A stretch of DNA of 59,235 nt, filler included, from Dirinaria sp. TL-2023a (lineage: Eukaryota): the NCBI GenBank assembly GCA_051941275.1. It is 4 parts of 4 records of this genome, joined end to end, with 100 filler letters (N's around TTAATTAATTAA, not from the genome) between each part and the next. Parts side by side here need not be neighbours in the genome. Positions count along the whole stretch, not along the records: positions 14,845 to 29,579 come from JAVEBF010000587.1; 3 more parts are not named here. One strand, written 5' to 3'. The first letter of the stretch is position 1. The number at the start of each line of letters is the position of its first letter. This document shows positions 1 to 59,235 of this stretch, piece after piece. Below the pieces are notes generated by a model that saw only the letters and a list, made by a program, of their open reading frames with translations, was not told the origin of the DNA and searched no databases. The position numbers and the translations under genes were made by a program.

Positions 1-3
1 TAG

Positions 4-326
4 CTGTGACTGACGACGATATACTGCGCGCTGTCAAGTCGCTCAAGCCGTTAGGGTCAGGTTTCTCGGTCGTGGAGATTGGCAGCAAGCAGATGATCCG
101 ATCCGTCCCCAAGGAGCTGAACCCCGATCAAGCCACTGTCCTGGAGGCTATTCAAGTCCTTGGCTACGTGACCTACTCGATGTTGGCAGATAATTTGGGC
201 TGGGAGCATGCCAGGGCAGAAACCGTCATTCAGGATCTTCTCGCAGACTCGTTGGTCTGGATCGACACGCAAGCGCCGGAAAAGGAATACTGGTCACCTG
301 CGATGATGAACGATTCGGGAGACTGA
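4..326 (+). CDS. SNF8: ESCRT-II subunit Vps22/Snf8, 3' part (truncated at contig start)
   Basis: C-terminal winged-helix sequence DDILRAVKSLKPLGSGF..VEIGSKQMIRSVPKELNPDQ..VLEAIQVLGYVT..L..NLGW..RA..VI.DLLADSLVWIDTQAPEKEYW is typical of Vps22/EAP30. TAG at 1-3 may be an intron acceptor. Confidence 0.9.
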
Positions 327-361
327 GGATTGATACATGTTACCTATGAGCAATCTATCAT

Positions 362-389
362 GCGCCTGCCAGCGCCTGCCAGCGCCTGC
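362..389. repeat. Short tandem repeat (GCGCCTGCCA)x2.8
   Basis: gcgcctgcca gcgcctgcca gcgcctgc in the 154-nt gap between the convergent SNF8 and NIP1 stop codons. Confidence 0.8.
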
Positions 390-480
390 TTGCGGCATCG
401 GGCAACGCCAGATATTGGTACAGCATCTCAGAGACTATGCATGATAAGGCAGAAAACAAAGACCGTGGACGACAAGAACC

Positions 481-3231
481 TCAAGCTCTTCCCACGGCTT
501 GGCTCAGAGCGCCCCCAGTAAATTGCTGTCCACCCCGTGTCCGGCCTCCAAGACGGTCACCTCTCTGGCCTCCGCGACCACCTCGGCCACGACCACCCCT
601 ACCGCTCTGGCCGCCTTGCCTTTCGAAAGGATTTGCCATACCTTGGGTTCGCTGCTCTAGAGTTCTCTCGTTGGACTCGATGAGGGTACTGGCCTTGTCG
701 CTGAGGGTCAGTGCCAAGCCTTGAAGTCGGGACAGCTCAACGCCCTTTCGGAAGATGATGACGCTGTTGACCTGGTCTAACGCAGCTGGAAGCTCCTCAT
801 GCGATATCATCTTGCTGACAACGGCTGCGACCTTACGATTCGACAGCTCGAACATCGAGGCGAGTGTGCTAACGGCAAGCGTATCGTAGAATGAGGAATA
901 TGTGAAGAGATAAGTCCGCAGACCTTCTTCCTGTATTTGCTCGGCGAGCATGGCCTTGATTTTATCAGAGTCCGCCATTAGGTCCCATATCTTGATCGAG
1001 TTGATGAGGTCTGCAGCTTTCTTCCACTCTCCGGCGGCTAGGGCCTTCGAGGCTTGCATGACATGGTCGCGTGTGTTCTCCGGAGGTCCAGTGAATATCT
1101 GTCGCTCATGGAATTCTAAGAGCCGTCTGTACGTCTTGCTGATGACTCTCTTTCGGACGTCGGGATGTGAGGCGGTCTGTGCTAAGAGTGGGATCTCGAG
1201 TAGCATAGAGCAAGTGAGATAGACGCATTCGAGAAGCTCTAAATTAATGTGCATGTGGAATGGTAGTTGTCGCTGTCGTTCTAACCGCTCCTGCTCTGGC
1301 GTGACCTGGGAATACCGTTGGATCATGACCCCTTGAGCTAGAAGCTCCTTTTGCCTACCGCTGCCGCAGATTTCTTGTAGAGTGTTTTGCGATTCATAGA
1401 CGAGGTTCGCTCGGAAAGCGCACAGACCGACTTGCACAAGTGTACGGTTGAAGAGAATCTGGGTACTGATGTTGAAATTTGCGATTGTTTCTTGAAGATG
1501 GGACATTAGGAGCATGTCGCGAGCTTTGTAGTACTGATCATGTAGTGCGAAATAATAGACCTGGCAGAGATAGGCTCTTGCTCGGATGATGTCAAGGCTG
1601 TTCTTGAATAGGTATGTGCTCAATGTCTGCACTAACGCAGCTGTGTCTAGAGTATTGGCTCGAGGCGTTATCTCAGAATCCAAAGCCGTGGGGATCGCTT
1701 TCCAAGCGTTCTCTTCAAGGATGTTCACCACTTGCGCGGGCTATTATACGCTATGAGTCAAAACTGCCGCAAGCGGGAGTTCGAGTACTGACCTTGAAGT
1801 AAATGTGCTCAAGCCTTCTCATGACCAGTCGATTAATGTTTTCCTGAGGCACTTCGAGCGTCGTATCCTTTTTGAGGTCCTCCGTGTAAAGCAAGCCGCG
1901 AATTATGTTGGTGTATAGAGCTTGCTCATCACTCAATCTCTCGATATATTCGGCAGTGTGAGGATCAATATGCTGTAATGACCGAGTGAGCTCGTCGTCA
2001 AGACGCTCAGCAATTGACATGATGCTGCCAGGTATGCGAAGCTTCTCGCCAGCTGTCGGCTGCGGTGGCTTCTCGTCATCCTCCCATTCTTCAGCGTTTT
2101 CGAGTACGATCAGGTTGCGGTTTTCTTCCAATGTGGCAAGCAGCCTTTTATACTCGTGATCCGCACTGATGAGAGTCAGCATTAGGAGCCTATACCGTGT
2201 GTCATGGCTCAACTTACAGTTTCCATTGCTCCTGAGACATGTAGTTGGAAGATGATCCAGCTGTCAAGTCGAAGCGCGTGGAAACGAGGGTAAGAAGGAC
2301 ACGGATGGTCTGATAAGGGGTTTGGGCCACCTCAAGTAGCTTCTCCATTATGCGAATCTGCTCGGCGCGATCCGTGTTCTTCTTGCCTCGAGACTCGACA
2401 AACGACCGCAAATGCTTCAGGATACTCTCTGGCGTATACTGCAAAATCTTGCCACCCTTGCCTATTGCAGTGAACCCTTCCTCATCGCCAGGGCCAGTGC
2501 TATCAACATAGACTGCCTTCACCCTTTTTGGTTTCTCAGCTGGTACGACATCTTCCTCTTCCTCAGACATCATGTACTCGCCCTTGTCTTCCCGGTATCT
2601 CTCGATCTCGGTTGTGTATTCTTTGTTGTTCTTGCGGACCTTTTGCTTCATAGCATTCAGACCCCGAGAGTTTGTGGCGTTGAACTTTTTTGTAGAGACC
2701 TTTTGCTTTGCAAGTGTTTCATTGGTAAAATCCTCCAAGTCTGCAATAGCCTTGATATAACTCTTTGGAGGCTTGTTATCGACTATGGCTTTCGTGACTT
2801 GACGGTTGAGTTTATCGAACTCTGCGAGCAAGACTTCAGTCAACAATGCGCAGCTCCTAATACCCGCAATCAGCCAACTTACCTGTTGAGATGGTACTCC
2901 AGTCGTTGATCTTTACAGCGTTGTCTATAAGACGCTCTATGGTCTCCAGTTCCTCAAGTCGCTTATCCTTCGCGCTCCTGACAACTGTGACTTTGTCCTC
3001 ATCTTCACTCTCGTCGCTGGAGACTTGGTCTTTCAAGAATTTTGATGCACCGAACCGACCGCCATCGTCGTCGGAGGACGACTCCTCCTCATCATCCTCC
3101 TCTTCATCAGACTCATCCTCATCAGATTCTGCCTCGGACTTCTGTTCTTCTTCTTCCTCGCTGAGAGAATACTCCTCCTCATCGGAACTACTCTCGCTGG
3201 AGCTATCGCCGGTTGCAAAGAATTTGGACAT
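481..3231 (-). CDS. NIP1: Translation initiation factor eIF3 subunit c; exons 3231-2883, 2821-2218, 2165-1793, 1740-481 (861 aa)
   Basis: MSKFF plus acidic Ser-rich N-terminus, [70 protein letters not shown]-terminal PCI domain and RGG tail. Three GT-AG introns restore the frame. Confidence 0.97.
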
Positions 3232-3994
3232 GGTGGATGATTTTGAGTACGGAGGAGGTTATGCGACTTCTGATCTTCAACATTTAAAGGTTCTCTCAAT
3301 TTCAACCTGTGGCGCCAAACTTTAAGCGAGACAGTGACTCAACCGCTGCTATTGAATGCCAAGATTCATGATCCGACATTTACCCGAGGAGCCCCCTTTT
3401 GGCTCGTCCGTTTCAAAGCTCAATGAGTATCTAGTCCGACGACGTTCTTACTTCTTTGACTGTGGCGATACACTGATAAAGCATCTTGTTTTATGGCTGC
3501 TTGCGACTTGTGCCTCATAAGGAGACAACCTCGGCGAAGTACTCGACGCTATGTAATAAGTACCCGTGGCAAAATACCCCGTCAAGACACGTAGTCCCCA
3601 ACCAGCCGTAATCGTATAGAGGCAGTCGCAGCAGGGTTCTATGAACTATATACACACTCTTCCACCAAGTCCGTAGAAAGCCTGCCTGCTTGGGAGACAT
3701 TTCGCTCAACTTCCTCGTCGAGTAAGTAGGATTGCTCCGATAGCTCCTGTTTCTCCTTTGTCGACTGCTGCGTGTCAAAAGACCAACCATGTAAGGTTGA
3801 TGCTTGCGCGGTGAGACTCATAGTCGCGACCAGTAGCAACTGACGTTGCTTCAAATCATGCATTTACGTCCAACTAACGTGGTATGTAGATTTGATCCCT
3901 GGAACTCCTCCTTCCGCGCTGAAGCGCTGAACCGGGAGAAACGCATGGTAGCGTACTGATACAGTTTTCCCAAGCGATGTGGGTTTCTGCCCCT

Positions 3995-7028
<3,034 letters not shown>

Positions 7029-8355
7029 GGTGTGATGCTGAATGAGAGGAGCACTGCGCTGCCCTTTCCAGCCCAGTTCAGTCCAGTTCTTGCTCAGCAA
7101 TATTTGCTATTCGGCTAAACTGAGGCCTCTCGGGTGTGCAATCAGTCTTAGCGCCGGCGTAGCAAAGGACGTAGGTTGCAATGCTGCTTGCGCTCCACTA
7201 GAGAGACACCCTTTCAAAGGAAGTTGATACAGTTTGTTCAATGCACGGGTCCGTATGCCAATCGAACGTTGTCTGCCGGGAGTGTTTGAGTCGAGGTGTC
7301 GCAGTGACGAGCAGGGGATGGAGGCCCCGCTGAGGGAATGTGTGGCCGAACAAGTCGCTTTCCCTGTGATCTTTTGGCTACACGCGCGCAGTCCAACAAC
7401 AATGTGGATCGCAGCGCAGTGCCCTATGATTCGCGTGGGGCCTTGGTGGCTGAAGAGAAACCGAGAATTGCTGGTTCAGGACGCCAACGCAGCGAAGCCA
7501 AATTGCCGAGCCCCTCCTAACCAAGTCCACTGTTCGCTACCAACGCGTGCCATGTTCTTGAGAATGGGCCATGGAGTCAAGGCGGTGATCAGGTATCAGC
7601 CGTGTCAATAGTGAAGGACAGTTGGGAAGGATGTGGGTGAAGAGTAGGGAGGAGATGGGTCTATGCACCGCAATTGAAACAAGTAGGTAAGGTAGGCATG
7701 TAAAGTAGTAGTTAGTGTGTGGACGGCGGGAGTAAATTCGAAGTATGTATCTACTACTACAGTACTTACATCTAGTAGCCCAGAGCCCCGGCTACCGGCT
7801 CAGCATCCAGCCTAAGCGCCGGGGGGGCCTTAGGTTACAATCAGACCCTGGCTAGCTCAGATCTCACCTGTAGCTCGCCTTCTGTGACTAACAGTCCTTA
7901 ATTGACGTAATCACCCGGCCCGCCACCAGCCACTACCTAAGGTAGGCACATGTACAGTAAGGTACCTCGGGTATCACACCTTATGTATAGTTCTAGTACA
8001 TATTTACATGAGTAACCACAAGTCTCTTCCTACTACGGGATGAGAATCTCGTCTTGCTACCTTCTTTTGGCATCTTAAGTATCCCAGACCACCGCTGCCT
8101 CGGTACGGAATTTCCTCTTTGTTCGAGTGGAGCTCACTCGGTACTCTCTTTACTGCCAAACTCGGTCCACTTGGAGCGCGCTTCAGCCTACGGCGCATAC
8201 CCTCTATCGGTCTTGCAAGTGCTTCGTCCCGCTTTAGAATGCAGTCGAAGACCATGTATCAGGCCAAGGGGCCCGCTTTTTCGCATAACTCTTGTTTGCA
8301 CTTCAACTGTTTCATAATTTGAATCCGCGCCGGGTCAAGCTCGAATTCACGACAG

Positions 8356-11300
8356 ATGGACTGTAATCTGGAGAGTGCTGTAGAAAAATCTGTAAGGCAC
8401 GGGGAGGACTTTTCGATGGACGAGGTCGCAGAGCAGTCTGAGCAACATATGGGAATTACCGAGGACGAAGGACCGCGCGGGCAGCATCGTGATGGACATA
8501 TTCATGTTGACGATGAAGCTAGCCGCCTTCAAGATTTGGCAGCCGATGTCAGGGACCAGGATGACTTGGAGCGTGACGTTGGTCGTCAAGTACGGCAACT
8601 CATTCTCCCCTAACTCTATGTTGCAATACGTTCAGGCTAAATTATATCCCTCAGGCCGATCAGTTACTCATCGAACAAGCCGACGAGCGTGATCAGAAGC
8701 GACTCGAAAAGGCCCAAGTAGAGAAGAGGCATGTTTCATCTGAGTGAAGTGTCACTGCGGTTTCTTGCTTACATACTACAGCAAGCTCCTAGGCCAGGTA
8801 CAGAGACTGCAACAAAAGCTGCGGCGTCCGGCAGGTTCGGCTACCACTGCCCGCACCGCGGCCGAAATAGCACAGATGGAAGCTAGGATGGACGAGCTGG
8901 GTGACGATATCAGGCAGATACAAGAGCGGATAGCTCAACGGCATTCAGATCAGCTTGAAGATGGTGGTTCACTGCTGGAAGAGTCAGGAAACCGACGACA
9001 GCCGAATGAAAGTCAGCGTGACTTTCTTCTGAGGACTGGCAAGATCACGCCATTTTCAAAAATACCTGGACGATCCATGATGCGATCAGATTCTACGTTA
9101 CAGGGGATTTTACTCGAGGCAGAGGAGGGCCAAGATGAAGAGGATGTGACCAGCGAAATAGATGACAACAAAGATGCGCTTGAAAAGCTGTCTCATCGCA
9201 ATCTAGCACAGCCTGGTTTCGCTGGGGACGATATCAGTGAAACTGCATCTCTGCCCCCTTCAGGTTCATCCGATAGGTCAGCCAAGCGACGCCGCTTGCA
9301 GTCCGAATCCAAGCAAAATCAGCTGCCCCACAGACCAAGGTACGTAACTGACGATGCTAGGGTAGGACAGGAAGATGAAGATGAGCACGAGGGGTTGTCG
9401 GCAGATGGCGACAGTGATGCCTACTCTCCGGGGTTGAGCGATAGAGAGATTGCTGCGCTGGGAGACTCCGAGCATGCGAGCGAAGATGGGGTTGAAGAGC
9501 AAAACTTGATGCCGGATACAGACCCTCAAAGAACTAAACCACGTGGGAAACGAAAAGCAGGCAGAATCTTTGAGACAGCAGGGTCGGAGAATTTGGCGCG
9601 GCTGGACGACGGTAACGAAGAGTTCTATAAGCAAAGATTAGATGATTGGGTTCGTAGACGCAGCGCTGCTAGGGAAAGAGTCTTATCTAGACAAGCAGTA
9701 AAGGCTGGCGAAGGGGGTAGCGAAACACTGGTCGAGCTTACCGCGGACGGTACTCAGGATCAGGGTGAAGCTACTACTGAAAATGAGTGGCATTTGCCAC
9801 ATCCTACGGAACCGGATACTTTCTTCGATGGCGGATATCGTGTACCGGGCGACGTGTATCCGTCCTTGTTCAATTATCAAAAGACCGGCGTGCAGTGGTT
9901 GTGGGAATTATATTCTCAGCAAGTAGGCGGGATCGTTGGAGACGAAATGGGGTTAGGAAAGACGATACAAATCATATCCTTTCTTGCGGGCTTGCATTAC
10001 AGCCGAAAACTCACTCGGCCCATCATTGTTGTTGCACCGGCCACAGTGATGAAACAATGGGTTAGCGAGTTCCACACATGGTGGCCTGCATTTCGCGTAT
10101 CCATATTGCATACCTCCGGTAGTGGCATGATTAACATCGGCCGAGAAGCAGAGAGAGAAGGGGATCTTTTGTCAATGCAACCTGGCTCTGGTCAAAAGCC
10201 GAAGACGAAGGCTCACAAAGCTGCGAAAAGGATAGTCAATCGCGTTGTTGCAGAGGGTCATGTACTTGTCACTACCTACTCTGGGCTACAGAATTATGCC
10301 GAGCTACTGGTTCCTGTCGACTGGGAGTATGCCGTGTTGGATGAAGGACATAAGATTCGAAACCCCAACGCCGCAATCACGATCTATTGCAAAGAGCTAC
10401 GGACAGCGAACCGTATTATCCTATCCGGAACACCTATGCAAAACAATCTGGAGGAGCTATGGTCTCTTTTCGATTTTGTTTTCCCAATGCGCCTTGGAAC
10501 GCTGGTCAATTTCCGTCAGCAATTTGAGATTCCCATTCGTATAGGGGGATATGCCAACGCATCGAATCTACAAGTGCAGACTGCCATGAAGTGCGCTGAG
10601 ACATTGAAAGATACTATATCGCCCTACCTTCTCCAGCGCTTCAAGGTGGATGTTGCGTCCGATTTACCTGCCAAAAGTGAAAAGGTTCTCTTTTGTAAGC
10701 TAACCAAGCTTCAAAGGGAAATCTACGAGGGATTCTTGGATTCGGACGAGTTGAAAGCGATTATGGATGGCAAGCGCCAAGTGTTATACGGCATAGACGT
10801 TCTCCGCAAGATTTGCAATCATCCGGATCTCCAGGGCCATAAGACATTATCCAAAAAACCAGGATACCATTACGGTGACGGCGGAAAATCCGGTAAGATG
10901 CAAGTCGTGAAGGAACTATTGAAGTTGTGGAAAGAGCAGGGCCATAAAACGTTGTTGTTCGCTCAGCATCGAATCATGTTGGACATTCTTGAGACATTCA
11001 TGAACACGATGACAGGCTTCAGACACTACAGGATGGACGGCAGCACACCAATTGGGAGCCGACAAGGGCTCGTTGACGGTTTCAACAAAGATCCTGACAT
11101 CCATGTGTTTCTCTTGACCACTAAAGTCGGAGGATTAGGGATAAATCTTACTGGCGCCGACCGCGTAATCATATACGACCCCGACTGGAACCCCTCTACA
11201 GACATACAGGCCCGGGAACGGGCATGGAGGCTGGGCCAGAAGCGCGAAGTCATGATATACCGGCTAATGACTGCTGGTACGATTGAGGAAAAAATCTACC

Positions 11301-12262
11301 ACCGCCAGCTCTTCAAGACATTCCTAACCAACAAAATCCTTAGGGACCCCAAACAGCGCCAAACTTTCCAAATGAAAGACCTCCACGACTTGTTCAGCCT
11401 GGGTGGGGCCGATCAGTTGACCACTGAAACCAATGGACTTTTCAGGGGCACAGAAGTCAAATTCACCAAGGACGAGCTCCCAACCGCCGTAGCACGACCC
11501 GCGGATGGAGCTCCATTGCCTACAAGAGACGATCAGGATGCCTCTTCCATACCTAAAATGGCAGGCGTCGCATCATTGGAGCGGTATCGTGGAGAGGACC
11601 CGGCGGAGGAAGAGTCTATCGATGTCCAAGGCTCGAAGTTGGAAGCCCGAGTCATGGAAGGAATCTTCGCTCGCGCCGGCGTACATTCTGCCCTTGAGCA
11701 TGATCAAATCGTCAATGGACAACGCAAGGCCGTAGCAGATCCAAGATTGGTCGAAGCTGAGGCCAAAAAAGTCGCGGCTGAGGCGGCGAAAGAGCTGAAG
11801 AAAGCTGGGGAGCTGGCAAGGAATGTGCCAGTGGGCACGCCGACATGGACGGGTCAATATGGCTTGGCTGGAAGACCGGAGCAGCAACCGATACAGCGAG
11901 GTCTTGGTCGAGGAAGAGGGGGACCTGCTTCTTCGAGCATTCTCGCCAACCTGCAAAGCAGGCAAGCTACCAGTGCAGGGTCGAATAGCTCCAGGTCTGG
12001 TCCACTAGGCGGCCGAGACTCCCGGAGCGACACAGCAACACCGCGCGGGATGGACTTCATGAAGATGATCCGCGACTACCTGGTCACGCATGGGGGCACT
12101 GTGCATACGCAGATGCTGATCGATCACTTCAATCGGTTCTGCGACAATCCCCAGAAGACGATGGAGTTCAAAGAGATGCTGAAGGAGATCGCAACTCTTG
12201 ACAAGGGCAGTCGTGGCCGCGGGAAGTGGGTGTTGAAGGAGGAGTACCGATCATCCGGATGA
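8356..12262 (+). CDS. RAD26: Snf2-family ATPase Rad26/Rhp26/CSB (transcription-coupled repair); exons 8356-8589, 8655-8728, 8782-12262 (1262 aa)
   Basis: DQDDLERDV, RDFLLRTGKITPF, DDGNE, YQKTGVQWLWEL, GDEMGLGKT, LDEGHKIRNP, SGTPMQNNL, QARERAWRLGQ, C-terminal winged helix (IRDYL..HGG..EFKEMLKEIA..WVLKEEY). Second intron is GC-AG. Confidence 0.96.
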
Positions 12263-13048
12263 CTGTGGGATTTGGCGACTGCAATGCTGCGTCCTCGGTG
12301 TTGGAGATGGCATATCCGAGATGATGTAAAAAAGAGTCTTTCACCTACTTTAGCGTTTGCAAAGCATGGGCGCCGGGGTTGGCGGCCGTGTAAGTCTTAA
12401 GATACCCGTTTGAAAGACGAGGAATCCCATCATTCTGTCGCCGCTGCTTTTGTCGTGGCCGGAGTTCCTGCTTGAGAGATTTTAACCTTCGACATGATCT
12501 AATATGATGTTAATGTATCTGCCAGACTGCCTCCTTTAGCCTCTCAGAGATCTCCTACCTTAGTGGCAACCTAAGGAAGGTAACTAATAGTAGTAATAGT
12601 ACAGTAATAATACCACCAAATTTAGAGGTCCGGGCGTTGCTCTGCTGCGGGCCGGAAGCAACCGAACACGAACCCTTGGTGGGCCAAACACCGCTAAACC
12701 CAAACAATCCGATGCTTCGTAAGGTACCAAGGGCTAAGTAGGTACGAGTACGGAGTAGAAATAATAATAATTCCATCTTTTCTACACTACACTACCTACC
12801 ATCTCTTCCCTCATCTCTATCGTTAATGACCTCTTCCTAACCCTCTCCTACTATCCTCCTCTGTCCCTCGTTTCGTCACTCGTTATTCATTGGGAGAGAA
12901 CCAACAGCCCAAGCCCAGAACACAGGCCGCATCATTTGGCCACCATAACAATCGAAGAGATTATTAGAGGGCATTGCAGAAGAGGCGGCGCGTGCTGCAG
13001 GCATCGAGAAACACTTATTATTGCCAATACAATTGTCGTTCGTTCGAG

Positions 13049-14058
13049 ATGTCGCGATGGTGTAGACTCGTTGGACTTTTGCTCGCTTTCCTTCAGTTGG
13101 CCACCTTCGCAGCAGCACGGCCGTGGCCACCTACATTAGAGGATATCGGGGGCCTGGTCATAAGAAGAGCAGAATCAAATTCCGGTGGGTTCGAATTTGC
13201 TTCGTTGGACATTACGTGGGCTAATATACGGCTTCGCTCTACAAGCAGCAGCAGCAGCAACGACCACCGACAAAGCTAAAGCGACCGCGACCGCGAAAGC
13301 TTCAAAAACCCAAAACCCTGCTTCAGCATCTGCGACTGGCTCATCAATAACATCAGCTTCCGCATCCGAGTCAAAGTCGGCCGCACCTGGAAGTTCGACC
13401 AAGGCCCAAGCGAGCTCTGGCGCCAAGAAAACAAAAGCTGCCGCATCGAAAACCACCCAAGCGGCAAAGACAACACCAGTTGATCCTCGTCTACCAGCTG
13501 GCGGAGTCGATATGCTGACGCCTGCGTCGACCGCCCAAACGACGTATTACAAGGCTGGAGACGAGGTCACCTTTGGGTGGAATTACACATCGCTGTCAAT
13601 TCCACCACATGCGATTGACGTTTACGTGACCTGTACCGCCAACAGCGCGACATATACCATCTCCAACAACATGACCTTCCACTCGTCCGCGAAAGTGGTG
13701 TGGGACACAAAAGCCGAGCAGACAGGAGCCAACCCGCTTTTGACGGACCAGTATACGCTCGTCATCCATGATGCGGCCAAAGATGTTACTCAGGTAGCAT
13801 CTGCAGGATATCTGGGGGCATACCGGCAATTCACCTTCGGCATGTATACACCACAGCCATACGAGAACCGATCAAGTTAGTCAATCGTAAGACATCCGAT
13901 AGGATCTGAGCTGACAGGTCACAGCATGGCAATGTGCCGTATGTAGTGGTGCCATATCCGATATGGAACGACAAACTCTCAAATTCATGTTTGGCATGTG
14001 CATCATAACCATTCTCTCCTTTACATGGTTTGTCGGCGGCATCGGCCTGCTCCACTAA
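13049..14058 (+). CDS. Conserved fungal secretory-pathway membrane protein (signal peptide, Ser/Thr/Ala-rich stalk, lumenal beta domain, C-terminal TM); exons 13049-13184, ~13246-13875, 13925-14058 (~299 aa)
   Basis: Signal MSRWCRLVGLLLAFLQLATFAAA, dibasic IRR site, VDPRLPAGGVDMLTP..YYKAGDEVTFGWNYTSL..YTLVIHD..FGMYTPQPY, then WQCAVCSGA and a hydrophobic tail MFGMCIITILSFTWF. Resembles the yeast Ykl077w/Psg1-type family from memory (unverified). Confidence 0.8.
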
Positions 14059-14744
14059 GGCCGCAACACACGGGCACGAGTCATCAGCGATTGTTCTTTG
14101 CATCAATAATATCAGAGATTCTCATGCATCTTTGCGAATGGGCTGGCGTCAAAAAATTTGTGAGCTCGGACATTGGAAACGGCATTGACGGTGGGTGTAG
14201 ATCTGGGCTTTCGAATACCAACGGTAAATAATGTGAGAGAAAAGTTATTTCGTAAGCAAATAGTTTCCCAATCAACTTTGTCAATTTTTACCACTCGCAT
14301 CCTTGCAAATCACCATGTTTGCCTTTTCTTTTTTTTTGGCGTTTCTGGTTTTCCCAATTAGCCCTCCTTATCTCAATTATTCACCTCAGACCAACCATCG
14401 GTCATCTGCATTGGGCACCCATAACCCAATCTCCTCAAACCTGTGTGCTTCCGGCGGCCATCAAATACCTTCAGAACAACACATCGACATCGTTGCCCAA
14501 CGGAGCAGCGACAACAGCAACAGCAACAACAGCTTCCCCCCTCTTCTGACCCGACGAATCGATAATCCAACCGTGCAATCCGTACGACAGATATAAGTAC
14601 GCCGCGTTCGTACGCCCTTGAGGAGAGAGAGAAAAAAAGCAAAGGCGTACCACACTTCCTTACCCACTCACCCACTCACCCACTCAACCACCAGCACCAA
14701 ATCTTCCAAAATCCCAATAGGCAAAACCTTACACCTCCACCATC

Positions 14745-14844
14745 NNNNNNNNNNNNNNNNNNNNNNNNNNNNNNNNNNNNNNNNNNNNTTAATTAATTAA
14801 NNNNNNNNNNNNNNNNNNNNNNNNNNNNNNNNNNNNNNNNNNNN
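14745..14844. other. Artificial contig linker N44-TTAATTAATTAA-N44
   Basis: 100 nt. The 12-mer puts stop codons in all six frames. Identical to the other two linkers. Confidence 0.98.
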
Positions 14845-14910
14845 CCCTTGGCCCCCTCCCCTCCCTCCTCCCATTCCGGTAACTGCAAGCTCGCTTAAAG
14901 CTGCCGTCAA

Positions 14911-14919
14911 TCACGTGAC
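14911..14919. promoter_or_regulatory. TCACGTGAC, Cbf1/bHLH-type E-box upstream of the kinesin gene
   Basis: Matches RTCACGTG and lies ~380 nt upstream of the kinesin ATG. Binding is inferred only. Confidence 0.45.
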
Positions 14920-15298
14920 CATTATCCTCCATCCTCCAACCTGCTACTCCGTACTTCACTCCCGAAAGGTGCCGATAAGTGTAACTCCCTCCTTTCGACC
15001 ACGTAAACGACCTCACTCGCTCCAACATTGTCGCATCGAGCATCGTGTCGCCCTCGAGCATGAACCGCGAGTTTCCACCGCTGGATCGCAAAGCCTGGGT
15101 GGTATCTCGGACGACATCGGCTTTTCTTTGTTTTGGCGATTAGGGGGTGCTTATCAGAACCAGCAACACCACGCCCTCGCTGCTGCTCGGATCATAAATA
15201 CCCATCCAGAAAATGCGAATGTAGCTCAAGGCACGCTTCGAGAGACTCCATCGGAACCATCCGCGTCGAGTCTCTTCGATCACATTGGCTCGCGAAAC

Positions 15299-18200
15299 AT
15301 GGCAACCTCTTCCCCACCAGTCTCTCCACCAAACCAACCACAGCGGCCTTTGAGTGGAATAAATGGCATGCAGAGAAGTTCCAGTCGGATGAGTGTCAAC
15401 AGCAGACAGGGCGGAAGTAGTAGGCTCTCAGATGATGATGCGAGAACAGCGGTCAAAGTTGGTGAGTTGAACATGTCTGGCTTCCCACTCCAAGACGAGG
15501 AACTAAAACATTCTATCAACTTAGCTGTGAGGGTGCGCCCACCTCTGAAGCCGACTGATCCGGGTTTTGATCTCATTCCTCAACGATTTCAACGATCATT
15601 ATGCCGTGCGATCTCTCCTACAAGTCTTGCGATCGATTCGCCATCAGGCCGGGAACCCTTCGTTTTTGATAGGGTTTTCGCTGAGGATGTACAGCAAGAA
15701 GGGGTTTGGGATTATATCAGCGAAAGCATTGAAGCTTTCCTTCAAGGTTACAACGTTTCCGTGCTAGCGTATGGGCAATCTGGGTCAGGCAAATCATACA
15801 CTATGGGAACATCAGGCGCAGCGGAGCAGAGTGACCCTCAGATGATGGGTACGTGGTGTTCATCTCTCGAAAAGCTTTCCTGAGGCCCTAGTCAAATCTG
15901 GGACATGAGCTAAGTTTCTCTTACAGGCGTAATCCCCAGGGCCGCGCGCGTCCTCTTTCGCAAACTCCAAGGACCGCCGTCATTACGGCGGTCCGGATCA
16001 TCTGCTTTGAAGGCGCCTACTCGATATTCTATGTACTCGCCGCAGAACTCTTCTCAGAATCTTATGGCCATGGCGAAGAAGGACGCTCAGCACGGTCCGG
16101 AGAAAGACTGGGAGATGAAAGTCTCATACGTTGAGGTGTGTATATCCGGGCAATCTTCACAACAGCCAATTTGACAAGGCGCATCAGATCTACAATGAGC
16201 AACTGCGGGATCTATTACTACCCGACACTATACCTCCCACGGAGCGAGCACCAGTGATTATCCGAGAAGACACAAAAGGTCGCATTCTCCTGACGGGCCT
16301 GCATCAAGTCAGTATCAATTCGATCGAAGATCTGCTGAATGCCTTGAATTTTGGCTCGTCGATTCGCCAGACCGATGCAACAGCTATCAATGCGAAATCT
16401 TCTCGTTCACATGCAGTGTTCAGTATCAACTTAGTCCAGCGTAGAAAGGCCCAGCCCTCAACAAAGCAGGAAAAAAGGTTCTCTGTACCTTTAGAAGCGA
16501 TGAGCGGCTTAGAGAATGCCGTCACGTTGGACAGCAAACTCCATTTTGTGGATCTAGCTGGTAGTGAACGGCTGAAAAACACCGGGGCCTCTGGCGACCG
16601 GGCTCGAGAGGGAATAGCGATCAATGCAGGCCTTGCGAGTTTGGGAAAAGTCATCTCACAGCTCTCATCTAGACAACCAGGCGCTCACGTTTCGTATCGC
16701 GATTCCAAGCTAACGCGATTACTACAAGATGCCTTGGGTGGCAATGCAATAACTTACATGATCGCTTGCGTAACGCCAGCTGAATTTCATCTGAGCGAGA
16801 CTTTGAACACGGTTCAGTACGCAAAGCGAGCGCGAGCGATCCAGATCAAACCCGAGATACAACAGATCTCCGACGAGAGTGATAAGCAAGCTGTCATCGA
16901 TAGATTACGTGCTGAGGTGCAATTTCTCCGTGACCAGATCAGTAGTACCAACCACGGCGATATGCGGAATGATGCAGCGCAAGAAAGACTGGAGCGGCAG
17001 AACGACCGGGAGATAGAGCTTCAAAACCACCTTCTTGACGTTCAAGAAAATTACACTGCTCTCAGCCAGCGCCATGCCAAGCTCATTTCTGAGATTGCGA
17101 AAGCAAGGGACGACAAAGCTAATTCAACGCCGACGCTGACAGAGGTCATTGGGGATTCGGCGGTTGAAAGGCTCAAGCGCTCCAACTCCTTTGCTGAGGC
17201 CGTAGAACAGGTTGTGCTTGAGTACGAGAAAACGATACAAAGCTTGGAATCTTCACTGTCAAAAACCAGGTCGTCGCTGGCTTCAACTGAGAGCAGTTTA
17301 CTAGAGAGAGAAAGCAAATGCGCCTACGTTGATACTCTCAACCAGCAACTACAGAATAAAATCCAAAAAATAATCGACAGAGAAGCAAACACCGAAACAT
17401 ACCTTCGTGACCTCGAAGCTCGACTTGACGGTCAAGCTACTGGAGAAGAGAAAAGTTCAGCCGTGGTGATTGAACTCAGAAAAGAGATTTCTAGGATTCG
17501 GGAAAATGAAGCAAGTTGCGAAGAATATATCTCAACTCTCGAGGAACGGTTGGCCGAAAGCGATCAGGATATGGAGCTCATGCGACGCGAAGTCGATCGT
17601 CTCGAGAACGTGGTTGAAAGGCAGCGAAGCATTGGGAAGCTGGACAACCTGCTGTACGAATTTGACCATGTCCAACAGAATGGGAAATTCCAGCATCAAA
17701 GCAAGGCCAGCAAAACAGCCGCCAATCGTATTTCTCAACAGCAACTCAACTCACAAGAGCCCAAGTACGACCTGCAGGATGCTGTCAGAACCGTGATACC
17801 TGAGTCTGACGATGAGGATCTGGAAGACGGCGATCCTTTAACTCCGCGCTACAGGGCGCTTGATGTAAGGCAAACCGACGTGGATGATGAAAAGATCAAA
17901 GCACAGGAGATCAATGGTTTCAATTCGGAGCATGGGGTTGCCACCGAAGCTCGGCCCAGCACAGCCCAGTCCCGACTAAGATCGGAGAAGCTTGACAATG
18001 TGACCCAGGAGCTCTTTGCCCTGAGATCAGAACATGAGACAACGATTACTGAATATAACTTGATGTCCGCTAAGTATGAGGAGGCATTACGAACGTTGGC
18101 CGAGCTTCAAGATGCTGCGGATGAAGCTCGTCATCCTGCTCCTCCACTGTTTGCCCCCTCACCGGCATCGACACGGCCTACTTCTTTTTTAGGGGACGCG

Positions 18201-20720
18201 AGGGTGAACGAGCTAAGACACGTAGGACAACTACCATCCTCGCGATCCTTGTCTTCGGAGTTGTCCTTAGCTGCGGAATCCAATACCTCCGTCGAACACT
18301 CTATGGACGGATCGCCACTGACGAGCAAGCCTTCAGGGACTATCGACGAAATGTCACAAGCTGAGATCCTGCTGCGACAGGAGAACGAGCACCTCAAGAA
18401 AGCTCAAGATGAGAAAGATGCGGCATTGATAGCAATCAAGGACCAATACACAGAGTTGCAGGATTTGCACGCAGAAACGCTGGATTTCATGGAGGAACTG
18501 AAAACTGAGGTAGAACGATCCAAGAGGAGTCCGACCTCACCGGCAAACCCTCTTGTTAGGAGGAAGGGTAGCCAGAATATGTTGACGCTCGATCGCGCCC
18601 ATCGAGCGCTGGCCTCTTTGAAGAACATCGCCGCAGAAAACCTTGAGGACAAACCGGACACGATGCAGAACTTTGAGCTCAACCTAAATATGACAATGCA
18701 AGAGCTCTACGAGAAAGCGGAGCGTGTACAAGTACTCGACGTTGAGCTTACCAAGGTCAAAAAGGAGATGGAGGCGAAATCGACCATGATCTCTGGTCTG
18801 GCCCGAGAACGATCAAGCTTGCAAAGCTCACCTGTCGATATTTCCGTGATGTCGTCGATCCAGCAGCAGCTGATGCAGAACGAGAACCAGGTGAAAGCGC
18901 TGCAAGAAACTCACGCTGCGCGAGAACAAGAATTGCTCAGTCAGGTCGAGTCACTCAAGCAGTTACTCGATGAGCAAGCGCAGCAAAACAAACCTGCTAT
19001 GCCAGGCTTCTTCCCTGAAACACCCGCTACCCTTGACAATGCGCAATTAGATACGAAGCAGCTTGGCCAGGCTTCAACAGCCATTGAGGTCACAAGGCTA
19101 CAAGAAGAGGTTCGAGAGTGGCAAAACAAGCACGATGCTGTGATAAACTCCATGCAAGCCTCTGAGAAGGAATTATTGTCCACAATAAGTGAGCTCGAAA
19201 CAGCCATGGCAAGTGTCGATACGCTGCGAAGCAAGAACTCCGAAATAGAGGGTGCCGCTCGATTCGCGGTGGAGAGGACTCAACTTTCGCAAGCACTTGA
19301 GTCATTGAACAAGGAACTTCAAGAGCACAAGAAAGTCATCGCGACTAATCGCGAGCAGATCGCTGATCTAGAGCGGTCGCAGGTTGCAGCTCGAGAACAG
19401 CTACAGGAAAATGCGCGCTACAGAGCCTTCGCTGAAGCTCAGATAAATTCGCACAGTGATCAAATGAAACGTCTCGAACAGACGATTCTGGAACATAAGT
19501 CTGATGTTGAATTCCACAAACATGGTCTTCGGTCTTTACACGACTCACATGCGAAAGAAGTGGAAAATGTCCGGTTCAGACTGGAGTCAGATCATGCGCA
19601 CGATAGGGCAACTCAACACGCAGAGCTTAAGCTTGAACATGAGCAGCAATATGAGCGGCAGAAAGCTGAGTTTGAAGAGGCTATGCAAGAAACCAACAGT
19701 CAACTTACAGAAGCTGTTCAGCAACGCGACCAACTTCAGCAAGAACAAAGAGCCCTAGTAGATGAGTTTCAGAGCATTAACAGGAAGCTCCTGGGGGTAG
19801 AAGACACAATTCAAACCAAAGTCAAAGAGCTTGACTCGGTCAAGAAGCGTAATAGAGAACTAACATCGGCCCTCACTGAAGCCACGTCTGCCTTGGAGGA
19901 GTTCAAGCGATCAGCTGACGAGAAGAGTGCTGAGCTCAACAAAGTTATTGCCGAAAAGAAGAAGGCGGACCGTCTTGTGGATGAGCTGGAAGATCAATTA
20001 TCGGCAACATACGATCAGCACCGTGCGGCATCCAGTAGGCTTTCTGTTCTCAGCCAGACACATGATCAAGCGCTTCAAGAAGTGACCTCCGCGAAAGCCA
20101 AACTTGAGGAGGAGCTGGAAATGTACCGCAATAAATTAAATCAAGCAGAGGTAGAAAAGCTCCCCCGCCAGCACTCATTTGATGCGCTAACTAGCGATCA
20201 GCTCGATCGTTCGAGTCTGCAGCCGTCCAGCCTGCGGAAATCAAATTCGGCCATTTCGCTTCCATCACCACCACCTACCATTCCACTCCCTCAAATCCCG
20301 ACTATTGCTTCTGCAACCACGTCACCCCAGCTTCCGAATGGTGGCCAGTCGCCGAGCCCTGATACTGTACTATCGCATCAGCATTTCGAAGCGCAAGAAG
20401 ACAGGATAAGGAGCATCGAGCGTCATTTGTTCGCCGAGAAACAGCTCACAAACACGCTTGAGGAAGCTCTCGTCGACTTGGAGAGTCAAGGCAACAAGGT
20501 GAAGATGGACATGGAAGTTTGGAAGAAGAAAGCGTGGGGCTATGAGGAGGAGCTGATCCAACTGAAGCGCGAGCGAGGCCGTATGCGGGACAGCGTTCAA
20601 GCTGTCGAGGAGGAAAGGATCGCGAGGAAAGAAGCCGAGAGGGCAAGAGAGCGACTTGAGGAGCGCATGAGAGGCATGGAGAGCAAGAAGAAGAAGAAAG
20701 GCGGTTTCAACTGTTTCTGA
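15299..20720 (+). CDS. Kinesin motor protein (kinesin-4/KIF21-like) with long coiled-coil tail; exons 15299-15461, 15525-15848, 15927-16135, 16188-20150, 20202-20720 (~1725 aa)
   Basis: VAVRVRP, FVFDRVF, GYNVSVLAYGQSGSGKSYTMG (P-loop), YVEIYNEQLRDLL, NAKSSRSHAVF, LHFVDLAGSER, HVSYRDSKLTRLLQDALGGN, ETLNTVQYA. The last intron (20151-20201) is in-frame and less certain. Confidence 0.93.
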
Positions 20721-22672
20721 TCCGCTGAACGAGGAGGAGACCTGGAACGTTGGGATGTTTTCCGACATGAACGAGCGGGAGGTTGGGGGGCAGGGCGCGA
20801 TCGGTTGGTTGCTGGATGGTTGAAGGGATTTTCGGACGAAGCAAGCAATGCACATATGGGAGCTTGCTCTGAAGCATATTGCTTTTGGCTATCAGCAGCC
20901 TCACGACCCCCAGTTTTTTCTTTTTTCCTTTTTTTTTTTTCTTTTTCCCCCCCTCTGTGTACATAGGACGAGCCGATTTGCTCTTGCTTTTTGCATGGCG
21001 CGCATCACACCATCCATCATGGTAACATCGAGGCTTTGTTGCAAATCACATAGCTTAGTACTTTAGTTAGATACCCCATCTTGCGAAAATCTTTGTCTAC
21101 AGCTCTGCTCTCCTCCACTTTGCTATAATATTCCCGTCAAGAGAGGTTGTTGGCCTTTAATAATGCATTCGGAAGGGTATCGCTTGCATCCGGCAGTGTC
21201 TCCTACGAGAAGTAGTCGCTCACTATCTGCTTCCATTTCAGGAAATTTGTTCTTCAAAACCTGGATAAAGAGAGGGGGGGTGGATCTGCGGGAGAGGTTT
21301 GTGAGCCAGCGGGAAAAATTGACACTGTCAGCATTCTCCTGAATATCTCGTCATAAGGAAGCGGTATGAAGAGCACTAGATCTGAATCTTTTCCGTCACG
21401 TTCTGGAATTTATTCTGAGGTTGTAGAATATATGCTTTGAGGTACAGTTGATTGTCTATTCTAGACTATAGTAGATGTAGTCCAGAGCTACGAATTAAAT
21501 CAGTCGCAGGAGAATCTTTCGCTTGTGCTCTTGGAATCTTACATAAGGCAAGTCTGCCAAGCCTTCTCGATAGACTTCATCTCTTCTCACTGCATCATTG
21601 AGATAATTGCGTTGGAGCCAGGATTTTACATGTAGCTGGGCACGAGTTCGCTACGGAAAAACCCGAGATGGAGCTTGTTTTGGCACGCCTGCAAAGTACT
21701 TCTGGGTCCTATGTCGGGCCTGTCACTACTCTTCAGGAGCTCCCGTTTTGTATCGAAAATAACCACACAGTGTTGCTTTCTCGTAGGTTCTTGTGCATCA
21801 AAGGATAGTAAACCATCGATGCAATACTCAAGTCTTCTTACGCTTACAGTGTGTTTGAGCGCTCATGGAGACCAAGCCGCTCTGGATAGGACGAATGGAC
21901 CGTCGATGGATTTATTATACCAGGATCTTGGCAAGTCATGGGCTTGATCGCGACCAACCAAAGAACTATAAAGATCAGCATACCTATGCTGGTGCTGCAA
22001 GTTCGATATCCAGTCTACGAAATGTTAAAATTGTAGAAGATTATCTGGGTGAATACATCTCCTTAGCTCTAGTGACACCGGCTCAACTTATCCAAGTCAA
22101 CTGCCCCAATCGCTACAATGTACTTATTGACTTCGTATGCTAGCTACTGAGGCATTTCCTTTTTAATGTAATAAAGCTGGATATTCCCCAGTAGCGCTTT
22201 CTCTCAGGGAATATCTCCTTTGGAAGCTTTAGGGCGTGCTTTCCTTGCTAAGATGCATTGTAGTTGCTCTGGATCAAGCCCAACCACTCTGGAGTTGCAG
22301 ACTGTGAACAAGAGAGAAACGTAGTACCCAAGACGCACTGGGGTGTGATTGCCGGACAAAGATTCACCACGAGTTGGCGCTAAGAAAGACGCTAAGGCCT
22401 GTTATGAGAACTCGTGAATCTTCCATCCAAACATTTACCTCACCTCACCTCATCTCATCGGCCAGACGATCCACGTTTGCTTTCATCGCCACACAGCTTC
22501 GCGCTTCAAGCTTCGCGTTACAAACCTGGTTGCTTTTTTCTCAGGGTTGAGCACAAGGAGCTTATAACACCTGGTAAGTACTCCTTTCTCCAACACCACC
22601 ATCACCCTCGACCCCATCATCCATCTTCATCCCCAGCTTGCAACATCACTACCACAAGCTTGCCTCGTAACC

Positions 22673-25600
22673 ATGGTGTCGAAACCGCACTTAAGCCCTC
22701 TGCAAACAGAGGGTATTGCTGCCGTCAACTGCAATAGCCCCCCTAAGCCCAACATGGGGGACAGCATGCTAACCGGAGACTTGTATGAAGTTACCCCGAG
22801 TCCTGCCAGCAGCGACTCTGGAGTCTCTGTGTACTCTTTCCACTGCATCATCGATTTACGGTGCAACACGCCTCTAGCGAGTCCTATCGAACCAGAAACG
22901 ATGTCTACTGCTGCTGCAATACCAGTCCAGATGGGCTCCCCAGTCACCGACTGGGTCCAGCAGCAAGCCTGCGAGGATAACGCAGCCACTAACGAGACCC
23001 ACGCGTCAAAGGTAGAAGAGTCGATGGAGACTCCCTCGGTCGGCGATAGAACCTCCCGGAGATATGACATTACAACACTTCTTCGACTCAGATGGAAAGT
23101 GAAAATGTCTGACGTCAAGCTCCAAATCAACCCCGACGTGTTGCAAGGTACGTGAGCTTTTCGTCTAGCTGACATTCACGTCTCCTTTTGCGCGTTGCGA
23201 TGTGTATCATCGTTGTCAAGCCTCCTGTAGCTTGGTCGCAACTGCATCTCAATAGTCCGCAGGCAAAATCCAAAAGGCTAATCTTTCTTTAGAGCCAATC
23301 TTCAAGCGTACGGTGTTCTCAACTTTGCCCAAAGCATCGAAGCGCTCTCGCGGTCTTTCCGATGTTTCGCTGAATTCATTGCATTCTATTCCCTCGGAGG
23401 AAGAAGTGATCTATCGCAAGTTCCGGCCTTCTCGCCAGCCCTTCGATCCGCCACAGGCTCTCAGCGAAGCTGTCCAGCAGAACTTTGCTCCTCGACTTCC
23501 GAGGCGCCAACCGCTCCCTCCGCCTGCCACTGCCCTCGCGCAGCACCATGCTGGATTTGCTCGTTTTCTCAAGGAGCATGCGTCTCCGCCACACCAACGT
23601 GTGACCGCCGGCGGTCGCATTGTCCCAGCCAGCGGCCCCCCTCCAATCTTCAATGTAGACTCACTTCGGGCATTGGCGTCTCCTTCAGTGGCTCCGAATT
23701 CATTGGCAGCTCCTAAAGAGATCGACCCTGGTCCAGCTACTCAAGAACTTGCTACACAAAACGATATGGCCATGTCCGACGCAGTTGCACCAGCCAATCC
23801 CCAGAATACTGCTCGCGCGGTCGGTACTGCAAAACAACGCCAAACTGTCGCGGCATTTGCAGAAAACATGCGTCAGATCGGTATCCAGGAAGCCGAAAAA
23901 CAGCATATGCAGCTTGGCCCAGCAGGTACAGCTTCCACTATGAACATGTCATTCGCGCTCCCAGATGGCAGTAGAGTACTACTTCAGAATGGGTTACCAT
24001 ATAGAGTATACTGGAATGGCGTTCAGAACGTCGCCGAGCCTCTGAATGTCCAACCTGGGTTGATGCCGGGCTCGACAGCCGCCAACGTTCAAAAGGCAGG
24101 ACCGAGTGCTCAGTATAGCGTGGCCAATCCCAATGCAGCGCCCCCAACTCTTCCAATGGTGATCTCCAATCTGTCAAGCGTTCAGAATCCTCATTCAACG
24201 CATTTTGATCAAGGTGTGCCGGATCATGTGTTGCAACGTCAACACGAAAACTTGCGTTATGAGCTGAAAAAGCTTGACAAGCACATAGCCCTGCGTTCCC
24301 AAACTTTCTCATCAGCCGAACACGCCAACCACGTTGCACAGCGGAAGCATCTCGTGGAGCAGATCGACAACATACGTGTGATGCGTGGACGTCGTGAACG
24401 CACCAGCACAGACGCGACGAATGCCTTGGGTTCTTATGCAAACCTCCAGGATCCAATGTACAGTTATAAACAGATCTACCAGAACGTAATCCAGGGTCCG
24501 CATATGACAGCAAATGCAGGGCCTGGAGGATCTCATTCAGGTATGAATAACCAGATGTTAGCCATAGGCCCTCCGTGGGATGCCTTGATCAACGGTACCC
24601 CTCAAGTCGTGGCGACGACGAACCCCAACGTTCCGTCCCATCAACAGACGCCTTCCGTGAAGGTGGATTCCGCGGCCAGTAAGGTCCTATCGCCAGAGGC
24701 GCCACCTTTTGTTCCCAGCAGCATGCAGGGGAATCAGGCGCGGAAGATCGAAAACTGTCTTCCACATGATCAGCAAAAGAATGACCCGAAAACCACAAAT
24801 GGGTCTCTCTCAACAGCAGCGGCTGCTTCCAGCGATGGCAAGCCAGCTAGCAGCCACACGTACGGGAACGTAGCGAAAGCGTCCACGGGAGAGAAAGATC
24901 AGGATCGCCCTGACAAGGAAATACACTCCCATTCTCGGCTAGCAACATCCGGGTCGTGGAGTGCGATGGACGATGTAGTGCCCGTTGTCCACCAATCCGA
25001 TATCGCTTACGTGGATGACCTTGGCTTGAATCCTGTGCAGGACGCAAAGCTTTACTGCTCAACAGTAACGGAGTTCCAAGAGGTTATCCGTCGTGTACGT
25101 GAACAAGCCCGCTTATACGGTTGCGAAGGAGGTCAAAGCAAGGATCCTGAGTTCGACGCTGAGCAAGATATTCGTTGGGCTATGGCAGACTCAAGCCCTG
25201 TTCCTCTGCCGAGGAAAATGCCGGATCATATTGCGAACCCTCGCCCGTGGAACTGGAATGACAGCGCTTTTAACGTTCGTGCTGATAGATCTCACTTGAA
25301 GTTGGTCAAGAAATCAGATCTGTCGAAATCTCCAGAAAACCTCAAGGGAGCTCCATCTGCAAGCATCGAAACGAAGCCTGCTAGCGGTAATGTTGGTGCC
25401 CTGAGCGATCAAGGGTCGCTCAACCTCAGTACCGACGCTGCTCGTCGTAGCGCCAACCCAGATTCTTCCGACGACAGCGATCCGTTTGGGGACTCGAAGC
25501 AGGTTAATAGCTCGGAAGGTACACGTACCGTCTTAGGTGAGCTTCCCATCAATAGTCGGATTACTGATCCAAGCGCCGAAAGCGCGGCTACCGTACACAG

Positions 25601-27059
25601 CTCTGTTGGATCTCGCACCCCTTCTCAGAAGGAGATCTCTGATGATACGGTCACTCAGCATGCTTTCTTAGAGGTGCCCAATGCTGAGACTTCGCTTAAA
25701 GAGAAACTCTCGAAGGATCACCAGCAGGGCGCGGCCAGTGGGAAATCGACCGAACTAGGTCGTCGTCCTTACCACGCTTACGTTGAAGATGAGAAGGATT
25801 CTCCGAGTGAACCTTCGGTACCAGCAGTCATCATAACAAACACAGCGGCACAGGACAAAGAAGCTGTCAAACAGCCGGAGGCTCTCAAATACCCAATGGT
25901 GAACGGAAAGAAGAATGGTTGGGACATGACGATCGAGGAGTTAGACGCAGATATTGCAGCTAATCCTCAACCCTGGGCACTCCCCCCTCCGCCTCCTGAT
26001 TCTCCTGGATGGGAGGATTATCCGGACCCGCTTCAGATCCGAAGCAAAATGCCCTTCAAGATAGAAGATGTGCAGAGGTCAGCCGTTAGCAAACTCATAA
26101 AGTATATGCTCATATTAATGACTATTAGGGGCCTACGAGGAGATCCACCTGTCCATATGCCAAATATACATGGACCCCAAAACCCCAATGCGGGCCCAAG
26201 CAAACCACAGGTGTTAGCCGGGGGAGCCAAACCTTTTGGCTATAACGAGCATAAACCCATTAGCATCCCAAGGTAGGTTACCAAATATCGAAGCATTGCT
26301 TATCAGGCTGACACTGTGTTCAGTCGTCCGGGTGCCAGCGGCACACCATCATTCCTTCGCGATATGCTGAAGAATCCCCGATTTTCGACCACGAACCTTG
26401 GTCAGCAGCTGCCAGCAGGATCAATGGGCAGCCGGAACGCTGCATTCGCCACGTCTTCCAGACATACCACAGATAAAGAAAATTTTAACAATAATATGTT
26501 AGCCGGTAGCAGAGCCAACCAGACAAACAACCCTATAGGTTCACGTCTACCTAGCTCCAACAACTTAGCCTTTTCGACTCAAGATGCTCGCATCGGTAAA
26601 GCGCAGTCATCAATTGCCTCTTCGTCCCACTACGCCCAAGGCTATCTCCCTCAGAATCCCCGAAACGTCCAGCAGCCATTTAATCATTCCGTGCGTTGGC
26701 ACATACCCCAAGTCTACGGTCACACCCAAAACGGTTATACCCAAAACGGTTATCATATTTCCTCAGGCCCTGGGTATGGTCCTCCTTCTCGTCCTCGCTA
26801 TCCACCTCAGTACGATGGCCCGGGGGAATCTTCACCTCCAAGCAGGGCTCGCTCCGGCCACATGGTGAATGGTGTGGGACAAATGGTGAATGGTGTCAAC
26901 AAAGGGAACGGCAAAGTCACCACCCAAGACTTCGAGGTTACTGCTGCAGATGTTCCATCCTCACATGGCCGTGCTGTCGATGCCTATTTCCGCAACGTGA
27001 GCGAAGCCGACCGCAACGAGGTCAATTCTTCGGAGCAGAGGGCACCCAACGGCCTCTGA
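22673..27059 (+). CDS. Uncharacterised, largely disordered protein with candidate eIF4E-binding and PAM2 motifs; exons 22673-23147, 23293-26077, 26129-26272, 26324-27059 (~1379 aa)
   Basis: Three long same-strand ORFs are joined in frame by GT-AG introns. Higher-complexity blocks: GFARFLKEHASPPHQRVTAGGRIVP, a coiled coil (ENLRYELKKLDKHIAL) and YCSTVTEFQEVIRRVREQAR..DAEQDIRWAM..PRPWNWNDSAFN. Start codon uncertain. Confidence 0.8.
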
Positions 27060-29579
27060 ATGATGGAGGCTACAAATTCTACACATGAGAGTGATGCGGT
27101 GAAGCAGTGAGCATCTGATAGCCTTCGACGTGGCAAGCGGCCAATTCAGAGATGTCTCTCTTTTCAGACTACTATCTTTTCCTTGAGAGTCCAGATTATC
27201 TTGTATCCATCCACCTGTATCAGGCGATGTTTGAACAAGAGGCTTCAGATTGACACCAGCCTGTACTTTGTTCTCTCTGTTCGAGCGCGCAGTGATTTCT
27301 AGAGATGTTCGAAGAATGCGGAGGAGGTCGGAGAAAATTGGCCGAGTAGGGCGATCGATTGCATGTCATGTTAGCACACAGTAGATAGTTAGTCTACGCA
27401 ATGACGATTTGTTTCATATGCAAAGGTCTGCGATGCACATGTACTCACCTGGATCCAGACACGGAGATGCAAATGTGCTATGACCGGACGGAGAAACAGA
27501 CTTCCAGTCCCACACAGTGTTCTTGAAGCATCGTGGTTCCGGGCCCTCTGAATGGCTACAATGCTCATGTACTGGATTTTACCTTGAGGCCTATCATCGG
27601 TAGTGGCGTGGGGCTCGGGGACGATCTACATCTGAAGCAGCACCAGTAACAGCACGGTATCCTTTCTATTCTCCTCTACTAAGGTACACAGTCTAATCCA
27701 GACCTACGATGAGATTCATAGCGACTGCCGGTGAATACTGTACAAGGATGCCATCAGTCTAGAGTTCGCCGTACTAAGGTACTACTGTGTTCAGAAGCTG
27801 CTCAAATGGCATTATTATTGCAGGGCGAGTGGCTGCTACTCCTCCTCCACCCCGCTGCACGATGACTTCGCTACAAGCACTGACCGCTATGCTTATCCTT
27901 CATCCTTGCGGAGGAGGGGAATAGTACCTAGTAACGGGAGGGATCGCTGGGTATGGCGCTGGGGGCTTGGATTCGATCAGTGGGTAACTATCAGTGGGCC
28001 AATGGAACACAGGGACTAATCGATTTCGCTCGAAGCACACTAACTCCCAGCCTCCTCCTCCAGCTCCTCCAGCGCGTTTTGCGCGGGCGCAAACCAGCTT
28101 GTGTTTGCAGGCCGTTCTAGAGGCCTTGCCCCGCTCGCCCACCAATGATGGCGCTTCCCAGTCAACGCCCCGTGCCTACTGCAATGGTTGCATGGCTGAT
28201 CTGGCGTGGAACATGGCAGATGCAGCCAGCGGCACGGCGGGCAGCCAGCCTTTTTCCTTTCGCTTTCAAAAAAAAAGAATGCGTGCAACGTGAGCTGGCT
28301 CGAGCTGACTGGCAGCTGAAGATGCAGCGTCCTGTACGGAGCATCGTCCAGCCCCGAGGCTGGATAGGATTGGGGGGACGGGGGGGGGGGAGGTTTCGAA
28401 AATCGACCAATGGCACGGATGACGCATGGATGGGCCTGATGTAGGAAGATTGCGCGGTGATACAGGAATAATAATACCTTCCGTTCCTAACGTTTGCTAA
28501 CTATACTAAGTTGGACGACGATCTCGGCTTCCGCCTTGATCTGATGTTTGGGATGGGATGGTGGTGCCGGCACCACCGAATCTTCCAGTGTCGCATCTAC
28601 GAAAGGAAGCTACCGAGGAAAACGAAAGTAGTCTTGAAAAAACAAAAATTCCCCGAGATCGGCGTAGAAGAATCATTTTAATGCGACTTCTAGTTTCTAC
28701 GTTACGGAGTAGTAAAGGTACCCCTCTCTCGGATTGCACTTTGCGCCCGGTTGCGCCGATGAATTGCTCGACGTGGTTTAATCAGGGCCCAAGTTTCCCG
28801 GGAAGCAGCATTTTTGGCGTGCTCTAGCGGACGCCGTTTGATTCCTGGTACGGATACGAAAAAAGGAGGAGAACGCGCGAGTCACGAGGGGTCTCGAGCA
28901 TCGAAATTGTCAGGCATCTGGCTCTGCCAAGCATGGAAGCTACACACCCACCGAGCATCACCGAGAGAGAAAATACATACTGTACAGGACATATGTCGGC
29001 GAGGAGCAGGGTGGGTGGCAGCCAGTGTTCCCTCCGCACGGTGCTCGGCTACTGTTCCAGAGACATTAGTAGCGAAAGCCGTGCGACAAACATGGGGACT
29101 GTATGCGGCAATCCGTCATACTCGAGCAGCGCGGTAAGCAAGCTGTCATCATGTTTGACTCAAGGGGAGAAGAGAAATCTACGTTCTTATTCAGGTGGAA
29201 GGGAACTTGCAGCAGATTTTGCAGGTATGGATTATCGCGATTATATATGAAAATCCCTTGCGTGCTGACACAGACACACACACACTAAACACACCCACAC
29301 CACTATGTACGGAGTACCTACACACACACAGGTGCATCTCACGTAAGGCAAAGCCATCTGAATCATCCGCCTTTTCGGCTGACATGCATCAAGGTGGTTC
29401 GCATCGAGATGTGGTCGGGAACGCCGACAGGAATAGAAGTGGAGGAGGATTCGTAGCAGATTGTTGCATGCATCCAGACATGAACAGCTGAGGGAGGTCA
29501 GGTTGGATGTTGTTACTTGTCAGTTTTGTTCGACGGTAGTTCTGGGCATCACGATGGCAAGCAGATGATGGATGATTAT

Positions 29580-29679
29580 NNNNNNNNNNNNNNNNNNNNN
29601 NNNNNNNNNNNNNNNNNNNNNNNTTAATTAATTAANNNNNNNNNNNNNNNNNNNNNNNNNNNNNNNNNNNNNNNNNNNN
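29580..29679. other. Artificial contig linker N44-TTAATTAATTAA-N44
   Basis: Same 100-nt structure as 14745-14844. Confidence 0.98.
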
Positions 29680-29713
29680 CCCCAAAAAAGTAAAGAGGGG
29701 GATAAATACGTAC

Positions 29714-30029
29714 CGGCGCGCCCAATAATCAAAAAGAACCAGATCGATCCGGTCAGGTTTAGGAGGAGGGGGATCGAATACGCGGGATTAAGCAACAGGT
29801 GATAGACTGTTTGTATTCCTCCCTTCACCTTCTGTTTTATTTTTGATTTTAAGGTGGTGGGACCAGAAGAAGAAGAAGAAGAAGAAGAGGAAGAGGAAGA
29901 GGTATTGGGGGAAGAAGTAGAACGCAAAGCGCCCCTTCTTATAAACGGCGTCGTGAGCCCCCACGCGGCGCCCACGAGCAGGAAGGAGAGGATGTACCGC
30001 GCTATCGAAGGCTCTGAGGTGGTGGACAT
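29714..30029 (-). CDS. TMEM234-family (EamA/DMT-like) small membrane protein, exon 1 only (rest lost at contig end)
   Basis: YILSFLLVGAAWGLTTPFIRRGA and LLNPAYSIPLLLNLTGSIWFFLIIG are TMEM234 signatures. GTACGT donor at 29713. Poly-Ser loop from a TCT/TCC microsatellite (29865-29900). Confidence 0.85.
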
Positions 30030-30131
30030 TGTAGGTGAGGATGGGATGAGATGAAAACCACTGTACCTAGTGTACAAAGAGGTGAGGTTAGGTTGGGAGA
30101 GAGGAGAGGAGGGGGAAGGATTTGCCGAGTC

Positions 30132-30140
30132 TCACGTGAC
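30132..30140. promoter_or_regulatory. GTCACGTGA Cbf1/CDEI-type E-box upstream of the TMEM234-like gene
   Basis: Perfect RTCACGTG about 100 nt upstream of the ATG, next to a T-tract. Confidence 0.5.
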
Positions 30141-30459
30141 TTTTTCTTTTCTGCTAACCGCATTCGAGAGAGTAAATACTTCGGCGATACGTACATACTT
30201 TACCATGTGTAGCGGTAGGTAGATTGATGGCCTTAGGTATGTATGCTCAAGGCACGTTCAGTATGTAATGTACCTAAAGTACTTTATCCTACATCCAAAT
30301 CTCCGTCTGCCCCTTCCAGAGAGAGAGAGACATTTATATGTCCACCGTGACTCCCCGATCCATGCACCTTCGCGGCCCCACTCTTTAATACTTCCTCCCT
30401 TCAAAAAATGCAATACCGAATATAAAGCCACTTTGTCTATAAAATAAGTAAGTGCCTGC

Positions 30460-33254
30460 CTATGAATTCCCGTATCTACTCCTCCTCGGCCGCCCCTGTC
30501 CGCCACCGACACCGATATCGATCCGTCTCATTTCCTCACTCAGTGCACTCATCCCCCAATCTTCCTGGCCCGTGCCTGCGCTTAATGGTACCTTCCCCGG
30601 TACGGGCGGCGGTACGCCTCCGGGCGAGCTCCTGGCGTAAGTGGGGCTGCTGCCACCGTAGCCATAATTTTCAGGCTCCCGTAGGGGATAATCGGATGCA
30701 TTGGATCTCGGCATGTTCATGCGGGCATTCGTGTTGATGGTCGGTACCGCCGGACTGGACGCCGGCTGCGCCATGGCCTGGCGAGATTTCTTCAGCAGAC
30801 GGCTTCGCGCTGCGGATGTAGGAGAGACAGGGTCGGAGGAGTGAGCGTAGGCGGGAGTCACCAGTGGATTGGGTCTTGGCGACGTCTCAGCGACAGTCCG
30901 GCGCGCAGAAGTGGGCATAGGCTGAGCACCTGCTGGACTACGCCTAAACCGGACGGTGATTTCAGGCTTTTTCTTAGGCGTCTTGGTCTCAGGTTCTGGC
31001 GCCCAAGTCTCCGCTGGTAGGTGGTCAGAGGGATCGATGACTCGGCCATCTGTACCTATGATTGGTCCCTCAGCCAGTTTAGCTTCACGTTCATGCTCGT
31101 AGAGCGCTTCCCTGGACTGTTCAGGGGTACTGTATTTGGGGCCTGAGGAATTGATATCGGAGGCTTCATTGAGAGTAGGATTGAATACATCATACGAGTC
31201 AGGTCCAAAGGGTACAACTGATTGTTGCCTTTCAGCAGATCCTGCTTCCGGCTGAGGGCTGACTGATTTGCGTGTCGGTCTCCGAGAATCTGGGCTCACT
31301 TCACGCCGAGGCACGACTGGAGCAGAAGCGCGATGAGGTCTTCTGGCATTGGCATCATCCACCGATCTATTCTGCACTTGGGCAACGTAGCGTGGGGATG
31401 GATGGGCACGGCTTTGAGTATTATGGACAGCGAATGCTTGATACTGCGGTGCAGGCTCCGAAGCTTGTCTCATGCTTGACTGGTTTTCGAACATTAACCT
31501 TTCAGACTCATCCTCTGCTATTCGCGGATCATATCCTGGTACAAGGCTTGGAGGCGTCGATTGGTTATAGTCTCGTACTGGAGAGGTAGAGAAGTGTTCT
31601 GGTGAACGCCGCCTATCCGGCTGGCTGTACGAACCATGTGGCGGTCGAGACGAGATCGCTTGAGGCCCCATACGTGCGGAAGGTGATTGGGAAGAGTGAT
31701 GGACGCCGTTGGGTGTGCTCGTTTGAACTTGAGACAATGGGCTTGCAGAGATACTGTTCCGCGCGTTGCGGATATTCAGGGGAGGAGGCCCAGAAATTGG
31801 AGGATAACTCTCTGCATGGCCACGCCCATGAAATTGTGGTGCAGATTGTAGACCATTACTTCGATGGGCAGGCGGAGGTGGTGGGCCGTCGCTTTCCACT
31901 GGAAGGTTTGAATTCGTACAAGCATTTCTACCGGCATCAAGTGATTGGTGGCGCGGGGCAAGCTGTTCGGAATTTTCGATGTTTGGAAGCGAGGTTCGAT
32001 GGTATTGCTGACTATTGCTCGAAGAATCCGGATACGCCCGGACATCAGGCATAGATGCATGTTGAGGAAGCGAGGTTGGCTTTGGTGGGGAAGAGCCGTA
32101 GAGATCTCGCCTGGCTGGCAGAGATTGTATGCTGGGACGATCCTCGTACCTTAATGGACTCTGATAATCGTCTACCGGATAACCGTAGTCTTGCGTTGAA
32201 GGAGATGGCATATCTCCATGGCTGTCGAATGGCCCGTTGCTGTATGGCGAATAACCTTGCACTTGATCTTCGACTGGGGCATAGTCATTTTGCCTATTAT
32301 CATTGACAAATTCATTTCCATCAATTCCGACTTCTTCAGCGTAATCCTTGTTGTTGAACGGTAGATATTCCGGCGTTTGGCCACGCATTCTCTCGTTTCC
32401 TGGAAAGGCCCGGCTATAGCCACGAAGGTTTGATGGCGAAGCGCGAGGATCAATCTGTTCATAATGATGGTTCAGTGGTGTGGTCGCATCCATCCTTGCA
32501 GCCGGGGATGGGGCTGGGGACTGTTGTTGCGAGTTTGGTAGATACTCATTGATTGGTGGAGGAGTGTACGGCTGAGGAGACGATCGGTTAGGGTCTGGCA
32601 TTGTCGGGTCCGCCGGCAATGGCCTTCTCTTGACGGGCTTTGGTTGTCGAGGCCCGTTCAGACCAACGCTGCCCTCTCTGTCCTGAACTGGAGTCCCATT
32701 CACTGTGCTGCTTTGCCGCCTCTCCTCAAGCCTTGGTTCCTTCGGTCGAGTGTCGTAATAGGTAAGCTCGATCCTGATCTCGCCTGCAAACCTTCCTTTA
32801 CAATTGAGCTGGTGCCAGAGGTCATTCTGTCCGCCGCCAGGTACGATGATCTTTTCCAATGCCACCCATGTCTCCCCAATCAACTCCGTCTTCCGGTCGT
32901 CGTTGAAGACGGATACTTTGAGCTGATAGTAGTCGGGCGAATCGTGCACAGTGAACCGCATCTCTTGGTCCCTATGGAAAATTAGTTTTCAATCAGCATG
33001 GTGCGGACCAGTGTATCAGACCATTTCGGAGTCTGGCCACCACGCCTGTCTGTATCCGTCTTTTTGGCTTCTTTTCCTAATCGTGCAGCACAGTACGGAT
33101 CTTGCTTGCCCATGGTTTTCCTGTTTGGCAGATTCTTTGCTCTGTCGGCGACGACGACCAATGTACCAATTTCAGGTCCATCGACAGTCATGTCGGCAAA
33201 AATCCCGGCGGTATGACCGCCCGGAATGGCAGCTTTGGCAGCTTTGGATGTCAT
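30460..33254 (-). CDS. INN1: C2-domain cytokinesis ingression protein (Inn1/Fic1 family); exons 33254-33022, 32971-30460 (914 aa)
   Basis: N-terminal C2 domain (IGTLVVVADRAKNLPNRKTMGKQDPYCAARLG..RGGQTPKW/DQEMRF..KGRFAGEIRIELTYYD), followed by a long Pro-rich tail with RRPLPADP, DHLPAETWAPEP and PPPVPGKVP (PxxP SH3 ligands). Confidence 0.85.
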
Positions 33255-34414
33255 GTTGTCAATGTTCCCTTTATAGTGGTGCTAGCCTTGCGTCTTGGGC
33301 GTTGAGGCCGGACCGTTGCGGGAACCAAGCTGCCTCGCACCACAATTTTTGACCAAGGCAACTCCCAGAAAGAAGGAGTTTTAAGAGGTTCGAGATGAGA
33401 AGTTGCCGTCCGTGCATTTGGCGATGCCTTAGGGCTGCGAGATGCGGTTCATGCATGCGTATTGGTGGGATCGTAAACAGAGTGGCTGGGGGGGGGGGAA
33501 GGCTGTCACCAATGCTTCCGAACTTTGCTCGCATCAACCTCCAGCTCTGTTCAGATATCGATAATGTACAGTACAGCCACGACTGTATTACCCCCACGTT
33601 GTGGATATGTGCTTCAAAATGGGATTGTCTGAATTACGTGGGAGCCTCAGCCAGTGTCTTGGGATTACCTACTCGTTGACTCGGTGATTGGCCTGTTTAC
33701 GACCGTCCTCTGATCGTCGGCAGGGATTATGGGCTTAGTTCACATTGGTCCCTTTACCGAGCCCTAAAATAGTCGGCGGACCGGGCGGAAGGAGCCTTGG
33801 CATGCAGAGATCCTATAAGTTCCATAACTCCGGAAATTGAGCAAGTGGAAGCAACGGTCACAACGTCACAGCGTAGAAAGACCGCTTCTGTGACTTCGTT
33901 GTTGCCCTGCCCTCTTAGAAGCAGCGATCTTCTCGTTAAACCCAAACGTGTCTCAAATCAATCTGACTGGGTGCGAATCATTTGCTTCGATTTCCCATGC
34001 CTGTGAAGTTATTGTAAGGTGTGCCAAGGCCGCTAGAAAGCTTGAATACACCGAGTACGCGTGTCACGACCCCTGAGGAGACCCTAAGTCGGAGTATCCA
34101 GATTCCAGACCCAGGGCAGGTATGAACGCGCGGAAACTTGAGGATTTCCGATGACGCGACCGCCGAGGATGATTACCTCATATTTCCCAGGAAAAAATCG
34201 CTTCAAGAGTCCCGGAGCAGGATCAATGACTTGGGTCGACCATTTACAGTAAGTAAGAACGATGCTCGTTTGAAGAGAGCTCATATGCTACACGGTAAGT
34301 AAAGAGCTCTAGCTCAGTTACGGGGTATCGTCAGCCAGTGGATGCTCGCGCAACAGTAAATCTTGTGCTGCACCCATGAACGCCTGTATCTTTTCCCTTC
34401 CTGCGGAGCAGATG

Positions 34415-34929
34415 TCAGCGCAATTCCCACCACCAGCCCACTCCTCTGATCCTCTGCCTCCTTCTCTGCCCGTCTTGCTGCCTTGGCTGCGCCCTCCCCA
34501 TGATCTCTTCTTCAGCTTTCTCCACAGCTCTTAAGTATTCTTTCACATCCGCTGGCAGACCTGTGTACCACGGTCTCTGACTGAACGGAATCCGCGCGAA
34601 CCCATCCGGGTCCTTTTTCGCCTCCACAAGATCACTTTTGGGCACCACTGCGGAGAGTACTGAGTTGACGAAGTAGTAGTCTCCATGTCTGACGGCAGAG
34701 GGAGAGGTATTGACGTGTGGGAAAATGAGAGTCTGGTCCAGTTGTCGGGTTAGACGTGGTTCTCATGAATGACTATGATGGGGACGGAGAGTGAAAGTAC
34801 CTGTTCGCCGCGAACTTTGGTGACTAAGCTCATCATTGCTTGTTCGATGTCAGAGAGGGAGACATCGTTGGCCAAGGTATTGGATATCAAGAACAGGAAC
34901 GTTGTCAGAAGGCAAATAGTTAGGCGCAT
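34415..34929 (-). CDS. Small putative secreted protein; exons 34929-34801, 34732-34415 (148 aa)
   Basis: Signal peptide MRLTICLLTTFLFLISNTLA. Intron 34733-34800 has a GTACTT donor, CTAAC branch point and CAG acceptor, and joins in frame to the 34415-34648 ORF containing PWYTGLPADVKEYL. C-terminus uncertain. Confidence 0.65.
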
Positions 34930-35070
34930 TGTCAGTTCCTGAGGGCGGAAAATGACTCTATCAGGCGGATAATGGTAGGAGGCGATTGCAGCAGCAATGG
35001 AGCGTGCCGAATGGGCGCCTGACGATTAAGTAGAACTATTGGAGAGCTGTGTGGTCGGATACGCTGCACG

Positions 35071-35091
35071 GTGAACGGTGAACGGTGAACG
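35071..35091. repeat. Tandem heptamer (GTGAACG)x3
   Basis: gtgaacggtgaacggtgaacg, about 140 nt upstream of the small secreted protein start. Confidence 0.75.
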
Positions 35092-36977
35092 GTTTGTGGC
35101 ATGGGAGTGATTGGAGTCGGAGAGCGATTCGTTGCCCACATGTCAATGATAAGGGCGCTGCAACTGTGACACCAGAAGCTGCAGGCCATTTTAATCTGCG
35201 GTGCGAGTACGACCGACGAGACCTTGGAAGAGCCAAGAGCGGGTTGACTTCGTAATTCGTACCCGTATCTCCAGGGCACGTGGGCCAGTCTCTTGGCTCT
35301 GGGTAGACGGACTAACTTTTGGGCTAGAGCGAAAGAAGATACTGATATGACGAAGGCCAATTAATTGCTTATTTGCAATCGAACCCGGCATGGTGCCGTG
35401 GGTGCCTTCCGGTTCATCTTCTTCTCGGGAGATACAATAGTAATACGGAGTAATGTACATCCGATGTACCCTATCACGACATCTTTGCCCGCGCTGAGGG
35501 AAGTACGAAGTACTACGGAGTACGGAGTACAGAGTGCCTGTATGTACATATGTATGTACAGTATGTGCAGAAGCTGTAGGAATTAATTGGCCCGCCTGCA
35601 AGCCTTGGTCTGATTGGCAACGATCGACACGCACAGAGCTTTTTCAACCCCGCGATCAACCTCCTCATCGCTTCTAGGGCCGGCCAAGATATTCGTCTTC
35701 ACTTTCCATATGGGGCAATTATGAACCCCCCCGAGTTCAATCATCCGACTCTCTATAACTCATCACTCATGAGTCGACAAAAGGAGAACATTCAAAAACA
35801 GAAAGAGAGAGAGAGAAAAAAAAAATAGGGAATTCCTCTTAAAGTCACGACAGGGTCAGGCCCGTTGTTCGTGCATGATCCTCGCAAGGGTCTGCATTTG
35901 GCACCATGCAGCGTTGACTGGCTTCTTCCCGCAGGAAGAGCTTTCGCAATACGGAGTAATGTCGGCGGATCATCTCCGTCAAAGAGCTCCATTATTATTT
36001 TTGAGTTGAATGCAAATAATGCATTACAGGACGGTAAGGATCAAAGGAGACTGACATAACCGCTCCCGTAGAAATAGACAACAATTACTTGTTCCTAGTC
36101 AACCCTCGAGTTCCCCATTGTTGTGCAAATTTCCAGGTCTTCCATTCTGTCTGTACATACTCTGTAGTCGCTGCAGTCAGCACGTAAATTTGGCATCAAC
36201 GGCAGCCTGGACCATGAATGCGGTCGACATTGACACCGTGAAACACTTTACGGGTGCACGTGGTGCTCTACCATGTGTGACATGCTCCCGCTTGGTAACG
36301 AGGGGGAAAGTCGGCGTACAGAGCCAATTCCACGTATCCAGAAATCATCGCTCCTGCTGCTGGAGTTCCGCAAGTCATCCTCGAGACCTGAGGTTCGACA
36401 TGTTAGCCAAAGAACGTTCAACCCCAATCAGGTCAATGAACAGCCCTTTCCAATGATTGCGGTAAGGATGATGTTCAAGATTTGGGGATGTCAATGGGCC
36501 CTTAGTGCTCTTGGACGTAATGAAAGGTTATAACAATAATAACTACATGACTGAGCGTCAGCTCTTTCCAGTCATGCTTGTACGCAGATATTGGATGAGT
36601 GTACTAAGGCCCAGAATCCATACCTAGGCTAAGCCACTCCTTTCATACATGAGAATATCGCCCAACTGGCAGTCAGTCTGCTACTCACACGTGATTACCG
36701 GTTTTGCTGCATTGTTCTGTCCTGGGACGGTCCGGAGGAGCACCTTACTTCGTCTTATTAGCTTCAGCATCCACGATCAAATTCTACTGTTACACACGTA
36801 GGCAAGCAGCTGCTCCAGAAAAGCTTGAGGATGTGAGTGAGCGCTCACATTGCTAACGTGCGAGCGGGAACGCTTCCCACTCTCGAGAACTTCCTGCAAT
36901 TTCCATACCCCCTTTGCCCCCACACTCCAACATCGAATTAGCTTGGGTACTTCACAGCGGTCCAGGTCTAGGCTGCG

Positions 36978-39900
36978 CTAATCCTCATCTTCAGATGGCA
37001 ATGCTTGCGTAGCCATCATTCCACTGGTCCACATCTCGTCGTCTTGGCTGGTGCTCAAGAATCTTCTGGTAGCTGTCATCGCTGATGATGGCTCCCTCTC
37101 CTTGTAGAGCAAGGCCGCCTCGAGACCAGCAACTTCGTCTGGTGCGCCATCCTGCTCAAGCGGTTTCCAACTGTTTGCATTTGCTTCTCTTCCCTCTGGC
37201 ATCCTTGGATCTTGCCCTTCTTCGTCATTGCTCCAGAGCTCGTTTCGCCAGCAGAATTTGAGGAAAGCGAGCCAGTGTGGATCTTGGCTCAAAACCCACG
37301 GATTTCCGAGCACAATAAGGCCTTCCTTTGCTCGTGTGAGTGCCACGTTGAATTTCTTTGGTTCGTCGACGATGCCGATGCCTCTTGAAGCATCTTCTCG
37401 TAGGAACCGAGTCCGTGTGCGCGTCGTGCAGATAATCACAACGCGGCTCTCTAGGCCCTGGAAAGCTTCCATAGGCCCGATGTTCAATTCCCATAGGCTT
37501 GCCGCACGGGCAATGTTGCGGAGCCAATGCACCTGCGCATGGAAAGGCGACATGATACAGATTTCAGACTGAGATAATGCTCCGCTGAAAGACTTCAGGA
37601 GATTTGCGGCGTATCGAATGGCTCTATTGGCCTCTCGCATATTGTACCAACCCCCGCCGACAGTACGGACGTCCTCACAATCGTCGATGCCGCCATTACA
37701 GGCAAAAAGAATGGGCCACCGTCGAATAGACCAGCCGCCCCAGGCTGACAATGATTCGACATTGCTCGCTTCTGGAATAAGACTGTTGTGATAGAACAGT
37801 GAAGATGGAACAGCAAGTATTGCTGGATGAGAACGGTAATTCCGAACGAGATCTACAAACGGTGGGCGTACAGAGGGAATATACGAGTTTCGACGATTTG
37901 CCCATTTACGAGCCTTTGGATGAGAGGCATAGATTGAACGATTAGACAAGCGCTCAAAGAGTGAGACATGCAGCGCTGTGCTCCTGTCATAAGTCCTAGG
38001 TCCAAGCTGGTGTTGATCGCCCGCCATGACGAATGCTGGATTCGGATGATATGGATGCCCCGCGTGCGGCGCAATTACTGCCAATGGTATCAGAACCTCA
38101 GGCTCTGTTGCTTGAGCAGCTTCATCGACGAGTAACGCTGTCCAATGCAGAGGGATGCTTCGTTGCAGCTCTGAGCTTGGATGCAATATTCTGAGCATAT
38201 TTGTCTGCAATGACGCAAGGTCTCTGTTGGTGACGCGAGCGTTAATAAGTACATCGGCACCTCGACAAGTCGTAATGACAATCTTGTAAGACATTAGACG
38301 AGGTAGAGGAGGCAAACTGAAGATGTTGTCCTCAATGTGGCAATAAGTCAACAACTCCTCGGGGACCTCGGCAAAGGTTCTAGAGAACTCATTGAGTCGG
38401 AATATTATCTGCGGATCAAAATAGGCGCTAAGGCGTAAAGCAAGCGTATCCGCGGCAGGGTCTGAAGGCGCACAGAGCAGGATAGATCCAACGGAGTCCT
38501 TGTCATTCATCATCTTGTCCGCAAATTGCGCCGCAGTCTCCACTACCGTCTTCGTTTTCCCAGTGCCTGGTGGCCCGTTGATGAGATAGCATAAGTCACC
38601 GTAGTTCCTTGAGTGGATTGCCGTAACAGCCTTCTATGATCATTTCAGCCAAAGTCCGCTGTAAGTATTACAGCGTTACGACGCACCATTTGTTCATAGT
38701 TCAGATCTTTGTCGAACCAATTCTCTTGAAATCTTCCTTTTGGTAGCGATGTCTGCAGCACGCCGTCTGCAACCGTTGGAAATAGCATATGGTGTAGCCA
38801 ATGCTTATGATCAATCGCTTCTGGGGTGATATTGATGGGTTGAGATGTGAGTGCCGTTGCACGATCTAAACCGTCATGATGGTTGTCATCTCGTGAGATT
38901 TTGGAATCATCAGAGGAGTGCACTGGATATGAAAGTGCAGCCTGTTCACGATGAACATCTCGAAATGGGTCCGATGTAAGCTCATGAGCTATATCAGCTA
39001 TGGTGCGTTCAAGAGCATGCACCCTGCGACGTTGAACGACAAAGCTGACATTGAAGACCAACGGAATCGGTAGCACTCCAGCTAATCGCAAGTGCAACTT
39101 CTCGTATTGCTTAATTACAGCAACCACGGTGCCTGTAATCTCGGAACCCGTAAAGCCCGGTGCTGGCTCGCCTCTCATCTGTCCGCCGGACTTCTCCCAA
39201 TACTCCATACCTAAGGGTTTTTTGGTCCAAGGATCGAGAACAAGCTGGCGCAGACTCATAATATCTCCAAAGGCCACTCTTGGAGCGCTCTCACGAAGCC
39301 CTGGCACATGTAGGCTGAAGAGATGTTGTTGAAAGTCGATTATTTCCAATTCAGCGCCAAAGATGTCGTAGGACCTTACCTCGCGTAACTGTGCTTCAAG
39401 ATCAAGCATCACGCAGTCTATGAAATGGCGCTTGTAATCCTGGGGACCAAAGTTATCACTTCGCAGAAGGCCCAAACGACTGATGGTCAGACTTTGAGTG
39501 AGGGAAAACATTGGGGGAAGGAATAGTGGAGTGGCGAACGTCAAAACATATTTTGGAAAATTGATACCCTCCACTGCCTGGCTGATAACAGATCTAGCCG
39601 GCGCGTCATTAACAAGGAGATATGACCGCGGGACAAATGCTTGAGCGAAAACATCGGGCTTCCAAGCAGATATTGCCTGCTGGTCTTTCGATGGTATCAC
39701 TGAGATAGTATTTTCTTCAGGAGAACCGAGACCCGTCCCTGATCTATGGTGAGCATTGTGTCCATTCGCATTCGCAGACGCACTGAAAGGTCGCTCGTTT
39801 ATAGCTACGACACTGCGATCATGGACGTGACCTTGAATACCTTCTGGACTGCTGCGTTGTATGTTGTCGATTGGCGCACTCAGCTGAACCCGTCTAGGAT

Positions 39901-40228
39901 TCTCTGCTGCACTACCGCTAAGAGCTTCTGTTTTCGATACAGATGCAACTCTATCGGCTCGAGGCTGTCTCTTGGAGAGGACTGTAGAATCATTGACTTT
40001 AGAGTGCTCTGGATCAGTGCTATTGTTTGAAGCCGCTGTACCATTAAGACCTTCTGCTGAAAAAGGCTTTATGATAGTCTTTCTAGGCCGCGATGGTAAC
40101 GAAGTCGTTTTTCCCTGGTCTGACGGAGGCTTGATGGTGACAGCTTTGCTACGCCGCTTCTGTATCTGAAAGAGCCTTGGGTCTAGGCCTGAAGGTTGCC
40201 AGCTCTCTCCTGGCTGATTGTGATTCAT
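36978..40228 (-). CDS. Superfamily-1B (Upf1-like) RNA helicase, MOV10/SDE3/Armitage-like; exons 40228-38687, 38633-36978 (~1065 aa)
   Basis: GPPGTGKT, ILLCAPSDPAAD, LLVDEAAQATEPE, AGDQHQLGP, SLFERL, LVRNYRSHPAIL, EAFQGLE, KFNVALTRAKE. The upstream LHVPGLRESAPRVAFGD segment matches the MOV10-type VPGL.E.RP region. Confidence 0.88.
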
Positions 40229-42492
40229 AGCGTCTAGGGGATAATCATAACTTAAGAAAGACAAGAACAGAATCGGTAATACACTAGCAAAACTTCAATT
40301 AGAGTAAGCCCAATCTATAGCATTTTATGATTAAGCTGCAGTGTTATCAATAGTAACGGAAGCTACCTTGTTGTTCGGATTGCGGTGCAGCTCGCAGCCT
40401 CGTCACAGACCTTTCAATATGAAGAATCTAAGGATTTGTGAGCGTCGGGCTGGTCGGCCGATTCCGGCGTAGGATCAAATTGTCAAGTCGTGAATGTTCC
40501 TTGCGCAGGCTGCTCATCTACATGAGCCGGTATAACACTGCGTCAACCATAATAAACTTTGTAGATTCTAACCAAAGGCCGCATCACGTTTCAGCGAGCG
40601 AATGAGCAGGTAGAACCGAGCTATGTGATGATATTCTTCGGTATAGAATGCCAAAGATGAGGACTGCGGAGGTATTGAATGCTTGCCAAAAGTGAACAAC
40701 CAAAAAGTTTTCATGAGCTCAACTCGAAATCGATCTGCGGATCAGAACCAGTGCTGCTAGCGTCCGCTATTACCTTGATCAATTTTCAATGTACGGAAGG
40801 TAACACCATAGGTCGTGCCTAGTGCAACCTGCGCCAATAGGTCAGCCAACTGAAGATTACCCAGAAGACAGCTTAAGATCATCAACCTGTGACCATCAGA
40901 CGGCAACTGCAGTCACCTCGACGACCCGATCTTGGCATATATCGCGCTAACCAGGGCTTTCGGTACCTGACCTTACAATCCTAGGTCCCCTATGTCCGGG
41001 CTAGACTGCTTAGGTAAGCTGATACTAGATGCAATGAAGATTAAAACATCAGGCTGACGCTTAATGAAGCTTCAGGCTTGCTACCGCTGGAAAGAGAAGG
41101 AATATATCGGGCAACCACGAAGGTAGTAGATAGAACAATCTCGCTTTGACGCAATTTACTGGCTCCCAGTTCAGGAACAGGGCTCCTATCGTATATTCGA
41201 AACCATAAGTATTCGACCCGCCCAATAAGTTTGTTCAAGAATACTGCAACCTGGGACGCTGGTAGTGCATATGAAAGTCAAGTATATCTGGAGTAAGTCA
41301 CTGCAGGGGTACAAGCCTCGAGTGAATCAAATGGGGTTCCTTTGGTACTACTCCTCGAATCCTTAATACAGGAGCTGATCTGGAACAGATCTGAAAGATG
41401 AAGAGCGGCCTGACAAAGATCAGGCTAATCGCCGCGAGCTGCGCTAATATGTTGCAATCATCTGTTACAGACGGCAATTGTGAGAGAACCTCTGTTTGGT
41501 ATAATAAATTCACTCTTGGTATCGAGGTCTCATATGCCTGCCAAAATTCTTAAAGAGCCTTCACGCGCGTTCTCAACAATACCGAAGAGCCAACTTGCTG
41601 GTGGTGTCTGTTGAATATCTGACTCGGCCTCATAGCAGCCTTCACCCAAGGGGCACTGTGGTTCCCTGTCTCTCACACCTATTCCGAATGACTAGCAACC
41701 AAAACCTAAGGATCCTCTTGCCCGTGGGAGAGTATGGACCCTAAGTAGCATAGAACATTACCTTATGACTATGACTATTGTTCTTTGTGCTTATCTAAGC
41801 ATTTTCTTATAAGCTCTTTGCATTGTCGAAGTTTAGCTTAATGCTGATGTACCCTGACAACGGCGTTTGCTGCAAGTGTGCTGATGAAAGTCACTCTGTG
41901 ACATGTGTTGGTCGCAAGATTATCCACTTGCTTCAGGTTCACGGAAAGGCGTTGATGAACAGAGGCTTTGTTCACCTAGCGACAAAGGCTCCTGTCACAA
42001 CCGTTCAGCCATAATGTTGACCTCAACATTGGGGCTGTGATAAACAGTGATAAACAATGATGTGTCATTCATACGAGATGGGATAATGTTACCTCGGCAA
42101 GGCCTATTCCATCCTTGAGTATGACCTATTATCCAGACCCGCCATTATTCCTTTCTAAACTTCAGTTCCCTTCCCTCTCGCTTCGCGCTTGAAGAGCACT
42201 CGCCTCAACAATCTTTTGACATTCCCTGGTGGAAGAGAAACTACGTGTGCCCTGATCTGGCTGCCAGCTCCACTAGACATCATTACAGAAGCGAGGTTTC
42301 AGCCTTGACTCATCCCAGGAAACCAGTCTTATTGTCCGCGGTCCTACTCAAAGTCATTGTTTCAAGGGTGAACTTGGATGACGAACAAAGCTATTATCCC
42401 GTGAGTGAAATCCTTTCTGGAACATATAAAAGGAACATCGCTCCTCCTCCTCCCAGCTGGACCTTTCATCGTCTTCTCAACCAGCAGCAACC

Positions 42493-43908
42493 ATGAACAA
42501 CCATATCTATCAAACCATCGCAACCATAGATACCGCCAGTGACTCATCAGATGATGAATATATTGATTCCCCAACCTTTTCAAGTGGCACGGCCCTCCCT
42601 ACGGATACTGAGGACGGACTCTCAAGTGGTGACGAGGAGGTTATGGCAGGGGCTTCGCCTATGGATGTCGATCACTTTGACGAAGCCCTTGAAGACGTCG
42701 ACCAGCCTCCAACTGACACCGAGAACAAGCAAGAGTCCTGCAAGGACAACAAGCACGAAACCCCCTCGCGATGCGAGTTCATGAAAAAATGCAATACCGG
42801 CTCGCGTGATTATCGTAAGGTCGTCTCCCACGTTTTCGGTAGGAACAAGAAATGCACAACCCAGCTACCCGATGAATGTTGGATTGTTTACTGTCGAAAA
42901 CACTATCAGCGGACTCGTTATCGGACAACCAAAGCTCAGACCCAGTCCTACTTCAATGTTCAAATCGACCTAATTTCACGACAACTCACCCGAATGGAGG
43001 CCTGGGGGGGAGTCCTGAGCTGGTGTATCGCTCTGCGTAAGAAGGAGCAGGATGAAATCAAGCAGGAGAATGCACAGTTGGTTCAGCTTAGGGCTTCGGG
43101 AGGACTTGTAGACGATGCAGCAGTAAGGCGGATCCAAAAATGCCCGGATAGGTTCCTCCTCCGCCATGTCGGTACGAACAAAACTTTGACCCAGGTACGG
43201 CAGTGCCTCGAAGCCGTTCGACAAGAAGTTGAGCGTATTGGGGGCCACGAACTTCCTGGATTTGAGCTGCTGCCCAATATTGACCCTATTCAATATCCGC
43301 CGGCAGCAACCAAGAGGGCTGGCGATCGGAAGAGGAAGAAGCAAGAGGAAGATAACACTGAAGATGAGGGCGAAGAAAGCGATAAACACCGTCAGCATAG
43401 ACGCATATCACACCTTCAAGAACCAACACGATTCCGTACGCCAAATTCTCGAACCTTGTCTTCAAGTGCATCGCCTCTGAGTGCTCGTCACATATCAAGC
43501 CCGATTCCTAAGAAAGAGGGCGACAAGAGAAAATTGCACGTGGCCCAGGCAACGCCTCGCCAATCACCCCTCAAGACTGACAACGAGGTTGTTGAAGCTG
43601 AATCATCGACCGCAGCTTCAGCACGCGTGTATTCTCCACAAGCCATGATGCCTCGCAAGAAAGGCATAGCCTACCGCCTTCCAGCATCAAGGCCTACGGA
43701 GCAATCTCCTCGGCGATCTTCAGGATTCCACCCTATTAATGGAACCGCAAGAGAAGTTGCATACCGTCCCGCCACGCCGAAGACACCGCCTCGCGATTCG
43801 AGATCGTCGTCCGAAACTGCATCTGCCAACTTGACTCGTAACTCAGTCGCTCGTCGCCCCGCGAAACAAGTCCGTCTTGATGACCAGATGGATTTTGACG
43901 AATACTGA
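42493..43908 (+). CDS. Uncharacterised protein with Cys/His-rich domain ('ORP1-like' fungal family), 471 aa
   Basis: Single long ORF. CEFMKKCNTGS..RKVVSHVFGRNKKCT..WIVYCRKHYQRTRYR and LPGFELLP resemble fungal 'ORP1-like' proteins (from memory). NLS-like RKRKK, acidic N-terminus. Confidence 0.75.
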   Translation: MNNHIYQTIATIDTASDSSDDEYIDSPTFSSGTALPTDTEDGLSSGDEEVMAGASPMDVDHFDEALEDVDQPPTDTENKQESCKDNKHETPSRCEFMKKCNTGSRDYRKVVSHVFGRNKKCTTQLPDECWIVYCRKHYQRTRYRTTKAQTQSYFNVQIDLISRQLTRMEAWGGVLSWCIALRKKEQDEIKQENAQLVQLRASGGLVDDAAVRRIQKCPDRFLLRHVGTNKTLTQVRQCLEAVRQEVERIGGHELPGFELLPNIDPIQYPPAATKRAGDRKRKKQEEDNTEDEGEESDKHRQHRRISHLQEPTRFRTPNSRTLSSSASPLSARHISSPIPKKEGDKRKLHVAQATPRQSPLKTDNEVVEAESSTAASARVYSPQAMMPRKKGIAYRLPASRPTEQSPRRSSGFHPINGTAREVAYRPATPKTPPRDSRSSSETASANLTRNSVARRPAKQVRLDDQMDFDEY

Positions 43909-43957
43909 GTGGGTAGATGATGCTTTGCTCTCGAGGCTCTACTTTCCTTCCTTCAAG

Positions 43958-44079
43958 CCTGCCGTCAACACTTACATTGCATGCCGTTCAATAATCATGC
44001 ACATCGACACTCATTTTCCCTGTCGTCAACACTTACATTGCATGCCGCTTAATAATCATGCACCCCGACACTCGTTTTC
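43958..44079. repeat. Imperfect 61-bp tandem duplication in the 3' flank
   Basis: cctgccgtcaacacttacattgcatgccgttcaataatcatgcacatcgacactcattttc is repeated from 44019 as cctgtcgtcaacacttacattgcatgccgcttaataatcatgcaccccgacactcgttttc. Confidence 0.9.
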
Positions 44080-44409
44080 AGCTTGTTGCCTTTTTCTCTC
44101 AGATACCTCCCCTGCACGTCCTGTTTTGTGTAATTGTAACAGCATGCGTTTCCATCCAAGTCGAATTTAGCCGGAAAGGTGGGAGGAGAAGTGGTGGAGA
44201 GAGATACCCAAATACAAGGAACAATTTTAGAGGAAGGATCATTGTGTGCCTCTGAAAGAGTGATGTCTAATCAAGGAGTAGAACGAAGAAAGATTTAGTT
44301 CGAAGTTTGGATGGCGGGCGAGGGTGAGGGAAATGGGTCTCTTGCCCCCGTCCCCCGGTTTTTTTTAATTTTGTAATTTCTTGGGAGGTGGAGAGAGAGA
44401 GGGAGAAGA

Positions 44410-44509
44410 NNNNNNNNNNNNNNNNNNNNNNNNNNNNNNNNNNNNNNNNNNNNTTAATTAATTAANNNNNNNNNNNNNNNNNNNNNNNNNNNNNNNNNNN
44501 NNNNNNNNN
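44410..44509. other. Artificial contig linker N44-TTAATTAATTAA-N44
   Basis: Same 100-nt structure as the other two linkers. Confidence 0.98.
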
Positions 44510-44810
44510 CTACACTACATTACATTACATGACTTTATCATCCTCGCTCGATGGGCAGGGTAATGGTAATGGTTAGGTATCTAGGAGTAACGTTGCTAAG
44601 GTAAGGTAAGGTAGTAGTGACGGAGAGGAAGGAGTCTATATTTTCTATTCTATACTTTCGATCTGAACAGGTATGTGCCTGCGTGCCTGGCTTGAATCTG
44701 CGAGCACGAGGCACCCAACTAGCAGAAGAGAGGAAGTGATCAGTGAGAAGAAATCAAAACCACCCCTTCTCCCCCTTCCCGCCTTGCAAAAAGATATGGC
44801 TTACAATTCC

Positions 44811-46581
44811 CTACTTCTCCTTCTCCTTCTTCTCACTACTCTGCTCCTGCTCCTCCTTCTTCGCTACACTCTCCGTTTCTTTCTCCGCCTGCAGGGCTTC
44901 TGCCTCCTGATTTTCTCCGGCGGCCTTACTATTACTACCACCACCACTACTAGCGACCTTCGACTCCTCATCGATATTCTCATCGTCCTTCGGATTGCCC
45001 GAGGCACTTCCTCCGCTCTCCTCGCTCTGCTCATTCTCCTCCTCGATGAGCTCCTGCTGTTCCTTGAGGACCTCGAGGCGCTGCTTGTTCGTGGCCGCGC
45101 CCTCGGCATTATGCACCTCGAGCTCGATCTCGTGGAAGAGTTCTTCGGGGATGGAGCTCATGACCGCCTGGAGGGCGTCGATCTGGCTCGCGATCTCGCC
45201 GTCCTTGCCCTGCGTGTACAGGAACGCGTTGCTCATGACCAGCAGCGTCGACGGGATGCCGTACTTCAGCCGCAGGTCGAGCCACATCTGCAGATCGTCC
45301 CGCAGGCGCGCGGGCGACATGCCGTGCGTGCGCAACCCCCGCGACGCGGCCGCCATTTGCAGTTCGGGGACCGAGAGCGAGTCCACCCCCTCGAAGGAGA
45401 TGGCCCGGTCGTCGCGCTTGATTTGCCGCATCCGGTGCCGGATCTGGTACCGAAGCATCATGTCCGTGCCGAAGGCGTTCAGGTTCATGTATTTCGTCAT
45501 CCCCACCAGTTGCGGGCGCGACAGGTTGTCGAGGGTCAGGTCGTCTTTGAAGATCTTGCATACTTTGATCACGTCCGCCTGGCTCGGTGATTCGCCCGAC
45601 GCCCGCACTTTGCGGAAGAACTGCGTGAACTCCTCCTTCTGCGCGTTGACGGCTGATACGGGCAGGCCGGTTTCCTTCAGCGTGTTGCGCAGGAAACTGC
45701 TCACTTCCTTGCGCGTCGTGCGCAGATCTGTGGCTTTCTTGTCTTTGGATTTCTGCCCTTCGTATGTGCTCGGTAGTAGGTTGGGAAACACCTTCAGCGC
45801 CACCGGAAGTAGGAGTTCCGCAAAAGGGACAATGACGAATACCGAAAAGGGAACTAATCGGCCTAGGTCCTGCACCGTGCGCTGCAGTTGCCTGTTCTCA
45901 CGCCTGCTCAGCTCGTACCCAGCAGCCATCTTCAGTGCGAGCTTGGTGCTGATTTTGACCTCGGTCGCGAGGAGCTTGGTCCCGTCCCAGTAGTGCTGGG
46001 CCTCATGCTTGACTTTTTGCCACATGGTCATTTTCTTCTCTTCCTTCTTACTTTCGGCCGCGACAGCGGTTTCATCGGAGCGGACTGTGGCTGCTTTATC
46101 GGCCGCTAGCTCGGCCAAGCTCATGTCTTCCATAGCCTTGGTCTTCGGAGCGCCTGTGACGCCTGCAGTTGGAACGCCGGCTGTGGTTTGATTTTTCACT
46201 GAAGCTTTGGCGTCCTCTGAGACCTTCGGCGGTGGTTTGGGCTCCTCACGAGGAAGTGGCCTCTGTGCTTCCTCCGCGTTGAAGCCGGGAGGAGGAAAAT
46301 CTGCGCCTCCTCCCGTCGATGTTGGAGTCTCAGTCGCATATCCACGGTTTGGAAGAGGGATCGCTAGAGCCTGAAGTTGAGGGGGGAGGCCCCTCGCATG
46401 TCGACGGAGGAAGGCGGAATAGGCTGGTGACGATGGGAATTGTGTATGGAAAGGAATTACACCTTGACGTCGGTTCAGTAAGCCATTGCAGTAGGACTTA
46501 GATTGCTATTTGAGACGTACCGCCATTACGTATCAGCTGTCGTGTAGCTCCATTTCGAGCTATTCTCGACGAAGCACTCAT
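44811..46581 (-). CDS. MDM38: LETM1-family mitochondrial inner-membrane protein Mdm38/Ylh47; exons 46581-46521, 46462-44811 (570 aa)
   Basis: Arg-rich presequence ending RGYATE, WQKVKHEAQHYWDGTKLL, RLVPFSVFVIVPFAELLLPVALKVFPNLLPSTYE, FKDDLTLDNLSRPQL, WLDLRLKYGIPSTLL. Intron 46463-46520 has an AAG acceptor. Confidence 0.95.
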
Positions 46582-47179
46582 GATGATGTTGCCCTGATAC
46601 GGAGGCGGGCCACGGCCTGAGTGGCCCAGTCAGGGTTGAGGGGAAAGCGAAAAGTTGTGAGTAGGATGGGGCTCAGTAGCCTATCATGGATCCCATGTAC
46701 CACTATTAGATGAGGACTAGAGAGCAGGTGTGTCGTATTGAAGTCTGAAGTATCTGTCTGAACTAAACTGAAGCCTTCTGTTACGTCTAAGGCCCCCTCG
46801 GCCAGTAAGGGTTCTTCCGCCAAGACAGATGTCACGTTTTAAGGCTAGCGCGTATTCAGCGGAATCGTTTCTTTTTTATTCCGCTTCGGAATCCCGGTCA
46901 CGCCGGTCTCCGGAACTCAACTCTGGTCTAGAAAGTAAGATCTTACTAGCTCCAAGAAACAACCCCCAACCGTTTGGTCAACCGTTTCCTTCTCTTCTAC
47001 ACATGCTCTGGCTCAGTAGAGTGCTGTGCAGCTGATACACGCCATCCACCATGGACTTATAGTAGTTATCGTAGGAGCTTCGTGCTTCTTCGACTTCGGA
47101 GCTACAGCTCCGACTCCAGCCCTGCCATCCTCCCGCTTCAATCTCCCGCATAAGCTTGTATTGCTACTTGGAGACTAAG

Positions 47180-47951
47180 ATGGTCACTGTCGAACTCAAG
47201 CGTGCTGCACGTATCATTCTTGTCGGTGCTCCAGGTGTAGGCAAAGGAACGCAGGCTGAGCGCTTGATGAAGCGCTATCCGCAGCTCTCCGCTGTCAGCT
47301 CGGGGGATCTCTTGCGCGACAATGTGCGCAATAGGACGCCGCTTGGTATGTCCCCGCGCTCGACCAGTCGAAGGCCTAAAGCTGAAAGTGGCAGGTCTTG
47401 AGGCTGAAGGCGCCATGAAAGCCGGCAGCCTTGTCCCAGATGACATGATCCTGCGTCTGATTCTTGACTCTCTAAAGGCCAAACGCTGGGTACCTTCTAC
47501 ATCCTCCATCAGTGATAGCCAGCCGGCCGATCCCTCCCCATCCCCTTCAGCATCTTTCATCCTGGATGGCTATCCTCGGACCTCAGCGCAGGCTTCAAAG
47601 CTGGACTCGTTGATTCCCATCAATTTCGTGGTTTCCTTGATCACGCCCATCGAGATCATCTTGGGTCGTATAGCTGAGCGATGGGTCCATGCTCCGTCGG
47701 GCAGGGTCTACAATACCGGATTCAATGCGCCGAAGGTCGCAGGAAAGGATGACCTGACTGGGGAGCCTTTGACAAAGAGGGCTGATGATGATGAGGAGAC
47801 TTGGCGGGCGAGATTGAAGAAATTTGATGAGACGAGCGAGCCATTGCTGGAGCATTATGACAAAAAGGGCCTGCTTTGGACGGTAGAGGGCGATAGCAGC
47901 GATGAGATCAGCCCTAAATTGTATAGTGAGTTTGAGAGCAGGTTTTGCTGA
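47180..47951 (+). CDS. ADK2: Mitochondrial GTP:AMP phosphotransferase (adenylate kinase Adk2/AK3); exons 47180-47345, 47395-47951 (240 aa)
   Basis: GAPGVGKGTQ, SSGDLLR, LVPDDMI, FILDGYPR, LID domain RWVHAPSGRVYN..PKVAGKDDLTGEPLTKRADD. Confidence 0.93.
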
Positions 47952-48054
47952 CCGAGTTGCTACGAGCACAATGCTTACCAATGGGCAAATACCTTTTTGT
48001 CTCAAGAATTGGCCAGTGTGCAAAGTGCTGGAAGACACTGCTCATACCCAATGG

Positions 48055-49383
48055 CTACCACCCCCCCTGCTCTCCGTCATCTAAGCCAACTAGGACAATC
48101 TTTTTCTTCAACTCTTCTCTTCTTTTTTGAGACTTAGTTCGCCTGACTCGGTTGGTCTCAAAGCCTATTGCTTGTTCAATCTTTTCCGTTCCATTCTGTA
48201 GCTTCGACGCGAACCGCTGCGCTAGATTAGATTGCTTCGAGCCATCGATCTTGGATGCTTTGTTGCTTCTCGACGGACTTGAAGGACGACTCGTGGGCAG
48301 CGCAGAAGTGTCCTCTTCCTTCTGGCTTTCTTTCGGTCCAAAGGGAGACTTGATTTTCAGTTTGCTAGACTTCGAGGAGTTCAAATCCTTTTCTAACTCC
48401 CAAGCCTTAGGGCCCACTTTTTGGTACGGTGTGATTGGTATGGCTGGGCTATGCTGCTCACGCGGTGTCCTTGGCGAGCGCGTTTTGGGAGCGTTCTCTA
48501 AAGCCAATGCTGTAGTCTTGGGCGTTGTAGGCTTCGATTTGGGAGAAGGCACATAAATGCTGGCAAGAGTGTCGTACATATCATCAAGGCCGTGTTGAAT
48601 ACTCACACGTTCATGACTTGCTCCTGAGCTCACTCTGCTCTTAGATTTTTTTGAGCTTTGCGACAGATGCTGGCTGTCACTCGGCTCGGGTGTTCCGCGA
48701 TGGCTGGAGAACGCCTCCCGTGCTTTTTTGCGCAGTGTATCCCCAAGGCCACCGTGCAAACTACTCGAAGAAGAGTCGGAGGAGAATCGACTTGGGGGTT
48801 CATCAACTTCTTCAGTGGAATCGAATCTTAAGGGCGAGGGGACCAGCGAATGGTCAACCACATCGATTATCCTTGGCGACATGGGAGGTGCCTTGTCTCC
48901 CCTGGTTGGATAGTAAGGATCTGGTGCAATACTGCTAGGAAGTGTCGAAGAGCGAGCTGCCAAGAGTGATTCATAATCGTCGGCAAACTGTTTCGCGTCC
49001 ATCGGCTTGGTCCCAGCTTGTCTTTGCATATACGGCAAATCGTTCCGCTCCTTGGCTATCCATGATTCCTCCCCTACTGGTAGGGTTTGCTTCGGTTGCC
49101 TCTGTTCCACTGACGATTCCGAAAATGCGTGCGACAGCGGTGTATCTACTAGTTTCGGCCTCTGCGGTACAGCGTCAGGTATCCTCAAGGTGCTCGACCT
49201 GTAAGTTTTGGGCTCAAGGTACTCTGTTGGCGAATACTCGACTGTATTACTGCCACCATGTGTACCCCCGTTGTACGGCGGGTTCTCAGCGAACTGCGAC
49301 AGAGTATAGACACTTGATGATTTTCGCGGCGGCCGCGGAGGCAATGGTTTATGTTGTTCGGTGGGATCCTGCTGATCATTCAT
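48055..49383 (-). CDS. Hypothetical Ser/Pro-rich protein (~442 aa)
   Basis: Long ORF. First plausible ATG is MNDQQ, followed by KPLPPRPPRKSSSVY, LVPSPLRF, SPAIPITPYQKVG and a basic C-terminal RRTKSQKRREELKKKIVLVG. No recognisable family. Confidence 0.75.
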   Translation of the reverse strand: MNDQQDPTEQHKPLPPRPPRKSSSVYTLSQFAENPPYNGGTHGGSNTVEYSPTEYLEPKTYRSSTLRIPDAVPQRPKLVDTPLSHAFSESSVEQRQPKQTLPVGEESWIAKERNDLPYMQRQAGTKPMDAKQFADDYESLLAARSSTLPSSIAPDPYYPTRGDKAPPMSPRIIDVVDHSLVPSPLRFDSTEEVDEPPSRFSSDSSSSSLHGGLGDTLRKKAREAFSSHRGTPEPSDSQHLSQSSKKSKSRVSSGASHERVSIQHGLDDMYDTLASIYVPSPKSKPTTPKTTALALENAPKTRSPRTPREQHSPAIPITPYQKVGPKAWELEKDLNSSKSSKLKIKSPFGPKESQKEEDTSALPTSRPSSPSRSNKASKIDGSKQSNLAQRFASKLQNGTEKIEQAIGFETNRVRRTKSQKRREELKKKIVLVGLDDGEQGGW

Positions 49384-50115
49384 TTCGTCTATCTCGAGTT
49401 GGATCAAGTGGACAAGATCGTCCCAAAAGCTTGGAGACGCAGCGACGATACGTAAACTTGAGCTTGCACAAAGACGAGGAAATGTAGGTCGCGAGATGCT
49501 TCTCGCCACAAAGAGACCTTGGCCAGTGCCTTCCATGACAAAGGAATAAGGAGAAAACCCCACCTAGACTCTTCACCGCACGGGAACCATCTAAACAGCT
49601 ACTGTGAAGGAGACTGCTCCTGTTAAGTCCCGATACATGTGTAATCACAATCTGGATACATGTGCTGAGGAGAGACATGAAGTCCATCGCAAGCCGCACT
49701 CTTAGAGTGTGGAAGCTGGGCGGTACCCTGTGCAGTTAGCTTGAGAAGGCCCGGTCTACATTGAGGCATCTCAGGTCCCAAAATGGTATCAGTGTCGAAA
49801 AAGGGCTACTTAGATTTCCGGTGAACAATTGTGGCACCAGTCGTAGGAGATGAAGCTTTGAGGTGGGTGAGACGCCCTGGGCGGAGGTGGGCGCATGGCC
49901 GGAATCGGCTAGCGCATATCTCACTTCCTAAAAGGTGAGGACACCAATTTGGAAAAGTTTGCAAGCCCATTCTCGAACTAATTAGACACGTCTAAGAATA
50001 TAGTATGGCAATCGCAAATAAATTCCTTCGTCAGAAAGTCAAACGACCACCAAACATGCTTGCACCATCGTATATGTACAACTGTATACGTATCAATGAC
50101 TCGTCCTGGCCCACG

Positions 50116-52368
50116 TTACCCTGAATAAATATCATTAGGACAGCCCCCGGTGCAGGTAGGTGCTGACTCATAGTTGGGTATGCAATTTTGTTGGCTCTGC
50201 TTCGATATCCAATCCATTATGGCAGACTGCACATTGTCAGAGAACTTTGCTGTCGAGCCCGGAGTACCGCCAATGGCAGCTTTATCATTACACCCGCAAA
50301 AACTACCACCAGCCGCCGGCAACGCTCGCAGGTCCAGTGTTCGGCAAACTGGAAGGTTGAAGAAACCAGCGGTCTCAGGGGAGATTTTGAGCTGGGTGAG
50401 CTTGGTTATATCGTCACCCGAGACGTCCGACCCGGTGGTTAAGGATTCAAACGACTTAGAGATGTCGTAGCCGAAGTCGCCGGCTACCCAGGAAGCAACA
50501 GACCCGTGAGTTGCGCCGGAAGTGAAAAACGTCTCACCTGGCACGATGTCATAGGGAGCGTTGTAACCTTTGGGCGCTAACTGATTATTTCCAGCGTCCG
50601 AGTTGTCTCCCGTCGCGCTGTACAGGTGTGCCATTCCAGGCCCAGGGGCGTCGCAAATTGTCAGGATCTTGTCATCGCCGTTTTTCAGGAGGTTTTGCTC
50701 GCACCAGTCTTGGTTGACGCCGGCTTGGTTCATGTTTCCCTTCGCATCCTTGATAGGAGTGTTATATGGAACGTAAATGATGAAAGCTTGAGAATCGTTC
50801 CAAGCATAGTTAATCGACTTGTACGATATGATGCGAACGAAGTTATCCAACATTGTCTTTTGCATGTTCGCTGTGTTGAAATTTTGTTGATCAACCCATG
50901 CGCCAGTCCCGAAAATGCCGTTGTGATTTGGGTCCGTGGGGCCTACGAGGTCAGAGCCAGACCATGAAGCTGCGGAGGCATTCCCAATGTATTGCTCCCA
51001 CGCACTTTCAACACCATTGGCTGTAGCTTGCAGAAATTGCTTTATGAAGTCGTCGATCGAGCTGAATTCGGTAAATCGCTTGTCGGCCACTGGCTTTGCC
51101 TGCGCGTTTCCGACATTTGCAACGACACCAAAGATGCCGCTGATAACTCCAGTCACGCCACTAGCTACAGATGCACCCACTCCACCTAAACCAGCGGAGA
51201 ACATACCGAGGAGTGGACCCAATACAGACAAAATCTGCTCCCATGTTACAGGGGGATCCGGATTCGTGAAGAAAGTGTCAACTAATTGCCCCGTGCCAGC
51301 AATTCCAATTGAAGCTGAGTCAAATAGTGCATCGTATACAGCATATAGATAGTTGTTGAAATTGACTAGGGAGGTATAGGCGAGATAGCGCTGAATGACA
51401 ATGGGTTTGCCGGTACTGGCGTCGGCGATGTTCCCGCACTGTATTGAATCACATTTTGAGGAATATGCGCAGCTGTCCTGGGCTCCTACATCGTGTCCAA
51501 AGAGTGTGGCAGCATTGACTTGAGGTGCGGTCGGGGCTGGGGCGGCGGCTGATAGCATACTAGACATATACTTGTTAGCAGCATACGCCGTCCATGCAGC
51601 CGCATTGGTGGAGATGCTGTTTTTGGAGCACTGCGCTGCGACTGTAGGATTGCTGGCCCCAGTGACGGTAGGTCCGGGTTGAAGACCAAGCGAGGGGTTC
51701 ATGTTACATGGATATGTCCCTTTGATCATGAGGTGGAATGTGCCGCCAGTGGCAGAAGGAGCGGAAGCTGACTGACGTTTCAGCATTTGGAATCCAGGAT
51801 ATTCACGAGGCCTGAATCGAGCTGGCACAGAGACTGGATTGGTAGTTGCAGAGGCTGTAGGTGTATTTTGCGGTGAGTTCGGAGTCGCCGGGGCAGTTGC
51901 GTTTGTTGTGGCTGCGCCCGTCGTTGTAGGCACAGGATTGGGAGGTGGTGTGCTGCTGGGAGGCGCCGCCTGAAAGACGATATCGTATTCATTGGCACCA
52001 CTGACCGTAGGCACGACTAGAGTCCATGCAGTTCTGCTACCAGTCGTAGGCTCATGAAGAGCGGAAGTATCCATGGGTGGAATATCTGCTTGAGCTCCGC
52101 TGCCTGGAATACCCAGGTCGCTAAAGATCACCCCATCCGTGTCTGTCGAGAAGACCCATACCGCACCCATCTGATCCCAGAAGCTTCCGGCTGGTATCCT
52201 CTGGGATCCTGTGGGCAGAGTCATCTCCGTCGAAAAGGTCGCGGTGCCGGTGGCAACATCACCGGCGCATGATGCTTGTGGGACATCAGAGATAACAATC
52301 TGAGCCCGCACTGTCGATAGGAAGAAGAGCACTGAGCTGCTGAGAGCCGCAACACAAGATTGCCTCAT
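50116..52368 (-). CDS. Secreted Cys-containing protein of unknown function, 750 aa, intronless
   Basis: Signal peptide MRQSCVAALSSSVLFFLSTVRA, Pro/Thr linker, KR site, Cys cluster CAYSSKCDSIQC, hydrophobic Gly-rich segment and Cys-rich C-terminus. Confidence 0.85.
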   Translation of the reverse strand: MRQSCVAALSSSVLFFLSTVRAQIVISDVPQASCAGDVATGTATFSTEMTLPTGSQRIPAGSFWDQMGAVWVFSTDTDGVIFSDLGIPGSGAQADIPPMDTSALHEPTTGSRTAWTLVVPTVSGANEYDIVFQAAPPSSTPPPNPVPTTTGAATTNATAPATPNSPQNTPTASATTNPVSVPARFRPREYPGFQMLKRQSASAPSATGGTFHLMIKGTYPCNMNPSLGLQPGPTVTGASNPTVAAQCSKNSISTNAAAWTAYAANKYMSSMLSAAAPAPTAPQVNAATLFGHDVGAQDSCAYSSKCDSIQCGNIADASTGKPIVIQRYLAYTSLVNFNNYLYAVYDALFDSASIGIAGTGQLVDTFFTNPDPPVTWEQILSVLGPLLGMFSAGLGGVGASVASGVTGVISGIFGVVANVGNAQAKPVADKRFTEFSSIDDFIKQFLQATANGVESAWEQYIGNASAASWSGSDLVGPTDPNHNGIFGTGAWVDQQNFNTANMQKTMLDNFVRIISYKSINYAWNDSQAFIIYVPYNTPIKDAKGNMNQAGVNQDWCEQNLLKNGDDKILTICDAPGPGMAHLYSATGDNSDAGNNQLAPKGYNAPYDIVPGETFFTSGATHGSVASWVAGDFGYDISKSFESLTTGSDVSGDDITKLTQLKISPETAGFFNLPVCRTLDLRALPAAGGSFCGCNDKAAIGGTPGSTAKFSDNVQSAIMDWISKQSQQNCIPNYESAPTCTGGCPNDIYSG

Positions 52369-55300
52369 CCTGAGCGTTCAAGGAAGGTCGTTCAAAAAAA
52401 AAGGATAGAAGATATCGAAAACAAGAATGGGATGAGCTCACCACTCGACTGAAGGTAGATATTTAAGAAAGGAACCATGGCTCTATATCCAGACCTTAAA
52501 TTCGAATCTCATGGGTTGAAACACAAGCTGAACGTATGGTTCAAGGCACTAACACGAGGTGGGAGGGCACAGCAATCCTAGTAACATTAGGGTGGAAAGT
52601 TCAATATTCCAACATTGCCCCACAGAAAAGCGACCGGGCGGAGATGAGAATGACGATGCGGCGCCCCTTGCTGGCTTGGTTGAGACTGCGAATATCGACA
52701 ATCAAGCAGTTTTTTCGACTGATGCTAAGAGATAATACCCACCTCTGCAAGAAATGACAGTAGAAGATATATCACTGACACAAATGCCGTAACAAATCAC
52801 ACGATCAACGCGCAAAATACGGCATCGAAATGACTTGTTCCGCTAGAAGGACTACCTTATGTATTTCGTAAACTTGAGTTTGGGTCCATTTCGCGGCCAA
52901 TAATAATGCCTTGTTAGGTTGTGAGGTACAGCCTCCACTCATTCGATACTGTCCGACAGCTCAGGTCACGCATGGGGTCCGATAGTAGTAGAGAGTACTG
53001 AATGCCTAGCAATCTCAGATGACAAGATTAGGCTGAAATGAGGGTCGATCTTTATTCTGCTGTGTTGGTGATTGGTTTGTGGTGATGCTGAGCCATCGAG
53101 AAAGCAAAGCCTCCCCTCGCTCCAATACTAATGTAGGGGTTAAGATGGGGGGAAAGACTTGAAACAACGATAATTTCCCTTTTCGGCTAAACCAGCCGCC
53201 CCTAGCGATCTATGACGAAATTCGAAACGTTGATCTAAGGTAAGGTACGGAGTTACACCTACCTACCTAAGGCACCTTACCTGACCCTGAGTGCGCCTTA
53301 CCTCACTAATGCATGATGCATGAATGCGCACTCGGCACAACATGCGGCTCCGGAATGGCAAGACCAGGGCAGTCAAATTACTTGTACGAAGAAGCTACTA
53401 CAGCGACAGCACCGGCCGTGGCAGATTACGAAAAGCAATATCATCGACCTGGAGAGTGACAATTTCAAATACAGCTGTCATCCAACAGACACATGCGGAG
53501 CCAGCTTTGATAGCTGAGCTTCAATCATGCCAGCGTTCGCTTTTGCAAAAATCCATTCCATACGTGCTTGAAGCTTTGCGGGCGTTGGGAGAGCCTAAGA
53601 CAGAGAGATTTGATAGCCTCAGGCCACAAGCCTCTCCTGAAGCGGCACTTACCGGTTACCCAGGGAAATCGAAATGATACCCCGCCAGCTTGACTAATGG
53701 ATTTCCGAGTAGCGCTGCGATCTACGCGGTACGGAAACAGCCTATTATGAGTCCGGGTATAATAATGTAGAACCTGCTCTTAGCTCGCTCAGCCCCATAA
53801 GTCAAACTCGTCGAAGGTCACCTAAATGATCCCACTGCCGCCCACACCACCCTACTCTACTTACAACACCCTCACCACTACTTACTGTCGTCTACCAGTG
53901 TCTTCTTCCACACCTCAATGCTTCAGACTTAGAGTTGCAGAGTCATCCTTTTTTACCGTCTGATGACATTTAACCATTTGTCGACTTGACATGGGCACTT
54001 TTGAGGTGAATCAGTTCATCGTCACTTCGTGAAACGTAATTTGCATAGATTTCGTCATTCTGTAAGAGTAGAGGAACGAATATGTTTCATCCTGAGGCAG
54101 CCAGAGGCTGAAGAATATTGATAGGTGAAAATGAGCGGTGGGGACTGACGAGGGTGGTGTTGCAGTAGAGCAGGGTGGTGTGGCGGCAGTAGGACCCCAA
54201 AATTTATCGAAATGCCTTACTTCCATATATCTAGCATAATTTTCTATCCCTGTTGTCAGCTAAAGTCGGTATCTTACAACAGCGTAGTATCTTCATTGCA
54301 GCTGTGGTCGATCCTCGGAAATCTATCAGTCTGATATCAGGATCGGTGGTATTGCTGCAGTGTGATTCGAGACACCCGGCCTCGGGCTCGCGCTTTCCTT
54401 GCCTATGGTTTTCCGGAGTAGGCTTGTTGAGTGGAGCTTGAGAACGTAAGACCACCGAAGTGTGGCGGAGCCAGAGACCCCCTGAACGGAGAATCCCGCT
54501 GCCAGCAGGTCGAAACAGGCTTGGTTGCAAGAGTTCCGCTGCAACTGGGACACAAGAAACAAAACCATACGGCGTTGGAAGACGGGCTATTAGCGTGCGA
54601 CAGTGACACAAGACGCGGTGGTGACGAAGTTGAGGCGAGACTGCCATCGGGCACTTTCCTGCAGCGCAGACGACACCATGTTGCATAGGACATAGGAGGT
54701 CTCTCACGGCCTGGTGCTCTCACAGCCATGGATTCCGGGTCGAATAAACATAATAATATCAGCCCAAAATCGAATTGTTCAGGCACGATATTTGATTGTA
54801 GATGGCTATCATCTGAATGAGTGCTGCCAATCTAGGACGAACCATGTTGCCGTTCTATGAAGCATTTCATACTGTTGTCCTTCAGATACAACTATGTTTT
54901 GCGCGTTAGCAGATCAGTGAGCACCGTTTAAATTTGCTGCCCTTTATTGATGTTGCCGCAGCCGTAGTACAGAGGAGAGGAATGTTGATTACCTAACAGA
55001 TGTTGGCTTTGCTTTGTCGACCATGTCTTACTAGGCCTGTGATCATGATTTTCTCCCAATGCCTCTGGTCGGAAAAATCCATGTGGGTCAAAGTAGCGCT
55101 GGGACTGAATAGGGGTTTCGATACCTTCTGATGCAGACTCAGCTGGTCCTAGGTTCAGCTTGTCTGACCGGAGGGACGTTACCTTACTTTACCTTGCTGT
55201 AGAGCAGCCGCTAGGGCTGCGTAAGCGGCTACGCCTAAAGTAGGTTCCGATAACCCCGGACGTCTACCCGTCATGTTGTATCAAATGTCCGCTATTAGAG

Positions 55301-55457
55301 AGTCTAAATGACTTCTTCCATGGTTAGCACGAGTACTATCTTACACAGCCTACTAGCTTTCATGCTTGTGTACACTACTCTCTAAAGCGTCGTCAACTAT
55401 TACCCCGGAGTGTACAGTACCTTACAACCTCTGCTACTCAGCTGGGCTACTCTCGGT

Positions 55458-56758
55458 ATGCCAGCTGATTACAGTTCTACCGCACGTGCCCTAGCATTAC
55501 CAGTCTCCCCATCGCGATCACCGACAGTGCCAAAGCACTCCAAGCTCCCAGCATGGTCCCGTCGCCAGTCTGGTGCTCCGCTACTGCGGCATCAGTCTCC
55601 ACAGCAAGGGCAAGCCAGTAGCGTAAGGGATCAGATTATCGACAGTGCAGACAAGATGCTGAGGCGGCTTCAACGGACCGTTGAGAAATTGACGCCCATT
55701 CAAAGAGCCATCGTGACCTTTGTTGGTTTCGCTACACTGGTGTTGGGTATACTGTTCCTAGTTTTCAACGAGAAAATCTTCGCGAAGCTGGCGCCGGTCG
55801 CCGTGAAATGGAAAGACTTAAGAGGGGGTTGGCTTATACTTTGGGCCATGACTTTCGTGACGGCTTTTCCGCCTGTTATCGGCTATTCAATATGTCTTAC
55901 CATTGCTGGTTTCGTATACGGCTTTCCCGAAGGGTGGGTCTTTCCATTATGCCATATGCTTGTTGTTCTCTTCGCCTCCAAGAAAGTGACGGCTGTTAAC
56001 TCTTCGCTAGATGGTTTATCGCTGCGACAGCTACTATTATAGGCTCCACATGTTCGTTTGTGGTATCTCGGACTGTGCTATCAAATTTCGTGCATCGGCT
56101 AGCTGCGAACGATACGAGGTTCAACGCTTTATCTCTGGTGTTAAAGCATGATGGCCTCAAACTTTTGTGCATGATCCGCTTATGTCCTCTCCCATACTCA
56201 ATCTCGAACGGCGCCATATCAACCTTCCCAACCGTTCAGCCTCTAATGTACGCACTTGCTACGGCGATTGTCTCGCCCAAATTGATGATCCATATCTTCA
56301 TTGGGTCAAGGCTGGCCGCGATTGCAAGGAGTGGAGAAAAGATGAGCACAGGAACAAAGGCAATAAATTGGCTAAGCATTGTAGGAGGTATGATTGTGGG
56401 CGCCGTGACTGGATGGTACATTTATCAAAGGTTCGGAGCTCATCATCCGCCATTTAGCGACTGCTAAACAAGTTTCAGAACCGTCGCTCGTGCACAGCAA
56501 CTTGAAGCCGAGGAAGGGAACAATGTCCGCCGATCGACATCAGAGGTTCCAGGGGCATTTGCTGATGATCCGGAAGAGCAAGAAGCAGCTGCTACTTTAC
56601 TTCTAGACGACCAAATTGATTTTCTCGACACTGAAGCACGTAGAGGTAGGTATCAAGATGAGTTTAGTGATGATGATGATTATGACCCATTCGGGAATGG
56701 GGATGGAGCAGATGAAGAAGGCGGTATAAGCCTAGGAAACCAGCCACCACATCGATGA
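55458..56758 (+). CDS. TVP38: Golgi membrane protein Tvp38 (SNARE-associated/VTT/DedA family); exons 55458-55933, 56011-56430, 56479-56758 (391 aa)
   Basis: [71 protein letters not shown], acidic tail. Two introns restore the frame. Confidence 0.92.
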
Positions 56759-57378
56759 CATGATAAAGATACGATTTCCTTGTTCATTTCATTATAGATG
56801 CCCAGTGTCAACCATTCATGGTGTGCTACGAAATGGTGCCAGGCGCACAAGCTGCATTATAGATGGATAGACCTATAGCCCGTGGACGGTTTAGAGAATT
56901 ATTTTGGAAAGCTCAAGCAAAATTCATCTTTGAGGATTATGCCAGATCCTACTGCTTCTCGATGGACCGCTGCTGGCAGCATATGGAACGGATAGTGCTA
57001 GTAGGCTGCATGTAATCAAGGTCCTGCGGAACTATCTAATGTGGTAAGGTAGGTACCCTCGGTAGCTCAGGATCTGCCCTTGACCTTGAACACTGTATTC
57101 TAGGGCTCATAAAGGGCTATTTGTATCACCTTACATCACCTACTCTACCGTACGGACCGTATGAGAAACTACTAGGAAGCCGCAACCAACATCGATGCCA
57201 TAAATTCAACGCAAAGAAGGGCTTCAGTAACTACTAAGGGCGTTTGTCAGAGACCACTACTTATCTCCTTTAAGTCATCACCGCTTTGGTTGGCAACTCC
57301 GCATATTGAAAGCCTTGCACTGATTTTAAAGAGCTCTTAGAATCCTCAACATCTAGCTTGACGAAACACTTGGTCTTT

Positions 57379-58895
57379 ATGGATACGGATGATTTCGACA
57401 ATGTTTCATGGCGCAATGAGCCCACCAGCGACTCTTCCCGCCCAAACACTGCTGGGCCTAGCGATAGCCCAAGTCGTGGCAGGGCAAGTGGAAGCACCAG
57501 AAGAACAAGCCATGAGCCAATATCAAGCCCAGGCGCAGACGCAGTGGATTTAGCAGGCATTGGCGAATATGGCAGACTCGACGTGACAGTAGGAAAGCCT
57601 CTGAAAGAGAACGACGGTACTAAAGATGCATACGTCTCGTACCTGGTCACTACCGAAGTAGGTCTTGCCATATACTTCAAAAGCCCGGCATCTGCAATTA
57701 ACCCAGGGACGTTGAAAACTGATGAAACCACCAGAGCGACTTCGCATCCTTCCAAAGATCCTCCTTCTCCGTCCGCCGCCGATTCACCGACTTCGTTTTC
57801 CTATACAAAACCCTCGTAAAACAATTCCCCGCCCACGCCATCCCTCCTCTGCCCGACAAACACAAGATGGAATATGTCCGTGGAGACCGTTTCGGACCCG
57901 ACTTTACCTCGCGACGCGCTCACTCATTACACCGCTTTATCCGACGCTTGACTCTCCACCCTTTTCTCCGACGGCAATTGCCCCTCATCACCTTCCTTGA
58001 AAGTTCAGACTGGAACGCCCACATGCGCTCTCACCGCACACGAAGCAACAGCGTCAGCGAAAGCGGCAGCAGCGTGTTCGACAACTTCACAGACACTTTC
58101 GTCAACGCCTTTTCCAAAGTCCACAAACCAGACAAACGATTCATCGAAGTGCGGGAAAAAGCCGACAAGCTGGACGAAGACCTGTCGCACGTCGAAAAAA
58201 TCGTCGCCCGCGTCGCCCGCCGCGAAGCAGATCTGGAAGCCGATTACACGGACCTGAGCACGCAGTTCCTGAAACTGGCCGCCCTGGAACCGGGCGTCGA
58301 ACCGCCCGTGCACGCGTTCGCGCAGGGGGTCGAAACCACGTCAAAGGGACTGACGGCGCTGAAGGAGCACACGGACCAGGACTACCTCGGCAGCCTGCGC
58401 GACATGCAGGCGTACATCGTCGCCGTCAAATCCCTGCTCAAGTCGCGCGAGCAGAAACAGATCGACTTCGAAGAACTCACAGAGTACCTGACCAAAGCGT
58501 CGCAGGACCGGGACACGCTCGCGTCGGCCTCGTCGCACAACAGCGGCCTCACGGGCCCCGGAGGGTTCATCCGCTCGAAGATCGAGGATGTGAGGGGGGT
58601 CGATCACGAGCAGAGCCGGCGCGAGCGCGTCCGCAAACTGGAACTCCAGACCATGCGCCTTCAGGGCGAGGTCGAGCAGGCGCGCAAAGACACCGAGATG
58701 CTCGACGAGCAGGTCGTGCGCGAGGTCGCGGAGTTTGAACGCATCAAGGGCGTCGAGTTCAAAGAGACTTTGGGCGCCTTGGCGACTAAGCATTGCGAGT
58801 TTTATGAAGGCGTTATTGACACTTGGGAAAGGTACATACGTGATATGGAAGGTGAAGGGCCTGGAGGGGGAGGAGGAGGTGGTGGTGGTAGATGA
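57379..58895 (+). CDS. SNX4: Sorting nexin-4 / Atg24 (PX-BAR); exons 57379-57657, 57735-58895 (479 aa)
   Basis: DDFDNVSW, PX domain (KENDGTKDAYVSYLVTT..VRRRFTDFVFL..IPPLPDKHKMEYVRGDRF..HPFL), BAR domain (REQKQIDFEEL, EDVRGVDHEQSRRER). Gly-rich tail. Confidence 0.95.
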
Positions 58896-59235
58896 GGTAT
58901 CAAAGTATGAGCATTATGTTCCTTTTTCTTCGTCTTTTCTTTTTGGGGCCGCCTCTAAGATAGTGGTGTGCAAAGCCAACATGCATAACGAGCCATTCGA
59001 TATTCAATTGAAACGCATCTTCCAAACCCTACCTTACCTACATACGGTAACTTACTTTGTTTTTTTGTTCGTAAAGTAGATAAAGTGCCCCCCAACAAAC
59101 CCCTTATCCCCTTTTCAACCACAAGCTCAATATCTTCATGCACCAAAAAAAAAAAGTAATTCACCTCCGCCTGGCCTCCTTGTTTCTTCCTCGAACCTTT
59201 TTTATAATTATAATGTGGTATGAATTAAACATTAC

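Follow-up and report, generated by a model that had tools for sequence, protein, structure and literature searches.

The Dirinaria sp. TL-2023a gene analyzed here encodes what we take, from sequence conservation and a structural model, to be a candidate member of a new family of eIF4E-binding proteins (4E-BPs) that also bears a PAM2 motif. The gene lies within the window, the whole stretch of 59,235 nucleotides (filler included) that was analyzed, and its features are listed in Table 1. With moderate confidence, we read the product as a long disordered scaffold that would dock both eIF4E and Pab1 and hold mRNA in a non-initiating closed loop. An initial annotation had proposed a cap/poly(A) scaffold, and as a candidate this proposal stands, given the conserved motifs, an eIF4E complex model that passed, a PF07145 match, and the lack of a MIF4G domain.

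Table 1. Features of the gene and its product, in window positions
Feature	Position	Strand	Details
Whole gene	22673..27059	+	3 exons; 1396 aa from first ATG (22673), 1369 aa from second ATG (22754)
Exon 1	22673..23147	+	Alternative start 22754; bears the eIF4E-type motif
Canonical eIF4E-binding-type motif RRYDITTLLRLR	23057..23092	+	Exon 1 frame; Y104, L109, L110 (P0004 numbering)
Second hydrophobic motif, first half (DVKLQINPDVLQ)	23111..23147	+	Consensus L-R-x-x-P-x-A-L; candidate non-canonical lateral-surface motif
Intron 1	23148..23292	+	GTACGT donor; GCTAAT branch-like site 23277-23283; TAG acceptor
Exon 2	23293..26272	+	992 whole codons (P0002)
Second hydrophobic motif, second half ((E)PIFK), after splice junction	23293..23306	+	E-N-I-F-[KQ] conserved at exon 2 start
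Block A, R-Q-P...GFARFLKEHASPPHQRVTAGGRIVPA...PP	23505..23642	+	Most invariant stretch of the family; invariant or near-invariant alignment columns
Small beta unit (NGxxYRxYWNG)	23952..24044	+	pLDDT about 91
Antiparallel helical hairpin (coiled coil)	24222..24407	+	Exon-2 product residues 310-371; pLDDT about 95
PAM2 motif SKVLSPEAPPFVPSS	24678..24722	+	Core LSPEAPPFVP 24687-24716; inside a disordered stretch
Block B, compact helical domain of ~110 aa	24972..25304	+	Two invariant Cys
Intron 2	26273..26323	+	51 nt; GTAGGT donor, GCTGAC branch, CAG acceptor; in-frame TAG inside; used in deposited model
Exon 3	26324..27059	+	C-terminal 245 aa plus stop

The gene had been described as unannotated, but NCBI already lists it as Q9191_004411 (here also P0004), a 1369-aa "MAG hypothetical protein" of Dirinaria sp. 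TL-2023a that starts at the second ATG and is 100% identical to the window gene in a protein homology search. The proposed splicing of exon 1 to exon 2 is corroborated by this deposited model, which uses the same junction (...DVLQ/EPIFK, the slash marking the join), and by a conserved motif, P-x-A-L-x-E-N-I-F, that arises across this join in the spliced gene models from many species. Reading of the intron 1 sequence revealed a second possible acceptor, in-frame, at 23262. One RNA-library run provided contigs from a relative that is 90 to 95% identical; exon 1 and intron 1 had zero RNA cover in that run, and one of the contigs retained intron 2. In exon 3, 16 of the 25 substitutions in the relative's contigs fell at third codon positions and the indels measured 3 and 15 nt (our own count), and alignment identified C-terminal motifs common to the homologues. 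The neighboring genes encode eIF3c, an SNF2 helicase, a kinesin, a Upf1-like helicase, LETM1, and a PX-Vps5 protein; in a eukaryote, such neighbors carry no functional signal to lean on.

The sequence RRYDITTLLRLR is encoded in exon 1 where an eIF4E-binding motif had been placed, and it contains a canonical YxxxxL-phi match, YDITTLL (23063-23083). Y104 and L109 are invariant in all 40 aligned members that bear the N-terminus, from both classes, and I106 is kept in 90% or more of them; over a longer stretch the pattern reads [RK][RKV]-Y-[DSE]-I-x-T-L-L-x-[LIM]-[GRS]. Motif position was counted in the 95 members that have 125 aa or more N-terminal to block A. Sixty-four of these carried the motif 70 to 160 aa upstream of block A, so that it behaves as a conserved island; the remaining 31 seem to be gene models whose start lies within intron 1 or that run on through it, and five of them bear the motif further upstream. 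Beyond the search pattern, +2 is fixed as Ile (81/85), +4 as Thr (71/85), and +8 as Leu, Ile, or Met (82/85). In some predicted proteins the motif opens the sequence (MRYDIPTLL, MKYDIQTLL). The N-terminal motif is more widespread than PAM2 and is kept in Onygenales and Eurotiales members in which PAM2 is degenerate.

A second conserved hydrophobic motif lies 12 to 20 residues downstream of the first in the alignment. Binders of eIF4E follow a rule of one canonical plus one non-canonical motif (PMC6061780, excerpt; PMC7139794), and the arrangement seen in these sequences would fit that rule; for the non-canonical lateral motifs themselves no sequence rule exists (PMC7139794). The near-invariant +2 Ile and +4 Thr are stricter than known 4E-binding motifs require, and another partner could impose them.

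We modeled the complex with ESMFold2, using residues 50 to 272 of eIF4E from Gyalolechia sp. and residues 88 to 150 of P0004; the supplied alignments were unused. This eIF4E comes from another lichen genus, and no Dirinaria eIF4E was among the 120 matches listed; it was retrieved through a degenerate pattern scan of metagenome contigs, which led to fungal eIF4E exons and from these to full-length lichen eIF4E proteins. The complex scored 0.80 (median of three runs) versus 0.54 for the best of three controls, an unrelated peptide, in agreement with the suggested eIF4E docking. The pass mark used is attained by 51 of 78 solved complexes and by 2 of 108 mismatched pairs. The runs shared at least 74% of their contacts, with partner pLDDT of at least 57. 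In the model, partner residues R102-I106, L109, L110, L112, and R113 contact eIF4E 68-71 (HPL), 102-108, and 164-173, placing the canonical motif on the HPL motif and the V102/W106 helix, and partner residues 116-137 contact lateral residues 78, 80, 94-99, and 110-113 of eIF4E. The N-terminal region is thus predicted to make dorsal plus lateral contacts on eIF4E in canonical geometry, and this prediction passed its controls; the pass may reflect likeness to the many solved eIF4E-peptide complexes rather than binding.

The PAM2-like motif, SKVLSPEAPPFVPSS, was likewise encoded where it had been reported. The PAM2 consensus is LNxxAxEFxP (PMC7356810, excerpt), and the anchors Leu, Ala, Phe, and Pro of L-S-P-E-A-P-P-F-V-P have the same spacing; the consensus turn Asn is Ser in the Lecanoromycete motif. 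The window segment cleared the PF07145 cutoff of 20 bits marginally (20.5 bits, E = 3.5e-4), and the whole 992-aa exon product gave no match to that family. Among 25 homologue segments, 17 matched PF07145 at E ≤ 1 and just 2 at the cutoff, with three F-type and all five W-type segments unmatched. PAM2 was also a conserved island: it was present in 82 of 84 close homologues, in which LS[PA]xAxxF[IV]P is nearly invariant amid otherwise unalignable sequence, and a pattern permitting F or W found it in 216 of 313 members. In the Eurotiomycete branch, PAM2 is a Trp variant or degenerate; the homologous LNxxAxxWxP form, at the same place, corresponds to the known PAM2w type, as in LARP4/4B (PMC7356810, excerpt). 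With PAM2 degenerate in most members from the Onygenales and Eurotiales, dual binding cannot be a mode common to the whole family. Searches of the PDB by sequence left both the N-terminal and PAM2 segments unmatched.

The caution that such motifs can arise by chance was warranted. Among 20,000 shuffled versions of the protein, 32% contained YxxxxL-phi, 2.7% a PAM2 pattern, and 0.9% the two together, and YxxxxL-phi is present in about 15% of yeast proteins (PMC7139794). Because both patterns arise in shuffles, the observation of the two in a single sequence is weak, and the weight rests on conservation. Judged by the alignments, two independent mRNA-end motifs are kept together in Lecanoromycete proteins.

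Much of the remaining protein is disordered, as first described, with pLDDT below 50 for 672 of the 992 exon-2 residues in the structure model. It is rich in S (144), P (131), and A (131) rather than mainly in Q and N, which the initial annotation had named together with P and S. Pfam searches with whole exon products returned zero families at E ≤ 1 on any exon, MIF4G included, as the initial annotation had noted, and segments covering the N-terminal motif, block A, and block B matched no Pfam family. We ruled out an eIF4G identity on the absence of the MIF4G (HEAT-1) domain by Pfam; no PDB relative was found by profile.

Two compact blocks and a coiled coil had been pointed out, and each has a counterpart in our analysis. 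The first block (23544-23627) falls within GFARFLKEHASPPHQRVTAGGRIVP, the most conserved block of the family (block A), which has neither a Pfam nor a PDB match. The coiled coil was modeled as the helical hairpin, and fold searches with the whole exon-2 model gave generic helical-hairpin matches only (residues 303-379). The second block (25053-25274) lies within the confidently modeled helical domain, block B, which reached pLDDT 86.3 and pTM 0.78 when modeled alone. The best comparisons of this model with solved folds were a Foldseek E of 2.2 and a VIA Z of 3.8 over 78 residues (rmsd 4.6); a solved-fold match is absent, which does not by itself prove a new fold. Searches of the PDB by family profile gave no match for profile A1 and weak coiled-coil-type rows only for profile A3 (best E 0.16).

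The family comprised 84 close homologues and 552 cluster representatives at E ≤ 1e-3. Mean column identity across the family alignments was just 16 to 20%, with sharp conserved islands, and the family-wide core consists of the N-terminal motif, block A, and the helical hairpin. Every named member is "hypothetical" and belongs to the Lecanoromycetes or Eurotiomycetes, including lichen fungi, Aspergillus, dimorphic Onygenales, and dermatophytes. The attribution to Pezizomycotina therefore holds for these two classes and not as a spread over all Pezizomycotina, no other class being found among named members. In the ESM Atlas, exon 2 matched unnamed Ascomycota clusters only, and block B had no usable named match. 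Literature searches found no paper describing this protein family, in keeping with the earlier remark that no named protein of this architecture is known.

The N-terminal arrangement of a YxxxxL-phi helix, a flexible linker, and then a second, candidate lateral-surface motif resembles that of p20/Caf20, a 4E-BP of Saccharomyces cerevisiae. The p20 motif, which we take to be YTIDELFQLK, has the +2 Ile and +8 Leu in common with the Dirinaria family consensus. In p20, the canonical helix lies at the N-terminus or close to it and has a basic residue at +9; a flexible linker and the lateral motif come next (PMC6061780, excerpt). Unlike p20, which is small and acidic, the Dirinaria protein has about 1370 to 1400 aa, with PAM2, block A, the helical hairpin, and the orphan domain. 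A review comparing yeast subphyla, with Pezizomycotina outside its analysis, calls p20 and Eap1 Saccharomycotina-only (PMC7139794). Neither the N-terminal segment nor the family profile across that region matched a PDB chain at E ≤ 10, in a searched set that may lack p20 and Eap1p chains. The metazoan 4E-T and Cup are long, largely disordered 4E-BPs that combine canonical and non-canonical motifs and serve as scaffolds. To our knowledge, no PAM2 has been described in Eap1, 4E-T, or Cup, and we detected no homology to any of the three. Eap1 is also a long, disordered 4E-BP with canonical plus non-canonical motifs and a scaffold for partners (PMC6061780, excerpt; PMC7139794). The Dirinaria protein is like Eap1 and 4E-T/Cup in being long and largely disordered with putatively paired motifs; unlike Eap1, in which an FWRL motif is conserved (PMC6061780, excerpt), it has no FWRL after the second motif and reads EPIFKRTVF.

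With the PAM2 proteins PAIP2, ataxin-2/Pbp1, eRF3, Tob, and LARP4/4B, the Dirinaria protein shares the Leu...Ala..Phe.Pro spacing and a disordered setting, and its relatives carry the Trp variant; it differs from them in having Ser for Asn at the turn and marginal Pfam scores. We know of none among these proteins with an eIF4E-binding motif as well, and our literature searches found no PAM2 protein that also bears one. For its contact with eIF4E, eIF4G uses YxxxxL-phi together with a lateral motif; it also binds PABP, joining both mRNA ends (PMC7139794; PMC6061780, excerpt). Unlike eIF4G, the Dirinaria protein lacks MIF4G/HEAT, and its PABP contact would be via PAM2-MLLE; because MIF4G/HEAT is absent, the predicted outcome is opposite to that of eIF4G, a loop unable to recruit eIF4A or eIF3. 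PAM2 wires the cap-binding machinery to PABP in Leishmania eIF4E4-PABP1 (PMC6379680, excerpt) and mRNP scaffolds to PABP in Ustilago Upa1/Upa2 (10.1101/455378, excerpt). As these excerpts describe them, the Leishmania PAM2 sits on eIF4E itself, unlike that of the Dirinaria protein, and Upa2 is a basidiomycete multi-PAM2 endosomal transport protein. A Upa2-like identity, compared by description in that excerpt, was set aside; the Dirinaria protein has a single PAM2, and homology was not evident.

Other readings of the gene share parts of this evidence. The protein might bind eIF4E only, as a p20/Eap1-like modulator that regulates purely by competition with eIF4G, the PAM2-like stretch being a lineage-specific proline-rich element of other function. 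The family-wide core, which consists of the N-terminal motif, block A, and hairpin, fits this account, as do the two of 25 homologue segments at the Pfam cutoff and the Ser for Asn in the Lecanoromycete motif. We nevertheless judge it decidedly improbable, given the near invariance of LS[PA]xAxxF[IV]P in close homologues with unalignable flanks and the PAM2w-type form at the same place in other members (PMC7356810, excerpt). It is unlikely, to a lesser degree, that the protein is a Pab1-associated factor only, with a functional PAM2 (as in ataxin-2/Pbp1, PAIP2, Tob, or Upa-type proteins) and an N-terminal helix that serves another partner or an intramolecular role; such a factor would act on poly(A)/Pab1 biology (deadenylation, granules, transport) and not on the cap. 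The N-terminal motif is more widely kept than PAM2, including where PAM2 has degenerated, and the eIF4E model passed its mark with canonical geometry, even though the PAM2 pattern is the rarer by chance (2.7 versus 32% of shuffles) and has Pfam support, an unrelated control peptide docked on eIF4E at 0.54, and the strict +2 Ile and +4 Thr lie outside known 4E-binding rules.

Helical leucine-rich motifs of Dcp2 bind LSm-type decay factors (Edc3, Scd6, Pat1). Both resemblances could be coincidental in a scaffold of an unrelated process, for example one whose Leu-rich helix docks on such a factor, or one that acts in a non-mRNA pathway via block A and the orphan domain. It is easy to read too much into short motifs, and neither the most invariant element (block A) nor the only compact domain (block B) could be tied to a known partner or fold; against this, the joint conservation of both motifs in Lecanoromycete proteins, their joint shuffle frequency of 0.9%, and the passing eIF4E model make coincidence improbable. 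We give very little credence to a gene-model artifact in which exon 1, with its eIF4E-type motif, is not part of the protein. Intron 1 had no RNA cover and intron 2 was retained in one contig of the relative's library, and the N-terminus is missing in many database homologues, but the latter are mostly single-ORF calls that open inside intron-derived sequence. In spliced models made independently for many species, the motif stands about 100 to 110 aa ahead of block A, and a conserved motif arises at the splice junction itself.

In the scaffold reading that we prefer, with docking of both eIF4E and Pab1, the N-terminal helix motif Y-D-I-x-T-L-L-x-L-[R/G] and the hydrophobic motif 12 to 20 residues further on would bind eIF4E in competition with eIF4G, and the central PAM2 (LSPEAPPFVP) would bind the MLLE domain of Pab1. 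Without MIF4G, eIF4A and eIF3 would not be recruited, and the mRNA would be held at both ends in a non-initiating loop, leading to its repression, storage, or altered stability. The helical hairpin may dimerize the scaffold, and block A and the orphan helical domain may engage further partners. More tentatively, the protein would be a previously unrecognized 4E-BP of filamentous ascomycetes whose Lecanoromycete form builds an eIF4G-free closed loop (cap-eIF4E-scaffold-Pab1-poly(A)) that parks mRNAs in a protected, non-translating state, for example in desiccation or dormancy, with block A and the orphan domain recruiting more machinery.

Our literature searches found no described 4E-BP of filamentous ascomycetes, and we know of no earlier single protein that has both docking motifs and lacks MIF4G; if the reading is correct, the Dirinaria-type protein would be the first. 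A p20-like eIF4E-binding region and a PAM2 in one family would then offer a testable handle on cap-dependent translational control in a clade with lichen fungi, Aspergillus, and several human-pathogenic Onygenales among its members. The invariant 25-residue block and the confidently modeled domain without a solved-fold match are new objects of study.

The two short motifs at the center of the initial annotation lie where it placed them, with RRYDITTLLRLR (eIF4E-type, YxxxxL-phi) at 23057-23092 in exon 1 and SKVLSPEAPPFVPSS (PAM2, a pattern for docking on the MLLE domain of Pab1) at 24678-24722 in exon 2. Neither motif carries much weight against chance: shuffling the protein 20,000 times produced YxxxxL-phi in 32% of cases, a PAM2 pattern in 2.7%, and the two together in 0.9%. 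A review puts the share of yeast proteins with YxxxxL-phi at about 15% (PMC7139794).

A first search returned 84 homologues. Against 1.84 billion representatives, a profile matched 552 at E<=1e-3, of which 146 passed E<=1e-30, and a profile of the distant branch added 129 further matches. Names, where members had one, were "hypothetical", "uncharacterized", or evident mislabels. Named organisms were all Lecanoromycetes (Dirinaria, Heterodermia, Pseudocyphellaria, Lobaria, Xylographa, Lambiella, Wetmoreana, Gyalolechia, Caloplaca, and Ikaeria) or Eurotiomycetes (Aspergillus, including A. fumigatus and A. terreus, Thermoascus, Rasamsonia, Paecilomyces, Talaromyces, Ascosphaera, Coccidioides, Blastomyces, Histoplasma, Emergomyces, Trichophyton, Arthroderma, Fonsecaea, Exophiala, and Cirrosporium). 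No Sordariomycete, Dothideomycete, or Leotiomycete was among the named members, which make up a minority of the matches. Two homologues from the distant-branch search have names that look like annotation artefacts: an Aspergillus oryzae member (P0426, 1376 aa) joined to a histidine acid phosphatase, and a Trichophyton member (P0419) called 'Protein kinase subdomain-containing protein' with no Pfam domain recorded.

The eIF4E-type motif proved to be a conserved island in orthologues. Across 40 aligned members retaining an N-terminus and drawn from both classes, mean column identity was 17%, Tyr104 and Leu109 (numbering of the deposited protein) were invariant, and Ile106 was conserved in at least 90%. 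Block A was present in 313 stored members, and 95 of these had at least 125 residues before it. Y-x4-L-phi was found 70-160 residues upstream of block A in 64 of the 95. Most of the 31 lacking it there were either models that read through the intron or single-ORF calls in which intron sequence is translated up to the conserved exon-2 start E-Q/N-I-F-K; in five (P0008-P0010, P0019, and P0042) the motif lies further upstream. Residues beyond the search pattern were also fixed, namely Ile at +2 (81/85), Thr at +4 (71/85), and Leu, Ile, or Met at +8 (82/85). Position +9 was Gly (43), Arg (22), Ser (13), or Lys (4), and positions -1 and -2 were mainly Arg or Lys. Several Eurotiomycete models start right at the motif (MRYDIPTLL, MKYDIQTLL).

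Lying 12-20 residues downstream is a second hydrophobic motif, also conserved, that spans the exon 1-2 junction and reads phi-x-L-R-phi-x-P-x-A-L-x-E-N-I-F in Lecanoromycetes and K/R-F-S-x-x-A-L-x-x-N-L-L in Eurotiomycetes. The family's layout matches the bipartite mode of eIF4E binding described for Chaetomium eIF4G and for yeast p20 and Eap1p, in which a canonical helix with a basic residue at +9 is joined by a flexible linker to another motif on the lateral surface (PMC6061780); the downstream motif here is a candidate for that lateral role. About 11 residues ahead of the motif Tyr is a Thr-Pro site, METPSVG (23030-23056), which was not conserved in the homologue alignment covering the second motif. 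Proline-directed phosphosites adjoin the motif of 4E-BP1, and the METPSVG site resembles these.

Metagenome contigs were scanned with a degenerate pattern for the eIF4E motif W-E-D..N..G-G.W, and one Pezizomycotina-type eIF4E exon was used as query for full-length lichen eIF4E proteins. The proteins retrieved closely resembled each other, and the 120 matches listed included none from Dirinaria. Residues 50-272 of the Gyalolechia sp. 1 TL-2023 eIF4E (P0370) were modeled with residues 88-150 of the deposited protein in ESMFold2, alignments not being used. Three runs scored 0.78, 0.81, and 0.80 vs 0.00, 0.54, and 0.00 for three controls, the 0.54 coming from an unrelated control on eIF4E. The runs agreed in at least 74% of contacts, with partner pLDDT of at least 57. 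Of 78 solved complexes, 51 reached the pass mark, as did 2 of 108 mismatched pairs. Since many eIF4E-peptide complexes have been solved, the pass here denotes likeness to them and may stem from the model's memory of them. Partner residues R102-I106, L109, L110, L112, and R113 packed against eIF4E 68-71 (H-P-L), 102-108 (V..W helix), and 164-173, and partner residues 116-137 against eIF4E 78, 80, 94-99, and 110-113, read as the lateral surface. As modeled, the interface is the textbook eIF4E one, and the model supports, rather than shows, eIF4E binding. The deposited model of the Letrouitia transgressa eIF4E (P0369), left out of the complex model, lacks the VEEFWG segment holding the dorsal-surface Trp; an exon was probably mis-spliced or missed.

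For PAM2, a 41-residue segment around the motif scored 20.5 bits against Pfam PF07145 (cut-off 20, E 3.5e-4); the whole 992-residue exon-2 product gave no PAM2 match. The motif lies in a disordered stretch of the AlphaFold2 model. Spacing of Leu, Ala, Phe, and Pro is the same as in the LNxxAxEFxP consensus, with Ser for the turn-stabilising Asn; in that consensus, Leu and Phe/Trp occupy two MLLE pockets and Ala faces the domain (PMC7356810). The pattern [LFMIV]xxxAxxFxP occurred in 82 of 84 first-round homologues (not in P0085 and P0086), nearly always as LS[PA]xA[PA]xF[IV]P. In the alignment the motif stands out as a sharp island. In most Onygenales and Eurotiales members just a degenerate remnant is left. 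Some distant members have an LNVQAPAWTP-type sequence at the homologous place, a Trp form known from LARP4/4B. An F-or-W pattern was found in 216 of 313 members. When 25 homologue segments were run against PF07145, 17 matched at E<=1 (14-22 bits), two reached 20 bits, and no match came from three F-type segments or from any of the five W-type ones, so that Pfam support for the putative PAM2 across the family is marginal.

Whole exon products each lacked any Pfam family match, hence no MIF4G domain, as initially noted. Predominant disorder was borne out when the exon-2 product was modeled in AlphaFold2 (alignment of 54 sequences), with pLDDT < 50 in 672 of 992 residues and three confident elements. 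The two compact blocks seen in the initial annotation correspond to block A (GFARFLKEHASPPHQRVTAGGRIVP) and the helical domain, block B. No element is more invariant across the two classes than block A, which outranks either named motif in strictness (invariant residues in 40 sequences: G, F, R, F, L, S, P, R, V, T, A, G, G, R, I, V, P). It had no match in Pfam or PDB and is probably a docking site for a highly conserved partner. Block B modeled alone (53 sequences) reached pLDDT 86.3 and pTM 0.78. Neither Foldseek (best E 2.2) nor exhaustive alignment with 48,161 chains (best Z 3.8, rmsd 4.6 over 78 residues) gave a convincing match, and pattern matching did not find block B in the Eurotiomycete branch.

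Features of the studied gene, its product, and neighboring genes
Feature	Position	Strand	Details
Three-exon gene, single	22673-27059	+	
Exon 1	22673 (ATG; or ATG 22754) to 23147	+	
Intron 1	23148-23292	+	GTACGT donor, GCTAAT branch-like site, TAG acceptor
Exon 2	23293-26272	+	
Intron 2	26273-26323	+	51 nt; in-frame TAG inside splits long open frame
Exon 3	26324-27059	+	
Block A	23505-23642		R-Q-P...GFARFLKEHASPPHQRVTAGGRIVPA...PP
Block B	24972-25304		Helical domain of ~110 residues, two invariant Cys
Small beta unit	exon-2 product residues 220-250		AlphaFold2
Helical hairpin	exon-2 product residues 310-371		AlphaFold2
Helical domain (block B)	exon-2 product residues 560-665		AlphaFold2
eIF3 subunit c (eIF3c/Nip1), split-exon	481-2912	-	Two ORF pieces, eIF-3c_N and PCI domains
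SNF2-family helicase	8744-12262		
Kinesin	14801-20720		Split over two ORFs
Upf1/Sen1-like helicase	36978-40294		AAA_11/AAA_12
LETM1-like protein	44811-46505		
PX-Vps5 sorting nexin	57726-58895		

The protein is best read as a disordered scaffold with an N-terminus that would bind eIF4E in the manner of a 4E-BP and a PAM2 that, in Lecanoromycetes including this protein, would also bind Pab1. As it has no MIF4G, its predicted effect is competition with eIF4G, with mRNAs kept closed and non-initiating. Predicted Pab1 binding is likely, predicted eIF4E binding reasonably probable, and the combined scaffold has about an even chance of being correct. Among less probable rivals, a Pab1-only factor would leave the exon 1 motif, common in shuffles and invariant at Tyr and Leu, without a role in eIF4E binding; an eIF4E-only binder would do the same for Pab1 binding by PAM2, a motif sharp in near homologues and degenerate in most Onygenales and Eurotiales members. 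A scaffold in an unrelated process would use neither; the strictness of block A speaks for it and the modeled eIF4E interface against it. For the combined scaffold, the outcome may instead be stimulatory or stabilising, by analogy with the debate on p20 (PMC7139794). The literature searched contained no paper describing this family and no 4E-BP described for filamentous ascomycetes; a review that limits p20 and Eap1 to Saccharomycotina left Pezizomycotina out of its analysis (PMC7139794). Sequence and modeling point to a candidate new, unrelated 4E-BP-type family, also with PAM2, an invariant block, and an orphan domain.

The remaining rival is a wrong gene model. Searching databases with the exon-2 product brought up a deposited 1369-aa record (Q9191_004411) at 100% identity, from the lichen-forming fungus Dirinaria sp. 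TL-2023a, so the gene, initially called unannotated, was already annotated, though only as hypothetical. The record has exactly the same exon junctions and starts at the second ATG; the first ATG gives 1396 aa. Intron 1 has an alternative in-frame acceptor at 23262, and the exon 1-2 junction, with its acceptor at 23292, is supported because the conserved second motif spans it. RNA evidence, covering sequence outside exon 1 and intron 1, came from a single lichen-metagenome RNA-library run, in which three contigs were 90-95% identical to the gene and therefore from a relative. One contig, at 26258-26463, crosses intron 2 unjoined, a weak point against splicing that could reflect intron retention, pre-mRNA or other unspliced RNA, or DNA carry-over in the library. 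Of 25 substitutions listed in exon 3 against the relative, 16 fell at third, six at first, and three at second codon positions; the two indels were of 3 and 15 nt, and C-terminal motifs are common to the protein and its homologues. By this comparison exon 3 is under coding constraint in its assigned frame, and intron 2, with a stop inside, must therefore be removed.

Large ORFs at 30460-32988, 42430-43908, 48055-49563, and 50116-52377 had no Pfam match. The eIF3c/Nip1 gene lies ~20 kb upstream of the studied gene, and the nearness of this translation-related gene was treated as coincidence.
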